DNA of 64,000 bases from Epiperipatus broadwayi (Eukaryota; Animalia; Onychophora), in NCBI GenBank assembly GCA_028023455.1, contig JAQFVV010000004.1:5332001-5396000 (forward strand), written 5' to 3'. The notes beneath the pieces are model-generated. The model had not been told where the DNA came from, did not search any database, and saw only the letters and a program-made list of their open reading frames with translations. Position numbers and translations under genes: made by a program. Of this stretch, positions 1 to 64,000 are shown in pieces. Every line of letters starts with the position of its first letter. The first letter of the stretch is position 1.

Positions 1-1006
1 AAATAAACAATTGTTTGAAACTTTCTTTTAGTATTGCTATTATCTCAAAAAGTTTTGACTTTTCCTTGATTAAATGATTATTAATGACAACAATGATTTC
101 ATTCTGTTAATACTCTTTATAAATTATTTCTGGAGCTATTAGAAGGAATTGATTCTATTGGAATCCCTTTTATTGCTATTTTTTGTTATTATATTTTGCA
201 ATAAGCAAATCTATTATCCATCTATCTTCTCCAAAACAAATTCATTTTCTACCCATTTTTATCAAGTAATTATTGTTTCACTAATTCTATACAAATAAAG
301 CATGTTTTATATCAAAAGTTTGTTTTATATAATACTAAAACTTGATTAGGGCAAGCTTGATTATTTTGTATATACAGACAGATTTTCACTGCATATTTTT
401 TTGTGAATAATAAATCATTTAAAGCAGTTGAGATATTATTAGTTCACATGACTCTCAAATGTGTCTTGAATAAATGCCCCAAATCGCTTCATTTTGGTAA
501 AATTGACCATATCTGTGTATTTTAAGCATTCAAATTGGTGGAAATGGTCTGTATTATCTATTTCTACCACTGTAATCACACACAAAAAAAAAATTGATAA
601 AATTCTGTGCACTTATAAGAGTGATTCAAACATTAATGAAGAAAATGTTCCTTGTTTTATTGAAAGTCAGATAGAATTCTTAAAATTTTAATATTTAATA
701 GTATTGATAAACATGAAAACTTATTAAACAAAATACTGAAACAGAAAATTAATAATAACTACATGTAATTTAACAACTTTCTATTGGCGATTTTGTTTAT
801 AATGTATCAAATTATAATATATTTAATTTTCTTATGTTACTCAAGAAAAATTTCCATTTGATTTTTGTAGTTGATTATGTAGTAATAGTACAACTCTATT
901 ATCGTTAGAATGGAAAGTGGTTGACATGTATTTTAACTTTCAAGAGTCAATTTTAGGGCCATCTGTTAGAATTGTTTATTGGTTAGACCACCTTCTTCAA
1001 TACAAG

Positions 1007-1112
1007 TTGTTTTTTTTTTTTTGTTTGTTTGTTTTTTTTAAGTGTCATAGCATCGGCCAGGACGCGAATCCGCAACCCGGGCAACCGCCACCTAGTATAA
1101 GGCAGTCGCGCT
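1007..1112 (-). mobile_element. Short CpG-rich, tRNA/SINE-like element with A-rich tail (tentative)
   Basis: Eight CpGs in about 62 nt (1051-1112) in a CpG-poor background. On the minus strand, GGATTCGCGTCC (1060-1071) resembles a Pol III B box and is followed by an A-rich tail (plus-strand T-run 1007-1039). No convincing A box. Confidence 0.35.
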
Positions 1113-1974
1113 GTTGTTCTATGTTCTTGCTTCTATTCAAATGTCAGATAAAAGATATTCATAATAATTATGCCATTTCTTCTCACTATCAATTGCAATT
1201 TAGCCTTTACATCAAGTGAGATTTTTTAAAATTAAGATTAATCTGAGATATTTTCTGATCATAAAGTATTTGTAATATCTTTCATCTTGAATGGCTTTAG
1301 TGTTAGTACTTATGGATACTATTTAAAATGCAAAGTGTCTGATATGACTCTCTTTATTATTTATTTACAAATTGCTTTGTATAGGCTTTTCTCATGATCT
1401 TCAATAAACAGGGAATTATAGTAAATATTATATCTATCTATAAAATATTTTCACAATCGTTTTTAATAGAAGTGTGTATTATAACACCCATTAATTCCAT
1501 TTGCTTTCAAAAGCAGACTTGATGGATTATTTTTATTTTATTTTTTTTAATCCATTGATAATTAGTAAGTTTAATAAACCATGAAATTAACATTAAATGT
1601 TGTATAATTTTTGACAATTACTAATTGGTTTATAAAATAATTGCATTATTTTCTTATAGTTACATATCATACTAATAACTACTAATTATGATTATAATTT
1701 ATTTATTAATTATTGATATTCTGTATCTAAAATTCTTCAGCAATGCTAAAAAAAAATTTTGTAGTAAATTAATCAAACATCAGTTATAATCTATATATTA
1801 ATTTTCTCATTCATGAAGATGTACAGCTTGTTGATCCAGGAAATGACTAATCATAATAGCCCTTAACATGAAAATGTAGACTACTTTGTTTTTTAGCCCT
1901 TCTTTGTTTCCACTCAAAGACTAGATTTTAGATAACCTTAATAAGTCTTATATCCCTCAAAATTATAGTAATGA

Positions 1975-2138
1975 GAAGGGACTTGAACTCAGATTTTCAA
2001 ACTCCCTGTAGCTATACACTCCATCTTATACAACCGATACACATGACCACATACATGTGAAAAAGATAAATGTGTATTGGTTGTATAACATGGAATGCAT
2101 AGTTGTAGGGAACTTGAAAGTCTGAGTTCAAGTCACTT
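1975..2138. repeat. Foldback (inverted repeat) of a ~65-bp segment shared with the 477-bp hammerhead unit
   Basis: Arm 1975-2042 (gaagggacttgaactcagattttcaa...caaccgatacac) is the imperfect reverse complement of 2072-2138. The same segment occurs at 22564-22650 and 23041-23127. Confidence 0.75.
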
Positions 2139-2199
2139 TTAATTGCATTAAGTTTAGTATAGGCAAGTTACTTATAGTTGAAATGCAAAAGTAAAATTT

Positions 2200-3325
2200 A
2201 TCTCCACAATAGTGCCTCCTAATGGCTTTCATCAGTGAGGAGTCTTGGATTTGGGAACACTGCATCTGGATCTTTGGATCTAAGGTACCCCTTATCTAGC
2301 ACCTTATCTTTTATCTGATTGATTAACTAAGAAGCTATCAGCCTAAACTGAAAAATACAGTTTTTAATTTGCTTCTATAGTCATTCAGATCTAACCAATT
2401 CAGTATCTATATATTTTTCTATCCTTGGATTTTTTAATAACCATAGTCACTTTTATTCTTTTGTTAGGATTGGTATTAAACCATTAAAATTTCATGATTA
2501 CCTTTTCTTTAAGCATATACAAACTATTAAAACAATAGCAAAAAAAGTTTTTTTTTAAATAATGCCACCTAGTATAAGCTTGTAATCAATTGGTGATAGT
2601 GTCTAATAATTCCTGTCTAATGTTTTCTCATCTAATATCCCCAGATTTGTTCCTAGTTTATGGTTTTCATCAGTGAGGAGCCTTTAATTTTGAAACTGTG
2701 TACCTGGATTTTCAGATCTAATGCATTCTTTCTTAGAACTTATCTTTTTCCTTAACTATAAAGTTATCAGCCTAAACTGAAAAATACACTAATGGTTTCG
2801 ATCTAAACTAATTTACTTGTATAGTCATACAGATCTGAAACTATTTTGGGGAAAAAATTTTGCAACAGTTTTTAACAGCTTGTGTAAGCATAAAGAAAAA
2901 GATGATCATTTAAAGATTTTAATACCAATTCTAGCCCAAAGATAGCTATGGTTATTAAAAGAACCAAAGACACTACAATAAATACATTCTGAACTGATTT
3001 CAGATCTATATGACTGTAGAAGTGAATTAGCTTGGATTAAAGCATTAATGTGTTTTTCAGTTTAGGCTGATAGCTTTATAGTTATACAAACAAGTAAAAG
3101 ATAGGTGCTGAATAAGTGCATTAGATTAAAAAATCCAGGTGCACTACTTACAAATCCAAAGATCCAGGGCTACTGCTTCCAGATCCAAGGTTTCTCACTG
3201 ATGAAAGTCATAAACTAGAAACTAATCTAGGGATATTGGATGTGAAAGCATTGGATAGGCATTATAAGCCACAAGTATCCATTGATTACTAAAGCTTAAA
3301 TTAGGTGTATTATTTTCGTGGGGGA
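2200..3325. mobile_element. Decayed family-B array (~450-480 bp unit): two head-to-tail copies, then one inverted copy
   Basis: Shared blocks such as ttcatcagtgaggag (2228, 2666) and tatcagcctaaactgaaaaatac (2336, 2765) recur in direct orientation. They recur inverted at ~2860-3325 (gtgtttttcagtttaggctgatag at 3050; ctcactgatgaaag at 3194). The family also occurs at 5430-5620 and 63362-64000. Confidence 0.75.
3191..3234 (+). ncRNA. Degenerate hammerhead-like motif (family B)
   Basis: CTGATGA (3198-3204)-aagtcataaacta-GAAA-ctaat-c-taggg. The core order fits a minimal type I HHR, but stem II and helix III are mutated, so it is probably inactive. Confidence 0.35.
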
Positions 3326-5429
3326 AAATGCTAATGTTTTAAAAGTTTGTTTAGTGACAAAATTGAAATTATAAAGATTTCACAAAGAATTGTAAGCCAA
3401 TATGATTTATACAATTCTATTATCTAGAGTAATCAAAACATTCTTTAGATAAATTAAGCAGTATTATAATTATTCAAGGTTTATAATTATGGCACGTTAC
3501 TCATCTAAAATATAAGATGATCATGGCATTCAGTATTAATGATGGTATTCTTTTTTCATGAAAACTTTGTGAATATGGCTTTTTTTAGTGCATTTTTTAA
3601 TGATATCTGGATCTAAAAATATAATGCCATTTGCACTATGCTAAACCATGATATTGTTAAAACAAAATTCATTCCTATTAACTCTTGGAGTGGCTAAGAA
3701 TCAGTAATGATCAAGCAAGTTGATAAAACAACAATCTGCACTTCAAAAATAAATCTTAGTTTAACTTATAAGCAGTTCTAACCATTATAATATATCAAAA
3801 TGATGAAAATGATTTTTTTTGATTCAGTTTGATAATTATTTGATTAAAAAGGTGACATTCATTTATAAAACATGCTACTAAAATATAAATTATTTTTTCT
3901 ATGTTTGGTTCTCAATATAAATTTATTTTAACCTCCAATTTATTCATCTATCACATATTATACTTTATGGAATAATATTTGCATTGCTGATATTAAATAC
4001 TACTTAACTTTTTGTCAAAAAAGCGACCAATGTAAGTTGCGATAATATGTATGATTTTATTTACTTGTGATGACATCTTTTGAACTAAATTAATTCATGT
4101 ATTTACCATAAGTTAGATAAATAATTCTTTAATTTTAGTCATGTATTTCCATTTAAAGATTTACATTCACCTTTTATTATGTAAAAAAATTGTCAAGCTT
4201 GTCATACCTACTTTAATAAATTTTGTATGTATATATAATGCTTGGTAATTAAAAAAATGTTTTCTACTTCTCATAATATTGTTTTACTTTTTTTTTTTGG
4301 TTAAAGTCACTTGATTATATATCTTTATTTTTTGCATATGTATATAGCATTAATTTTATTCCGATTTTTTTAATTTTTATTATTCTTTTTGATATCCTAA
4401 TCTTTAATATTATATCATATTTATCTCACTTGAAGATTTTTTTAACATCTTTTATTATTACTTATACACTACTGTGTTGTGATTGATCTCAATTTTTGTT
4501 TAGTTATGTGTGTTTGATTTTAGTAAATTTTTAGGCATCTTTATTATAAGTTAAGAATACTTTTAAATAATCATGTTTTGTTTGGGATTGTATGTGTGTG
4601 TTAGATAAAAATAATCATTACAAGAACCTTATAAAAATTAAGATAACTTTAATTGAGGGTATTGTTTTTTAATAAACATGATACTTACAAGATACCTCAC
4701 AATTGTCTTCAAACTCTTATTAAAATATAATATATGTAAATCTTAATCACCATTTTTCTATATTGCTTACATCAGTACTTCTTTATATGTGAAATCTCTA
4801 TTAGCATTTTTATTATTTTTCAATTTATTTTACATGCATTTTAATTTCACATTGATCTGCTTTTTATAATACTAATATCAAATCTAACATATAGATATTA
4901 TCTTATTCTCTTGCCATCTCTTTCCCTGTTTTTTTATAAACTGAGTTTTATTAATTAGTTATGATAATTTTATTTTTTGTTTTCCCATTATTACTATTTC
5001 CCCACTCTTCTATTTTTTTATATTACAATTTATAACTATATGTATATATAAATATACAATTATTACTTGTTTAAAGACACCATTAGCACTCTTTGTTTGG
5101 AAATATTACTAATATCAGTTGAACATTTAAAAATTTAGAAAATTGCTGTCTCAAAAAAAAAATTACTCCATAGCTTAAACAAGAAAGTCATTTTGGATTT
5201 GGTTAATACACTGTCAAATTCTCTTAACTCAGAGAAAATACTGAAACAAACCTATTGAATACAATATTAGAAGCTTTAGCCAGAAAAAATAATTTGAAAC
5301 ATGACTTTAAATAAAACAAATAATGAAAACATGCTTTAATCCATCTCTTTGTAAGAATTAATTTGATGGGTTTTTTTTTCTTTTTTTTTCTTCTTCTGAT
5401 CAGGATTAGCATAGTTCAAACCATTATTA

Positions 5430-5620
5430 ATCAATGAATGATCTAAAGTTCTAGTGCGGTGCTTTCAGATCCAAGGCTCCTTATTGATGAATGCCATAAA
5501 CTAGAAACTAGTCTGCAGATATTAGATGAATAGACACTAGATAGGGATTTTGATGCACAAACCTGGCATTACTGTGTGAAGAGAATTGCTATTATTTCAA
5601 CAATTTGTGTAAGCATAGTG
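5430..5620 (+). repeat. Family-B copy running into the start of the next unit
   Basis: gatccaaggctccttattgatgaatgccataaactagaaactagtctg matches 3183-3230. The end of the unit joins aattgctattatttcaacaatttgtgtaagca, which is the unit start (head-to-tail junction). Confidence 0.65.
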
Positions 5621-5731
5621 ATCTTTTAGTGGTTGTATTTCTATTTTTATTTACAAATGAAAAAAGGAATAAAATCAGGATAAATCCAAATGAAAGGTTA
5701 TCATTAGAAATCATGAGCTCAACGATCTTTA

Positions 5732-6790
5732 GATGCGATGCACTATGACTTCTCCTTTATCAAAGTCGGGAATATCTCGGCCACTATGCCCAGAGAAACC
5801 TGTTAGCCACTTTACCTTCCCTGTCTATTCCCCGCCCTAAGTTTTCCCATATTTTTTCTCTATCCTGCTCCATCCCATTTCACATTATCATCTTTGCCCA
5901 CTCTATGACCTTTATATCTTGATCCCCCTTATCTTTTTCCAAACCCAGCATAAAAACCAAGAACCACTTTCTGTATAATCATTTTGTTTATATTTATTCT
6001 TCCACAACTTCATTATTTGTATCCTATCTGCTTGTAAGCATTTACATTCAATTAGCAGATGCCTAATATTTTCCATGCCATCCTTACATAATTTGCAGAC
6101 TAAATCACCCACATTTCTCCATTTATGTGTATATCCCCTTGTTGCTAACAATCCTATTCGAACCTTAAACAGTAAACTACTTTCCTTGTTTTATCATAAA
6201 TTAACTCACATCCAATATTCTGTTTACTTCTATATATATATATATATTTAAACTCTTTTTACTTTCCATACTAGTTCTCCATCTCTCCAATTTCCTATTT
6301 TTTATTAATATATCTATTCTTCTATCCCATTCTTTGCCACTAGTTCATCCTCCTAATACAATCATTCCATCTTTTGTACAAGTATACTGACAAAAGTCTT
6401 TATCTAAATCTTCTGCATACCATACTATCTTTCTTACCCATCTTGTTGTCTGTCCTTTACTAGTAACTCAATTAAATACTATTTTGGCTTTTTCTTTTAC
6501 TATCCATAAATTGCAATCTACTGAACATTTTCATTTTGCTTTTTGCATCTCTCATATAAAAACTTGACATCCCATTTCTTCTTGAATTGCGTCCTTTGCC
6601 ATCCACACATCTGCTTCTAATGCATGTCTTCCTACTTCTCTTTGTACTTTTTCTAAGTAATCTAGCACTCCTTTACACAAAGACATAATGCATTGTTATC
6701 ATAAGTTAACCCTGCTACTGCCACTCTCTTCCATACAATTCTTGCTACACCATATTTATTATATGAAACACTGGTAATTTGTTTATCAGT
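5732..6790 (-). mobile_element. Non-LTR retrotransposon (LINE) 3' fragment with C-terminal CCHC knuckle; clade not assigned
   Basis: Minus-strand peptides WKRVAVAGLTY, YLEKVQREVGRHAL and AIQEEMG, then CKLC..MENIRHLLIEC (ORF 5912-6151). It has stops and frameshifts, and a 3' UTR ending in a gcatc-like tail. Confidence 0.8.
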
Positions 6791-6800
6791 CCCTTTCTTT

Positions 6801-6890
6801 GATGTGATGCACTATGACTTCTCCTTTATCGGAGTTAGGAATCTCTCAGCCACTATGCCCTAGAGAAACCTGTTAGCCACTTTAATCTTC
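6801..6890 (-). mobile_element. Second, 5'-truncated copy of the same LINE 3' end
   Basis: gatgtgatgcactatgacttctcctttatc...gagaaacctgttagccacttta matches 5732-5815. Confidence 0.75.
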
Positions 6891-7304
6891 TCTTTCTGTT
6901 TCCACAACAATCTTTGTCAACTCCCATCTAGTGTTCAGTAACTGCTCTGGAATTGAAAAATAGAGTGAGTGATTACTGCTCATGATATAGAAATTGAAAA
7001 CAGGCAGAAAAAGTCATATGATATTTTGTTGATATATTTATGAATAGCTCATTTCATTCCACCCCTAAATAATAACTTGAATGTACAATTATTTTTTTTG
7101 TATTTCAAATCTTTATCAGCTCCAGGATGTCCAAACACACACATTGATTAATGTTTATAAACTAGGTCTAAATCAGTATATAATCCATTTAAAAGTTACT
7201 CTTCATCATTGAGAGCTTGGATAAATATGATTTTTTTCTATGGTGAGTTACAAAAAAGAAGGAAAGGGAATGGGAACGTGATTATCTGTTTTTATAATAC
7301 CATT

Positions 7305-7505
7305 GATGCAATGCATTATGGCTTCCCCTTTCACAGAGTCAGGAATGTCTCAGCTACTATGCACAGAGAAATCCGTTAGCCACCTTTCCATTCCCCACCA
7401 TAAGTTTTTCCTATATTCTTCTCTATCCTGCTCGATCCCATTTCCACAACATTATCTTTGTCCACTCTATGGTCTTTACATCTAAATCCCCCTTATCTTT
7501 TCCTT
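7305..7505 (-). mobile_element. Third, more diverged copy of the same LINE 3' end
   Basis: Aligns by eye with 5732-5940 (gatgcaatgcattatggcttcccc...atcccccttatctttt). Confidence 0.7.
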
Positions 7506-8049
7506 ATCTTTGAATTTTGGTTCTGTCACTCCTGACATCTAACTATTATAGATCAGAAGTAATAATTCATAAAAATTCATTTTTTCATTGAAATTTCAAC
7601 TGCCAGAAATTGACAACAGATTCTAGCTGTGTAGCTGGATATGTTTTTAAACATAATTTCATAAATTAATTCATTTTTTATTTTCAGAATATTCTTCGTA
7701 AAAAGTAAACATTAATTTTTTATTGGTGTAGAGCTATGGAAAATAATCAATTTTTAAGATTTTTTTAATCAAAAAGATTTATTTAAGTAAATTTTTGTTA
7801 AAACTTCACTGAAAGTTAGTATGCTCATTAAATCTTGCTTAAGAATATTTATTGTGTTAAGAGATGATTTGTACATATGTCTATAAACAATAGCTAATAT
7901 ATATATATATAGACAGACATACACTTGAAAATTTATTTACAAGTTATATTCTACAAAATAATAGAATATTTTGATTTAAAACCAGATATATTTACCTTCA
8001 GAGAAATTAGCAGCTTGGAATTCAGTAAGAGCTTTGAAGATCCTGTTGG

Positions 8050-10830
8050 AAACTGAACTAAATTGATGATACATTCTTTAGCTCCCATTAATTGGGTCTT
8101 ACTCTTGTAAAAATGCTGAGAAAAAGTAAATTAGCTCCATGCCATTCTTTAAAATCATTTGTCCATATTCTGTCTTTATCTCTTATTTTTGCTTTGTGTA
8201 ATCCTAATTCTTGATGACTTAGTTTTTTTATTCCATACATATGGCAAAAATTTATAATTTCCTTTTATAACTTTCTTTAATTTTTTTTTCCAATTCATTT
8301 TTTTTTATGCAATTCTTCATTGGAAACTTTTTGTATCCATCTAATTCTTATATAAAATTTTTTAGCAAGTTCTTTGAAATGCCAAGATTCTTCTCATTGA
8401 ACATTTTATTATTTTATAACTATTTTATTTTAAAATTAATTCATCTAGTCCATGATTTGTAGTCATGTTCTTGCTCTGGCTAATCTTAATTTTATTTTAT
8501 TTTCACAATCAATATCATAAGTGATGTTTCTTCAAAGGTACACTAAACTTTGTACATTTTCTGGTGTATTTCCACCAATTTTGATTTTTCTCATTCAGAA
8601 TGATTGTTTATGAATAAAATTTAGCTCTTTTGTTTCTTCATTTAACATTTTACAGTGTTTTTTTAATGTTTTTCCAATTACAGTGATTAACTTTTTCATT
8701 TGTTTGATCTTGGTCATATTTTTTTCCAGATATATAATGAATATGTTTAATAAGATTGGATTACTATCTTGCATTTATGACTTATCATAGATATTTTTTT
8801 AGAATGTTAATAAGGGTATGATCTTTTGGTCAATGTTGTCAAAGGTCTTATGAAAATTTAAGATATTGTCTCAATGAAACAGAGTGATATTATTTTTATA
8901 GTATTCTCATCTTTTGTAAATCCAGCATGTTCATCCTCCAAATGTACTTCTGTGTGGATTTTTAATCTTTCATTTAAACTGTTCATTAAGACTTTTTCTC
9001 AAATACTAACTGTGATGTTCACTTTCTATCTTGCTTTCCTTTTCATTGATTGACACTAACAATGATTTTGTTCATGTTTTATCTATTTATTTATTTTTAT
9101 GCAATATTACACAACACGTAAATTTCTTAAATTAATTCTACCATATCTAATCATTTTCCCTGCATTTTCAGTCTTTTTATTTTTCTTCAGTAATTCACTG
9201 TGCTTTTAACTATTTTTTTTTAAAATATTATCTTCACTAATATAAAGGTGTAATTTGAGTTAGCACTTTACTAATTTTTGTTCATATTTTTTCTTCAAAA
9301 TTTTCTACATGTAACAAGAGTAGACAAAATCTTTAGTAATAAGAATCATGTGCAATATTTTTCAAAAAATTTTAAATATTATAGAGCTCAGTGATCAATT
9401 TTGGAACTAATTTTGATGGGAGTAATACAAAGTATTAAATGTCAAAATACTTTTTATCAACTAATTATGATAACAAAATTCACATTAACAGCCCTTTTAA
9501 CTAATATCATTAAATGTCAAAAAATTTAAAGTTTCAAAGTATCTGTTTTTTTACTTATTTTTAATTAAAGCATTTGTAAAATAAAATATTTTAATATTAA
9601 GACATTTTATTTTACTATAGTTTATTAATAAGCAAATAGTTTATACTTTGTGGCTAATTATGAATCAAAATATATAAAATGCGCTAACACGCACAAGCAC
9701 ACAAAGCTAAAAACAAATAAAGCAAATATATATTATTTTAATATCTATTCATTAAATGGCTAAGCGCTTTCAAGGTTCAAGCCCTCATAATCATAGGCGT
9801 ATTACAAAATATAATAAATTGACTTGGAGTGATGCAAATTTATGCAAATGAAATAATTATGCATTCCATTTCTTGGATATTTTGTAGCAAGAGTCTTTTC
9901 TATTGATGGCATCGCCATCTCTAGATATAAAGAAAGCTTCTTTTATCTTTCTTTTTAGATCATGCCGCTCTCTGCATACCACCAGTTTAAAGAAAATGGC
10001 AATGAAAATCACAGAGTAGCTTTAGGAGCTGCATGTGTTAATCCAACTTTAAAATTTTATTTTTACTAATGAACATTTTTTTCATGTTTATCTATATTTT
10101 TTGTTTTTGCTACCATTTTCTATTAGGACTTTTATTATCTTTAGATTTGTATTTATCATGATCTATGGCTATGTTTCTGCATTGAAGTTTAGTTGTGTTT
10201 TTTAAATCTATCATAACTGATTGTCTTCTTTGCTTTGTTGCATTATGTCTTATAATGTTGTTCTATTTTTCAGCATTCACTTTCATAGATCAGTTTCAAT
10301 GTTTCCTGCTTTTGTTTTTTGCTAATCTTTTCTTTTGTGTATTACATTTCTCCTCAAACTTTATTAAGATTTTCAAATGTCTTTTTTTTTTTTGGTTAAA
10401 TTTTTAATTTTCTTCTTAATAGCCAATCGACTTATATTTATTAAGCTTTGATCTATGATCCAAACATTTGATTGATTCTCTAAAAAGTATAGCACTGCTA
10501 TATTGCTGATGACCCCTTTCTATTTATTAGTATCACTTTTATTATATTCCTTAATTTTTCATCATTCTATTTCCTTGTTTATGTTATTCTTTCATCATTT
10601 TTTTCTCCTTGTTTTTATTGGAATTTCTTATTTTAAAGCAAATTCTAATATTCTTTCATTCATTTTTTGACCATAATTTTTACTCCATACCCCATTATCA
10701 CTTCGAGTTTTAGATTTCCATGATAATAAAGTCTTTGAAGTATATTATCAAGAATTAGTTTCAGATCCCATAGAGCTGTAATTCTCCATCAACTGTATTA
10801 TTTGACACAGTGGGACCTTTTTAGTCACAT
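8050..10830 (-). mobile_element. Heavily decayed RTE-type LINE (APE endonuclease + RT), interrupted at ~9250-9900
   Basis: Minus-strand remnants in the expected order. APE-like: VIMG (~10700), ILINRK and DHR (~10470-10520). RT-like: EHAGF (~8930) and FHKTFDNID (~8840-8860). C-terminal: RIRWIQKVSNEE (~8310-8350) and IWTNDFKEWHG (~8135-8175). Confidence 0.7.
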
Positions 10831-13451
10831 TGTTTATAACTATATGAGTTTAAAAAAAGCACCAAATGTTTTAAATACTATCTCTTTGGACATTATGTCA
10901 ACTCTCATGCATGTTTGCATATATGGTTAAAAAATTCATATCTGTATCTATGATGTCATGAAGTCTATGATATAAAAATTTCAGAGCAGTAATTTTTTTT
11001 AAAAAAAAATTCTCAATATGGTTTAACAGGAATTCTATAATTTTCTGAAATCTTTATATACCATTTAAAAAAAAAGATCACATTCAAAAAATGAAAATTA
11101 GTTTTGGATTTACTAATTTTAAGCAATAGTGAAATATGTATATAAAAAAGGAAATGGTTTTAAGTGCATGTAACAACTTTTTGTTCTTCTGGAACTTAGA
11201 TTATTAATATAAACTATGGTAAAAATTTAAAATAATTTTAAAATCATCAGATTAGAAAATTCCTCCCATGTCTTTGGCTAATCAGTTCTATATCAATTTT
11301 GTTATAAGTGAACAATATAGGAAATGCCAATAGATTTATTTTTGTGGATGGATCTTACATTATACCCTCAATTCTTTTCCATCTTCTTGATAGACTTTAA
11401 CTTTTTTTTTCAGTATTTCTTTCATATATGATAATTGCAGAAATTTTTTTTTAGTGTAGATGACATTGTCATTAGTTTCTGCACCCCCCCCCCCTCTTTT
11501 TTTTTTTTTTTAAAGAAAAAAAAATGTTTTCAAATCAGGACTTAAATACAGACAGCTTGAGTAGGATTATTATTATGGTGCATTTTCTGCTTAAAATCAT
11601 CAGTTAAATAGATGGCATTGCACAACCATTAAACTATTTAATTAACAGTTGCCTGAGGAAATTTTTTTTCCTAATTAAAAAGTTTTTAGTCTATGCCCTG
11701 CCCCATAAATTGCCTCATTCACTAAGATTAGATATTTTGATCTTTATTATGATATATATATTGCATGTGAAAATTACTGATCATGTTAGCTAGCCAAATT
11801 TTATCATCACAGGGCAATAATGTCAATTCCACAAAAGATGAACAATATAGGAAATTGTGTTGAATATGAATAGATTTCTCTTTGTGGATGGATCTATCCA
11901 AAGCAATTAAAAATAGTTATCTGAGATTAGAAATAGTTCTTATAATATCATATAGCAATGAAATTATAGAAAAGCTATTTTTCTTAGGAGAATGATGCTG
12001 ATTGAATTTATGTATTGCATTGGCAATTGATGAGTAAATGATAAAACATTCAAGTTTATAAACAATTTGATCTTAAATTGTGTTAGATTATTATAATGCC
12101 TTGTGTGGTTTAGTGTAATAATATACTGTATAGAATAATTAGACTCTAGAACTAAAAGTTCCTTTATTGAATGTTCTTATTGCTTCTTGTGTTCAAGTGT
12201 CACATGACTTCCTGGACAGTAATCCTTTTTTTTTTTTTTTTTGCCGATTTGCTAAAAGATAAAGAAGTTATGTGATTTATGTTAGATCAGCCATATTGAT
12301 CAAAAACATTTTTTGTGAAAATTTTCAAGATTATTTCTGGAAAGAAATGGATTTGTTGCTTTTTTTTTTTATTTTTGTGCAGAACATACAATCTGAATAT
12401 AACATTAAACAGTTGAAGCATCTTAATATAAAATTAATAAAATACATAATGTTTTTTTTTAAAAATGTAGACATGCATTCATGAAAATTGGATTTTCAAT
12501 TTAAAATATGTTTTTCTAATTTCAAATCTTTTTCGTTGGATATAACTTATACTTTACCCAAAGATTTGTGGATTGGAGGCATATAACATAGGTTGTTTTG
12601 TTTTTTTATCAGTCATTTTTTTTAATTAGTGTTGAATGATTGCTCAAGAACACTGAAACTAACTTATGTAAGGACTTTATGTGTGGAAAGTTTATTAAAG
12701 TATATTTTTTAAATATTGCAATTTGTAATGGAATCCATAATTTTTTTAACAAAATGAACAGTTTTTCAAATTTGCATAGGAAATCATCTGCCTTTTTTTT
12801 TTTTTTTTTGCTTCTTCTCCATTGTGTTGAAGATAACAGATATTCATTTTGCTTTCTCAAAAAATATTTGTGCATTTTATTCTTTATTAGTAATGATGTT
12901 AATCTGATTAATCCATACTGATTTGCACTCTTGTTTAACGTAGAATCGTTACAAGTTTTTTTTAATTTCATTTCTTATGAAGTTAACTATAACAAGCACA
13001 AACGTCAATTTTTTTTTTTTTTCTCAGTATAAAATATCTTTTTCACTAGTCAGACTCAGATCATAGATAAATGGTAATGGGTACATAATTGGTATATTCA
13101 AATTGGTTTCCTAATTCAATACTGAATGGATTTTATCGTTTATTAGATTTGTTTACTTTATATTCTTAAACATTGTTTTATTTTTTGATCATTTAAGCTG
13201 ACCCATTATGAAATTAGCAAAGAATAGTAAGAGTCTCGAATACATTTTTGCAATTATTAAACCATTTCATTTATTAAATTTTTTGGTTGTCTCTCTCTCT
13301 TTTTTTTTTTTTGAGACTCTCCCTCTTAAATAAAACCAATTTTTTCATAAAGTTTAGGCAGTAAATATGCTATCAATATAAGAGCAGCTTACATATGTAG
13401 ATTTTTCACTTCTCAGACTGTCTAGTTTTATGTAGTTATAAATTACAAAAT

Positions 13452-14517
13452 TAGGGATCACCCATTACACATGCGCATAAACTAATAAACTCTTTTAAGG
13501 AATGCTTTCCTTTCCAAACACCAGATATAGAATGAAGTCATTGTACTTTTTTAACCTAAATGTATATGTATAGGCAAATCGTAAGCATTTGGAAATGAGA
13601 GTGTGAAAATATTAATTAATCACTTTTAATTCCATTTGTTATATTTTAATTATTGATGTCTGTGAAATTTTTACAATTTACGGCATGTCAGTATTAGGTG
13701 CAATATTAAACATATATATAATAAATTATTTATTCATACAGGGCTACGTTTTAATCTGTAACCATCATTAATATTTCTTAAGTGTTTATTAGTTTACAGT
13801 ACATATGAAGTGGGTAATCTCTAATGATTGTTACAGATTAAAACATAGCACTATATAAATAAATTAACTTATTATATATATGTTTAATATTACATCTAAT
13901 ACTGATGTGCCTTAAGTTGTAAAAATTTTGCAGACATCAATAATTAAAATATAGCAAATGGAATTAAAAGTGATTAATTAATATCTTCACATTCTCATTT
14001 CCAAATGCTTAAGATTTACCTATACATTTATGTTAAAAAGATAGAACAGATTCATTCTATCTTTTCATTTTGTGTTTAGAAAAGGAAGCATTCCTTAAAA
14101 GTATTTATTAGTTTATAGAGCATTGTAGTGGGTGATCTCTAATGATTGTTACAGATTAAAACATAATGCTATATAAATAACTCATTATATATATGTTTAG
14201 TATTACATTTAGTACTGATGTGCTATAAATTGTAAAAATTTTGCAGATGTCAGTAATTAAAATGTAGCAAATGGAATTAAAAGTGATTAATTAATATCTT
14301 CACACTTTCATTTTCAAATGCTTAATATTTGCCTATACATATATGTTTAGGTTAAAAGGGGTAGAGTGGATTCATTCTATCTTTTCAAAAGACTTTATCT
14401 TTTGTTTGGAAAAGAGAGCATTCCTTAAAAGTGTTTATTAATTTACAGCATGTGTAGTGGTTAATCCCTAATGATGGTTACAGATTAAAATATAGCACTA
14501 TATAAATAAATAACTCA
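13452..14517. mobile_element. Tandem/foldback array of a ~320-331 bp unit flanked by a 16-nt direct repeat
   Basis: One unit forward (13452-13770), then about 2.3 units inverted (unit starts near 13777, 14092, 14423). ttataaattacaaaat is identical at 13436-13451 and 14518-14533. Confidence 0.85.
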
Positions 14518-17500
14518 TTATAAATTACAAAATGAAAATTATCTTGAAGAATCCTATTTCCAATATTGCTTAATAAAAAGCGAGTAGAAAAAGTCTCTAG
14601 ATTTGGATGAATTTCTGAATATATGAAATTTAACTCACACACATACACCTTGTTTATATTTTAATTTGTATTTCAACAATAAACACTTCCATGTATTTTA
14701 TTTCAGTTCATTGTTGTATTTCGTGCAGAAATGTATATAATGTGCTCCAATCTCCTACCTAATTTGATTTTACTAAAGTTAGATTAGTTTATGAACTAAA
14801 CAAAAAGTGTAGAAAGTCATCTTGACGATTTTTTTTTACTAATATTATATTATTTCTCTCATATGATTTTTTTTTTTAATATAATAACTGAAATTTTGTT
14901 TTGTTTTAGCAATTATAATGATTCACTCCAAAATAAACAAATAAATAATTGATCGTTATATATATTATTTATTTTAGTAATGCAGTATTTGTGCAATAAC
15001 TTGATTACAAATTTTTATAGATTTGCTTTTTTGGTTAAAATGAATATTGAATAAGAAAATTTTGCTAAAAGTATTTAAATCTTTTTTATTATTCATGAAT
15101 TTGAAAATTTAAATTATAGCTTACTCAGGATTAGAGCAAAAGTAATAATTAAACCATAGAATAAAAATGAGAAAAGAGAATACATAAGTAAAAATTGTGC
15201 AGTAGAGTACAATAATTTACTATGAATATTAGAGATTAAAATTTTTTATCTCAGAAATAAGAATAAAAAATTGAGAATATTAGTGTTTCATTAAAACTAA
15301 AAGCAGTGCTACAATTACTAACAGCAAATTTATTTCAGTTTAATAATTGGAAAGTTGTAGAAAAAGACAAATAATAAAAGAAAATTATTAGTATCATTAA
15401 TAAGCAAAATTATATGCAAAAAAAGTGTAGGATAAAAAAAATCTCATCTTTAATGTTTTCTAAAATGAACAATTATTGGAGGATGTGTAAAGCAACCCCC
15501 AGAAATGATAATTTTAACATTTACCTTATGCAACATAAGAAATAAGTTTGCCATGTCTTTTGTATGCAGATTCATTATCATTTATGTTTTGATTAAGTCT
15601 ATGATACAACTGCATTAATAAAATCATATGAAATGGATATTCAGAATTTAGTCTGCCCAATCTATTTAAGGCATAAGGAGTCAGATCAGAAACAATGATA
15701 GAAGGTATAAAACTTGATAAACTTTTGCTTGTGCAAAGATTTTTTAGGCACAATTTGTAAAATTTGCAAATTAAGTATCTTCCCCTACTATAGTTGGTTT
15801 GTCAGATATTTGTGAAATTTTCTATTAAACTTTTATGAAATCCCTTTTGAAATGATACTATAAAACATGTTTTCTGTGGAACATCTAATGTATTGCTATT
15901 GAAACAATCATCCTGTATATATATTTGCCATTTATATTGTGGTTAACCACAAAATATATGGACAGTCAGATTGATAAGGATATAATTGACCTATTATGCT
16001 CATTCAAATATGATATGCAGCAACTAGAAATAAAAAAGAAATTTGTTTGAAGACACATTAAGTTTTAAAAAGTATCATTATTTTTCCAAATCTATTCTGT
16101 ATATATATATATATAAAATGGTAAATGAAATGGAAAGTAGTACCAAATGACACTGTTCACTATAGACAGTAACCAAAATAATGTTATAACTTCAAATAAT
16201 AAATAATGACAACCTTTAGGATTTTAATGTTAAAAACAATAACTATCTGAACATTTACAATGAAAATAAGTATATCATATGTGTGTAATCACTGTAACAA
16301 GATCTTATATAAGTGTTTGTTTATGTTGCAATAAAGTTCCTTTGAAACTAAAAAGAACAAACTGTTGTTAAAAATCTAACCAAAAATGAGCATCTCTAGT
16401 AAAAAATACAGTGATCTGAATAAGTATTAATAGTTATTTATTTAATAATAACTTTGTTCTAGCATAATTAAATATATATTAACATGTATTTTGTGAAATA
16501 CTTAAAACTTAGCTAACATGGGGAAAAATAGAACTTCAATTTCTCATCTTAGATAACTTATATATTTCATAATTAAGTAGGAGTAAAATTAAATTTTTAA
16601 ACAGAAACACAGAATCTTTAGTAAAAAAAAATATTAATAATTATTTATTTAACAGTAAATTTGCACTAACCTAATTAATAAAAGAATAAAATATAGTGTG
16701 TGCATGTTAAATATATTTTAAATTAAAAAAATAATATTCAGCATTTGTGTGTGTGTGTGTCTTTGGAAAAAAAGAATGACGGAATTTTGTCAGCACTGAA
16801 GGCTTGGAAGAGAGTGGGAGCAGAGCCCTCTAGTAAAAAATCTAAAATTGTTATTTGAATATTTCAGAGAAATATAAAGTGAAAGTTTGAATTATCTATT
16901 AAATTTATTAAAAGACTATTTTATGCTTCAGTAGTGAAATTTTAAGTTCTTTCTGTTGAGGCAGGTCAATGGCTGCAATTTAAATTTCAAATTGAGTGAT
17001 TCATATTAACAATTTCGTCCAATCTCACTATATTTATGCCATCTAGTATAAGCTTTACCAATCTATTGATGCTAGATGGTAGTGCTTAACAAAAAATATA
17101 AGCAAAGATCATGTGATATTTTGTTGGTTGTATCTTATTAATTCACATTATCTAATTATAAACAAAGATCTTATTGATAAAGGCATGTTTTTAATTAACT
17201 CCAAATTTCAAGAGAAAAAGCAATTATTATCATCATACTTCAATGAAAGGTGTCCGTTTCTTTTCATATAAACAATTAAATGTGTGAGAACCTTTGAGCT
17301 ATCATAGAAAATGAAGCTGGATAGTAAAATGATGACTTCGTTTCAAGTATTTATATGCCATATTGAATTGTCTATAATATTTATTTGATAATAGATATTT
17401 TTAGTATAGGAATCATAAAAAAAATCAAGTACATTTGAACACTTGTTTTTTTCTTTAATAAATTGAATTATGACTACCTTAAATTATAAAAAAAAAATTT

Positions 17501-17649
17501 ATATCAATTTTTTTCAGCTGTTTACAGATTAGGATTTCTGGTATTACTCAGATATGTACATGGTATACTAAATACTTTTGTATTTTTTTATAATTATTGA
17601 TTTTATCGTTTCTAGAAATTGGCAATATGATATATTACAATATAATAAA

Positions 17650-17714
17650 AACTAGAAGTAAATACAAATATCTTTTATATATGGTGTAAAAGATATTTGT
17701 ATTTATTTCTAGTT
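17650..17714. repeat. Short hairpin (28-bp arms, 9-nt loop)
   Basis: aactagaagtaaatacaaatatctttta / taaaagatatttgtatttatttctagtt, with one G-T mismatch. Confidence 0.8.
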
Positions 17715-18017
17715 ATTAATTTTGTTACTCCTAGAAATGTAGTACAATATGAAGTTTAGTGTGATTCTTTACAAGAAGATTGGATAGTCTATAATTTGAA
17801 AATTACTTGTGTGGGTTTGTAAAGACTATATGCTATGAACAAAGTATATATTTAACCAAAACAGTTTTATATATATTCCTTTAATAAGTCTAAAAATGAA
17901 ATTTGGAAATAAGTGCATTTCAGTGCCAATAAAGACTAAAAGTTTTCAAAATCAGTATAATTCTGAAGAGATGGTAATCAATTGCTACATATGCACTGTA
18001 CTGTCATATTAATCAAT

Positions 18018-18156
18018 ATTGTTTTGTTGAATATGAGGAAACTCTTGATCCAAGTCACATGATAGAGATTTTGAAAAGATAAGAGCAACCATCTTATCTT
18101 TTCAAAGTCTGTCATGTGGCTTGGATCAAGAGTTTCCTTATATTCAATAAAACAAT
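18018..18156. repeat. MITE-like hairpin (~65-bp arms, ~7-nt loop)
   Basis: attgttttgttgaatatgaggaaactcttgatccaagtcacatga...gaaaagataaga pairs with tcttatcttttcaaag...tcatgtggcttggatcaagagtttccttatattcaataaaacaat. Confidence 0.85.
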
Positions 18157-21100
18157 GTTAGTTAGTAAATATCTTAGTCAATTACAAAATCAGTATAATA
18201 ACTGTATTTCAAATATAGATAATCTTAGAGCCCTTGTTGATTATATAATGTTATAACTAATCTTTTAAGCATGTTACTGACAGATATATGTATCAAATGA
18301 AGTGATGCTTTTATTTTATACAAAATTAAATCATTAAGTTGTGAGTGGATTATTTTCAATTTTACTATGATTGTTTTTGAAATAAATTCAACTGATATAA
18401 TTTTTTTGACTGACACTTGTCAAAGATCAAAAAAAATTATTCACTCACTATCATAATACAGAATAATCATTTGTTTATTAATAATGAGCATTCTATAGAT
18501 GGTTATTTCTGAGTTATATATATGACAACCTTTTTAATAGTTCTATTTATGTATTATTAATAACACACACAAAAATAAATAAATGAGATACCTTCAATCA
18601 ATATGTTCAAATGCAAAATATAAGTTTTGTATTAGAAAGGCAGACCAGATAAATTCATATTCTAAAAAGTATTTCCATGGATAAGAATATAAAATAAATC
18701 ATTTTACAAGAAATAAGGAAGTTGGTATTAACTGTTATTAAACTTGTTAATAGCTTTAAAATAGATATTGTTATGGTAGTTAATGGAAATGTCATCACTA
18801 ACTTGTTTTGCTATTTTATAAATATTGTTATTCTTGTGAGAAATTAATAATATTAACAATTTAAAATTAATTAAGCATAGTTTTTTTTTTGTGTGTGTGT
18901 GTGTGGCAAATTAATTATTGCCTACATTTTGTATTCTACTAAAAACAAAATTCAAATGCAGAAATTGAGATACAAAGTGTATTCTAAAATAGATAAATAA
19001 AAGTTGAACTTGATTTTTTAAAAAATACAAAATGGAGACATAAATTATATAATAACATGTAAGAGTTCGAAATTGTGGTGTTTCTGCATCTGCAAGAAAT
19101 GTTGAAAATTAGTGATAGTTACTTTAAATTGTTTTAATGTTAATCTTATGAGTAATTTAGTATGTATTGTATTTTTTTTTATGTAGAAGAGTAAATTAAA
19201 TTATTTTTTAAATTATGGACAATATTTATTGTCAAGGTAGTGAATTATTATCATTTGCCAAAACAGTTTTGTAAATGTTAAATGTAAATGTTAAGCACAT
19301 GTAAAAATATTTGTGTAGAGTTAGAATTATATTAAGTTTACTAATAAATAAAAAAAATTAAAACAAAACAAACAGGAGTATACAACGTTAAGCACCTTGA
19401 TTACAAGTATAAGAGTTTGTTCATCAGTTATTTGCTTATTTTAATTTCACAAACCATTCATTCAGTTTTTATGATTTTTTTTTTTTTTTATGTATAATTT
19501 TATTCCTCTTTTTCATTGATTTTTTTTTTTTTAATTTCACAGTTAGTTGAAGTACAGAACTGTACAGCATTAATATTAGTATAGGCATGACTACTTTTCA
19601 AAAGATAAATACTAAATAAACAATTGAAATTCACTTTATTCATAAAATAAAAATTTGATGGGAAATTTAAAAATATCAAGATAATTAAGATTTTTAAAAA
19701 AAAAAAATCAATTTGTTTCTTACAAACATTATTACTAAGGACTTTATTAGTCAAAACAAAAAATATAAAATTTGCTTCTCATCTTTTAGCCTATATAATA
19801 TATTTATTTGCATATAGATAAATTTTACATCAAAAGATACATGATGAACTTTCACCATAATTCGTTGATGAAGATTGTTTTCGTTTTTCATAATTTTTTA
19901 TCAGACAAAAAATAAAAATTAGTTAATCAAACACTAATTTTTAATCTCATCAAAAGGATGAAAGTATTTTAGTTGTATCATTGACAGATTAAGCTAGGTT
20001 AAAAATTATTGTTGTGCAGTATACTATTGTTATTGTATGTACATATATATTCTCTGTTTAAAGTTAGGTTGATATTCTACACAGTAAGTTATATGGTTAA
20101 ACATTAAGCCTTAATCTTTAGTGATAACTTATTATTGCTTATAATCACCATCATATCCCTCTATTAATATTTTTTTTAACATTTTATTATTTAATGTCAC
20201 ATTTTTAATTTTAAAATTCATTAGTTAATAAATTCTTTGACAATAGACTAAATTAAAGAAGAAAGATCTTCAAATATTTCCAACAGTTACTATCTTCAAA
20301 CTCATGCAGAGCAAAATAGCTATATTTAAATTGTTTTCCAAAATTTTAAACAAATCTGGAAGAAATTTCCCTCAGTTATTTGATCTTAAATAATGGGTAT
20401 ATGAATAATGGAACCTTTGCCTCAACCGCCAGATTGGATATTGAAATCTTAAATTTGGTGTTTGAAATCAATTAATATTTTTCTATTTTTAAATTTTTTT
20501 TTGCCAAACTTCAATAAATTTTTTACTTTTTTTTTGAAAGATCAATTTGTCATATCACTCATTCTTTCTGAAATATAGATATATTCTCTCCAATTTTTTA
20601 ACACTTAAAAAAATAAAATCCTCTTTTTTTTTAACATTATATGTTTTCTTTTTTTGTTGTTGTTGTTGCAACACACTTCTGATAAATCTATTATATATAT
20701 TTTTTTCAAGTGGTACTTCTATATAATTCATTTTGTCACTATTACTGTATTATTCATTTTTTATTTATATGAGAATTAGATTACATTGCTTTACTATCAA
20801 ATGCGGTGTTAGATCAAAATAGTTTCCATTCTCTCCTGGATTAATGATCTGTAAGTTTTAAATGGGAGTTCAGGAAATTATAGACACAAATGGGATTGTT
20901 TGTGTGTACGTATATCGATGTATGTGCAGATATGTTGTACACATTAGTTTTAAAGGGGATTGTTTTTATGGCTAGTTTAACTCTTTTTGATTGATTCGTT
21001 TACAAGTTGATTAGCTAAATAAATTCCAGTAAGTGATGGATGTACTTCCTGTAAGTTTTGCTAATACTGGAGAATTTTTTTTTTTTGCTCAAATTGTTCA

Positions 21101-21712
21101 CTGTAAAGTTGATTTTTTTCAAAAGAAAAAAAGTAATGTGTAACATCTGGTGGTAAGATTCATCATGATTGAGACTTAGTGTTTGCAGACACGTGCTAGG
21201 CAACTGTCACTCCATCAGTGAATTAGATGCCTTTGATTTAAGATATAAAAGAAAAAAAGATCTGCATGAAATATTATAAGATGATAATTAACAGATGAGT
21301 GAACAGCTTAGGATTTTTATTTAATTACAGATTATTATATATATTTAAATTATATGTAAGTATACTTTAGTTATTAACTAAAACTATTATTTTAGGAAGA
21401 GAAGTAATTATAAAATGTTTTATAAATGTTAAAAATCTTTCATGTAATTTATCTGTGTATATGTATATATGAATGTATATGAAAGTTTTCTGTTGGAAAG
21501 ATTTATATCTCTATATGCAGTACATTATATGAATACAATGTTAGCAACAATGTACTTCACAATATTATTATAAAACCATTTTTTGTTTGAAAACACAGTT
21601 GATGCTTACCAGTTCACACTAGATTTCTGGGTTTTGGCATTTGTCCATGAGAGGAATAATTTTCATATGTTATTACAATTTTAGATTGAAGTTATCTTCA
21701 AGTTATTAACGT

Positions 21713-21850
21713 GAATAGCATATTAGAAGTAAAAGTAAATTCATGGATAGATATTTTTAATTCAGTGTTACTACAATTTTTAAATGTTATTAGCTTGAAT
21801 AGCATATTAGAAGTAAAAGTGAATTCATGGATAGATACTTTTAATCCAAT
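21713..21850. repeat. Local tandem duplication, period 84 bp
   Basis: gaatagcatattagaagtaaaagt(a/g)aattcatggatagata at 21713 and 21797. Confidence 0.8.
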
Positions 21851-22653
21851 ATTATTTATTGATTGATTATTCTAAATAGCTTTTAGAATATTGTGTTGTG
21901 AATTATTAGTATCAGTGTAAATTTTAAATATAAGTTAAAATTACTGTAGTTCTTTGTTTTAGTATTGTATGAATGTATATGTGATTTACTTTATTTAGAT
22001 AAAGTTTCAGCATATGATTGAGACATTTGCAAAAAAAAACATGAGTCCATGAATAGAATAAATGGAAAGAAGTACTTTGAAATAAGAATATAATGCAAAA
22101 AAATAAGTTATTAAATTCCTTCCAAATGAGAATATATAGAAAAATATTTTTTTAAAAAAAAAAATTGAAGTAGAAATGAATTTCACATACTACAAGAATA
22201 AGAATAATAATTCTTTGTCACAGATTGAATATTACACAGTAGATTATGTGAACCAGCACATAATATTTGATTATTGTTAGTAATACTTTGTCATTGTTTG
22301 CTAACCTTTTAATACAATTTATTATGAATTCTTTACATCATTAAGATGCTACCATCTTATATCTTTTTTTATTATTGTTAAATCCAAAAGAAGTATTTAC
22401 TTATTATATTAAAATATTATTTACAAAAAAGCTTGATTATTATCTTAAATTTTTCACTACAATGAGAACAGTAATTTTTAGTTAGTTTTAAATTTACACT
22501 TTTTATAATTAAATATTTGAAAACCAGGCACTCTTCACAAACCTGGGAGCTTAATTGTAAGTATAGAGGATTTGAACTCAGATTTTCAAGCACCCTTCAA
22601 CTATCCACACTATCTCATACAACCGATACACATGACCACACACATGTAGAAAA

Positions 22654-22721
22654 GATTAATAATCACCAATATACATATTTCATGTTAAACCAGCACTCAT
22701 CAGTTGGTCCAGATTATCATC
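22654..22721 (-). ncRNA. Type I hammerhead ribozyme, copy 1
   Basis: Minus strand: ACCAA-CUGAUGA-GUGCU-GGUUU-AACAU-GAAA-UAUGUA-UA^UUGGU. One C-A mismatch in stem II. Helix III is AUAUGUAU. Confidence 0.75.
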
Positions 22722-23130
22722 TCTCACACATATATATAATCAATGCTCAGTTTATATTAAGATAGCAAATCTTCCTACTTTAATGGACAGGCTTCAATCC
22801 ACTGCAACCTCCAACTTTTCAGCTATCCATATCATTGAAAATCTGATGATGAAAACTCAAATCCCATGCTGATGTTAATATTATTGCCATGCCCATGTTG
22901 ACCTGATGTCACTCTGACCCCTCATGTATAGGACAGTATCCATTAAATACATACAAGAGGGATGGACAGGATACAAGCTTGATATGTAAATATTTGAAAA
23001 CCAGGCACTCTTCACAAACCTGGGAACTTAATTGTAAGTATAGAGGATTTGAACTCAGATTTTCAAGCACCCTTCAACTATCCGCACTATCTCATACAAC
23101 CGATACACATGACCACACACATGTAGAAAA

Positions 23131-23198
23131 GATTAATAATCACCAATATATGTATTTCTTGCTAAACCAGCACTCATCAGTTGGTCCAGATTATCATC
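23131..23198 (-). ncRNA. Type I hammerhead ribozyme, copy 2 (impaired)
   Basis: Minus strand: CUGAUGA-GUGCU-GGUUU-AGCAA-GAAA-UACAUA-UA^UUGGU. The 10.1-11.1 pair is a G-A mismatch. Confidence 0.65.
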
Positions 23199-23630
23199 TC
23201 TCACACATATATATAATCAATGCTCAGTTTATATTAAGATAGCAAATCTTCCTACTTTAATGGACAGGCTTCAATCCACTGCAATCTCCAACTTTTCAGC
23301 CATCCATATCATTGAAAATCTGAAGATGAAAACTCAAATCCCATGCTGATGCTAATATTATTGCCATGCCCATGTTGACCTGAAGTCCATCCCTCTTATA
23401 TGTATTTAATGGATACTGTCCTATACATGAGGGGTCAGAGTGACTTCAGGTCAACGTGGGCATGGCAATAATATTAGCATCAGCATGGGATTTGAGTTTT
23501 CATCTTCAGATTTTCAATGATATGGATGGCTGAAAAGTTTGAGGTTGCAGTGGATTGAAGCCTGTCCATTAAAGTAGGAAGATTTGCTATTTTAATATAA
23601 ACTGAGCATTGATTATATATGTGTGTGAGT

Positions 23631-23698
23631 GATGATAATCTGGACCAACTGATGAGTGCTGGTTTAGCATGAAATACTTATATTGGTGATTATTAATC
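23631..23698 (+). ncRNA. Type I hammerhead ribozyme, copy 3
   Basis: CTGATGA 23649-55, stem II GTGCT/AGCAT with loop GGTTT, GAAA 23671-74, helix III ATACTTAT, predicted cleavage after A23682. Stem I is ACCAA/TTGGT, plus ATAATC/GATTAT beyond a TGG bulge. Confidence 0.8.
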
Positions 23699-24105
23699 TT
23701 TTCTACATGTGTGTGGTCATGTGTATCGGTTGTATGAGATAGTGTGGATAGTTGAAGGGTGCTTGAAAATCTGAGTTCAAATCCTCTATACTTACAATTA
23801 AGCTCCCAGGTTTGTGAAGAGTGCCTGGTTTTCAAATATTTACATATCAAGCGTGTATCCTGTCCATCCCTCATATGTATTTAATGGATACTGTCCTATA
23901 CATGAGGGGTCAGAGTGACTTGAGGTCAACACGGGCATGGCAATAATATTAGCATCAGCATGGGATTTGAGTTTTCATCATCAGATTTTCAATGATATGG
24001 ATGGCTGAAAAGTTGGAGGTTGCAGTGGATTGAAGCCTGTCCATTAAAGTATGAAGATTTGCTATCTTAATATAAACTGAGCATTGATTATATATATGTG
24101 TGAGA

Positions 24106-24173
24106 GATGATAATCTGGACCAACTGATGAGTGCTGGTTTAGCATGAAATACGTATATTGGTGATTATTAATC
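24106..24173 (+). ncRNA. Type I hammerhead ribozyme, copy 4 (best preserved)
   Basis: CTGATGA 24124-30, stem II GTGCT/AGCAT, GAAA 24146-49, perfect palindrome ATACGTAT (24149-24156). Predicted AUA-triplet cleavage after 24157. Bulged stem I as in copy 3. Confidence 0.88.
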
Positions 24174-24984
24174 TTTTCTACATGTGTGTGGTCATGTGTA
24201 TCAGTTGTATGAGATAGTGTGGATAGTTGAAGGGTGCTCGAAAATCTGAGTTCAAATCCTCTACTTTTTATAATTGTAATTTATTTGGTTTTTTCATGTC
24301 AACCCTCCCCCCCCCCCAATAAACTTAATTTTTAAGCTTTTAAATTATGTATTCATTATCTTCTTTTTTTTTTCACAAAAGTTTTTATTGTTTCATTTAC
24401 CCCTAGCCAAAACCTTTTTATTGATCATATTTTTTTATACAATATTTGGATCCTGTGGTTATTCTTATTTATCTTTCATTTCATTTTCAACTTACCTTGC
24501 TTTGTTTTTTTTTTCATATGAATCATTTTTCTCAATTTCTAATTAAGGATTTTTTTTTTCTGAAACTAGGTTTTTTTAATTATAGAAAATGAAGCAAGTT
24601 AATTATTTTATTAGCATATTATCATAACAAAAATTATTATAGTTAATACAAAAATGCTCAAAATAGTTCATTAAGAAAATTTGCAAAATATTTAAGCAAT
24701 AGATTTTATTCTAATTATAGCAAATAATGGTGTTGTATAATTATGTAATAGATAAATTAATAGATACTGATTTAAAGTATACTCATGGCCATTTTGAATT
24801 CTAAGGACCACCCAAAATCCCCGTTGACACAGCCAAGCAATAAATGACATTGAATAATCCATACATGGTTGCAATATGACCATTCATTACAAAATCACAA
24901 TTTACATCAATATTTGAAAAATTAAAGCATAAATTTTGTACAACTATGCTTGATTAAATCACATGACTAAAATATAAAAAATGT

Positions 24985-26067
24985 GAGGAACGAATAAACT
25001 TTGAAGTACTAAAAGCTTATAATTTCTAAAATATGAATTTAAAATACTTAGACAGAAAAAGTAAATGAAAAAAAATAATGGACACTTTAATTAAAAAACC
25101 ACTTGTTCAATAAACATAAAATTGATCAAACCAAGCTTATAATTTTGAAATATTAGAAGCTTATAACTTCTAAAATACGAATTTTATTACAATATAGGCC
25201 CATAACCACATGTTGAAATAACGTAAATGTTGAATACACATAGAATCAACTGCCAAAACTTATTAATTCTACAATTAATAATAAATTGCAATTTATTATT
25301 AACATTAGTCAAAAGAATAATTATCTAAACTAAAGAATAGTAAATTTACAATTAATAAATCAGAATTTTTTTTCTTACCAAAATGGGTAATGTTGTGTGC
25401 TTCATTTATCATATGTCATTATTTGCTAGTGAATGGATAAAAAGAATCTATATGAGATAGATTTATTCATTAAATTTCTTCAAGATACTAATGCTACCTA
25501 CTGCTGGTGAAATGGTTAGTGTTTATCTTATTTAATCAGCAATTTTTTATTAAAATCTGTAAATATTTTTTTAACATGTTTTCATGTTCATTTGTTAATA
25601 GTAAAAGTCACTTCGATATTAATAAATAGAAAATTATATAAATAGATATATAGATTTCCATCAATTTCAAGAGCCTGTAAGGATTTCTCATGATCAAGTG
25701 TAGATCCGATATTCATGTCAGGAGATCAAATGTGAAAAATGCTATTTTTTCTAACTACTGGAACAAAGGAAACATACATCAGAGTTTCTTTCTAGTAAGA
25801 AAAAATCCAATTAATTGTAAAATTAATATGCTTTATTTTATATGGTTATGGGCATTTATTGTAATAAGATTAATATTTTAAAGGATATAAGCTTTTAGTT
25901 TTTCAAAATTATAAGCTTGGTTTGATCAATTTTACGTTATTTCAACATGTGCTTATGTGCATATATTGTAATAAAATTTTGATTTTAGAATTTATAAGCT
26001 TTTAAGTTTTCAAAAGTATAAGCTTGGTTTGATTAACTTTACATTATTTCAACATGTGCTTATGGAC
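24985..26067. repeat. Foldback with internally tandem (~107-bp) arms around a ~600-bp spacer
   Basis: aaattgatcaaaccaagcttataattttgaaa...aagcttataa(c/t)ttctaaaata at ~24985-25235 recurs reverse-complemented twice at 25843-26067 (period 107). Confidence 0.75.
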
Positions 26068-26349
26068 AATAATGTCCCATTTAATAGAAAACAATTTTTC
26101 TTCCAGTTCTTACATTCTCCCTTCATTTTAACATAATCTGTAGTTGTAAGTACCTAAATAAAAATTTGTCATCAAATGTCTGCATGGGTCCGCAATTGGG
26201 ATTCTTAGTACCCTTCACCTTCAGCCACCAACCATTGTTTTGGCTCATGATTTTACAGCCTCCTGGGAATAGGAATGATTTATTTTCATCTGTCATGATT
26301 GTATATATCTAATAGAAATTTTTTTTTTATTCACACGCACATTCATTTT

Positions 26350-27400
26350 GCCTTATCAGGCAACTAGAAGAAAGACCATAGTGTTTCTTGATCTTAAAGT
26401 CAGAGCCAAAAAAGCCAGTAAACTCACCATGATAGCTAATGCAGGTTAGTGAGCAGCCCTTTCATGTTTATATACTATATGAATAATCACATAGTCATAA
26501 CAGCTGCAGCAACAAGACTGTATGGAGTGGACATTATGAATTTGCCCTGCTCGGTTCCTTTAAGGCCTCCAAGAGGAATCAAAGGATCTCTTTTCAGTTA
26601 ACAGCAAACTCCATTCTTCAGCCTTTTTCACCTACCTTATTTAATATATTTAAGAGTGATCTTCCCAAAACAGAATACATGAAATTCATTTATGCTGATT
26701 TGACTTCTCAAAAGAAATGTTCTCTTGAAATAGAAAAGCCTCTTGATAAGGATATGAAAAGATTGAAATCTTTTTCAAAGACTGGATCTTAATCCAGTGA
26801 AGACAGTATGTTCAAATTTTTATCTAAATAACAGGGAATCATCTCATAATCTGAATATAACTTTCTGCAATACTAGACTGAAACACATTCCTACGCCATA
26901 ATGTTTAGGAGTAATCTTAAATCATAGTCTGATTTTACTCATTTAATTACAGTTAGATCAAAAATACTTCTTAGGAGTAATCTTTATGGAAAGCTAGCTG
27001 GAACTATTTGGGATTTGTTATACAATTTTTTTATGGAAAGCTTCCTTAGCATATTGTGTTCCTGTTTTGAGATTTTTAGATATTCAATTAAACTTTACCA
27101 TCAGAAATATTACTGGTACGCCCAAGTCTATTCCTTTATAGTGAGTCCTTGTTCTTTCATATATTCCTCTGCCAGATATGAGAAGTTGCTTCACAGAAAA
27201 TATATAAAAGGCTGATAAACAGTTTAGATTTGCCAATAACACAAAATATAGTTTCACCATTCAAGACTCATCTTGAATGTTCAAACAAGAATCTACAATT
27301 GAAGAATTATGGGGTAAAAAATTTAATTCGCAAATTTCTTTTTTCACATTCATTAATAAAGCCAGGTGGATTTGATCTTCTTAGATGCAATTGAAGTCTT
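26350..27400 (+). mobile_element. Decayed Ingi/Vingi-like LINE RT fragment
   Basis: Plus-strand remnants KTIVFLDL, PTLFNIFKSDLP..KFIYAD, LGVILNHSL, KLAGTIW, AYCVPV and DIQLNFTIRNITGT, with stops and frameshifts. The clade call is from recalled motif resemblance. Confidence 0.7.
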
Positions 27401-28199
27401 ATCCATAGAATTAGGTCAATCCATAGTCAGAGTGTGCATGTGTTTTATCAACAGAATTTATCAGCTACTGGTTTTTATTAATACAGTCAAACACAAATTA
27501 TAAACCACATAGTTAAAGATTACCCAATCTATGGTTACAGTGGCAAAATTGAAGATCTTAATAAAGCCACTTGCTGAATTTATTTTTTGATTGGAAATTT
27601 TTGCAGGTTATTTTATCATATTTTGTTAATAGTTAAATTGTCAAAAAAAAATCCATATACTAAATAAATAAATAATTCATTGTTATTAAATTCACTAGTA
27701 TAAACATATTAGACATGTTTTAATTGTAATATGTCTTTTATTTGAACTTGTCACTTTTTCATATTGAAAACAATGTATTTTTAGATTACTTTTTATTAAT
27801 TCTATATCTTAATAGTGAGCAAGAAAGTTGAAAAGAATTTCAAACACTTAATCATTAGTTAATACTAATAATAATTCCAAAAGTAAACATTTTTTCCACT
27901 CTTCTCTAGATCCATCTAATTATTGTAATTTTGAGTAATGGCGATATAGCATTTTAAAATCCCAATCTCCAGACTGATTTCTGAATGATGATATCTGTCT
28001 TTTAAGTAAATGAGGGAGTAGTGATATTGTTATTGATATTTGTAGAATAATAATATTAACATGTGTGTGTGTTTATTGTATCCAGAATTTCTCATAAAAA
28101 ATGGGCCGCTAATAAATGGTGGTTATTATAGATTACCATTATCTGCTTTCTGATAAAACTTTGACTAGATAAGGTATTTTTATATTTGTTTGATAACAT

Positions 28200-28760
28200 A
28201 AAAAAATGTTTCAGACAAATGTTATTAATGATTTATCAAAAAGCCAGTCATATATTATCTATTTCCAAACCATTTTTGCCTGTGTCCTCTGTGTTTTTCC
28301 AAAACTCCTTCCTTAAACTCATATTTATTTATTTTTTTTTTTACTTCTTATCCTCCAAAGTCCCTTCAAACATGTTTTTAGAATTTCTCTTCTAATTGTC
28401 CAATTCATTTCTTCCTCTGTTAATTTATTTTAATTTTAAAAAAAAAAAGTATATTCTTATCAGCAAGTTTATGTTTTATATCTTATTCTTCAACATTTAT
28501 TTTTCTGCTTCATATCCTTATCCATAGAAGCTAGAGTCACCAATCTCTCACATTATAACTATAAATTACATTCTATTCAGTTACAACTTTTTAAACTTTT
28601 ATTCTTTAGATTGTTGTATGTTTATTCTTTTTCCAAATTTTCTATTAAGAATTACTTACTTAGCATTAAATTCATCTTCCTTATTCCTAAGAACTATTAT
28701 ATCAATATCAAATCTTAAATGATAAATGTTCTTTCTCTAAATCTAATGTTTAAAAGGTCA
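28200..28760 (-). mobile_element. Decayed RTE-type RT/C-terminal fragment
   Basis: Minus-strand RREILKT..WRIRS and a WFG motif, resembling RTE C-terminal motifs. Confidence 0.45.
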
Positions 28761-31700
28761 GGAATAATATAATTTCCCTTTCTCACAGTTTTATTTATAT
28801 TTATTTTGATATATAACATTGAAGTTTAATAATTTAAATATATAAATGTAGGAATCTTTTGCTACTTTATTGTATGAAATTTTAAATGGTACAATCTAAA
28901 ATAATATTTGAATTAAAATTAAATTATATACTAGCACCCATAAAAGTACAATCTTCCACACCATTGATAAAGATTGCATTATATTATAATTATATTGATG
29001 TTTTAATAGTCAGAATACATATACAACTAATTGAAAATAATCTTTATTCTTTGCCAGTAAAAGTTAGATATGCATTTACAACCAATATTGAATGTCCTAT
29101 CTGTAAGAAAAATTTAAAGCTTACTTGTGACCTGAAAATTTTTTCAAGTTTGTCTAGCCCTGACTCAAACTCTATTTCATAGACATGGTAAGCAACAATA
29201 TGCTAAGTACTTTATTATTTGTCACTTAATAATTAAATTAATACTAATTTACAATTCAATTTTAGTAATAAAAGTCTTATTTTATTTTTGATTTGCGATC
29301 TGAAAATTTTTTAAATATCTTTGTTCATCCAGGATCAAACTCATTATATTACAATCCTTCAAAATGTGAATATATAAGGCAGGCGAACTACATCAGTGAT
29401 TAATCTCAATTGTTAAAGCTATTATGATTATTTTCATCCATCAATATGATATTTTATATCATGTTTATATATTATATAAATTGCTTTATATTTATGTTTT
29501 AAATATGTACAATAATTGCAATATTTATCTTCTTATTACTTTATCTGATAATTTAAACAGCATTTTAATTCAGTTCTATGCTGCATGTATTAAATAATAA
29601 GAAATAAGGATATTGAATAATTTATTTTTATTTTCCATCCTATTGTGAGGATAATCTTGAATTAGTTGAATATAATATAGTTGGTAGTTACTGTATGTTC
29701 ATATAAAAGTACAGTATATACTTTGCTTTTTAAAAAGTAAAGTGGTACAATGGTACTGAATATATTTTTAACGTGTATGTTTTATTATAAAATAAATTGT
29801 TTTTGTGCAGAGAAATGTTTGAATATAAATATGACGTAATGCGTAACAATTAGAAAAAATTTTTTTTTATTAAGATCATTTTTTTAAATAAATTTTATGG
29901 AATAGATATTAATTTCTGAAATATTAATTTTACATAATATTAGAAATAAGTCACAATCACAAATATTTTCATATTATCTCATAAATGTTATTTATTACTA
30001 TATTTTTGATTTCGGGATAGTGCTATAATTTTATTAATGAGTTGAAGCAATAACTCATTATCAAACAAATATTACAGAAATTTCTCACTCAGATTATTTT
30101 AATCATGATATCTAAATCGAAAAATTATATATATAATGTTTATTTTATTATATTAAATGTGAACATAATTTCTGTTCCCTCTTTTTTTCTTTCTTTATAC
30201 TTTTTCTTCCGTAAATTAAGTGGCCTTATAGTTCTACTAGAGTTTTCTAATATCACGTAACAAATATATCTTTTTTTTTTAATTAAGTTTATCATTGAAA
30301 ATTTCCTTGGCTTTAACATAATTATATGAAAAGTAAACAAATATTAAATGTTCAAGATTAAAAATAAAAAAAATTAATGTTACTAAAAAATAATTACAAT
30401 TTATTCAAAGAAGTCATTGTGTTTAGAAAAAAGTTTAGAATAAACTTTTTTTTTTTCAAAGAGAGATTTTCAAATAGGACTTCACAAGTTGAAAAGCTGT
30501 TGTACAGACAATGTTTAGATAAGTCATGAATATGGTCACAAGCTATCAATTACATAAATTTTTAAAGTGGTATTATCTCTCACTTTAAAAAAGTTATAAT
30601 AAAAAGAGGAAAAGAAAGAACTTTTGAAGTGGTTGTTTGATATTTTTCTTTGTTAATTTTTAATCCCTTTTATAACTTTATATATAAATACCCAGTGGAG
30701 AAAAACATATATATTAACAATAGTTAATAAACTATCTATAAATCAGGTATTAGATATTAATTTTGCAGTTTTAAGGGAAATATTCCAAGAATGCCTGCTT
30801 TCTAGTATTATTTTTATGCTGTTTGTAAATAACTTATAGCTTTATCAACTTCAGAATTTTATCCAATATTATTATTACTTGTATTGATGATATATTTGAT
30901 TGTTATCTGAAAAGTGTCACCTATTTAATATCAAACATTTCTCCCCTTTGCAATTCTGTTACTTTTTAAATCTTTTAATTCAGGAAAATTTTTATCTGTA
31001 TTTACCAAAGTTATTAAGATAATCAAAGTTTCTTATTATTAATCCATTAAGATAGTCAAAACTATTATGTTGTTTTAGACATTAGTGTATTCCAAGATCA
31101 CAGAAATAAATTAATATGTAAAAACTATTTCTGGACTATTAATTCCCATATCCTTAAAAACTCTTAATAAATCAAAACTAAATTAAATTAATCTTGGTTT
31201 TTTTAATCAGTTTTGTAAAATTCATATTTTTTTTATTATTATTGATTAATTTTAACTATTTATTAAATGTATCTCCTCTGGTCTTTTATTATTGCTATTT
31301 TGTTTTCATTTTCTGCATCAAGAATTTTTGTTTATTACAAAGTCAGTTTACCATGAATATAAATTATTTTCTACATTTTTGAAATTATTGTTTTATTTTG
31401 AAATGTTAATGGTATTATTGTAATAAATTTATTAAAAGTTGAAATTTTTTGACACTACTTATGACTAAATATTTATTGATTGTCTAGAGATTCTTGGAAG
31501 TTACATGAATTAATTCAGACAATAATTATAATGTAATGTATATTGTAATTATCACTTCCAAATATTTAAATATATATAAAATATAGATATTGTTACACAT
31601 ACTTGTGATCATGTATATGCTTATCTACTAGTAAAACATTTAAACTGGCATTCTTAATTGTGATCATAAAAAATATTATAGAGGGATTTTTTATTATTAT

Positions 31701-31877
31701 TATAAAATGTTCTCATATTTCAACAATTTGTTGACCTGAAGCCAATATTTTACTAAAGCCAAAGGCAAAATTATTGTTGTTGTTTTTTAAAAAAGTAAAT
31801 ATTTTTATTATAAGAAATTATTTATTCATTACTGCTTGCCATGGTAGCATGATTAACAATTTGAAATGTATACAACA

Positions 31878-32091
31878 ATTAGATGTGATAATATGTTGGA
31901 CTATTTCCATCATCTATCATTAAATGTTGACTGTAGAGAAAATTTTACACTTTATTTAAACTTTTCAGATACAAACAACTTGTTAGTGTTAGCGATAACA
32001 CACAAATAGACAACACAAGTTAGTAATTTTCTATACATTCAATATTTAATGATAGATGATGGAAATAATCCAACATATTATAACATCTAAT
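31878..32091. repeat. Foldback of the PLE terminal segment (~66-bp arms)
   Basis: attagatgtgataatatgttggactatttccatcatctatcattaaatgttga pairs with 32025-32091. The same sequence terminates both PLE copies (38830-38890, 42790-42850). Confidence 0.8.
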
Positions 32092-32949
32092 ATACCACCA
32101 TATTACAAACTTTCAGGTAAACATACAATAATTTATAATCAATCCAAATTAAAATTATAACTATTGATAAGTTCTATAATTTAAAATGACTTAATATGCA
32201 AATAATAAAATCTTCCCTAAGCCTATAATAAATACACAAATAATTAAAATATATACACTATAGGTATAGAATTTTGATTTCATAAGAGTTATAATAATAT
32301 AATTTAATCTAATTTTATAAAAATGTCTTTACTTAAAATATAGACAACACAATTTGTAATTAATTATAAACAATTAATTAAACTGTTCACAAGCCAATCA
32401 ATCAACTATACTTTTTGAATTTTTTACATTTTAGTGTCAAAGTGCTTGATTGAATCTTAATTTTTTTATAAGCAAAGTAGTCTTTCTTAATTATTAAGTT
32501 TAACTCTATTAAATGACAAAACCGATATGATTAAATCCATACTCTAATGTAAATTGTTATGATAATGCAACTCAAACATTTATAAGAATTTAGTTAAATA
32601 ATTTTTAATACAATAATATATATTAGATAATAATGGCAACACTAAACAGTTATCCATCATTACAAAATTAAGTAAAATAATCAGTTATAATCTAATTGCA
32701 GGAGTGTGTACTTTTGAATTGTTAAAAAATTATTTTGGTTTTAATATTAGTTATTTTTCAAAATATATATAGATCATTGTATCAAGATAGATAAGATTAA
32801 TAATTATTATTTGAATGTGGAAAATGTTGAATCAGTTGGTTCTTCAGTATGATTTATTGTCAGAAAGCCAGGTTCAATAAAACATTTACAAATTTGTTCA
32901 GATTTGTCATCTGATTGTAACAGTAAAGATATTCCAACAAATAATTTGA

Positions 32950-33900
32950 TTGAATGAAAAAGAAATTTGAATCCTGTCAAATGATCCTCAAATTTCCAAA
33001 ACCATAAAAGAATAAAAAGTCTGAAATACAGAAACAGGAGAGGAAAATTAATACCCTGTAAAAACATTTGTAGATATATGTCTTCAGAATTGTAATGAAA
33101 AAATTTCTTCTAATAAAAGAGAAGCAGCCGTGAAACTATTTTATAATTTAAGAAGTCAACTTAAAACATTTTTGTAAGAGATTGTATTAAAGTTAGATAA
33201 TAAAAAGACAGCTTCTAAAAAAACCTCAGGATCATGTTCGTTCACATAGTATTTTCAAAAAAGTGGATGAAATGAAATTTCTGTGTACAAAAAAAAATTT
33301 GAGGATACTTATCACACAGATGAATATGTGACAGCTGTTGTAAAGAACAAATTCTATTTTTGATTGATCATCATGATTGACATATCCAGGCAATAAAATC
33401 AATAACATATTATAAAATATATAAACTCATTTCCTACTTAACTTAGTTATTACACAAGAGCTCACAATCCAAGACAGAAATATTTAAGTCCAGGCTAAAT
33501 GTTAGTGTATGAACTGTATATCATGCAGTGTGCTGCAGAAGATACAGTACTACTGAAAAAAAAATATTATAAGGTATTTTCCACTAAATTTAATTTACAT
33601 TTCAAGCAACTATCTGAAGATACATGGAAAACTTGTGATTCTTTGCAAATAAAAATTCAGTTTTTGTATAGCCAGGGAAATCAAATAGCAAAACTTAAAA
33701 AGGATACTCATTTATAAGAGATTAATAGGCTCACAGTCATATAGCTGCTGATCGAAATGCAACATCTGAAGAAATTTTTGTATTGACTTGGAAAAAGCTT
33801 TAGCTTTTACTAAACTTATTATATCAGTAGTTTGTTATAAGAGAAATATATATGTTTTAACTTTAATTGCCATAATTTCAATAAAAATATAATATTTGTT
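32950..33900 (+). mobile_element. Decayed DNA transposase, Sola-like
   Basis: Remnants SFPT..SYYTR..RQKYLSP, YELY..C, YYKVFSTKFNLHFK..DTWKTCD (ORF 33499-33717) and DLEKAL..KL..YKRN. The superfamily call is from recalled motif resemblance only. Confidence 0.55.
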
Positions 33901-35013
33901 TGGTCAAAAATGAACAATCTCATGGATCTCAGTAATTTTCATCATGCAAAGACTTATGCTAAAAAAATCATTAAAAAATCAAATTCCTACATCAAACAAA
34001 GTAGAAATATCAAAACTGTTTTAAGTTTATTAAAATTGGTTTAAAGTATAGAAATAAGAACTGAGTCAATTGAAATGAAATTTTTGCTGTGTGATTTGCT
34101 TAATGATTCAAGTTTTGCCATTATCAAATCACATTAAAGCCAGTAAAGAGAAAGTACCATTTCATGTGGTTCAAATAACTTGTCAGGATTTTTTCTCAAC
34201 AAAGTCATTAGAAAATTCTATCATTAGCAGAAAACTAACACCTACAGGATTACTGGTAAATTGACTTAAATGCATTAGATAAAATTAGAAAGGTTGAAAT
34301 GCCACATCATGCAATTCAAATATGATTTTAACAGATACATAGTTTAATGAGCAACTCAAATATAATTAAATCATATTTGATACATTATTAATTCTAAGGC
34401 AAGAAACATACATTTTAAATAACATTCTGGAATGTAATCCAATAAATAGAGACTTCAAATATGATATTAAGCTGAAGGCATCTAGTATATGAAGAGAGAT
34501 ATAATTATCATCAGTTTATTTCATGAGAGATGCACTTTTTTATTATTATTCTGTCTTCCAATACATTTTGTCTGCATTATATCTTGTGAACATGTTACAT
34601 TTTTTATTGTCAACCACTATGATGCATCACACGCAAATCTCTAATAAATGAGTTTAACTCATCTCAGCTCGAAAAAGTCAATGAACTCTACATCATAACC
34701 AAATTTATTTCTATATATAAAGCAATTTATCTTATGATTTATAAAAGTAAACAACATTTGCCATTAGCATAACTGTTTTATTGGTTAAATATCACAATTA
34801 TTAAAGTATTATCTCATCAATAGATTGATATTATCAATACCAAGTTGATATTGTGCATACTTAATTTTATGAATAACTCCATACAATTAGATTTGCATTA
34901 CTCAACTTTGAATCTTCTGAGTGATATATTACAAGATCAATTTTATTTAAGAAACTATCACATAAAAGAAACTATCACATTATGATCATTGAATCAATAC
35001 ATTATTATTGTTG

Positions 35014-36101
35014 TATGAAGTCTGACAATTAAGTTTGTGAACTCATCCTAGAAAATGTGTTACATACCTCATTACTGAATATGATTATGGTCACCTTGGG
35101 AAGCTATGCACCAATGTCAGTGCCTAGTCCACTCTTCAAAGTAATTTTGGAATTCTGTTTTTGAAAAGCCATTAGAGTTGTCACTGTATTACTCTTGATA
35201 TCCTGAATGTCATCAAAATGTCTTCCTTTTAATATTCCTTTATCTTGGAGTAAAAAAAAAAAGTTAATGGGGACTAGTCAGGTGAGTAGAGAAAGTATTT
35301 CTATACAATTATTTGTATACTAGCCAAAATTCTGCTGTATGTTGGTAAAAAGTTCAGGTCATATTCATCTGATGTTTTCATGGTCTTTTTATTTGGTTAA
35401 TCCAGTTGATACAAATTCATAATGAACAATCTTTCATATAAAAAAGGTTAGCAATATCATTTTGACTCTTGATTTGGACTGAAAAATTGGCTAACTTCTA
35501 TTGTTTACTTTGACACTTTGTTTCAAGGTGGTAACATTGTTACACCCATGTTTTATCACCAGTGACAATGTGGCTCAAATTAACATCTTAAATCTCTTCT
35601 GGGATTATTTTTGCACATACCTTTCTCATACCAAGATTTTCAATTAATTTTTTTTTTTTTTGTTTCTCTATCAATGTTTACTTGATCTACTATGCTTCTC
35701 ACAGCTACCTAATGGTTTTGGCACAATTTGATAAATTTTTGCAATATTTTTGTCAAATCTGCTTTTTGCTGACTCTTTTAACCTATCTTATCAATGACAT
35801 TTTTTTACCTCAAAACATTTAATCGATTTGTACATTGTAATTTTTTTCATGGCATTAGCTCCATAAAATTGGTCTAACTTATTTTTGATTTTATGTCTAC
35901 TCTTGCCAAGTTTAATAAGAAATTTAATGTTGCTCATTGCACTAATTCAAGCTGATATTTTTGCAACCCCACTCAGCAAGATGGCTGTGAGACTCTGGTA
36001 TACCAATGTTATCATACCTTACTGTTTGTTTGTATATTGCTGCCAATGTAAGATCATGATGGCAAATTTTCAAACTTGTTAGATCTTAGATATCCTTCAT
36101 A
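35014..36101 (-). mobile_element. Decayed mariner (Tc1/mariner) transposon
   Basis: Minus-strand IVTGDKTWV (~35545-35570), YSPD*SP (~35268-35290) and GRHFDDIQDIKSN. Degenerate inverted ends tatgaag...tctgacaattaagtttg / caaacttgttaga...cttcata. Confidence 0.85.
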
Positions 36102-36642
36102 CACAATTTATTTTTCATGAATTTCAAGATTTTATGCAGTCATTTAATTTTTTTTTTATCACAATCAATTTATTTTCCTCCATTGTGTTCAAGTTCTCAG
36201 TATTTTTTTGCCATTATTTGTGAAAGTAGTTTTTTTTTTTTTTTTTGTCAAAAGTCAAGCTGATTGATTCAGCAGTGATATTCAAATATACTTTGAATGC
36301 TATTAATGCTAATCACTATTTAATAATAATGTATCTCATTTTTTAGCCCCTTAGCAAGAACAATTTGTATGGCATCCTGCCTCATAACTTTCTGACAAAT
36401 GAAATCATTATAATCAAGCTGCAGTGTTGATTTTTTTTTTTTGAAAAAAAATTGATGCAATGTTTATGTTATTTTGTATGTGTGTGCTTAATGTTAAAGG
36501 GATAGAATAAAATCATCTAAGTGATATTTACATTAGCCATAATGAATAGCTCTATGTTGATTGTTAAAACATAACTGAAAAATTACCAAAATCATAGTTT
36601 TCTTTATGTTTGCCGTTTTCATTTAGAAGATCAAAATAGACT

Positions 36643-36681
36643 TGTTCTGAAGAAGACTGCAGGTCAGTCGAAACGTAGGTG
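36643..36681 (+). ncRNA. Stand-alone minimal PLE-type hammerhead motif
   Basis: CTGAAGA (36647-53)-A-GACTG-caggt-CAGTC-GAAA-CGTA^. Perfect 5-bp stem II and ACGT palindromic helix III. Stem I is four G-U wobbles only (TGTT/GGTG). AATAAA follows at 36690. Confidence 0.55.
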
Positions 36682-38249
36682 TATGTACAAATAAAGAGTT
36701 TTGCTAAAAAGTGTTTGAAGTTTGGACAAATTATATTTATAACTGAAAAATGTCATCATAATACTAATATATTCTATTGAATTAAATATATAATAATTAT
36801 ATATTCTAAGATAGTCATTCATTTGGAAGCACTAATTAAAAAACATAAAAATGTCTCTAAAATTAGATTGCTTGCCTAACTCTATTCAAAATAGAAATAT
36901 ATGTTTAGTTGTCATAGAATCTATCTAACTCAATTATTAGTGATTTAAACCCAACTATGATCTATATATTCAATTTTTCAATAACTGAAATAAACAAATC
37001 AAGCTGGATAAAATACTTTTATGAACTGGGCAATTATTCCAGGATTAATGAGACTAAATTTTCCACAAGTATATTTTAACACCTTGATTTATTTGATCAT
37101 TAACAGAAAGAAATAAGATGTGCATGATTCACAGAAAATCAATACTTCTTTTAAGATTATATTAATAGTAATAATTATAGATGTTCAATAAACTACACTG
37201 GATTAAAAAATTTAAACTTATCATTTAATCTTGGATCACTGTCATTGCTAATTTTGCTCAGTGCAATATTGAACAGTCTAAGAAATTGTTTAAGCATTTT
37301 AAAACTTAACTAATAATGTGCATGTGAATAATTACAAAAAACTGACATTTTTTAATGGTTTGCAATGTCAGGGTGCCTTTACAAATAAATAAACACTACA
37401 GACTTTTCAGATAATTTATTAAATTTGATCTAAAATAAATTATTATCTGAACTGTAATTACTTACAGGAAAGAAATGGTTCGTCTCTAAGTTATAATAGA
37501 AAATTTGCTGTAATTTTTCTTTCATCTGGCAATCAGTTAGTATAGATTGTTGGTATACATCTGGAGTTATAAACAGTTATTTCACTTGTTAGATGCAAGA
37601 GATAAATACTGAGGTCTATAAAATACTCAGCTTGAAATTTAAGCTGATTATAATGACAACTAAATGATTCAAAATTCCAAATGTAATTACCCTTTATTCA
37701 AAACTTTGAGAAAAAGTCTTATTTTAAAAAAAAGTGATCTGTTTATTTAGTAATTTTGAATATCAACTCATATTCAATATGAAAACATTCAAATTTTAAA
37801 GTTATTTCTCTACTTTTAGCTCTTATGTACTATAATTGAATTAGCAATCAATTTTTGGATATTAATGTTAACTATCCACTACACAGCAATATCATCAGTA
37901 AATCTTTTGTTAAAAATCTTTCATAAAACTTCACTTCAATGATGATTCAGTTTCAGCTATAGTAATTGCCATATTCATTAGACAAATATGATTTAGCGTA
38001 ATTCATTAGATTATAATTTTTAAGGCCTTATTATTATATATATAGCTTTTAATTGTAGGCCTTTATTGCTAAATAATATTGATATATTGTATGGCTTACT
38101 TTCAATACATGCCATTTCTATCACTAATTAGTAATTTATTTTTATCAATTTCAAAGTTCCAAATTCATTTAATTTTTTTTTTTTTATTGTAAATCTAAAA
38201 TCCGATCTGATTGAATGTTACCAAAATATAGAGAATATACGAAATACTA

Positions 38250-38700
38250 CTAATTTAATTGCTTTAGATCATACAGGTGTTTCAGAATCTTTTTGAATAA
38301 TATTGTTAGGACTTATTAATAAATTTATAATCCTCATCTAAGGAATATCCTTTTCTATCTTTTTTATTCTCTTTTGCTTTTTTATTTAGACTTGCAATTT
38401 CATCTGCATCTGCTGTAAACTCATGTTCATTTATATCCAATCCACAATTTTCAGTCCCTTGCAAAATATTTTTACACCATATTACTAAAACTTATCACAC
38501 CATGGTTTTTTTGCTTGTTTATTTGTTTTGGACAGTTGCTAAAAATATAAAATCAGTATTCAAATTTTAAATTTGCATCCTCCTATATATTTCAAATAGT
38601 ATCCCAGCCACTAGGAAACTTTTCATATTTCAAGTATAATGGCATCTTTTCCATTATAGATCTGCATCATTTCACAGTAAATATCATGTAATAAAATTCT
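38250..38700 (-). mobile_element. Possible decayed non-LTR RT fragment
   Basis: Minus-strand GLDINEHEFTADADEIA resembles the RT YADD region. Little other support. Confidence 0.3.
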
Positions 38701-38829
38701 TATTTTTAGTTTTATAATCTCCAATCTCTATTTTTTAACATTATTATATATTATTCATAAATGTTTGAAATTAGTGATATAGAATTCTGACAGTTTTTGT
38801 AAAGCTGCTACAAATGATGGTATATTAAA

Positions 38830-41258
38830 TATGATAATATTTTGAACTGTTTCCATTATCTATCATTAAATGTTGAATGTCTGGAAAATTTTAAACTTAA
38901 ATTTTTCAAATATAAACAATTGTTAATAATATCATACAAATAGATAACACAGGTTAGTAATTTACACAATTTTTCAAGTGATATTATTCTCCACTCTTCT
39001 ACAGATGTTGCTGGTCTAACTGGTGACATTAGCATAGGAATTGAACTTAACCTTTAGATTCTTGAAAATCAAAATTTTAAGACACTGCTTTAACCAACAG
39101 AGCTATTCTATCAAAGGTAACTGTCAATAGAAAAATTGTTTCAAATCCTGATTCCTCCCAATTTATTTATACTTTTTTCTAAGAGTAAGGTTATTTAGAG
39201 GCTTTTAGATGTTATGTATTGCTACATTCGGTTGACTTATAGGATAATGTGTTCATTGTCATATAGGACTATTTGTTACTATCATATGAGTAGCTTCTTT
39301 GAATTTTTATCTTTGTACATTTTCCTCTCTATCCAATATTTTTTGCCTTTTCTCAATCAAACATATGTTGTTTAGTATATACATGGTTTACTATTATAGA
39401 CATCTGATTTTTTTTTCTAACCATATAATTAGTGTTCTTTCAATCACTGCTCAATAGAGTGATTGGTACCACCAACTTATTTCCACATTCACACGGTATA
39501 TCATAGATGCAGTTTTTGTTTTTCAGCAATTCACGTTTAGACTTTGTAGAAATTAGAATTCTTCAAAGTGTGATATTGCTTTGGAAAGTTGTTTTAATGT
39601 TATGTTGACTACAGATTTTTTTTTAATTTATCTGCTATTCCTAGTTTCTAAACAAACTTCCTTTTTGTTGTTCCATAATGATGTATAATTCCATGTTTTG
39701 TCTTCTTGTGTGATTGGATGTGTACCCTAAACACTTACCAGGGTGTGTTGGTTTCCTATAAACTGTTGTTTTTACTTTTCCATGAGGGAGTCTTGTTACA
39801 AGAACATCTAAGAATGCCAATTTTGTTCTTGTTCTTATTCCATTGGGTTAATTGAAGGGGATATATATTATTGATGTGCATACAGAATGACTGTAATCAT
39901 GCTTAACCATGTGGCCATATAACAAATGTATCATTAGCATAGTGAAGTCACACTTTAGGTGGAAATGGAATAGTATTTATGGTTATGGTTTTAAGTTTTT
40001 TTCATGTAAATGTTGCTAAGCAATGGTGACAGTGCTGAGCCTGTGGCCTTCTCTTGATTTTGATGGAAGAATTCCGAGTTATATTGAAAGTATGTTGTTA
40101 TATGCAGAAGCTAAAAATTCCATTATACCCTCAATGGGTAGAGTTGTTCTGGTTTTTTATATTATTATCATCATATAACCTTTTCCTTATAATCGACAGT
40201 GTTTCATCATGTAGTACATTTGTAAATAAATTTTCCACATTAAATCTTACCACTATTTCAGTTCTTTCAATTTTCATGTCCCTGATTAATTCTGCAAAGT
40301 GTTTAGAATCCCTGATGAAGAACTGTATCTTGTATGCCAAAGAACTAAGAATTTCAAGAAGAAATCTTGACAAGTTTGGCATAGTGAAGAACTGTATCTT
40401 GTATGCCAAAGAACTACATTGTCTTTGTAAATTTTAAGTAGACCATAAAGTTGAGGAATTTTTCTGAAATATAATTTTTTTTTTTTTTTTCCAAATTACT
40501 GCAATATCTATGATGCTTCTGCAGCAATTCTTGTGACTTTACTTTGTACTTGGAATTGGATTTTTTTGTCACTTTTTTTTATTGGCTACTGTGAGAAGTT
40601 ATTGTATTTTGTTATCATAATCAGTTGTATCCACTACAACTGTAGTGTTACCTTTTTAGAAGGGAGAATGTTTATAGATGTATTCTATTTGAGAGATTTA
40701 ATAGCTTTCCTCTCATCATGTGAAATGTTTGAAATCTGCTTTTGATTTCTTATCAAGTGTTCTTTTAACTTTCCAGAGGCAATTTTTGAGTGATTTCTTC
40801 AATGGCTGTTATTATATCCAATAATGGGATAATAGATGATGTAATGGTGAAGTTTAAACATTTTCCAAGAACAGATAATTTAGTATTGGTAATATGTTTT
40901 GAGCTAAGATTTTTAACTGAAGTTGATCAATTATTTGTTACACTATGATTTTTGATATGTCCATGTAGATTTAAAGCTTTTTCTTCTGACATTCTTTTAT
41001 TCTTCCATGTAATTTAGAATATGATCTTTTCACTGCTTGACAAACTCTTGTGAAGTCTTCATCATAAGTTTATTTCTTTGAAAACATTTCACATTTCTAA
41101 TATAATGCAAGGTTTTAGTACTTGGAAAACCTTTGAATATTTAGTCTTTCTTGCAATAGGGCTTCACTTGATCTCTGAATAATCTCAGTTTTCTTGGAGA
41201 GAATAGGTTTTAATTGCAAACTCTTATGCATGATTCCTTCAGATTTACAACAAGTCAT
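38830..41258 (-). mobile_element. Penelope-like retroelement (RT + GIY-YIG), decayed, minus copy
   Basis: Minus-strand CKSEGI..KSLQLK, KAIKSLK..KGNTTVVVD, FIRDSKHFAELIRD..FNVENLFTNV (ORF 40131-40409), LSPLLSNIYM, VYRKPTH and IYDIPCECG. It ends in a tRNA-like segment and a terminal block. Confidence 0.88.
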
Positions 41259-42850
41259 TACAAAAAAGTGACAAAAAAATCCAATTCCAAATACAGTGGT
41301 TAAAGTTACAAGGATGTTAGTGATTAAGAAAAAATTAAATTAATATCATATTTTAGTTCTTCATCAGGATTTCAAAACATTTTGTAAATAATCAGGATCA
41401 TGGAAATTGAAAACTGACATAGTAGTAATCTTTGATGTGAAAAGTTTATTTACAAAAGTATCATGTAAAGAAAAGTTGTGATGATAACAGACTAAAAACA
41501 AGAACAACTCTACCCATTGATAGTATAATGGAACTATTATCTGTATTTTTTCAACAAAATCAAAGGACGGCCCTAGCCTCACCACTGGCACTCTTGCTTA
41601 GCAATATTTACATGAAAGAACTTGAAACCTCAGTTATAAATATTACATTCTTATCTAAAGGGTGGCTTCACTATGTTGATGATACATTTGTTATATGGTC
41701 ACATGGTGAAGCATGATTACAGTCATTCTGGATGCATATCAACAATGTATCTCTTCAATTAAGTTCACACTGGAAATATAATTAGAACAAAAAAGGGTAT
41801 TCTTAGATATTTTTGTGACAAGACTCCTTTATGGAAAAGTAAAAGCAATAGTTTATAGAAAACCAGCACACACTGGTAAGTACTTAACATATAGATCCAA
41901 TCACACCAGATGCACAAAACATTGAATTATACTGTCATTATGAAACAGAGGAAAGGAAATTTGTTCAAAAACCAGTGATTTGGAAAATGAAAAGATCTAG
42001 AACAAACTTTTATGAAGATTGGTTATCCATCAGCTGTCATCAAAAAAACCTTTAACAAACAACAAAAAGAGACACCAAAATGCAAAGCAATTATTGGTAC
42101 TGTAGTGCATCCATACATACCAGGAATAGTGGACAAATTAAAGAAAATCCACAATCAATATAACATTAGAACAGCTTTCTGAAGCCATACCAGATTCGAA
42201 GAATTCTAACTCTACAAAGTCTAGACTTGAAGTGCTGAAAAACAAAAACTGCATATACAAAACACCATGTGAATGTGGAAGGAAGTATACTGGTGAGACC
42301 AGTTGCCCTGTTGAACAGTGTTTGAAATAACATAAAATATATGGTTAGAAAAGAAAAAATCATGTGTCTACAGTAGAAATCATGTATGTACTAATGAACA
42401 TATGTTCAATTGGGAAAAATATAAAATATTGGATAGAGAGGAAAATGTGCAAAGAAGAAAATTCAAAGAAACTGCTCATCTGACAATGGCAAATAATCCT
42501 ATAAATCAACCCAGTGTGGTAATACATAATGTCTGAAAGCCTCTAATTAATCTTGCTCTTAGAAAAAAGTATTAAAAATAAATTGGAGGGATCAGGAGGA
42601 TTTGAAGCAACCCTCATAGATATTGACTGTTGCCTTTGATAGGATAACTTACTTGATTAGAACATTGTCTTAAAATTCATTATTCAAGAATCTAAAGATG
42701 TAAGTTCGATTTCTATATTATGTTGTGTAATCTACTAAGCTGGGTTGTTACTAATAGTTTGTATTTGAAAAGTTGAAATAAGTTTAAAATTTTCTAGACA
42801 TTCAACATTTAATGATAGATCATGGCAATAGTCCAACATATCACAACTAT
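41259..42850 (+). mobile_element. Penelope-like retroelement, decayed, plus copy (head-to-head with the minus copy)
   Basis: ASPLALLLSNIYM..WLHYVDDTFVIWSHG (ORF 41528-41716), VYRKPAHTGKYL, and GIY-YIG-like CIYKTPCECGRKYTGET (42247-42303). Same 3' terminal segment as the minus copy. Confidence 0.9.
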
Positions 42851-44879
42851 TCTGCAAACATCCCATATATTAAATGGTTTAAGAATTAATACTCAAACTA
42901 TTTTTAGGGTTACTTTCAGTTTCCACCTCATGAAAAATAAGTAATAACTTTTTCATAATTTATCATATCTTGATTCAAAATATCTTTTTGCATCTAATTA
43001 AGATTTTTTTGTTACTTGCAGCTTGATTTGTTGTTGTTTTTAACAAATATCTTTTTGTAAATGTTATAATATTAAAAGTTTTTTTTTTTTTTCCCATTGT
43101 GACTATTTAAAACAAATTTTACAATAATGTGATGAAAATCTATCTAGAAGTACTATCATGTTTTAATATTTTATTCAAAGAAGTAAGAACTTTTAAATCT
43201 TTGCCTAAATAAGTAATCAGTTGATAATTAAAATAGACTAATAGTACTCTGAATTTAAAGATGAGACATACCAATATAAATTCAAAAGAAATATCTGTAA
43301 AGCTGTTTTATTGTTTAACATATAAAAATAATAATTAAAAAATATTTCTTAAGGCGTTGCCAAAAAAATATATAAGCAAAGTATAAAAAAATTACATCTT
43401 TGGACATTACTTTTTTATTGATACTTGCATTGAACTCATTTTACTGAATATTTGAAACTCTTGTTGTTAGTTGGACTGTTTTTTTAATTATGACTACTGA
43501 ATAAAAGTTAGGAACTAAGAGTTCCAGATTCAAGATATTTTACTTTTATTTCAAAAACAGTTGAATTCATTTAATAAATAAAACAAGAATTATTTAATGA
43601 ATTGAAAAATGGAGGGAAGGGATTTTGAAAGTTGATTCCATATATGATAGATCTGCTTTTTTTGGATTTTATTTTCAATATCACATAAATAAATACTTTT
43701 AAGACAGGTATAACCTGTATCAAATGTGTCTTGAAATTTATAATAGTCAAACAATATCTTTATTTTGCCAATAGGAGGGATTTCTCAAACCACAACACAA
43801 GATAGCAACTTTTATAAAGATAAGATCGACCATCTTATCTTTAACCTAACTTTCCACTTATATAAGCCAATCTGAAGCATCTTGATTTGGGAGCGTGAAG
43901 TTGTTGTTCTCTCCACTGTTTAAGTCCACATATACTTCCTGTGCACTTAATAAATAATTATACTCTACAATATCACTTGGAAATTATAATGATTTTAAGA
44001 ATTTTTTTAAAAAAGAAAAGACAAATGCAATAATTCTAAAACCAGCTAAACTCAATCCAAATTTCTCTATGGAATTTCTTATATATATATATTTTTTATA
44101 AGCCTGAACTGCAATCATTAATCATTGTAATTTCTCTATTCGATATTTATTAATGTATAAGTAAATTATATATATTATACCACTAGTGAGCAGCTCTACA
44201 TGTTTTGTAATACTTGTATTTTGTAATACTTGTACTGAAAATGCAATTAGTTTAAAGATTTAAAAACGAAATTTTAAAGAAATAAAAATACTACAGAATC
44301 AGTTATCAATAAATGATTGGAATAAATTTTGTTAAAAGAAATAAATAAAAGTTTTAAGAAATAGAAATATAATTTAGATAATGTTTAAGAAAGAGAAGTA
44401 TAATTTAGAAAGTTTGAAGAGTTTTTTTTTTTTAGAAATGCAGATCATCAAAAGACAAAGCGCTGCATCATCTTGTTATAATAAAGTTTTGCTAATTTAA
44501 GAGCGAGTAGGGGGAGGAGAGAAATTTAACTAAGTAAAAGGTTAAAAGAGTTCTCTCTCTTTTCACAAACTTAAAGAAAAAAAATGTGTGTATGTAAAAA
44601 TGAAAATAGAATTAAAATATGAAAGGAAAATGTATAAACCTTAAATCCGCTTAAAGATTGTTTGACCGATAAACAGAAGAAAGGGAATAATAACTATAAA
44701 TTGCAGTAAATGGAAACTAGAAAATAATTCAAGACGATATCTTATCCAAAGGCCAGATTAATCTACACAAGTATGTGGATTAAAACACAATGGTTATTTA
44801 ATTAACAAAATGTATAATTAAATTAGATTGGAGTGATAAGTAGAGAGACAATAAAGAGGAATCATATAAAAGGACTGAA

Positions 44880-45480
44880 AATCCATTCATCATTCTTGAT
44901 TTGTGGTTATTCTTTATTCATCATGCATATTAATCATCAAGATTAAGACTATTATAACCATATAATGCTGGCATATTCATATTGCTACCGTGGAAGAGCT
45001 CCAGTGAAGATGGGAAAAGCCATTAGTGTCCCAGAATGCGATTAGGTGTCTTCACATTCACCAAAGAACCATCTAATTCCATGCAATGCTAGACAGTCCT
45101 GGGAGTATGCAGTTAGTCTCCAGTACCAATCCTCCAGAACATCAGAAATCCTCCATCTAGAAATCATGCCATGTAATAGTCTGAATAATCAAAGAATGTC
45201 TATCTCAGAAACGCAGAAAATCAGACAAGAGCCAAAACCATTAGTGAAGTCCAAAAATCCAACCGGTTAGTGACCATTGTAATAGAAGAAAGAGAGGAGT
45301 CGTACTCACAGAAGTATAAAGTGCAAAAATCCTAGATAATTATGAATTTCCTTATTCATATTCATGAACTGATCATGTTTGAATAAGAGACTTTGTTAGA
45401 CTTTGATAACCATAGCAATCTTCAAGTGCCTCTCATAATTATCTTATAAAATAAACCCTAGTATGTGCGAGCATATTTAA
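44880..45480. other. Unclassified GC-elevated block, possibly TE UTR/LTR-derived
   Basis: Visibly higher GC than the flanks. ORF 45046-45270 is not recognisable. Confidence 0.3.
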
Positions 45481-48400
45481 TCTTATAATATATTTTAATT
45501 AATATGCACAAAGCTTTCCTTTGAATGATGAATTTATATTTCAAGGTGTGTGTGCACATGCAGATCTATAACGTTTAATTGTATTATTCTTTATTATCAT
45601 GTATTTTACTAAAAGTGTGCTTAAACAAATTTATAATTCTCTTTATTATATTATTCTTAATATCATGTTTTAATTAGAAGTGTTTTAAAATAAATTGTTT
45701 GTTTGCTAAGTTATTATTTGATTGGTTCTCTTTAATAATTATGCCACTAATAGACAGTCTTTAGTTAAGTAAGTGTAAGCACTAAGCAGTCTACTATAGT
45801 TTGTCTTCCTACAAATAAAAGAGCTAGTTAGGGATTAATCAAGCACTAAATTGTTTACCAGTCATCCAGGCATGCTAATTATAACTTATGATTAGCTGGC
45901 ACCTGAGGTAATCAAATGGAAATGCTTTGGATGGCAGCGGTTTGAATTTAGCAGCCGTCTATAGCCTGGAAATGTGACCACAGATTATACCTTGTATAAC
46001 CTTGATCTGGTTATAGGTACCATTAGTCTTATCCACCTTCTGTATTTGACTTCTCTGCTTGAAGGGCCGGTGTGCTGTGATAATAAAAGTGCACTTGGAG
46101 AGATCAAGATTTAATAAGATTTTTTTTATTTATATAATCATAGCGATCCCACCCAGTTCAATATATAAAGCTGAAAAATATCTAATTAAAATAAATTAAA
46201 TGTTTTTTAAAAAATAATGAAATTCTACTTTTTTTTTAGTATTAGTCTCTCAAAATCATATAAATATACTTTATAAGAAATAAACATATTGCTTTTATAT
46301 TGACATTAGTTCTGTTCTTACAAGAATAAAATGCAATTTTAATATTATTACTATTGCCATTTTGAATGTAAGAAATTTCATTCCACAACTAAAAAATAAA
46401 AATACTTCACCAATTTTTAATTAATGAAAATTTGTGATTAAAGTTATGCTTTTATGTTTGTTTGTATTTTTTCTATTTAAAAAATGAATATTTTAAAAAT
46501 CATTAATGTTTCAATCTATTTTTTTTTATATATCCAATATTACCCAAATGACAAAGGCTCATTCCCCCCCCCCCCCACGTATTAAAAATATATAAATTGT
46601 GTGTGTGCATTGCTGTGAAAAATGCTTTTGCATTTTATATTACCAATTATTTAGATTCAATTTTATATAAGTAGATAGACTAATGTGTAATATTAATGTA
46701 TTCTGGATTTCAATTTCATCTATCTCTGAGTGTATTTTGTATGTTTTATTACGAATAGTATACATATATTCATATTTAATAGGAATAATAAGTAGTGAAA
46801 AACTTGCTGTTTATTGAAAAATGTAAGTCATCCCCAACTCTAATAACTTTGCATTGTTTATATTAGAAAGCATTAAAACATGGTTAATCAAATTTTCTAA
46901 CGCATAAAATAATGTTTACAGTATTATTATAATAAATAATTCGTGTTTTGTAATTTTACATTAATGCAAAAGAAAAAAAAAATGTGTTAAAAGAAAATTT
47001 ATTTTTTTTCAATTCAGATAATTCTACATTAAAATATTCCATTAGAGAAATAAAGTAGCTTATTATTTAAATAATTTCTGTTATAAATAAAATTCTAATA
47101 TTTGAACCCAAAAATGTTTTAAAATAAAATTGTTCCTTGTCATCTTCAATATCATACCAGACCTAATCATTGTCAACTTGAAAATAGTTTTCTGAATTAT
47201 ATTTAATTAAAAGTCTATATATAAAATTAAGTATATTATCATTTTTAAAAGTTCTTTCTTTTTTTTGCTGATCTATTTTTACCTTTAATAATAATAATTA
47301 AAATTGATGAATTTGAAAATTGATTGAAAACTGAATGGCACATACAGTAGATGTATCATATTTCCTGCATTTTATGTAACAGATGGAGAAAATTAATCAC
47401 TAAGTTATCATGAAAATATGTCTTTTTTAGTGAGAAAAATTACCAGACATAATTTTTTAGGAGTAAACCAAGGGGAAAAACAGACTTGTCAAAAAGCTGG
47501 AATTTTTTTTTTATTAAAAAAAAAAATTTCCAAGAACTTAAAATAGAATATGATATTAAAAATAGATTGGCAACTTAATTTTAAAATTATAAGTAAAAAT
47601 TTTGAATATTTTATAATATAAACATATTTATCTGCTACTGAATGGTGCTATATATTAAATTTTAACTCATTTAAAATAATCATGAATATATTGCTGTTAA
47701 TTTTTTTTTTTTTTTGAGTCTTTATGATTCTTTCATATTTTTTTATAATTTTTCAAGTTTTAGCAGCATTCCCAAAATTTTCTCAATAACCCCCTCCCCT
47801 CCATTATTTTTATAGATCTCGGGCTAAACATTTTTTTAATTTTGTTCCAAATGGGATATTTCATAATGTATAAATATTAAATTGCTTTTTTTGTTTGTTT
47901 GTTTATCTTTCTTATAACATTTTATATCGTAAACAAAATGGTCCTCATTTTTAATTAGAACTTTAATCCTTCATAAAATAATTATCAAAGCAATAATAAA
48001 AAATTTAGGCACAATATACTTTAAATTTAGATACTTTTAATGAGTAAGAAAGATTAAACTGCAATTGATTTAGTTTTTCATTAGAAATTTCAAAATATAC
48101 TAACATTTGCCTTTAAATATATTAAAAGACAAATTTAGTTAAACTTTTTTTTTTTAAATTTAAAATGATTTCACAAATTTGAAATTTGCTTTGTAGCTCA
48201 TCTTTAATATTGCTTTTTTTTTAGTTTATTTGTAATCTTTTTATTTAAAACATATTTGTAAAAATGAAAGTTTTTTTTAATCTCATTCATTTTTTTTTAA
48301 AAATTAATTTTTATATCAATATGCTTTAATTTACTAAGAGTTTTCTTTCATCTTATTAGTTTTTGTACACAAACCACCACATATTTCTTTGCCTTTAAGA

Positions 48401-50219
48401 TAGGTAATTTATTAATCAAATATGCTTGAAAACTGTTTTTGTATTCCATATTAGCTGATTTAAGAAAGCCAAAAAGAAAGGTTGAAATGGGAATTTCAGT
48501 TTGTTACACTCACCTTAATATTGATCAAAGTCATCTAACTTTCAGAAAACAATTTTTCGATCATTATAACTAATACATTTGTAAATGAAGAATATACATT
48601 CCCATATAATGATAGAAATATAACAAACTTCATTTTCTCTTGCAATTATGCTAATACTTAATATAAATGAACATAGAAGACTGAGATTAGTCCAAAAGAT
48701 GTAAAGTTCTATGATGGATGATCAAATTCCCAATATAGCAAGATTTTATCATGTTCTTCAGAAATAGTGTTCATAATATCAAATATAAACTTAAATAATT
48801 GCTTAAGAGGACGTTAAAAATTCTATATTTCTTACAATTCTCAATGGAACAATTGTAGAACAATTTGAAATTTTTTTATTTTCTAGATATTTTAGTTAAT
48901 TCTGCATGATTTGGTGCAGTAGTAATGTGACAAACTGGAACTTAAGATTTATGGATTGTGCCCAGTTCTATTGCCTCTGACACTGAAATTTCTTTATGAA
49001 TATCCAAGCAGTGAAGTCATTTGATTTTTTTTTATAGAAATTTTAATTTCAGAAATTTAACTACAGTATTTCAAAATATATATCATTAATAAAAATATTC
49101 TAATTATTAAATGTTATGTATCTGCTTAAATCAAAGCTGCAGAATTTTGTAATGATTTATTAAATCTGATAGCATTGCAGTTATAAAAGTTACTCATATG
49201 ATTATTTCTTTGATGACTTTTGATTTGAGTAAATTATTATTTACAAGAAGATATCAAATGACTTTCTAACATGATTATGTAAAAATAAATGACATAATTT
49301 TTATATTTTCTGATCAGAAAATATCAGTTTTAGATATCCACTGATTTTGTAAAAGTGAATAAAGAAAACATTATTTTTTCTAAGAATACATAAAAAATCT
49401 ATATGATAAAGGATAACAATGCTAAAGATTTCTATAGCATTAATGTGGCTTTTAAAAAAATCATTTTAAATAAAAATTCTCTAATTAAAGTCAGGGATTA
49501 CTTCAGATATAAACAAAAAAATGTCAGATTCATTTGATTAGTGGTGAATAATATAATAACCAAAATATATAAGATCGTACATATTCTGTCAATAACTAAA
49601 TAAATATTGCAAAGAAATCAAATCATATATCACGTGACTTAATTTAACAAGCTTGTATTACAAATATTATCTAATGAGCTTGCCAATAGCTCTTAACAAG
49701 CTTTTCAGAATATCCCTAATTCCAGACTGGTTTCTGCTTCTGGCTTCCTCATTGAGGTGCTAGGATATATAGCCATATGGGACTGGACTAAGTTCAGATA
49801 CATTATATATTAATAGCTTTAGCAATATAAAATTGCCAAAGCCTTAATAGCAAAAAATATAATTGCAAAGAAATCAAGTCATATATCATGTGACCTAATT
49901 GTAATACAAGCTTGTTAAATTAGCTCACATGATATATGACTTGATTTTTTTGCAATTAAATTTTTGTTTTTAATGCTTTGGTGATTTTATATTGCTAAAG
50001 CTATTAATATATGGTGTATCTGAACTTAGTCCAGTCTCATGTGGCTGTTTATGTTAGATAGCTAGATTTAAAGACATATGAATGTCTGAAAATTTCAGAT
50101 TTTCTAATTAATAATTAACCATTTGAAATAGTTAAGGCTTTACTTCATTAGCATTTGAAATCAATTAATATATATATATGCTCTGCGCACAGATAATGAA
50201 GCTGTTAAACGTAATTACC

Positions 50220-50426
50220 ATATGTGCTCTGCGCATAGATAATGAAGCTATTAAACGTAAGTAAAATTATCAAGAGTTACCGCCGAGCTATTTCAGGACA
50301 GTTTATAGTCCCATATTCATGGCTACATGAATATGGGACTATAAACTGTCCCGAAAGTGCTTGGCGGTAACTCTTGATAATTTTACTTAAGTTTAATAGC
50401 TTCATTATCTGTGCGCGAGCACATAT
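50220..50426. repeat. Near-perfect hairpin (~100-bp arms, 4-nt loop GCTA), MITE-like, nested in the 49.6-kb array
   Basis: 50220-50321 pairs with 50326-50426 (ggacagtttatagtcccatattcatg-gcta-catgaatatgggactataaactgtcc). The first ~45 nt are also duplicated at 50172-50215. Confidence 0.88.
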
Positions 50427-50496
50427 ATTTATTAACCATTTGATAAAGTGCTGGGTTTGACCTGGTATTTTAAAACTAATGCTTGAATATTCTAGC

Positions 50497-50535
50497 ACCT
50501 CACTGAGGAAGCCAGAAGCAGAAACCTGTCTGGGA
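50497..50535 (+). ncRNA. Hammerhead-like motif (family C)
   Basis: CCTCA-CTGAGGA (50503-09)-A-GC-cagaa-GC-A-GAAA-CCTGT-C^TGGG. 4-bp stem I, 2-bp stem II flanked by A/A. An inverted sister copy lies at 49718-49760. Confidence 0.4.
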
Positions 50536-53500
50536 TTAGGGATATTCTGAAAAGTCTGTTAAGATCTATTGGCAAGCTCATTAGATAACTAAATATATAT
50601 TAAATTTCTTGTTATGAATTAATCTAATAATTATCATTCAGTTGACATCAATAAAACTATCCAGATCTTTTACCATAAAGAAATGTTTGTAACAAAATAT
50701 AATTTGTGATCCTTTGCGCAAGAAAATATTGATTAAATCTATTTATACAAATTATTTTTAAAAAGTTCAACTTTATCAATTATTAACAGCAAGAGTCATT
50801 TGGCTGTAGTCAGCAAACAAATGCAGCAGTATACTATATAAGCTTACTATGAAACAAATAATTTAATCATTAATATTATAATAATCTATGGTTTCTTTTT
50901 TTAGATCATTTGATTTTCGAACAAAGGAGCAATTTGCAGTTAAAATGACATTAGTTTTTTTTTCCATTTTTCTCAGTTGAGAATTGATCCAGGCATTTGC
51001 CACTATACAAAACTATGCATGACTAATGAACCATTATAATATAAATTAATAAACTACTTAATTTTTTTATTTAGATGTTAATTTTGCTTATATTTAAGGC
51101 ATCAGTCCAATAAATATTACAAATTCAGCTACAGTTTTATTAAACTATAAATGAACTGTTTTATGACATTTAAAAAATATCAGTCAATGTTCAAAATATA
51201 TTGTTGCTTAAAGATTTTTTTTTTTAAATCTTCCCTTTAACTTAATCAGCTTTTGCAGATATGTATTATATTTAATCGGCACTTTGTTACATTTACATAT
51301 AACATCAATAAAAGTAATTTTAACTTATTGCAAAAATGTTGAAATCTGTTGAACAGTGCATTAGTAATTTTTAATGATAGAAAGAATCTAGGTAGAACTT
51401 TAAAATAAAACAGTCTTCTATGAAATTCAATTGCATAAAAATATTATGAGACAGATATTATTAAGTAGAAAAATCTTATGGAAATAATCAGACATATTTT
51501 CAAAATGAAAAAGATATATATATTGATATAACAAAAACATATGCTACTTGAGTTTTTTCCAGATTAAAATCATTAAAAGACATTTAAGATGTGGAATATC
51601 AATTCTGTAGTTAACTTAGCATAAGCTAATAAAATATCAATTCACTCACAAATCCTCAGTGACTTAGAAAAAAAAATTATGTAAAAAAAAAAAAACAACA
51701 ACTAGAAATTACATAAGTCTTAGAATATTGTTTGTATTCTGATTTGCATGAAACTGAATTTTATTTTATTAACTGTTTTTAAAAAATCACATAACATTAT
51801 ATGTGGCAACTCTCATGATGATAAGCTATATTAACATCAAATAATCCAATCTTTATAGCAATGATAATTAGAAGGCTATCATTTAATTTTATTTCTCTCT
51901 GGCTAAAATTACAGTTTGTGATATCCAACTATCCTATGGTTATTTTTACCATTTTTATTTTATTTATTCCTAAATGATTTTAAAGCTTCAGTTTGTGGTA
52001 TGTGCAACAATTTTAAGTAACTCACCCCCATACATATTCTTTAGGTTTCATTTTATAATTTTTAATCACATTGCACATTATAAAATTTACAAATCTGCAA
52101 TTGATTTAATGTTGAAAACCTGGAGATGAAATTTTTTGATTTTTAAGTAGTACCACTATGGAAAAACAAATTTATTCTCATTTTCTAAAAATATCTAATT
52201 TAAAAAGAAATGTTAAAATATAATTTTAATTGAATAGAATTCATTTATATCTATGCAAAAAGGATTTTTGTTTTTTAATTATTTGTGAGATTTATGATTG
52301 TATTGTTTAGTTAATAATAAAATGATGAATCCAAGAACTAAAGATCCCTGGATCAAAGCACACATCCACTTATGCTAATGTTCAAACATCACATGACCTC
52401 CTGAACAACTATCTATTCAATTGTTAATTTAATATATTTTATTAAATTAAGAAGCAGAAATCATCTCAATATAAATTTGACTCCTATTTTATGTTTAATT
52501 ATAGGTAAATTTTTATAAACTTAAATTGCTAATTTAATTTCTCATTGATAACAAAGAGCTTATTGAAATGCTGATTTTTTTAAAAATTTCTAATCATAAA
52601 TTTTAAGCTTGTTTATTTTTTTATGTTAGACTTTCTGTGTTATACAGGTTTTACATTACAAATTATGAAGAAAAAAAATATTTTGTAAATTGTATTTGAT
52701 TTCATTGCTTGTTTTTGTTGTGTCACAGGAAATTAATTCAGTAAGTTTTGGAAAGTGCTTTGTTATACTTTTGCAAATATGTTTGCCATCATTATTCTAA
52801 AGTTTTCAACCAAACTAACTTGATTAGCTATATAAATCGGAAACTAGTTGACCTACCATCCATATATATATTAGTAACCTTGGTTATAAACTACCTGCAG
52901 ACACCTTTGATTTTTTTGAGGGGAAAAGATGAAGGATGATATGCTTATTTTGATAGTATCTAACAAATAGTTATCATTGAAAATCATAAAGAAAAAAAAT
53001 ATTTGCCCTACTTCAAAAATAAAATATTTATAAAGAGCTGGTAAAATATGATAAAATAGAGCAGTATATACATTAGGATAAATCAATTTAGAGAAAAATC
53101 AAATTGAGTAAAATTAAGCAAGCATTGGACAAGCTATTCCATGACTTCATAATTTCATTAGTTTTCTTTATTGGCAGAAGAGAGTGTTGATTCCTACTAT
53201 CTAATCCATCTAATAGCCACTTTTTTAATGCAAAATTTTTGTTTATAACAATATAAAAGTTGTTAAACTCAAGTTTACTTGCTTGTTTAATTATATTAAT
53301 CTAAATCTAGATCAGTAACTATAACTTTTAGTGACTTTCAACTAATTGCAGTAGTTTTTTGTTTTATTGGCAAGAGAATAGGATAATATGAAAACTATGA
53401 ATACTATAATCTTCTAGGCTTATATAGTTGAGTGAAAATAGTCATAAAGGATTCTGCATTAGATAGTGATGATTCTATATTTAGTCTAACTAAATAAATA

Positions 53501-55849
53501 AGAATAGAATAAGCCAATTATATTAGTTAGAGGCAGTAAAAACAAATATTTGTAACTACTTTTTGATTAATTGAATTTTTTTCCATCATATGAAAAATAA
53601 ATTTCATCTGTTGAATCACATTTTTTGTGAAATCTGAAATATTTTGATTGAGAAATAATTCACAGCATGAAACTGTCTAGAATTTTTCTAGATGTAAAGA
53701 ACGATTTGTTTTGATTGCAAATTAATTCCAAGTAAACTCTCTTCATTCCATGAGAATATTGCAACAAAGTTTTTTAAAAAAAAAAGCTAATCCAAGCTTT
53801 CAATAAAGAGTATTTTTATCAAAAGGCTATAATAGATTTAACAAACCTACATATATGCAACAAATTGTAAAATCCACTATTAAAAAGAAAAATGTCATTA
53901 GCTATGTTATTAATAGATTTTTCGATACAAAAAATTATAAAATGCTATACATTAAAAAATCATTTCTTGTTATTGGTTTTTGAATATAAAGCATTTTTTA
54001 ATTTTTTGTGTTGAAAAATCCATTAATAGCACAACCAATGGCATTCTTTTTATTAACAGATTTGCTTAGCAATTTTTTTGAAATTTTGTTGCCAAATTGT
54101 GGAATATATTTTTTTACATATTGCTATGATTTATGTATATATTTCCAATTTTACATGTATATCTTTACATCAAATTATACAAAATAATATAGAACATGGA
54201 GTTTGCTTTAGAACGTAAAATGGTACCCTAAGCTATATTAGTAGAAGATCCATAAAAAATGAGTGTGAAGATTGAAATGATGGAAAGAAAATTTCATAAT
54301 AGATATAATTAGCTGATGTAGAAACTTTTATTAAGACAAATGTAATTTGAATTTTTAGCACTTGGACGCTATGATAAGAAAAGCTTAGAATTTACATGTT
54401 TTAGATTAAGCTTAGCGCTTTTGAAACCTATTTATGGTCTATATTCATATCACTGATTGTTGAGTAGGGGGGGGGGGGTATAAATGTAAGTTTATTTTAA
54501 TTTATTCAAATGTATGTGCCGAGTTAGCTAGCTCACTTGCCAAACTTTCAATGGAAACATTTAAATCATAGTTTAATAATTGGAGATATCTCATTGAAAC
54601 TTAAGAAATTAAGTAAAGCTTATTTCTAGAAATAAAGACTCTAGTAAAGAAAGCAAAAACAAAAATGATGGGAAGACATCAATCAGTGCTTATGAAAAAA
54701 TTCAAAAAGAAAAAAAAAACACTAGATTCAAGAGTCACTAGTTGTCAATAAAGTTTTGAAGGAAGCTATGATTGAGTGAAATCAGATGAAAATAATATTG
54801 TATTATACAAGAAACATTAAAACTATTTCAAGAAAAATGATTGCTTAAAAAAAAAAAAGACACTTTAGAAATTGCAAAACAATAGTATATGTTTGTTCAT
54901 CTGCATAACAAAGTGTTTTGTTTTTTCTTCTTCTTTATATCATAAAGCTGAGTTCACTACAAATACAAATGATGGGGGAAATCAGTAGAACTATAATGTA
55001 AGATAAAATGTAATTTTATAGTAGACTAAACTGATTGGAAGATCAATGTAGAGATATAGAAAAATATTTTGGAGAATGCATAAACAAATACACAAGATGG
55101 TAACAAAAAAAACCCAGGAATGTTAGCCAAAATCATAAACATTAAAATGAAAAATGCTCACCAGCAAGAATGTAATTTTAAAACAAAGATATGAGAGTGT
55201 GCTATACAAAGCATAAGAGTCATATGTGACTCCTGACTGCAGGTTTCTATGCACATTTGAGTACATATTGAAATAAATAAGCTTAGGATCATATGATTTT
55301 TAATTTTGTTATTAACTACATGATATTAACATTAAAAAATAAGATTATTAACAATTAAAAGAAACAATTACATCACATGAAAGTATTCAAAAAACAAAGT
55401 AAATACATTCGTTAAATATTAATCATGACTTCATATTGCAGACAGATTATCAAACGTGGAAAAGGCATTTTAACTAACTTTTAAAAACATGAATGTATTT
55501 GATTTCTAATAGGCTTAACAGATATTTATATATCTATTAAACATGAATTCTGTATTAATAGTTTACTAATTGGCTGTCTCAAAACAAAAGATAATGCTCT
55601 TAACCTCCACTTAAATGTGATGAATTTAAATGTAACTTATCCTGATGAAAGTTTTATGTAATTAGTACAAAACTGTTTATTTATGACTATTAATGTAAGA
55701 AATAATATGCATATAATATATAAAATTTGAGTGTGTTTGCACATAATTTTTCATCTAACATAGATGTGATTGTTGCTATTATCATATAAATTATTTCTCT
55801 CTTTTTTTTTAAATCAATCTTTTCATTTTATCTGTTTCGGAGCCTTCTA

Positions 55850-56400
55850 TTGTGCTTCTGTCTTCTAAAGAATTCATATTTTTCCAAGATTTTTTTCTCA
55901 TCCATTTTATTCATCTCCTTATTATTAATCTATTGTCTTTATTGTAACAGCTTGTAATTTTTTTCCTCAAATAGTTACTATTTCTTATTTGAATTTACTT
56001 TGCCACCAATCTACTACTATTTACACTTATTTTTATTTTCATCGTATCTGTAAATTGCTCTGGTAATATTCCCTTTCAATTAATATGAATCATTTTTTTT
56101 TGTTTTTAACTCTTCTGAGTCTTCTAAAAAATATTTCTATCACCATTAAGCTCTGATCCAAATCTATATTATAGTTCTAAGATATGTAAGTCTTCTTAAT
56201 ACTGCTTCTAAATATACTCTGCGTCACTTGAACCTTTCCATTTACAAATACTTCTTTTACAATGTTTGACCCATGTTGTTAATTACCACTCTATCATTTC
56301 TTAACTATAATCTATCACTTTATCATCTCTTCCCTGTCCCACCACATCTTTCTAATCACTCATTTCTATTATATAACTATTAATTATATTTTTTAATTTT
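55850..56400 (-). mobile_element. Possible decayed LINE endonuclease/linker remnant
   Basis: Purine-rich minus strand with weak APE-like remnants (CKWKG..EYI, DLDQSLMVIE). Confidence 0.25.
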
Positions 56401-57139
56401 TTTCAATCATCACACTATTTGGCTTATTTATGTGAATAATCATTATATTCCTTGTAAATAGTTAATAAATCTACCCCTCAATAATATATCATTTACAGAA
56501 TGATACTATTAAATTATCTTTACACTATAACGTTTCCAAAATGAAATAGCTTAAATCTTCATTCTTTTTACATCTCTAATTTTATAATATTTAGTCTAGT
56601 TTTTCATGTCTATTTTAATAATATTCTTTAAATTTAAAGAATTTATTTTTCATTCCTAAGAATATATATTTTCATTTGGAATGTTTTTCCTTTTGTTTTT
56701 TCTCGCATCAACTAAATTTATCATTCAAATTTTGCTCTAGAAATCTGATGATATCTTTTAATCTGTTGATCAAATGGTTAAAGTTCCCAAAATTAACTGT
56801 TCATATATTTTATGAACATTTAATAAACCATGCATGAATCTAAATTAAAAAAAAAAAAAATCCAAAAAAGCAAAGTAGAAGAAAATAACCATTGTTTTTT
56901 CGTGATTTCTAAATAATAGATACAATCTATACATGGTAGTGCAGAGTTTACTGAGAGTCCTATGAAAATGCTTTTTCTATCACCAGTCTCAATTAATAGT
57001 GTATTCAGTTTCTAAATTACTGTATGTGTATGTTCATTTATTACAAGAGTAATTCAGATTCATTAAATTATGTATGTTTTTTTTTAAAACCTTTTTTCTT
57101 GAATTTGATTTTTAGCAAAGATTTTTTTTTTTTTTTAAG

Positions 57140-57276
57140 ATTCACTGGATCTGATGGTCCCAGTGGTTTTGGTTTTGAATTAACGTTTCGACTCAAGAGA
57201 GAACAAGAAGAAACTGCACCACCCACTTGGCCAGCTGCTTTAATGCAAGCCCTTGCTCGTTATGTCTTTCAATCTG
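57140..57276 (+). CDS. Sufu: Suppressor of fused, single internal exon (equivalent to human SUFU exon 3)
   Basis: After a polypyrimidine tract and AG (57138-39), it encodes FTGSDGPSGFGFELTFRLKREQEETAPPTWPAALMQALARYVFQS, then GTAAGA at 57277. The 137-nt length and the phases match what I recall for human SUFU exon 3 (FTGTDGPSGFGFELTFRLKRETGESAPPTWPAELMQGLARYVFQS). Confidence 0.96.
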
Positions 57277-57594
57277 GTAAGATACTAAAAAGTTTTAAAT
57301 TTATATTAAAGTTGATAATTCTTCTTATATATAGTAATTAAAATTATTAATTTTTGTGATTTTTTAAATGAGAAATTAAAGAGTACTTGAAAGCCAGTGT
57401 TACTTTAAAAAAATAAGAATTCTTATAAGTATATGTTGGATTACTTTTTTAATCTAATTTAATTCTTAAATGTTTTTAAAAAGGTTTAAACTTTATTTAT
57501 ACTTTTCCAAATATATTTAACTTACAGTGATAACATGAAGGTTAGTATAAAATACTATGTTTCAGTAGTATTATTCTTTTTTTTTTGGATGTTT

Positions 57595-57935
57595 CTGGAC
57601 CTGATCAGTGACATTTCTAGCTGGGAATTGAACTGATAATGTTTGGATCTGTCAATACTGAATGTAAAATGATATTCTAACCAATTAATCTTTGGCAGAA
57701 TAGCTTAGTTGATTGGAGTATCGGCATGAAATTTGATATTTGGGAATCTAAAGGTGATCAATTCATTTTGCATATTAGTACTGTCACTAGTCAGGCCAGC
57801 AATACTAAAGGAAAAGAGAAAATATTGAGTACTAGAAATTGGATGTATTTGAAAAATACAATAAAGTTAGTATTTTTCTAAAAAAAATTAACAATTAAAC
57901 TAGATGATGGAAATAGTTCAACAAGTTAATTTTTT
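57595..57935. repeat. Solo PLE terminal fragment, as a foldback
   Basis: 57707-57810 (gaatagcttagttgattgg...gaatctaaagg...gtcactagtcaggccagcaa) matches the PLE 3' segment. 57595-57690 is its inverted copy. tagatgatggaaatagttcaac at 57901 matches the PLE terminal block. Confidence 0.6.
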
Positions 57936-58719
57936 CATTTAAAAATCTTATTAAGTTATTACTATATAACTGTATGCAAACTTAGTTTATACTAATGGGG
58001 ATTTAAGAAAAGTTAGAATCAAGATTTTGAGAATATAATCAGATATTTTATTGTGTTTATTGTGATTAATGAGCTCAATTATCTTATCATTTGATATTGT
58101 TTTCATTGTTTATATTATTTTAAAAATTTCTAAAAATGGTATTTCTTCAATAAAATTGCAAAAACCATTGAAAAATTTCAGCATCTTTAAAATAAGTTTT
58201 TAAAGTTGTAATATATCAAATTGCAAGATAAATAGTGGGTTATTTTTATTCAGATGTTATTTTTGCAAAACAAGCAATGATGTATAATCAAAAATTTTAG
58301 CCAGTGTGAAGAATGAATTGCAAATAAATCTTTATGTCCTGTGACTTCCCAAGTGACTAACTATTTGATTTTTGTTGTTTTTTTTGTTTTTTTGCCTTAA
58401 ATGGTTTAGCATAGTTATAAAGTGATAAACTTGAGAACTACAGATTCTTGGATTGAAATTTAACCTGTCCAAAATTATCATATGCAGTTTAGGACAGTCA
58501 TAAGGTGATAGATTCGAGATCTAAAGATTTCAGCATTGAAGCTAAGTCTGTCATTTTTGATATTCATTTGTCACATGATTTAACTATTTGATTGTTTTTT
58601 AATAAAACAAAAATAATGATTAACAAACTTATATTGTCTGAGAATATATAATTAATTAGAAAAAAATAGTAGTGCATGATTGTGTTTACCTGTATTTATT
58701 AATTAGTATCAATAAATGG

Positions 58720-59010
58720 GAAGAAATAGAAAAAAAAATTAAAATGCCCTGGAGTGCATTTTTTAGGTTTAATATAATTAAAAAAGAGTATATCCTAGGA
58801 TTTAAAAAAGAGTATTATAGAATTAGGGTGTTGTGCCTGTTTTGTCTTATTATTATGAAACATGGACTGAATTCTAAAATAAAATAATGACTATAAGGGC
58901 ACACAGAAATGTGGAAAGATGTTTTTGTTGGCAATAATGAAAGCTAAAAAAATAAATTAATATATTTAGATCAGATTGGTGGCATAAATGTAAAAATTAA
59001 ATGGGATGGG
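58720..59010 (+). mobile_element. RTE-type LINE 3' fragment
   Basis: VVPVLSYYYETWT and a frameshifted KWDWVGH motif. Confidence 0.55.
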
Positions 59011-62000
59011 TTGGACATAAAACACATGGATATTATGATAAATTAGAGCAGTCCTTGGTTGAATTTCTAGTGACAAGAAGCATTCTTAAAAAGTTTGGTG
59101 GGTCAGTATAGAAAAGTAAAACTTTTGAAAGATTTTTCAGAGAACTGTTGAAGAGTTTTTTGCCCTGCACTAGGATATCTATAGCTGAAAGTGATGATGG
59201 TTTAACAATTTTATTTGATAAATACAAAAGTTGTAAAGTAAACTTCATGAATTGACAGACAATATAATGCTGCATAAAGAAATAAAAGGAATATATATTA
59301 GTAATTTTATAAAAATGAATTGTTATTGTTTTACAATATAAAATACACAATATTGATTATAATAAATAAATAAAGTATGTTTAAATTAAATTTTTGAAAA
59401 TGATTAAAAAGAAATGGCAAAATGAGGCTGCTAAGTCTTATTGAAAATTTTATAAAATATTAGCTCCTAATAAAAATTGGGTCTGAATAATCAGAAAAAT
59501 TCAGGTGATTGAAAAGATATGTGAACCCAGCTTATATCTTGAGAGAGAACTGTTTTTGCCAGAAAGTGAATTACATCATATGCTTGGCTAGTTAATATAG
59601 CTGGATAGTTTAAAATGATTTGAGATTGCTAATTTATTCATTTGTTTACTTTGCACAAACTGCACAATTGATTACTGGCAATGCTTGTGATGTGAATTGC
59701 ATATAAGCTGGCATCATGAAATCCACATAATGTCCTCTGATGCAGTGTTTGCTAACCCAAATGCTTACTATGGTAATGTTTGGTAAGCTCTTAATAGATC
59801 ATGAAAATAATAACTAAAGATTGTCCATGAATCCATAAATAGCAATCATCTGGACAATTTGAATAGGATTTATTATTAATTTTATTGGTTTATTTCACTA
59901 ATCAAAGTAGAAGATTTTAATGATAAATGCTATATCTAGGGAGGAGACTTGATGGCTTATGAGAAGTTTTGTATGGGTAAGCTGCAACTTTAAATTATAG
60001 ATAACATCATGCAACTGAGGTATGGCTCCTGATAGAATAAATTTACCATTAAACATTTATTGAAATAAAAAAGAATTATAATAAATCTTGGAAATAAGGT
60101 AGCTTGTGCAATGACTAGATTACTTGCATTCCAAGTATAGCTTTTGGAGACATGAGTTGCTTCTGATGTTTGGTAGAAGTTAAGAGCAGGTATTTTATTA
60201 CTATATCTTGTGATAGTACCATTATTTACACTGTTCACATGATTTTTCTTTAAACTATAGTGAGAATAATAACAAAAAATATATCCTACACTACCAATTC
60301 ACTTTCCCAAATAGATACTTCTAGAAAATAAATTTCTTTATTTCTCTCTGGATATACATTAATTGTACGTCTTTACTAGTTTGTTGTTTAAATTGCATAC
60401 AATATGTATAATAATGTTAACTACATGGTAAGATAAAAGGCCTTACATAATCTTTTTAGAAGAAGTGTTAATATTTGCTGTGTTAGTATGACTTCTTATT
60501 TGAAAACTTGATATCATTTTTTACGGATATTTCATTATCCAGATGATCTTAAATTAAAGCTGGAATCCTTCTGCTTGTGAATTCTTTCTGTTATAGAATC
60601 AGATTCACTACTATTTGATCCAATATTTTTTAATTTAAGCCACTTCTTGATGTCTCAAAATCAAATCCTATAACTAAACCGATGTTATTTCTTTGTTTGA
60701 AAATTTTTGGATACTTCCAAGCATAGTATCACCAGTTTCATCAAGCTCATGAATGCTACATTGAATAGTTTTTGTCGTGCTATATTTTTTTATATATATA
60801 ATTTTTAAAGAGTATGATTTTTTAATTTTGATATTTATGCAAAATCATTGTACAAGCACAAACCTTTATTATATAACTTGAACACTGATCCACCCTGAAC
60901 AATTAATTCAAACTGGTCAATAATCAACTAGAGTTTAAATTTTCTGATATTACTTCATTGCTTTACAAATCCATTCAATAGAAGTAATTTGCTTTTGGTG
61001 TTTGATTTTTCAAATAACTTCAAGAAGTCATTTTGCATGGGTTGGACTGGTCAAAATTAATGTGTTATAACTATCAGATACCCTCACCATTATTAAAAAA
61101 TATAACTTGTTTACAGTTTATAAATAATTAATAAAACACCCATTTGACAGACAAATGGTGAGAAATAAAATTATGTTATATTGAATGATGTTTATATTTA
61201 AAATATTAACAGTTAATATAATTTTTATCTTTTAATTCAATTTTTAGTTAGCATGACAATCTTTTAAAAAAACTTGAACTCTTTAGAATAGCTATTGGAA
61301 GTCCAATGTTCATCAATACTAAAAGTTAAATACCTATTATTTTACAATCACTTGAATAATTGTAATTCAGGAATAAAGTCTATTTTTTCCTCTGAAAATT
61401 TTGAACTTTTCATAATGCATTTGTTTTTGTATTGTATTGTAGAGTTTAATTACTATATTCATAGAATCTCATTAATGAGCTCATAATGAGGTTGTCCTAT
61501 TTTACTATAAAATTGTAACTTGTTTTATTATTTTATTTATGCATTTACATCATATCTATAATAATAAAAGCAGTATACAGTACTTAATTATTATCTCAAA
61601 TTTATATTGTGATATTTAATATTATATTGATTATTCATAGTCATTTTGAAAAATCTGAAGCAATTTAGCACAATGTTTGGATTTTGCACGTCAGATTTTA
61701 TTTAATGGTTTAACTAATCTTCTCTGAAGATTTTGACTATGGCATAGCTAAATTTTATGAAAATATTAATGATTAAAAAATGAATTTCCAAAATGTGGTC
61801 GCTATCTTTTGTTAAAAAATTTAATTCACAATTGTAAAAGCTGAATCATAGTATTATCAATTGATCACATTGTTACATCAAATTTCTTTTGGATAATGAA
61901 TATATATTAATTTATTTATTATTATATAATAATTTAATAAATTTTATAGATTGCAATAATTTTTTTTATTCTATACCTGCCTCGTAGAAGAAAAAAAACA

Positions 62001-63361
62001 TGAATATGTATTAATCTAAAAGAAATAGCATAAAAAAATCTGAAACAAAATATTTACATAAATATAATTATTTTTATATTAATTTGTATATTAAGATAAA
62101 CAGTTGGTCTACTAATGGTATGTTTTGTAGGTATTCAAAAGTTTTCTGTTCACTTGCTGACTTAGTAAAATAAATATATTTTTTTAATGATTATTTTTTA
62201 TTGTATAAATATATTTGCTAACAAATATCATATTTATCTTTTTTAATTAAAAAATTTGGGTTTTTTTTTTCATATAAAAAGTAACAACTTTTATTTTTAA
62301 TGATATATTTATTATTTTATTGCCACACTTTTTTTTTTGTTTGTTTATTTGTTTTTTACATTTCTGAAGATAAAGATTTTAAAAACTATGTAAATACCAT
62401 ATCATTAAGTTCAATATTGAGTTTTTTGTAGCCTTTCTGGATGAAAGATTTTGTCAATCTAAGTGTTCATGTAATAATGTAATAGCACATCTCTTATTTC
62501 GTCATTACAATTTTCCCATTTTATAAAGCGTCTATGTGTTGCTGAAAAGTTAAATAACTAATAATTTTAGTATTTATAGTTTTGGATATATATTTTATAA
62601 ATATATTCTGGATACTAATACAGAAACTTTGTACTTCAGTCATAAAAAATGATTAATTTTAATACAGTAATAAAAAAATAGTGATTAGGTTTAATATTAA
62701 ATTATAACATTACTGTAACTATTATTTTCAATGTTTATTTAAAAAGTAAATTACCATTTTTTCTCTTAAAAAAATTTTTTTTTGCTTAAAGTATGAATCA
62801 GCTTACTTAATAATTTTTTATTGCCATTATTTTCTTCTCTCCCTGCTTATTTATATAAAGTTTCTTAAGATTCGGCTACTAGATTTAATGTTTTTATAGA
62901 TCACTTACAGTAAATATTTCAAAACATCAGTTTTAAAATCATTCTATTGCTATATTTTCTAGGGGAATAACATGGAACCTGTATCCTGTATGTATGTGTG
63001 GATTTTTTTTTTTCACATATGTTTATATATATTTATTACATTAAATTGTTTGTTGCTATTTTGCTAATTTATCAGTTTATCCAAATAGTGGAAGTTGTCA
63101 AATCATAGGAAACCAAATTAGCTAACAACAAACTTGCATAATGACAAAGCTTATCATTAATATTTTCCCAACTTATAAATTTTAAAATATGGCAAATTTG
63201 ATAACATCAACAATATTTCTAGATTGTTTTTTTTTTCTCCATGATGGTTATTCTTTTTATTATATTAAAATTTAAGTAGTGAGAAAATTCAGCAAATTTT
63301 TTATCTAACATGAATGTGAAATTTTGATCTCAGTCATCCATTTACATCATACTTAAACATT

Positions 63362-64000
63362 CAGTAGTGTCATCCAGTGTAAGCCAATGAATGCTAGAAG
63401 GTTTGTGCATCAAAATCCCCATCTAATGCCTATTCATCTAATGTCTCCAGATTAGTTTCTAGTTTGGGCTTCATCAATGAGGTGCTTTGGATCTAAGAAC
63501 CCTGCACATAAATATTTGGATCTAATGAAAACTTCCAGCAGCCACTTTTTATCTTTTTGAAAGCACAATAATGTTTTCAATCCAAGCTCATTTGCTTGTA
63601 TATTCATATAGGTCTGAACTCAGATCAATATCTCTATATTTTCATGTCTTTGGGTTTTTTAAAATATAATCACCATCTTTTGGCCAGGATTGGTATTAAA
63701 TGACAAGATCACTTTTGCTTACATAATTTGTAAAAAAAAAAAAAAAAAAGAAGCAATTATCCACACAATAGTGCCAACCAGTGTGCAAGTCATAGTAATC
63801 AATGGATACTAGAAGGTCTGTGCATTGTAATCCTTATCTAGTGCCTCCGCATTCAATATCCTCAGACTAATTTATGGCCTGTGGCCTTTATCAGTGAAGA
63901 GCTTGGTTGAAAACATTAATATGTTTTCATTTTGGACTCATAGTTAACTAAAAAGTTAAAAAGTGGCTGCTGTAGGGTTGTATTAGATCCAAAGATCTAG
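63362..64000. mobile_element. Family-B array: two head-to-tail copies, then an inverted copy running off the window
   Basis: Copies at ~63362-63765 and ~63765-63905 match 5460-5570 reverse-complemented. 63905-64000 resembles 3040-3140 in plus orientation. Confidence 0.7.
63858..63902 (-). ncRNA. Degenerate hammerhead-like motif (family B; best stems)
   Basis: Minus strand: ctcttca-CTGATAA-A-GGCC-aca-GGCC-A-TAAA-TTAGT-C-TGAGGA. Stems I and II are intact but core G residues are mutated. Confidence 0.35.

Follow-up and report, generated by a model that had tools for sequence, protein, structure and literature searches.

The locus is a 1752-bp insertion in a 64,000-nt stretch of Epiperipatus broadwayi contig JAQFVV010000004.1 (the whole of which is called the window here), and it consists of two inverted arms enclosed by two copies of a 13-bp direct repeat (Table 1). 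Repeat search and alignment showed that the left 13-bp copy adjoins the first base alignable to the repeat unit, so that the duplication is placed precisely where repeat-unit similarity stops; 12 of the 13 target bases are A or T. The units are spaced by 477 bp in the left arm and by 475 bp in the right arm, their GC content is 37%, and pairwise identity among the four partial units is 97.0–97.4%. The arms are arranged head-to-head with their 3′ ends outward; beyond a predicted ribozyme cleavage site the right arm runs on for 105 nt and the left arm for 159 nt, and an inverted-repeat search gave an arm-to-arm complementarity of 96–97%. By alignment, the sequence of the one-sided tail also occurs inside the right arm, at 23797–23850. 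The largest open reading frame listed for the insert has at most 95 aa, no reverse transcriptase (RT) or GIY-YIG reading frame is present in the insert, and the only two reading frames of at least 110 aa in the window have no Pfam match. Hence, because the insert holds no RT/GIY-YIG reading frame, the element is at most a non-autonomous passenger. The original prediction of an exact 13-bp target-site duplication, of units of about 477 bp with about 97% identity, of an orientation flip at a 3-nt GTC and of the absence of any credible reading frame was borne out in each of these points; of the distances at which it let the arms end past the cleavage site, 159 nt was exact, and the other, given as about 106 nt, is 105 nt.

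Table 1. Features of the insertion, in positions of the window
Feature	Position	Strand	Description
Target-site duplication, left copy	22498–22510		ACTTTTTATAATT, exact 13-bp direct repeat
Target-site duplication, right copy	24263–24275		Exact 13-bp direct repeat of the left copy
Left arm	22511–23387	-	877 nt, 1.84 units, hammerhead sense on minus; 3′ end 22511 outer, 5′ end 23387 central
Right arm	23385–24262	+	878 nt, 1.84 units, hammerhead sense on plus; 5′ end central, 3′ end 24262
GTC microhomology	23385–23387		Common to the inner (5′) ends of both arms
One-sided 54-nt tail	22511–22564	-	Unit positions +106 to +159, counted from the cleavage site; left arm outer end only
Central spacer, 54 nt	23388–23441	+	Unit sequence, right arm inner end only
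Helix I long extension, upstream strand	24048–24123	+	Pairs with the 72 nt after the cleavage site: 23683–23754, next unit 24158–24229
Hammerhead copy 1	22665–22708	-	Predicted cut after 22670; core intact, C-A mismatch in helix II, helix III palindrome kept via G-U pairs
Hammerhead copy 2	23142–23185	-	Predicted cut after 23147; core intact, G10.1 opposite A11.1, helix III palindrome broken (CA); fails descriptor
Hammerhead copy 3	23644–23687	+	Predicted cut after 23682; core and helix II intact, helix III palindrome broken (CU)
Hammerhead copy 4	24119–24162	+	Predicted cut after 24157; ACCAA / CUGAUGA / 6-bp helix II, GUU loop / GAAA / palindrome AUACGUAU / A17 / UUGGU

A 29-nt hammerhead segment is present in four copies, against none expected from shuffled sequence, and all four contain the conserved type I core (CUGAUGA, GAAA, A15.1...U16.1 and A17). 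Their topology is that of type I with an open helix I, in the order core, hairpin II, GAAA, hairpin III, cut and 3′ strand of helix I. Helix I has 5 bp, then a UGG bulge and at least 7 further bp, helix II has 5–6 bp and helix III has 2 bp with a 4-nt palindromic loop; minimum free energy (MFE) folds of the copies give helices I and II. However, helix II is intact in only two of the four copies, three of them carry point defects in helix II or III, and only copy 4 agrees with the four-copy consensus throughout. The claim of a complete type I hammerhead in each unit thus holds for the core and does not hold for the helices of three copies, and the pair at 10.1–11.1 is G-U and not G-C. The cleavage positions predicted for the plus strand, after 23682 and 24157, are correct and have minus-strand equivalents after 22670 and 23147.

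We recognized the copies with a hand-made structural descriptor (core, helix II, A15.1-U16.1, non-G at 17 and a 5-bp helix I), which matched three of the four, with 2 matches in total in 30 shuffles of the window. The covariance-model search that had been proposed for the hammerhead stayed below the gathering score: Rfam gave no hammerhead at that score and none at E ≤ 10 over 2.2 kb, and on a 91-nt slice RF00163 aligned over its full model length at 24118–24163 with 10.5 bits against a cut-off of 34 (E = 9.5). Because the Rfam model scored below its threshold, the hammerhead call rests on the descriptor. MicroRNA matches that Rfam reported at the centre of the insert (E ≤ 10) were rejected, as they are the palindrome itself. 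Animal hammerheads whose helix III has only 1–2 bp, closed by a small palindromic loop, and which act as dimers have been described (PMC4209133), and helix III of the four copies fits this dimer-dependent type I architecture; a non-Watson-Crick 10.1–11.1 pair has also been described in the axolotl retrozyme HHR_Amex2 (PMC7229834). From these sequence features the predicted ribozyme would be expected to belong to the dimer-dependent animal type I class and to cut multimers into monomers of 475–477 nt.

The extension of helix I joins the two ends of such a monomer, and its cofold energy was -53.4 kcal/mol compared with -26.1 ± 3.2 kcal/mol for shuffles (z = -8.6). This end-pairing helix recurs in the MFE fold of the monomer and is its only significant fold feature; for neither polarity did the whole-monomer fold exceed shuffled sequence in stability (z = -1.2 and +0.5). 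A helix of ∼60 bp would keep the monomer ends together for ligation. ARAGORN found no tRNA, and a B-box-like GAGTTCAAATCC motif adjoins the end of the right arm.

The kind of element is known, namely the animal non-LTR retrozymes (PMC7229834; bioRxiv 10.64898/2026.07.22.740005), with which the present repeat has in common a non-coding low-GC unit with one type I hammerhead, target duplications of more than 4 bp, a weak helix III and paired monomer ends, as well as a ribozyme that should depend on dimers and a proposed dependence on Penelope-like elements (PLEs). It differs from them in that the unit has 475–477 nt, compared with 170–400 nt published for retrozyme RNAs, and in that the locus is a discrete head-to-head insertion of 1.84 + 1.84 units, whereas retrozymes form a long tandem array. 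Satellites of newt, schistosome and Dolichopoda cricket likewise combine a type I hammerhead with a repeat of a few hundred bp and a short helix III, and they are active as double hammerheads, as would be expected of the present ribozyme; they were described as arrays (PMC7229834, PMC4209133), whereas the present locus is a bounded insertion whose duplication records the integration. A search of the literature by sequence string did not find the sequence of this element.

The layout of the insertion matches the published footprint of PLE insertion, so that the locus is a clean further example of an already known kind and not a new class. A typical Penelope insert has an 8–10-bp duplication and an adjacent inverted pLTR, mostly head-to-head, and one of its inverted repeats is extended 3′ by a 31-bp tail (PMC3846280); PLE insertions have been reported as partial tandems with an inverted 5′-truncated copy and a 30–40-bp tail at one end (PMC8557442). 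In vitro, a purified PLE protein cuts the two strands of its DNA target, extends each of them and favours AT-rich targets with ATT; reverse transcription begins at two internal sites at least 85–92 nt past the hammerhead cut, and the tail is the stretch between these two start sites (PMC11167929). The present insert shares with PLE inserts the partial tandem, the head-to-head inverted 5′-truncated copy, the one-sided 3′ tail, the short duplication at an AT-rich target and the position of the hammerhead upstream of the reverse transcription start sites. In contrast to PLEs, it has no RT/GIY-YIG reading frame, its tail has 54 nt rather than the published 30–40, its duplication has 13 bp rather than the 8–10 bp of Adineta PLEs (PMC3846280), and its inversion junction has a 3-nt microhomology and a 54-nt offset where published PLE inserts have a palindrome. 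The giant foldback of the original prediction is not unusual; head-to-head arms, one-sided tail and short duplication are the published PLE signature (PMC3846280, PMC8557442, PMC11167929).

The units have diverged in a star-like manner. Among 23 variable columns, 20 hold private substitutions (14 transitions and 6 transversions), and this star-like pattern indicates that the units were nearly identical at insertion. With 4–6 private changes per unit (∼1.0–1.3%), the insertion can be called young, as had been claimed, only in a relative sense. The same divergence bears on the question of whether a chimeric long read or a collapsed repeat made the palindrome, since the arms of an artefactual palindrome are identical and in register and its flanks mirror each other, whereas the arms here differ at ∼2.7% of sites, mostly by transitions, and are offset by 54 nt. 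Moreover, neither flank recurs within the window, and the 13-bp repeat that they share is direct, not inverted; one short-read contig reaches from the left flank across the duplication and 22 nt into the insert. Complex tandem and inverted PLE structures do trouble assemblies (PMC8557442), and among the Logan contigs, which with ∼60–400 nt are too short for the centre and for an empty site in sister species, none extends across the centre or the right junction and none shows an empty site, but we regard an assembly artefact as very unlikely.

When the arms are placed in register, the left arm extends 54 nt further 3′ and the right arm 54–57 nt further 5′. Because each arm holds 54 nt absent from the other, neither can have been copied from the other; their register calls for two cDNAs made separately, on a template that spanned at least 1.95 units (∼931 nt). 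This bears directly on self-priming, in which one cDNA folds back and copies itself, as head-to-head PLE repeats with palindromic junctions were read in PMC3846280 and as would fit another foldback in the window (17962–18184). In the present insert the centre is not palindromic and consists of the 54-nt spacer and the 3-nt microhomology; no copy made from the right arm would hold the 54-nt tail, one made from the left arm at the required register would have ∼456 nt and not 878 nt, and snap-back of either arm would enter target DNA and not further unit sequence. Self-priming is thus extremely improbable at this locus, and the insertion argues, as far as the present event goes, against that older model.

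Both arms cross two uncleaved ribozyme sites without indels. One variant is arranged by position: the inner units both carry T (23505, and 23324 on the other strand), whereas the outer units both carry A (23980 and 22847), and this inner-T/outer-A pattern disfavours the copying of a unit-length circle by rolling. Rather than a unit-length circle, the template was most likely either an uncleaved multimeric transcript with a period of two units or a circle of two units. The original prediction of a circular or multimeric RNA therefore stands in that the template exceeded one unit, as the 1.84 units per arm and the 54-nt offsets indicate, and is disfavoured for a unit-length circle. Rolling-circle reverse transcription of a unit-length (∼477-nt) circular RNA of the same element by the same enzyme would account for arms longer than one unit that cross two intact cleavage sites without indels and for units nearly identical at insertion; the long helix holding the monomer ends favours ligation, and animal retrozymes form circular RNAs (PMC7229834). 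However, the inner-T/outer-A site would need the same transversion twice in the exact pattern, with an estimated chance of ∼1–2%, and in vitro the main PLE substrate is unprocessed multimeric RNA, with ribozyme mutants inserting equally well (PMC11167929), so that we consider this variant unlikely.

Taken together, the locus is probably the product of a single retrotransposition of a non-autonomous, non-coding hammerhead repeat, that is, an animal non-LTR retrozyme or PLE-derived satellite-like element, most likely mobilized by a PLE. The sequence itself shows the anatomy and that neither arm can be a copy of the other; that the template was RNA, which enzyme acted and in what order the steps took place we infer from published PLE biology. 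An AT-rich target would have been nicked on both strands 13 bp apart, with the top-strand nick directly after ...TATAATT, and both exposed 3′ ends would have primed reverse transcription on hammerhead-sense RNA of more than one unit. Synthesis would have begun inside the template at two places, one 105 nt and the other 159 nt downstream of a ribozyme cut, the 54 nt between them becoming the one-sided tail, and each cDNA would have run for ∼877 nt through two uncleaved ribozyme sites. The cDNA 3′ ends would then have annealed via the 3-nt GTC/GAC microhomology, and fill-in would leave the arms head-to-head, with one copy of the 13-bp target on either side. The earlier reading of the insertion as retrozyme-like, non-coding and dependent on a PLE-type RT is supported and fits everything tested. 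Next to the priming sites, target and template are complementary at 11 of 16 positions at the left junction but at only 5 of 13 at the right; as this comparison was post hoc, it was set aside as evidence.

A DNA-level origin would dispense with reverse transcription, either by capture of two fragments of a genomic satellite array or of extrachromosomal circular DNA at a staggered double-strand break, or as a TIR or Foldback transposon. The family is indeed a high-copy tandem-type repeat, and end-joining at 3 nt of microhomology is typical of break repair, but random capture predicts neither outward 3′ ends at positions like PLE start sites nor a clean 13-bp duplication. The termini are not mutual inverted repeats, with a 54-nt extension at the left end only, and these unequal termini exclude a TIR or Foldback transposon. 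We therefore hold a DNA-level event to be decidedly unlikely.

Twin priming of LINE-1, reportedly described by Ostertag and Kazazian in 2001, offers a parallel to the proposed PLE-type event. Both nicked strands prime cDNA in that process, and the two cDNAs are joined at a microhomology, leaving an inverted 5′ segment within one pair of duplications; the present proposal likewise has two strand-primed cDNAs, a microhomology join and a single duplication pair. In LINE-1 each segment derives from its own part of a non-repetitive RNA, whereas the template here is periodic, and a periodic template makes the two cDNA segments look palindromic. In unit coordinates, the left arm has its 3′ end 20 nt upstream of where the right arm has its 5′ end, which would fit one RNA of ∼3.7 units; a gap that small would arise by accident in ∼9% of cases.

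The arms are equal in length within 0–3 nt (877 versus 878–880 nt), their register offset stays constant, being 54–57 nt at the 3′ ends as well as at the 5′ ends, and either arm is 74–77 nt shorter than two full units. These equalities could be read to mean that the two cDNAs were made in lock-step on one template by the halves of a dimeric PLE reverse transcriptase, which we put forward as a doubtful possibility. The template might then be a two-unit (954-nt) circular RNA, and the leading enzyme would stall ∼20 nt before the priming site of the other. If lock-step synthesis were general, insertion footprints would reveal how far apart the two active sites lie and what topology the template has.

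The mobilization of animal retrozymes by PLEs is still argued mainly from co-occurrence and sequence relatedness (bioRxiv 10.64898/2026.07.22.740005), and the present locus is a well-preserved natural footprint in which a hammerhead repeat was integrated with every structural hallmark of a PLE event. Its mechanistic content is that of two independent primings on opposite strands, start sites 54 nt apart and a template of at least two uncleaved units, in agreement with the 2024 in vitro work on purified PLE protein (PMC11167929). The value of the insertion is confirmatory, as a good test locus that gives predictions for a genome-wide census, and it is not a new principle.

The other foldback of the window, at 17962–18184, has a 15-bp duplication, a near-perfect palindrome, a 28-nt tail and a loop of ∼7 nt; with such different tail and loop lengths, equality of tail and central spacer was rejected as a general rule. 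A small related foldback at 1959–2155 does not share its end with the right arm, since its inverted repeat continues past that unit position. No paralogous empty site was found within the window, and metagenome scans with the hammerhead segment gave no match. The family occurs in RNA-library contigs of four species, which are of 60–180 nt, undirected and possibly DNA carry-over, and sequencing runs from 10 or more organisms, RNA libraries included, contain exact 31-mers of the element. In one DNA run 141,920 contigs fall on the insert, and the flanks are single-copy at ∼30x; the family is thus very abundant and is also present in related species.

The hammerhead foldback at 22498–24275 is a real feature whose anatomy can be read directly in the sequence, and the original prediction had read it correctly, with the exact 13-bp duplication, the two inverted arms and the GTC junction all recovered. 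The insert of 1752 bp is enclosed by two exact copies of ACTTTTTATAATT, and in DNA of 74% A+T a perfect 13-bp match with both boundaries fixed has, as an order-of-magnitude estimate, a chance of ~1e-7, or ~1e-5 with boundary slack. The repeat units, each with one hammerhead, are spaced by 477 bp in the left arm and 475 bp in the right arm, and the four partial units are 97.0–97.4% identical in all pairings, in agreement with the ~97% first noted. Because 20 of 23 variable columns are private substitutions (14 transitions and 6 transversions; 4–6 per unit) and just one column is common to two units, the others including one multi-hit CpG site, the units must have been almost identical at insertion. 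Drift per unit since then is ~1.0–1.3%, and the insertion, which had been called young, is recent but not brand-new. As predicted, the insert holds no credible ORF (none >95 aa), and neither of the two ORFs of at least 110 aa in the whole window has a Pfam match. G+C content across the window is 26%, and its CpG observed/expected ratio is 0.19.

Coordinates of the insert and of further inverted repeats in the window
Feature	Position	Remarks
Target-site duplication, left copy	22498–22510	13-mer ACTTTTTATAATT; exact direct repeat
Left arm	22511–23387	Units in minus orientation; 877 or 878 nt, 1.84 units
Tail (54-nt extension)	22511–22564	Left arm only; absent from the right arm's end
GTC microhomology	23385–23387	Common to both arms
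Right arm	23385–24262	Units in plus orientation; 877 or 878 nt, 1.84 units
Spacer	23388–23441	Right arm reaching 54–57 nt further 5′ than the left arm at the centre
Target-site duplication, right copy	24263–24275	13-mer ACTTTTTATAATT; exact direct repeat
Predicted cleavage, minus strand	after 22670, 23147
Predicted cleavage, plus strand	after 23682, 24157
Further inverted repeats	13477–14525, 25082–26061, 49591–50588, 50231–50416, 53877–54059, 31878–32091, 2222–3289	Arms 50–185 nt, 76–93% complementary

That the foldback is an artefact of assembly is unlikely, because the arms differ at ~2.7% of sites and are offset in register, neither flank has a second copy within the window, and the repeat common to the flanks is direct and not inverted. 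The left junction is covered by one contig, which runs from the flank through the duplication into 22 nt of the insert; no contig of the DNA runs crosses the right junction or the centre of the palindrome, nor was the empty site seen among them.

In the hammerhead sense, each unit runs from ACCAA (5′ strand of helix I) through CUGAUGA, helix II, GAAA, UACGUAU and A17 to UUGGU (3′ strand of helix I); helix II has 5–6 bp (GUGCUG/UAGCAU) and a GUU loop, and helix I is lengthened by a UGG bulge and at least 7 further pairs. Helix III is formed by A15.1–U16.1 and U15.2–A16.2 alone and closed by ACGU, and AUACGUAU is therefore a perfect palindrome. This matches the published architecture of those animal type I hammerheads that need to dimerise within multimeric RNA for efficient cleavage (PMC4209133, PMC7229834). 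The 10.1–11.1 pair is G-U, and the ribozyme of an axolotl retrozyme likewise has a non-canonical pair there (PMC7229834). A complete type I hammerhead had been claimed for every unit; all core positions are indeed present in 4 of 4 copies, but only that at 24124–24162 matches the four-copy consensus, and each of the other three has a single defect, either in helix II or in the palindrome, whose CpG is hit in two of them. The 29-nt hammerhead segment occurs four times, against 0 in shuffles, and a structural descriptor that we custom-made for the present analysis matched 3 of 4 copies, against two matches in thirty shuffles of the window. Rfam, however, gave no hammerhead match at its gathering score, a search of 2.2 kb was likewise empty at E ≤ 10, and a 91-nt slice yielded a full-length RF00163 alignment (24118–24163) of 10.5 bits against a cut-off of 34. 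Because Rfam's own standard fails to support the call, the ribozyme is a predicted, well-formed candidate, short of demonstrated. The 72 nt past the cleavage site pair with the 76 nt preceding the core in a helix of ~60 bp (cofold, −53.4 kcal/mol; shuffles, −26.1 ± 3.2; z = −8.6). After cleavage, such a helix would keep the two monomer ends in contact, as in retrozyme and viroid-like RNAs; folding of the whole monomer showed nothing unusual in stability.

In the same sense, the 5′ ends of both arms are central and their 3′ ends lie at the flanks, 159 nt past a cleavage site in the left arm, as predicted, and 105 nt in the right arm, rather than 106; the 54-nt difference between the arms gives the left arm its tail. 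Because each arm holds in-register sequence that is absent from the other, neither was copied from the other, and two separately templated strands are required. Had the right arm been copied by fold-back, the copy would have entered target DNA at the tail position; a fold-back copy of the left arm would reach ~456 nt in the observed register against the actual 878 nt. Both were rejected. A later inverted duplication is excluded by the same register argument, and a TIR (terminal inverted repeat) or Foldback DNA transposon by the unequal termini.

The template must have spanned at least ~931 nt (1.95 units) with its ribozyme sites uncleaved, which bears out the circular or multimeric RNA originally proposed, except that one column disfavours a unit-length circle. 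This column splits the units two against two, with T in the inner units (23505 and, on the opposite strand, 23324) and A in the outer units (23980; 22847). Rolling on a unit-length circle would yield four identical units, and the same transversion would then be needed twice in the exact pattern, for which we estimate 1–2%; a tandem-array transcript in which two units differ slightly would explain the pattern directly, as would a circle of two units, and we lean towards these on the strength of this one variable site. When the arm ends are placed on the unit, the 3′ end of the left arm comes first and the 5′ end of the right arm follows 20 nt downstream, as would be expected for twin priming on a single RNA of ~3.7 units; a gap so small would arise by accident with a chance of ~9%. 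The arm lengths are equal within 0–3 nt, the 54–57-nt offset is the same at both ends, and both arms end 74–77 nt before completing two full units. A dimeric enzyme might have made the two strands in lock-step, a 954-nt circle being one possible template; we give such coupled synthesis a low probability. Another foldback, at 17962–18184, departs from this equal-arm and offset rule.

The layout of the insert fits the described footprint of Penelope-like elements (PLEs) point for point. A typical PLE insert in Adineta vaga has direct pseudo-LTRs and an adjoining inverted one, mainly head-to-head (PMC3846280), and PLE clades show partial-tandem insertions, often with an inverted 5′-truncated copy, and a 30–40-bp tail at one end (PMC8557442). 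With purified Anolis PLE protein, both strands of the DNA are cut and extended, AT-rich DNA with ATT is the preferred target, and reverse transcription begins at two neighbouring internal sites 85–92 nt or more past the hammerhead cut, the tail being the stretch between them; unprocessed multimeric RNA is inserted whether the ribozyme is active or not (PMC11167929). Similarly, the target here is AT-rich with a putative top-strand nick directly after AATT, two 3′ ends lie downstream of the ribozyme, both strands would have been extended, and ribozyme sites were copied uncleaved. Animal retrozymes are by definition non-coding tandem repeats with type I hammerheads (PMC7229834), and a 2026 preprint argues that they stem from PLE terminal repeats (10.64898/2026.07.22.740005). 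Hence, our reading is that a hammerhead element, itself non-autonomous, was integrated here by the machinery of a PLE. The sequence family is new, and the kind of element is known. Target-primed reverse transcription would have proceeded on both strands, with the GTC microhomology joining the two cDNA ends; we infer the enzyme, the use of an RNA template and the succession of these steps. As a clean natural footprint, the insert agrees with the model of PLE integration recently derived in vitro.

The family of hammerhead units is clearly high-copy. One DNA run of the same organism has 141,920 contigs matching the insert at ≥88% identity, and summed word depth, which is not copy number, is 1e5 to 7e6 on the insert, with the flanks being single contigs at ~30×. 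Because depth peaks from ~230 nt before the cut to ~160 nt after it, the rest of the unit being 10–100× lower, and another species shows almost exclusively this module (~−230 to ~+160), a conserved ribozyme and start-site module is joined to a variable part. Among all variants at ≥10% in RNA-library contigs, none is in the core, and those in or near the ribozyme affect position 24152 in the palindrome of helix III and positions 24112 and 24170 in distal helix I; among the best-supported 40 of 174 variant sites in DNA runs, the sole one inside the ribozyme is position 10.1 (24131). Runs of at least 10 organisms, RNA libraries included, contain exact 31-mers of the element, a presence that is not proof of transcription.

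The window contains further foldback insertions. At 17947–18199, an exact 15-bp repeat, CAAAATCAGTATAAT (17947–17961, 18185–18199), surrounds a 223-bp near-perfect palindrome (centre near 18087, loop ~7 nt) with ~28 extra nt on the left side only; it follows the same insertion blueprint as the hammerhead insert, has no CUGAUGA core, and possibly arose by snap-back. A small, degenerate foldback at 1959–2155, formed by a relative of the hammerhead family (82–85% identical to unit positions 10–102, just the part downstream of the cleavage site), has ~80% complementary arms and a 25-nt spacer, and its best candidate duplication, the 7-mer TTATAGT, is not significant. The seven further inverted repeats are possibly more insertions of this blueprint from other families, and 49603–50584 is flanked by an 11-bp direct repeat.

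The right arm stops directly after GAGTTCAAATCCTCT (24244–24262; likewise 22564–22582, 23769–23787), a sequence similar to the B box of Pol III genes or the T-arm of tRNAs (GTTCAAATC), with an A-box-like TAGTTGAAGGG 15 nt upstream; ARAGORN found no tRNA there, the spacing is too short for one, and GAGTTCAAATCCTCT may be part of the recognition or start region of the RT. The left-junction target (22495–22510) is complementary at 11/16 positions to the template at 23842–23857, just downstream of the left arm's start site, against only 5/13 at the right junction, and such pairing, noted post hoc, may help annealing at the distal start site. An 84-bp tandem repeat, unrelated to the hammerhead unit, is present in two copies (80–90% identical; 21699–21882) ~0.7 kb upstream of the insertion. 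An ORF fragment at 57141–57281 (+), whose translation contains ...GFGFELTFRLKRE...APPTWPAALMQALARYVFQSG..., is what we take to be a Suppressor-of-fused (SUFU)-like exon, and the hammerhead insertion may lie in an intron of, or near, such a gene.
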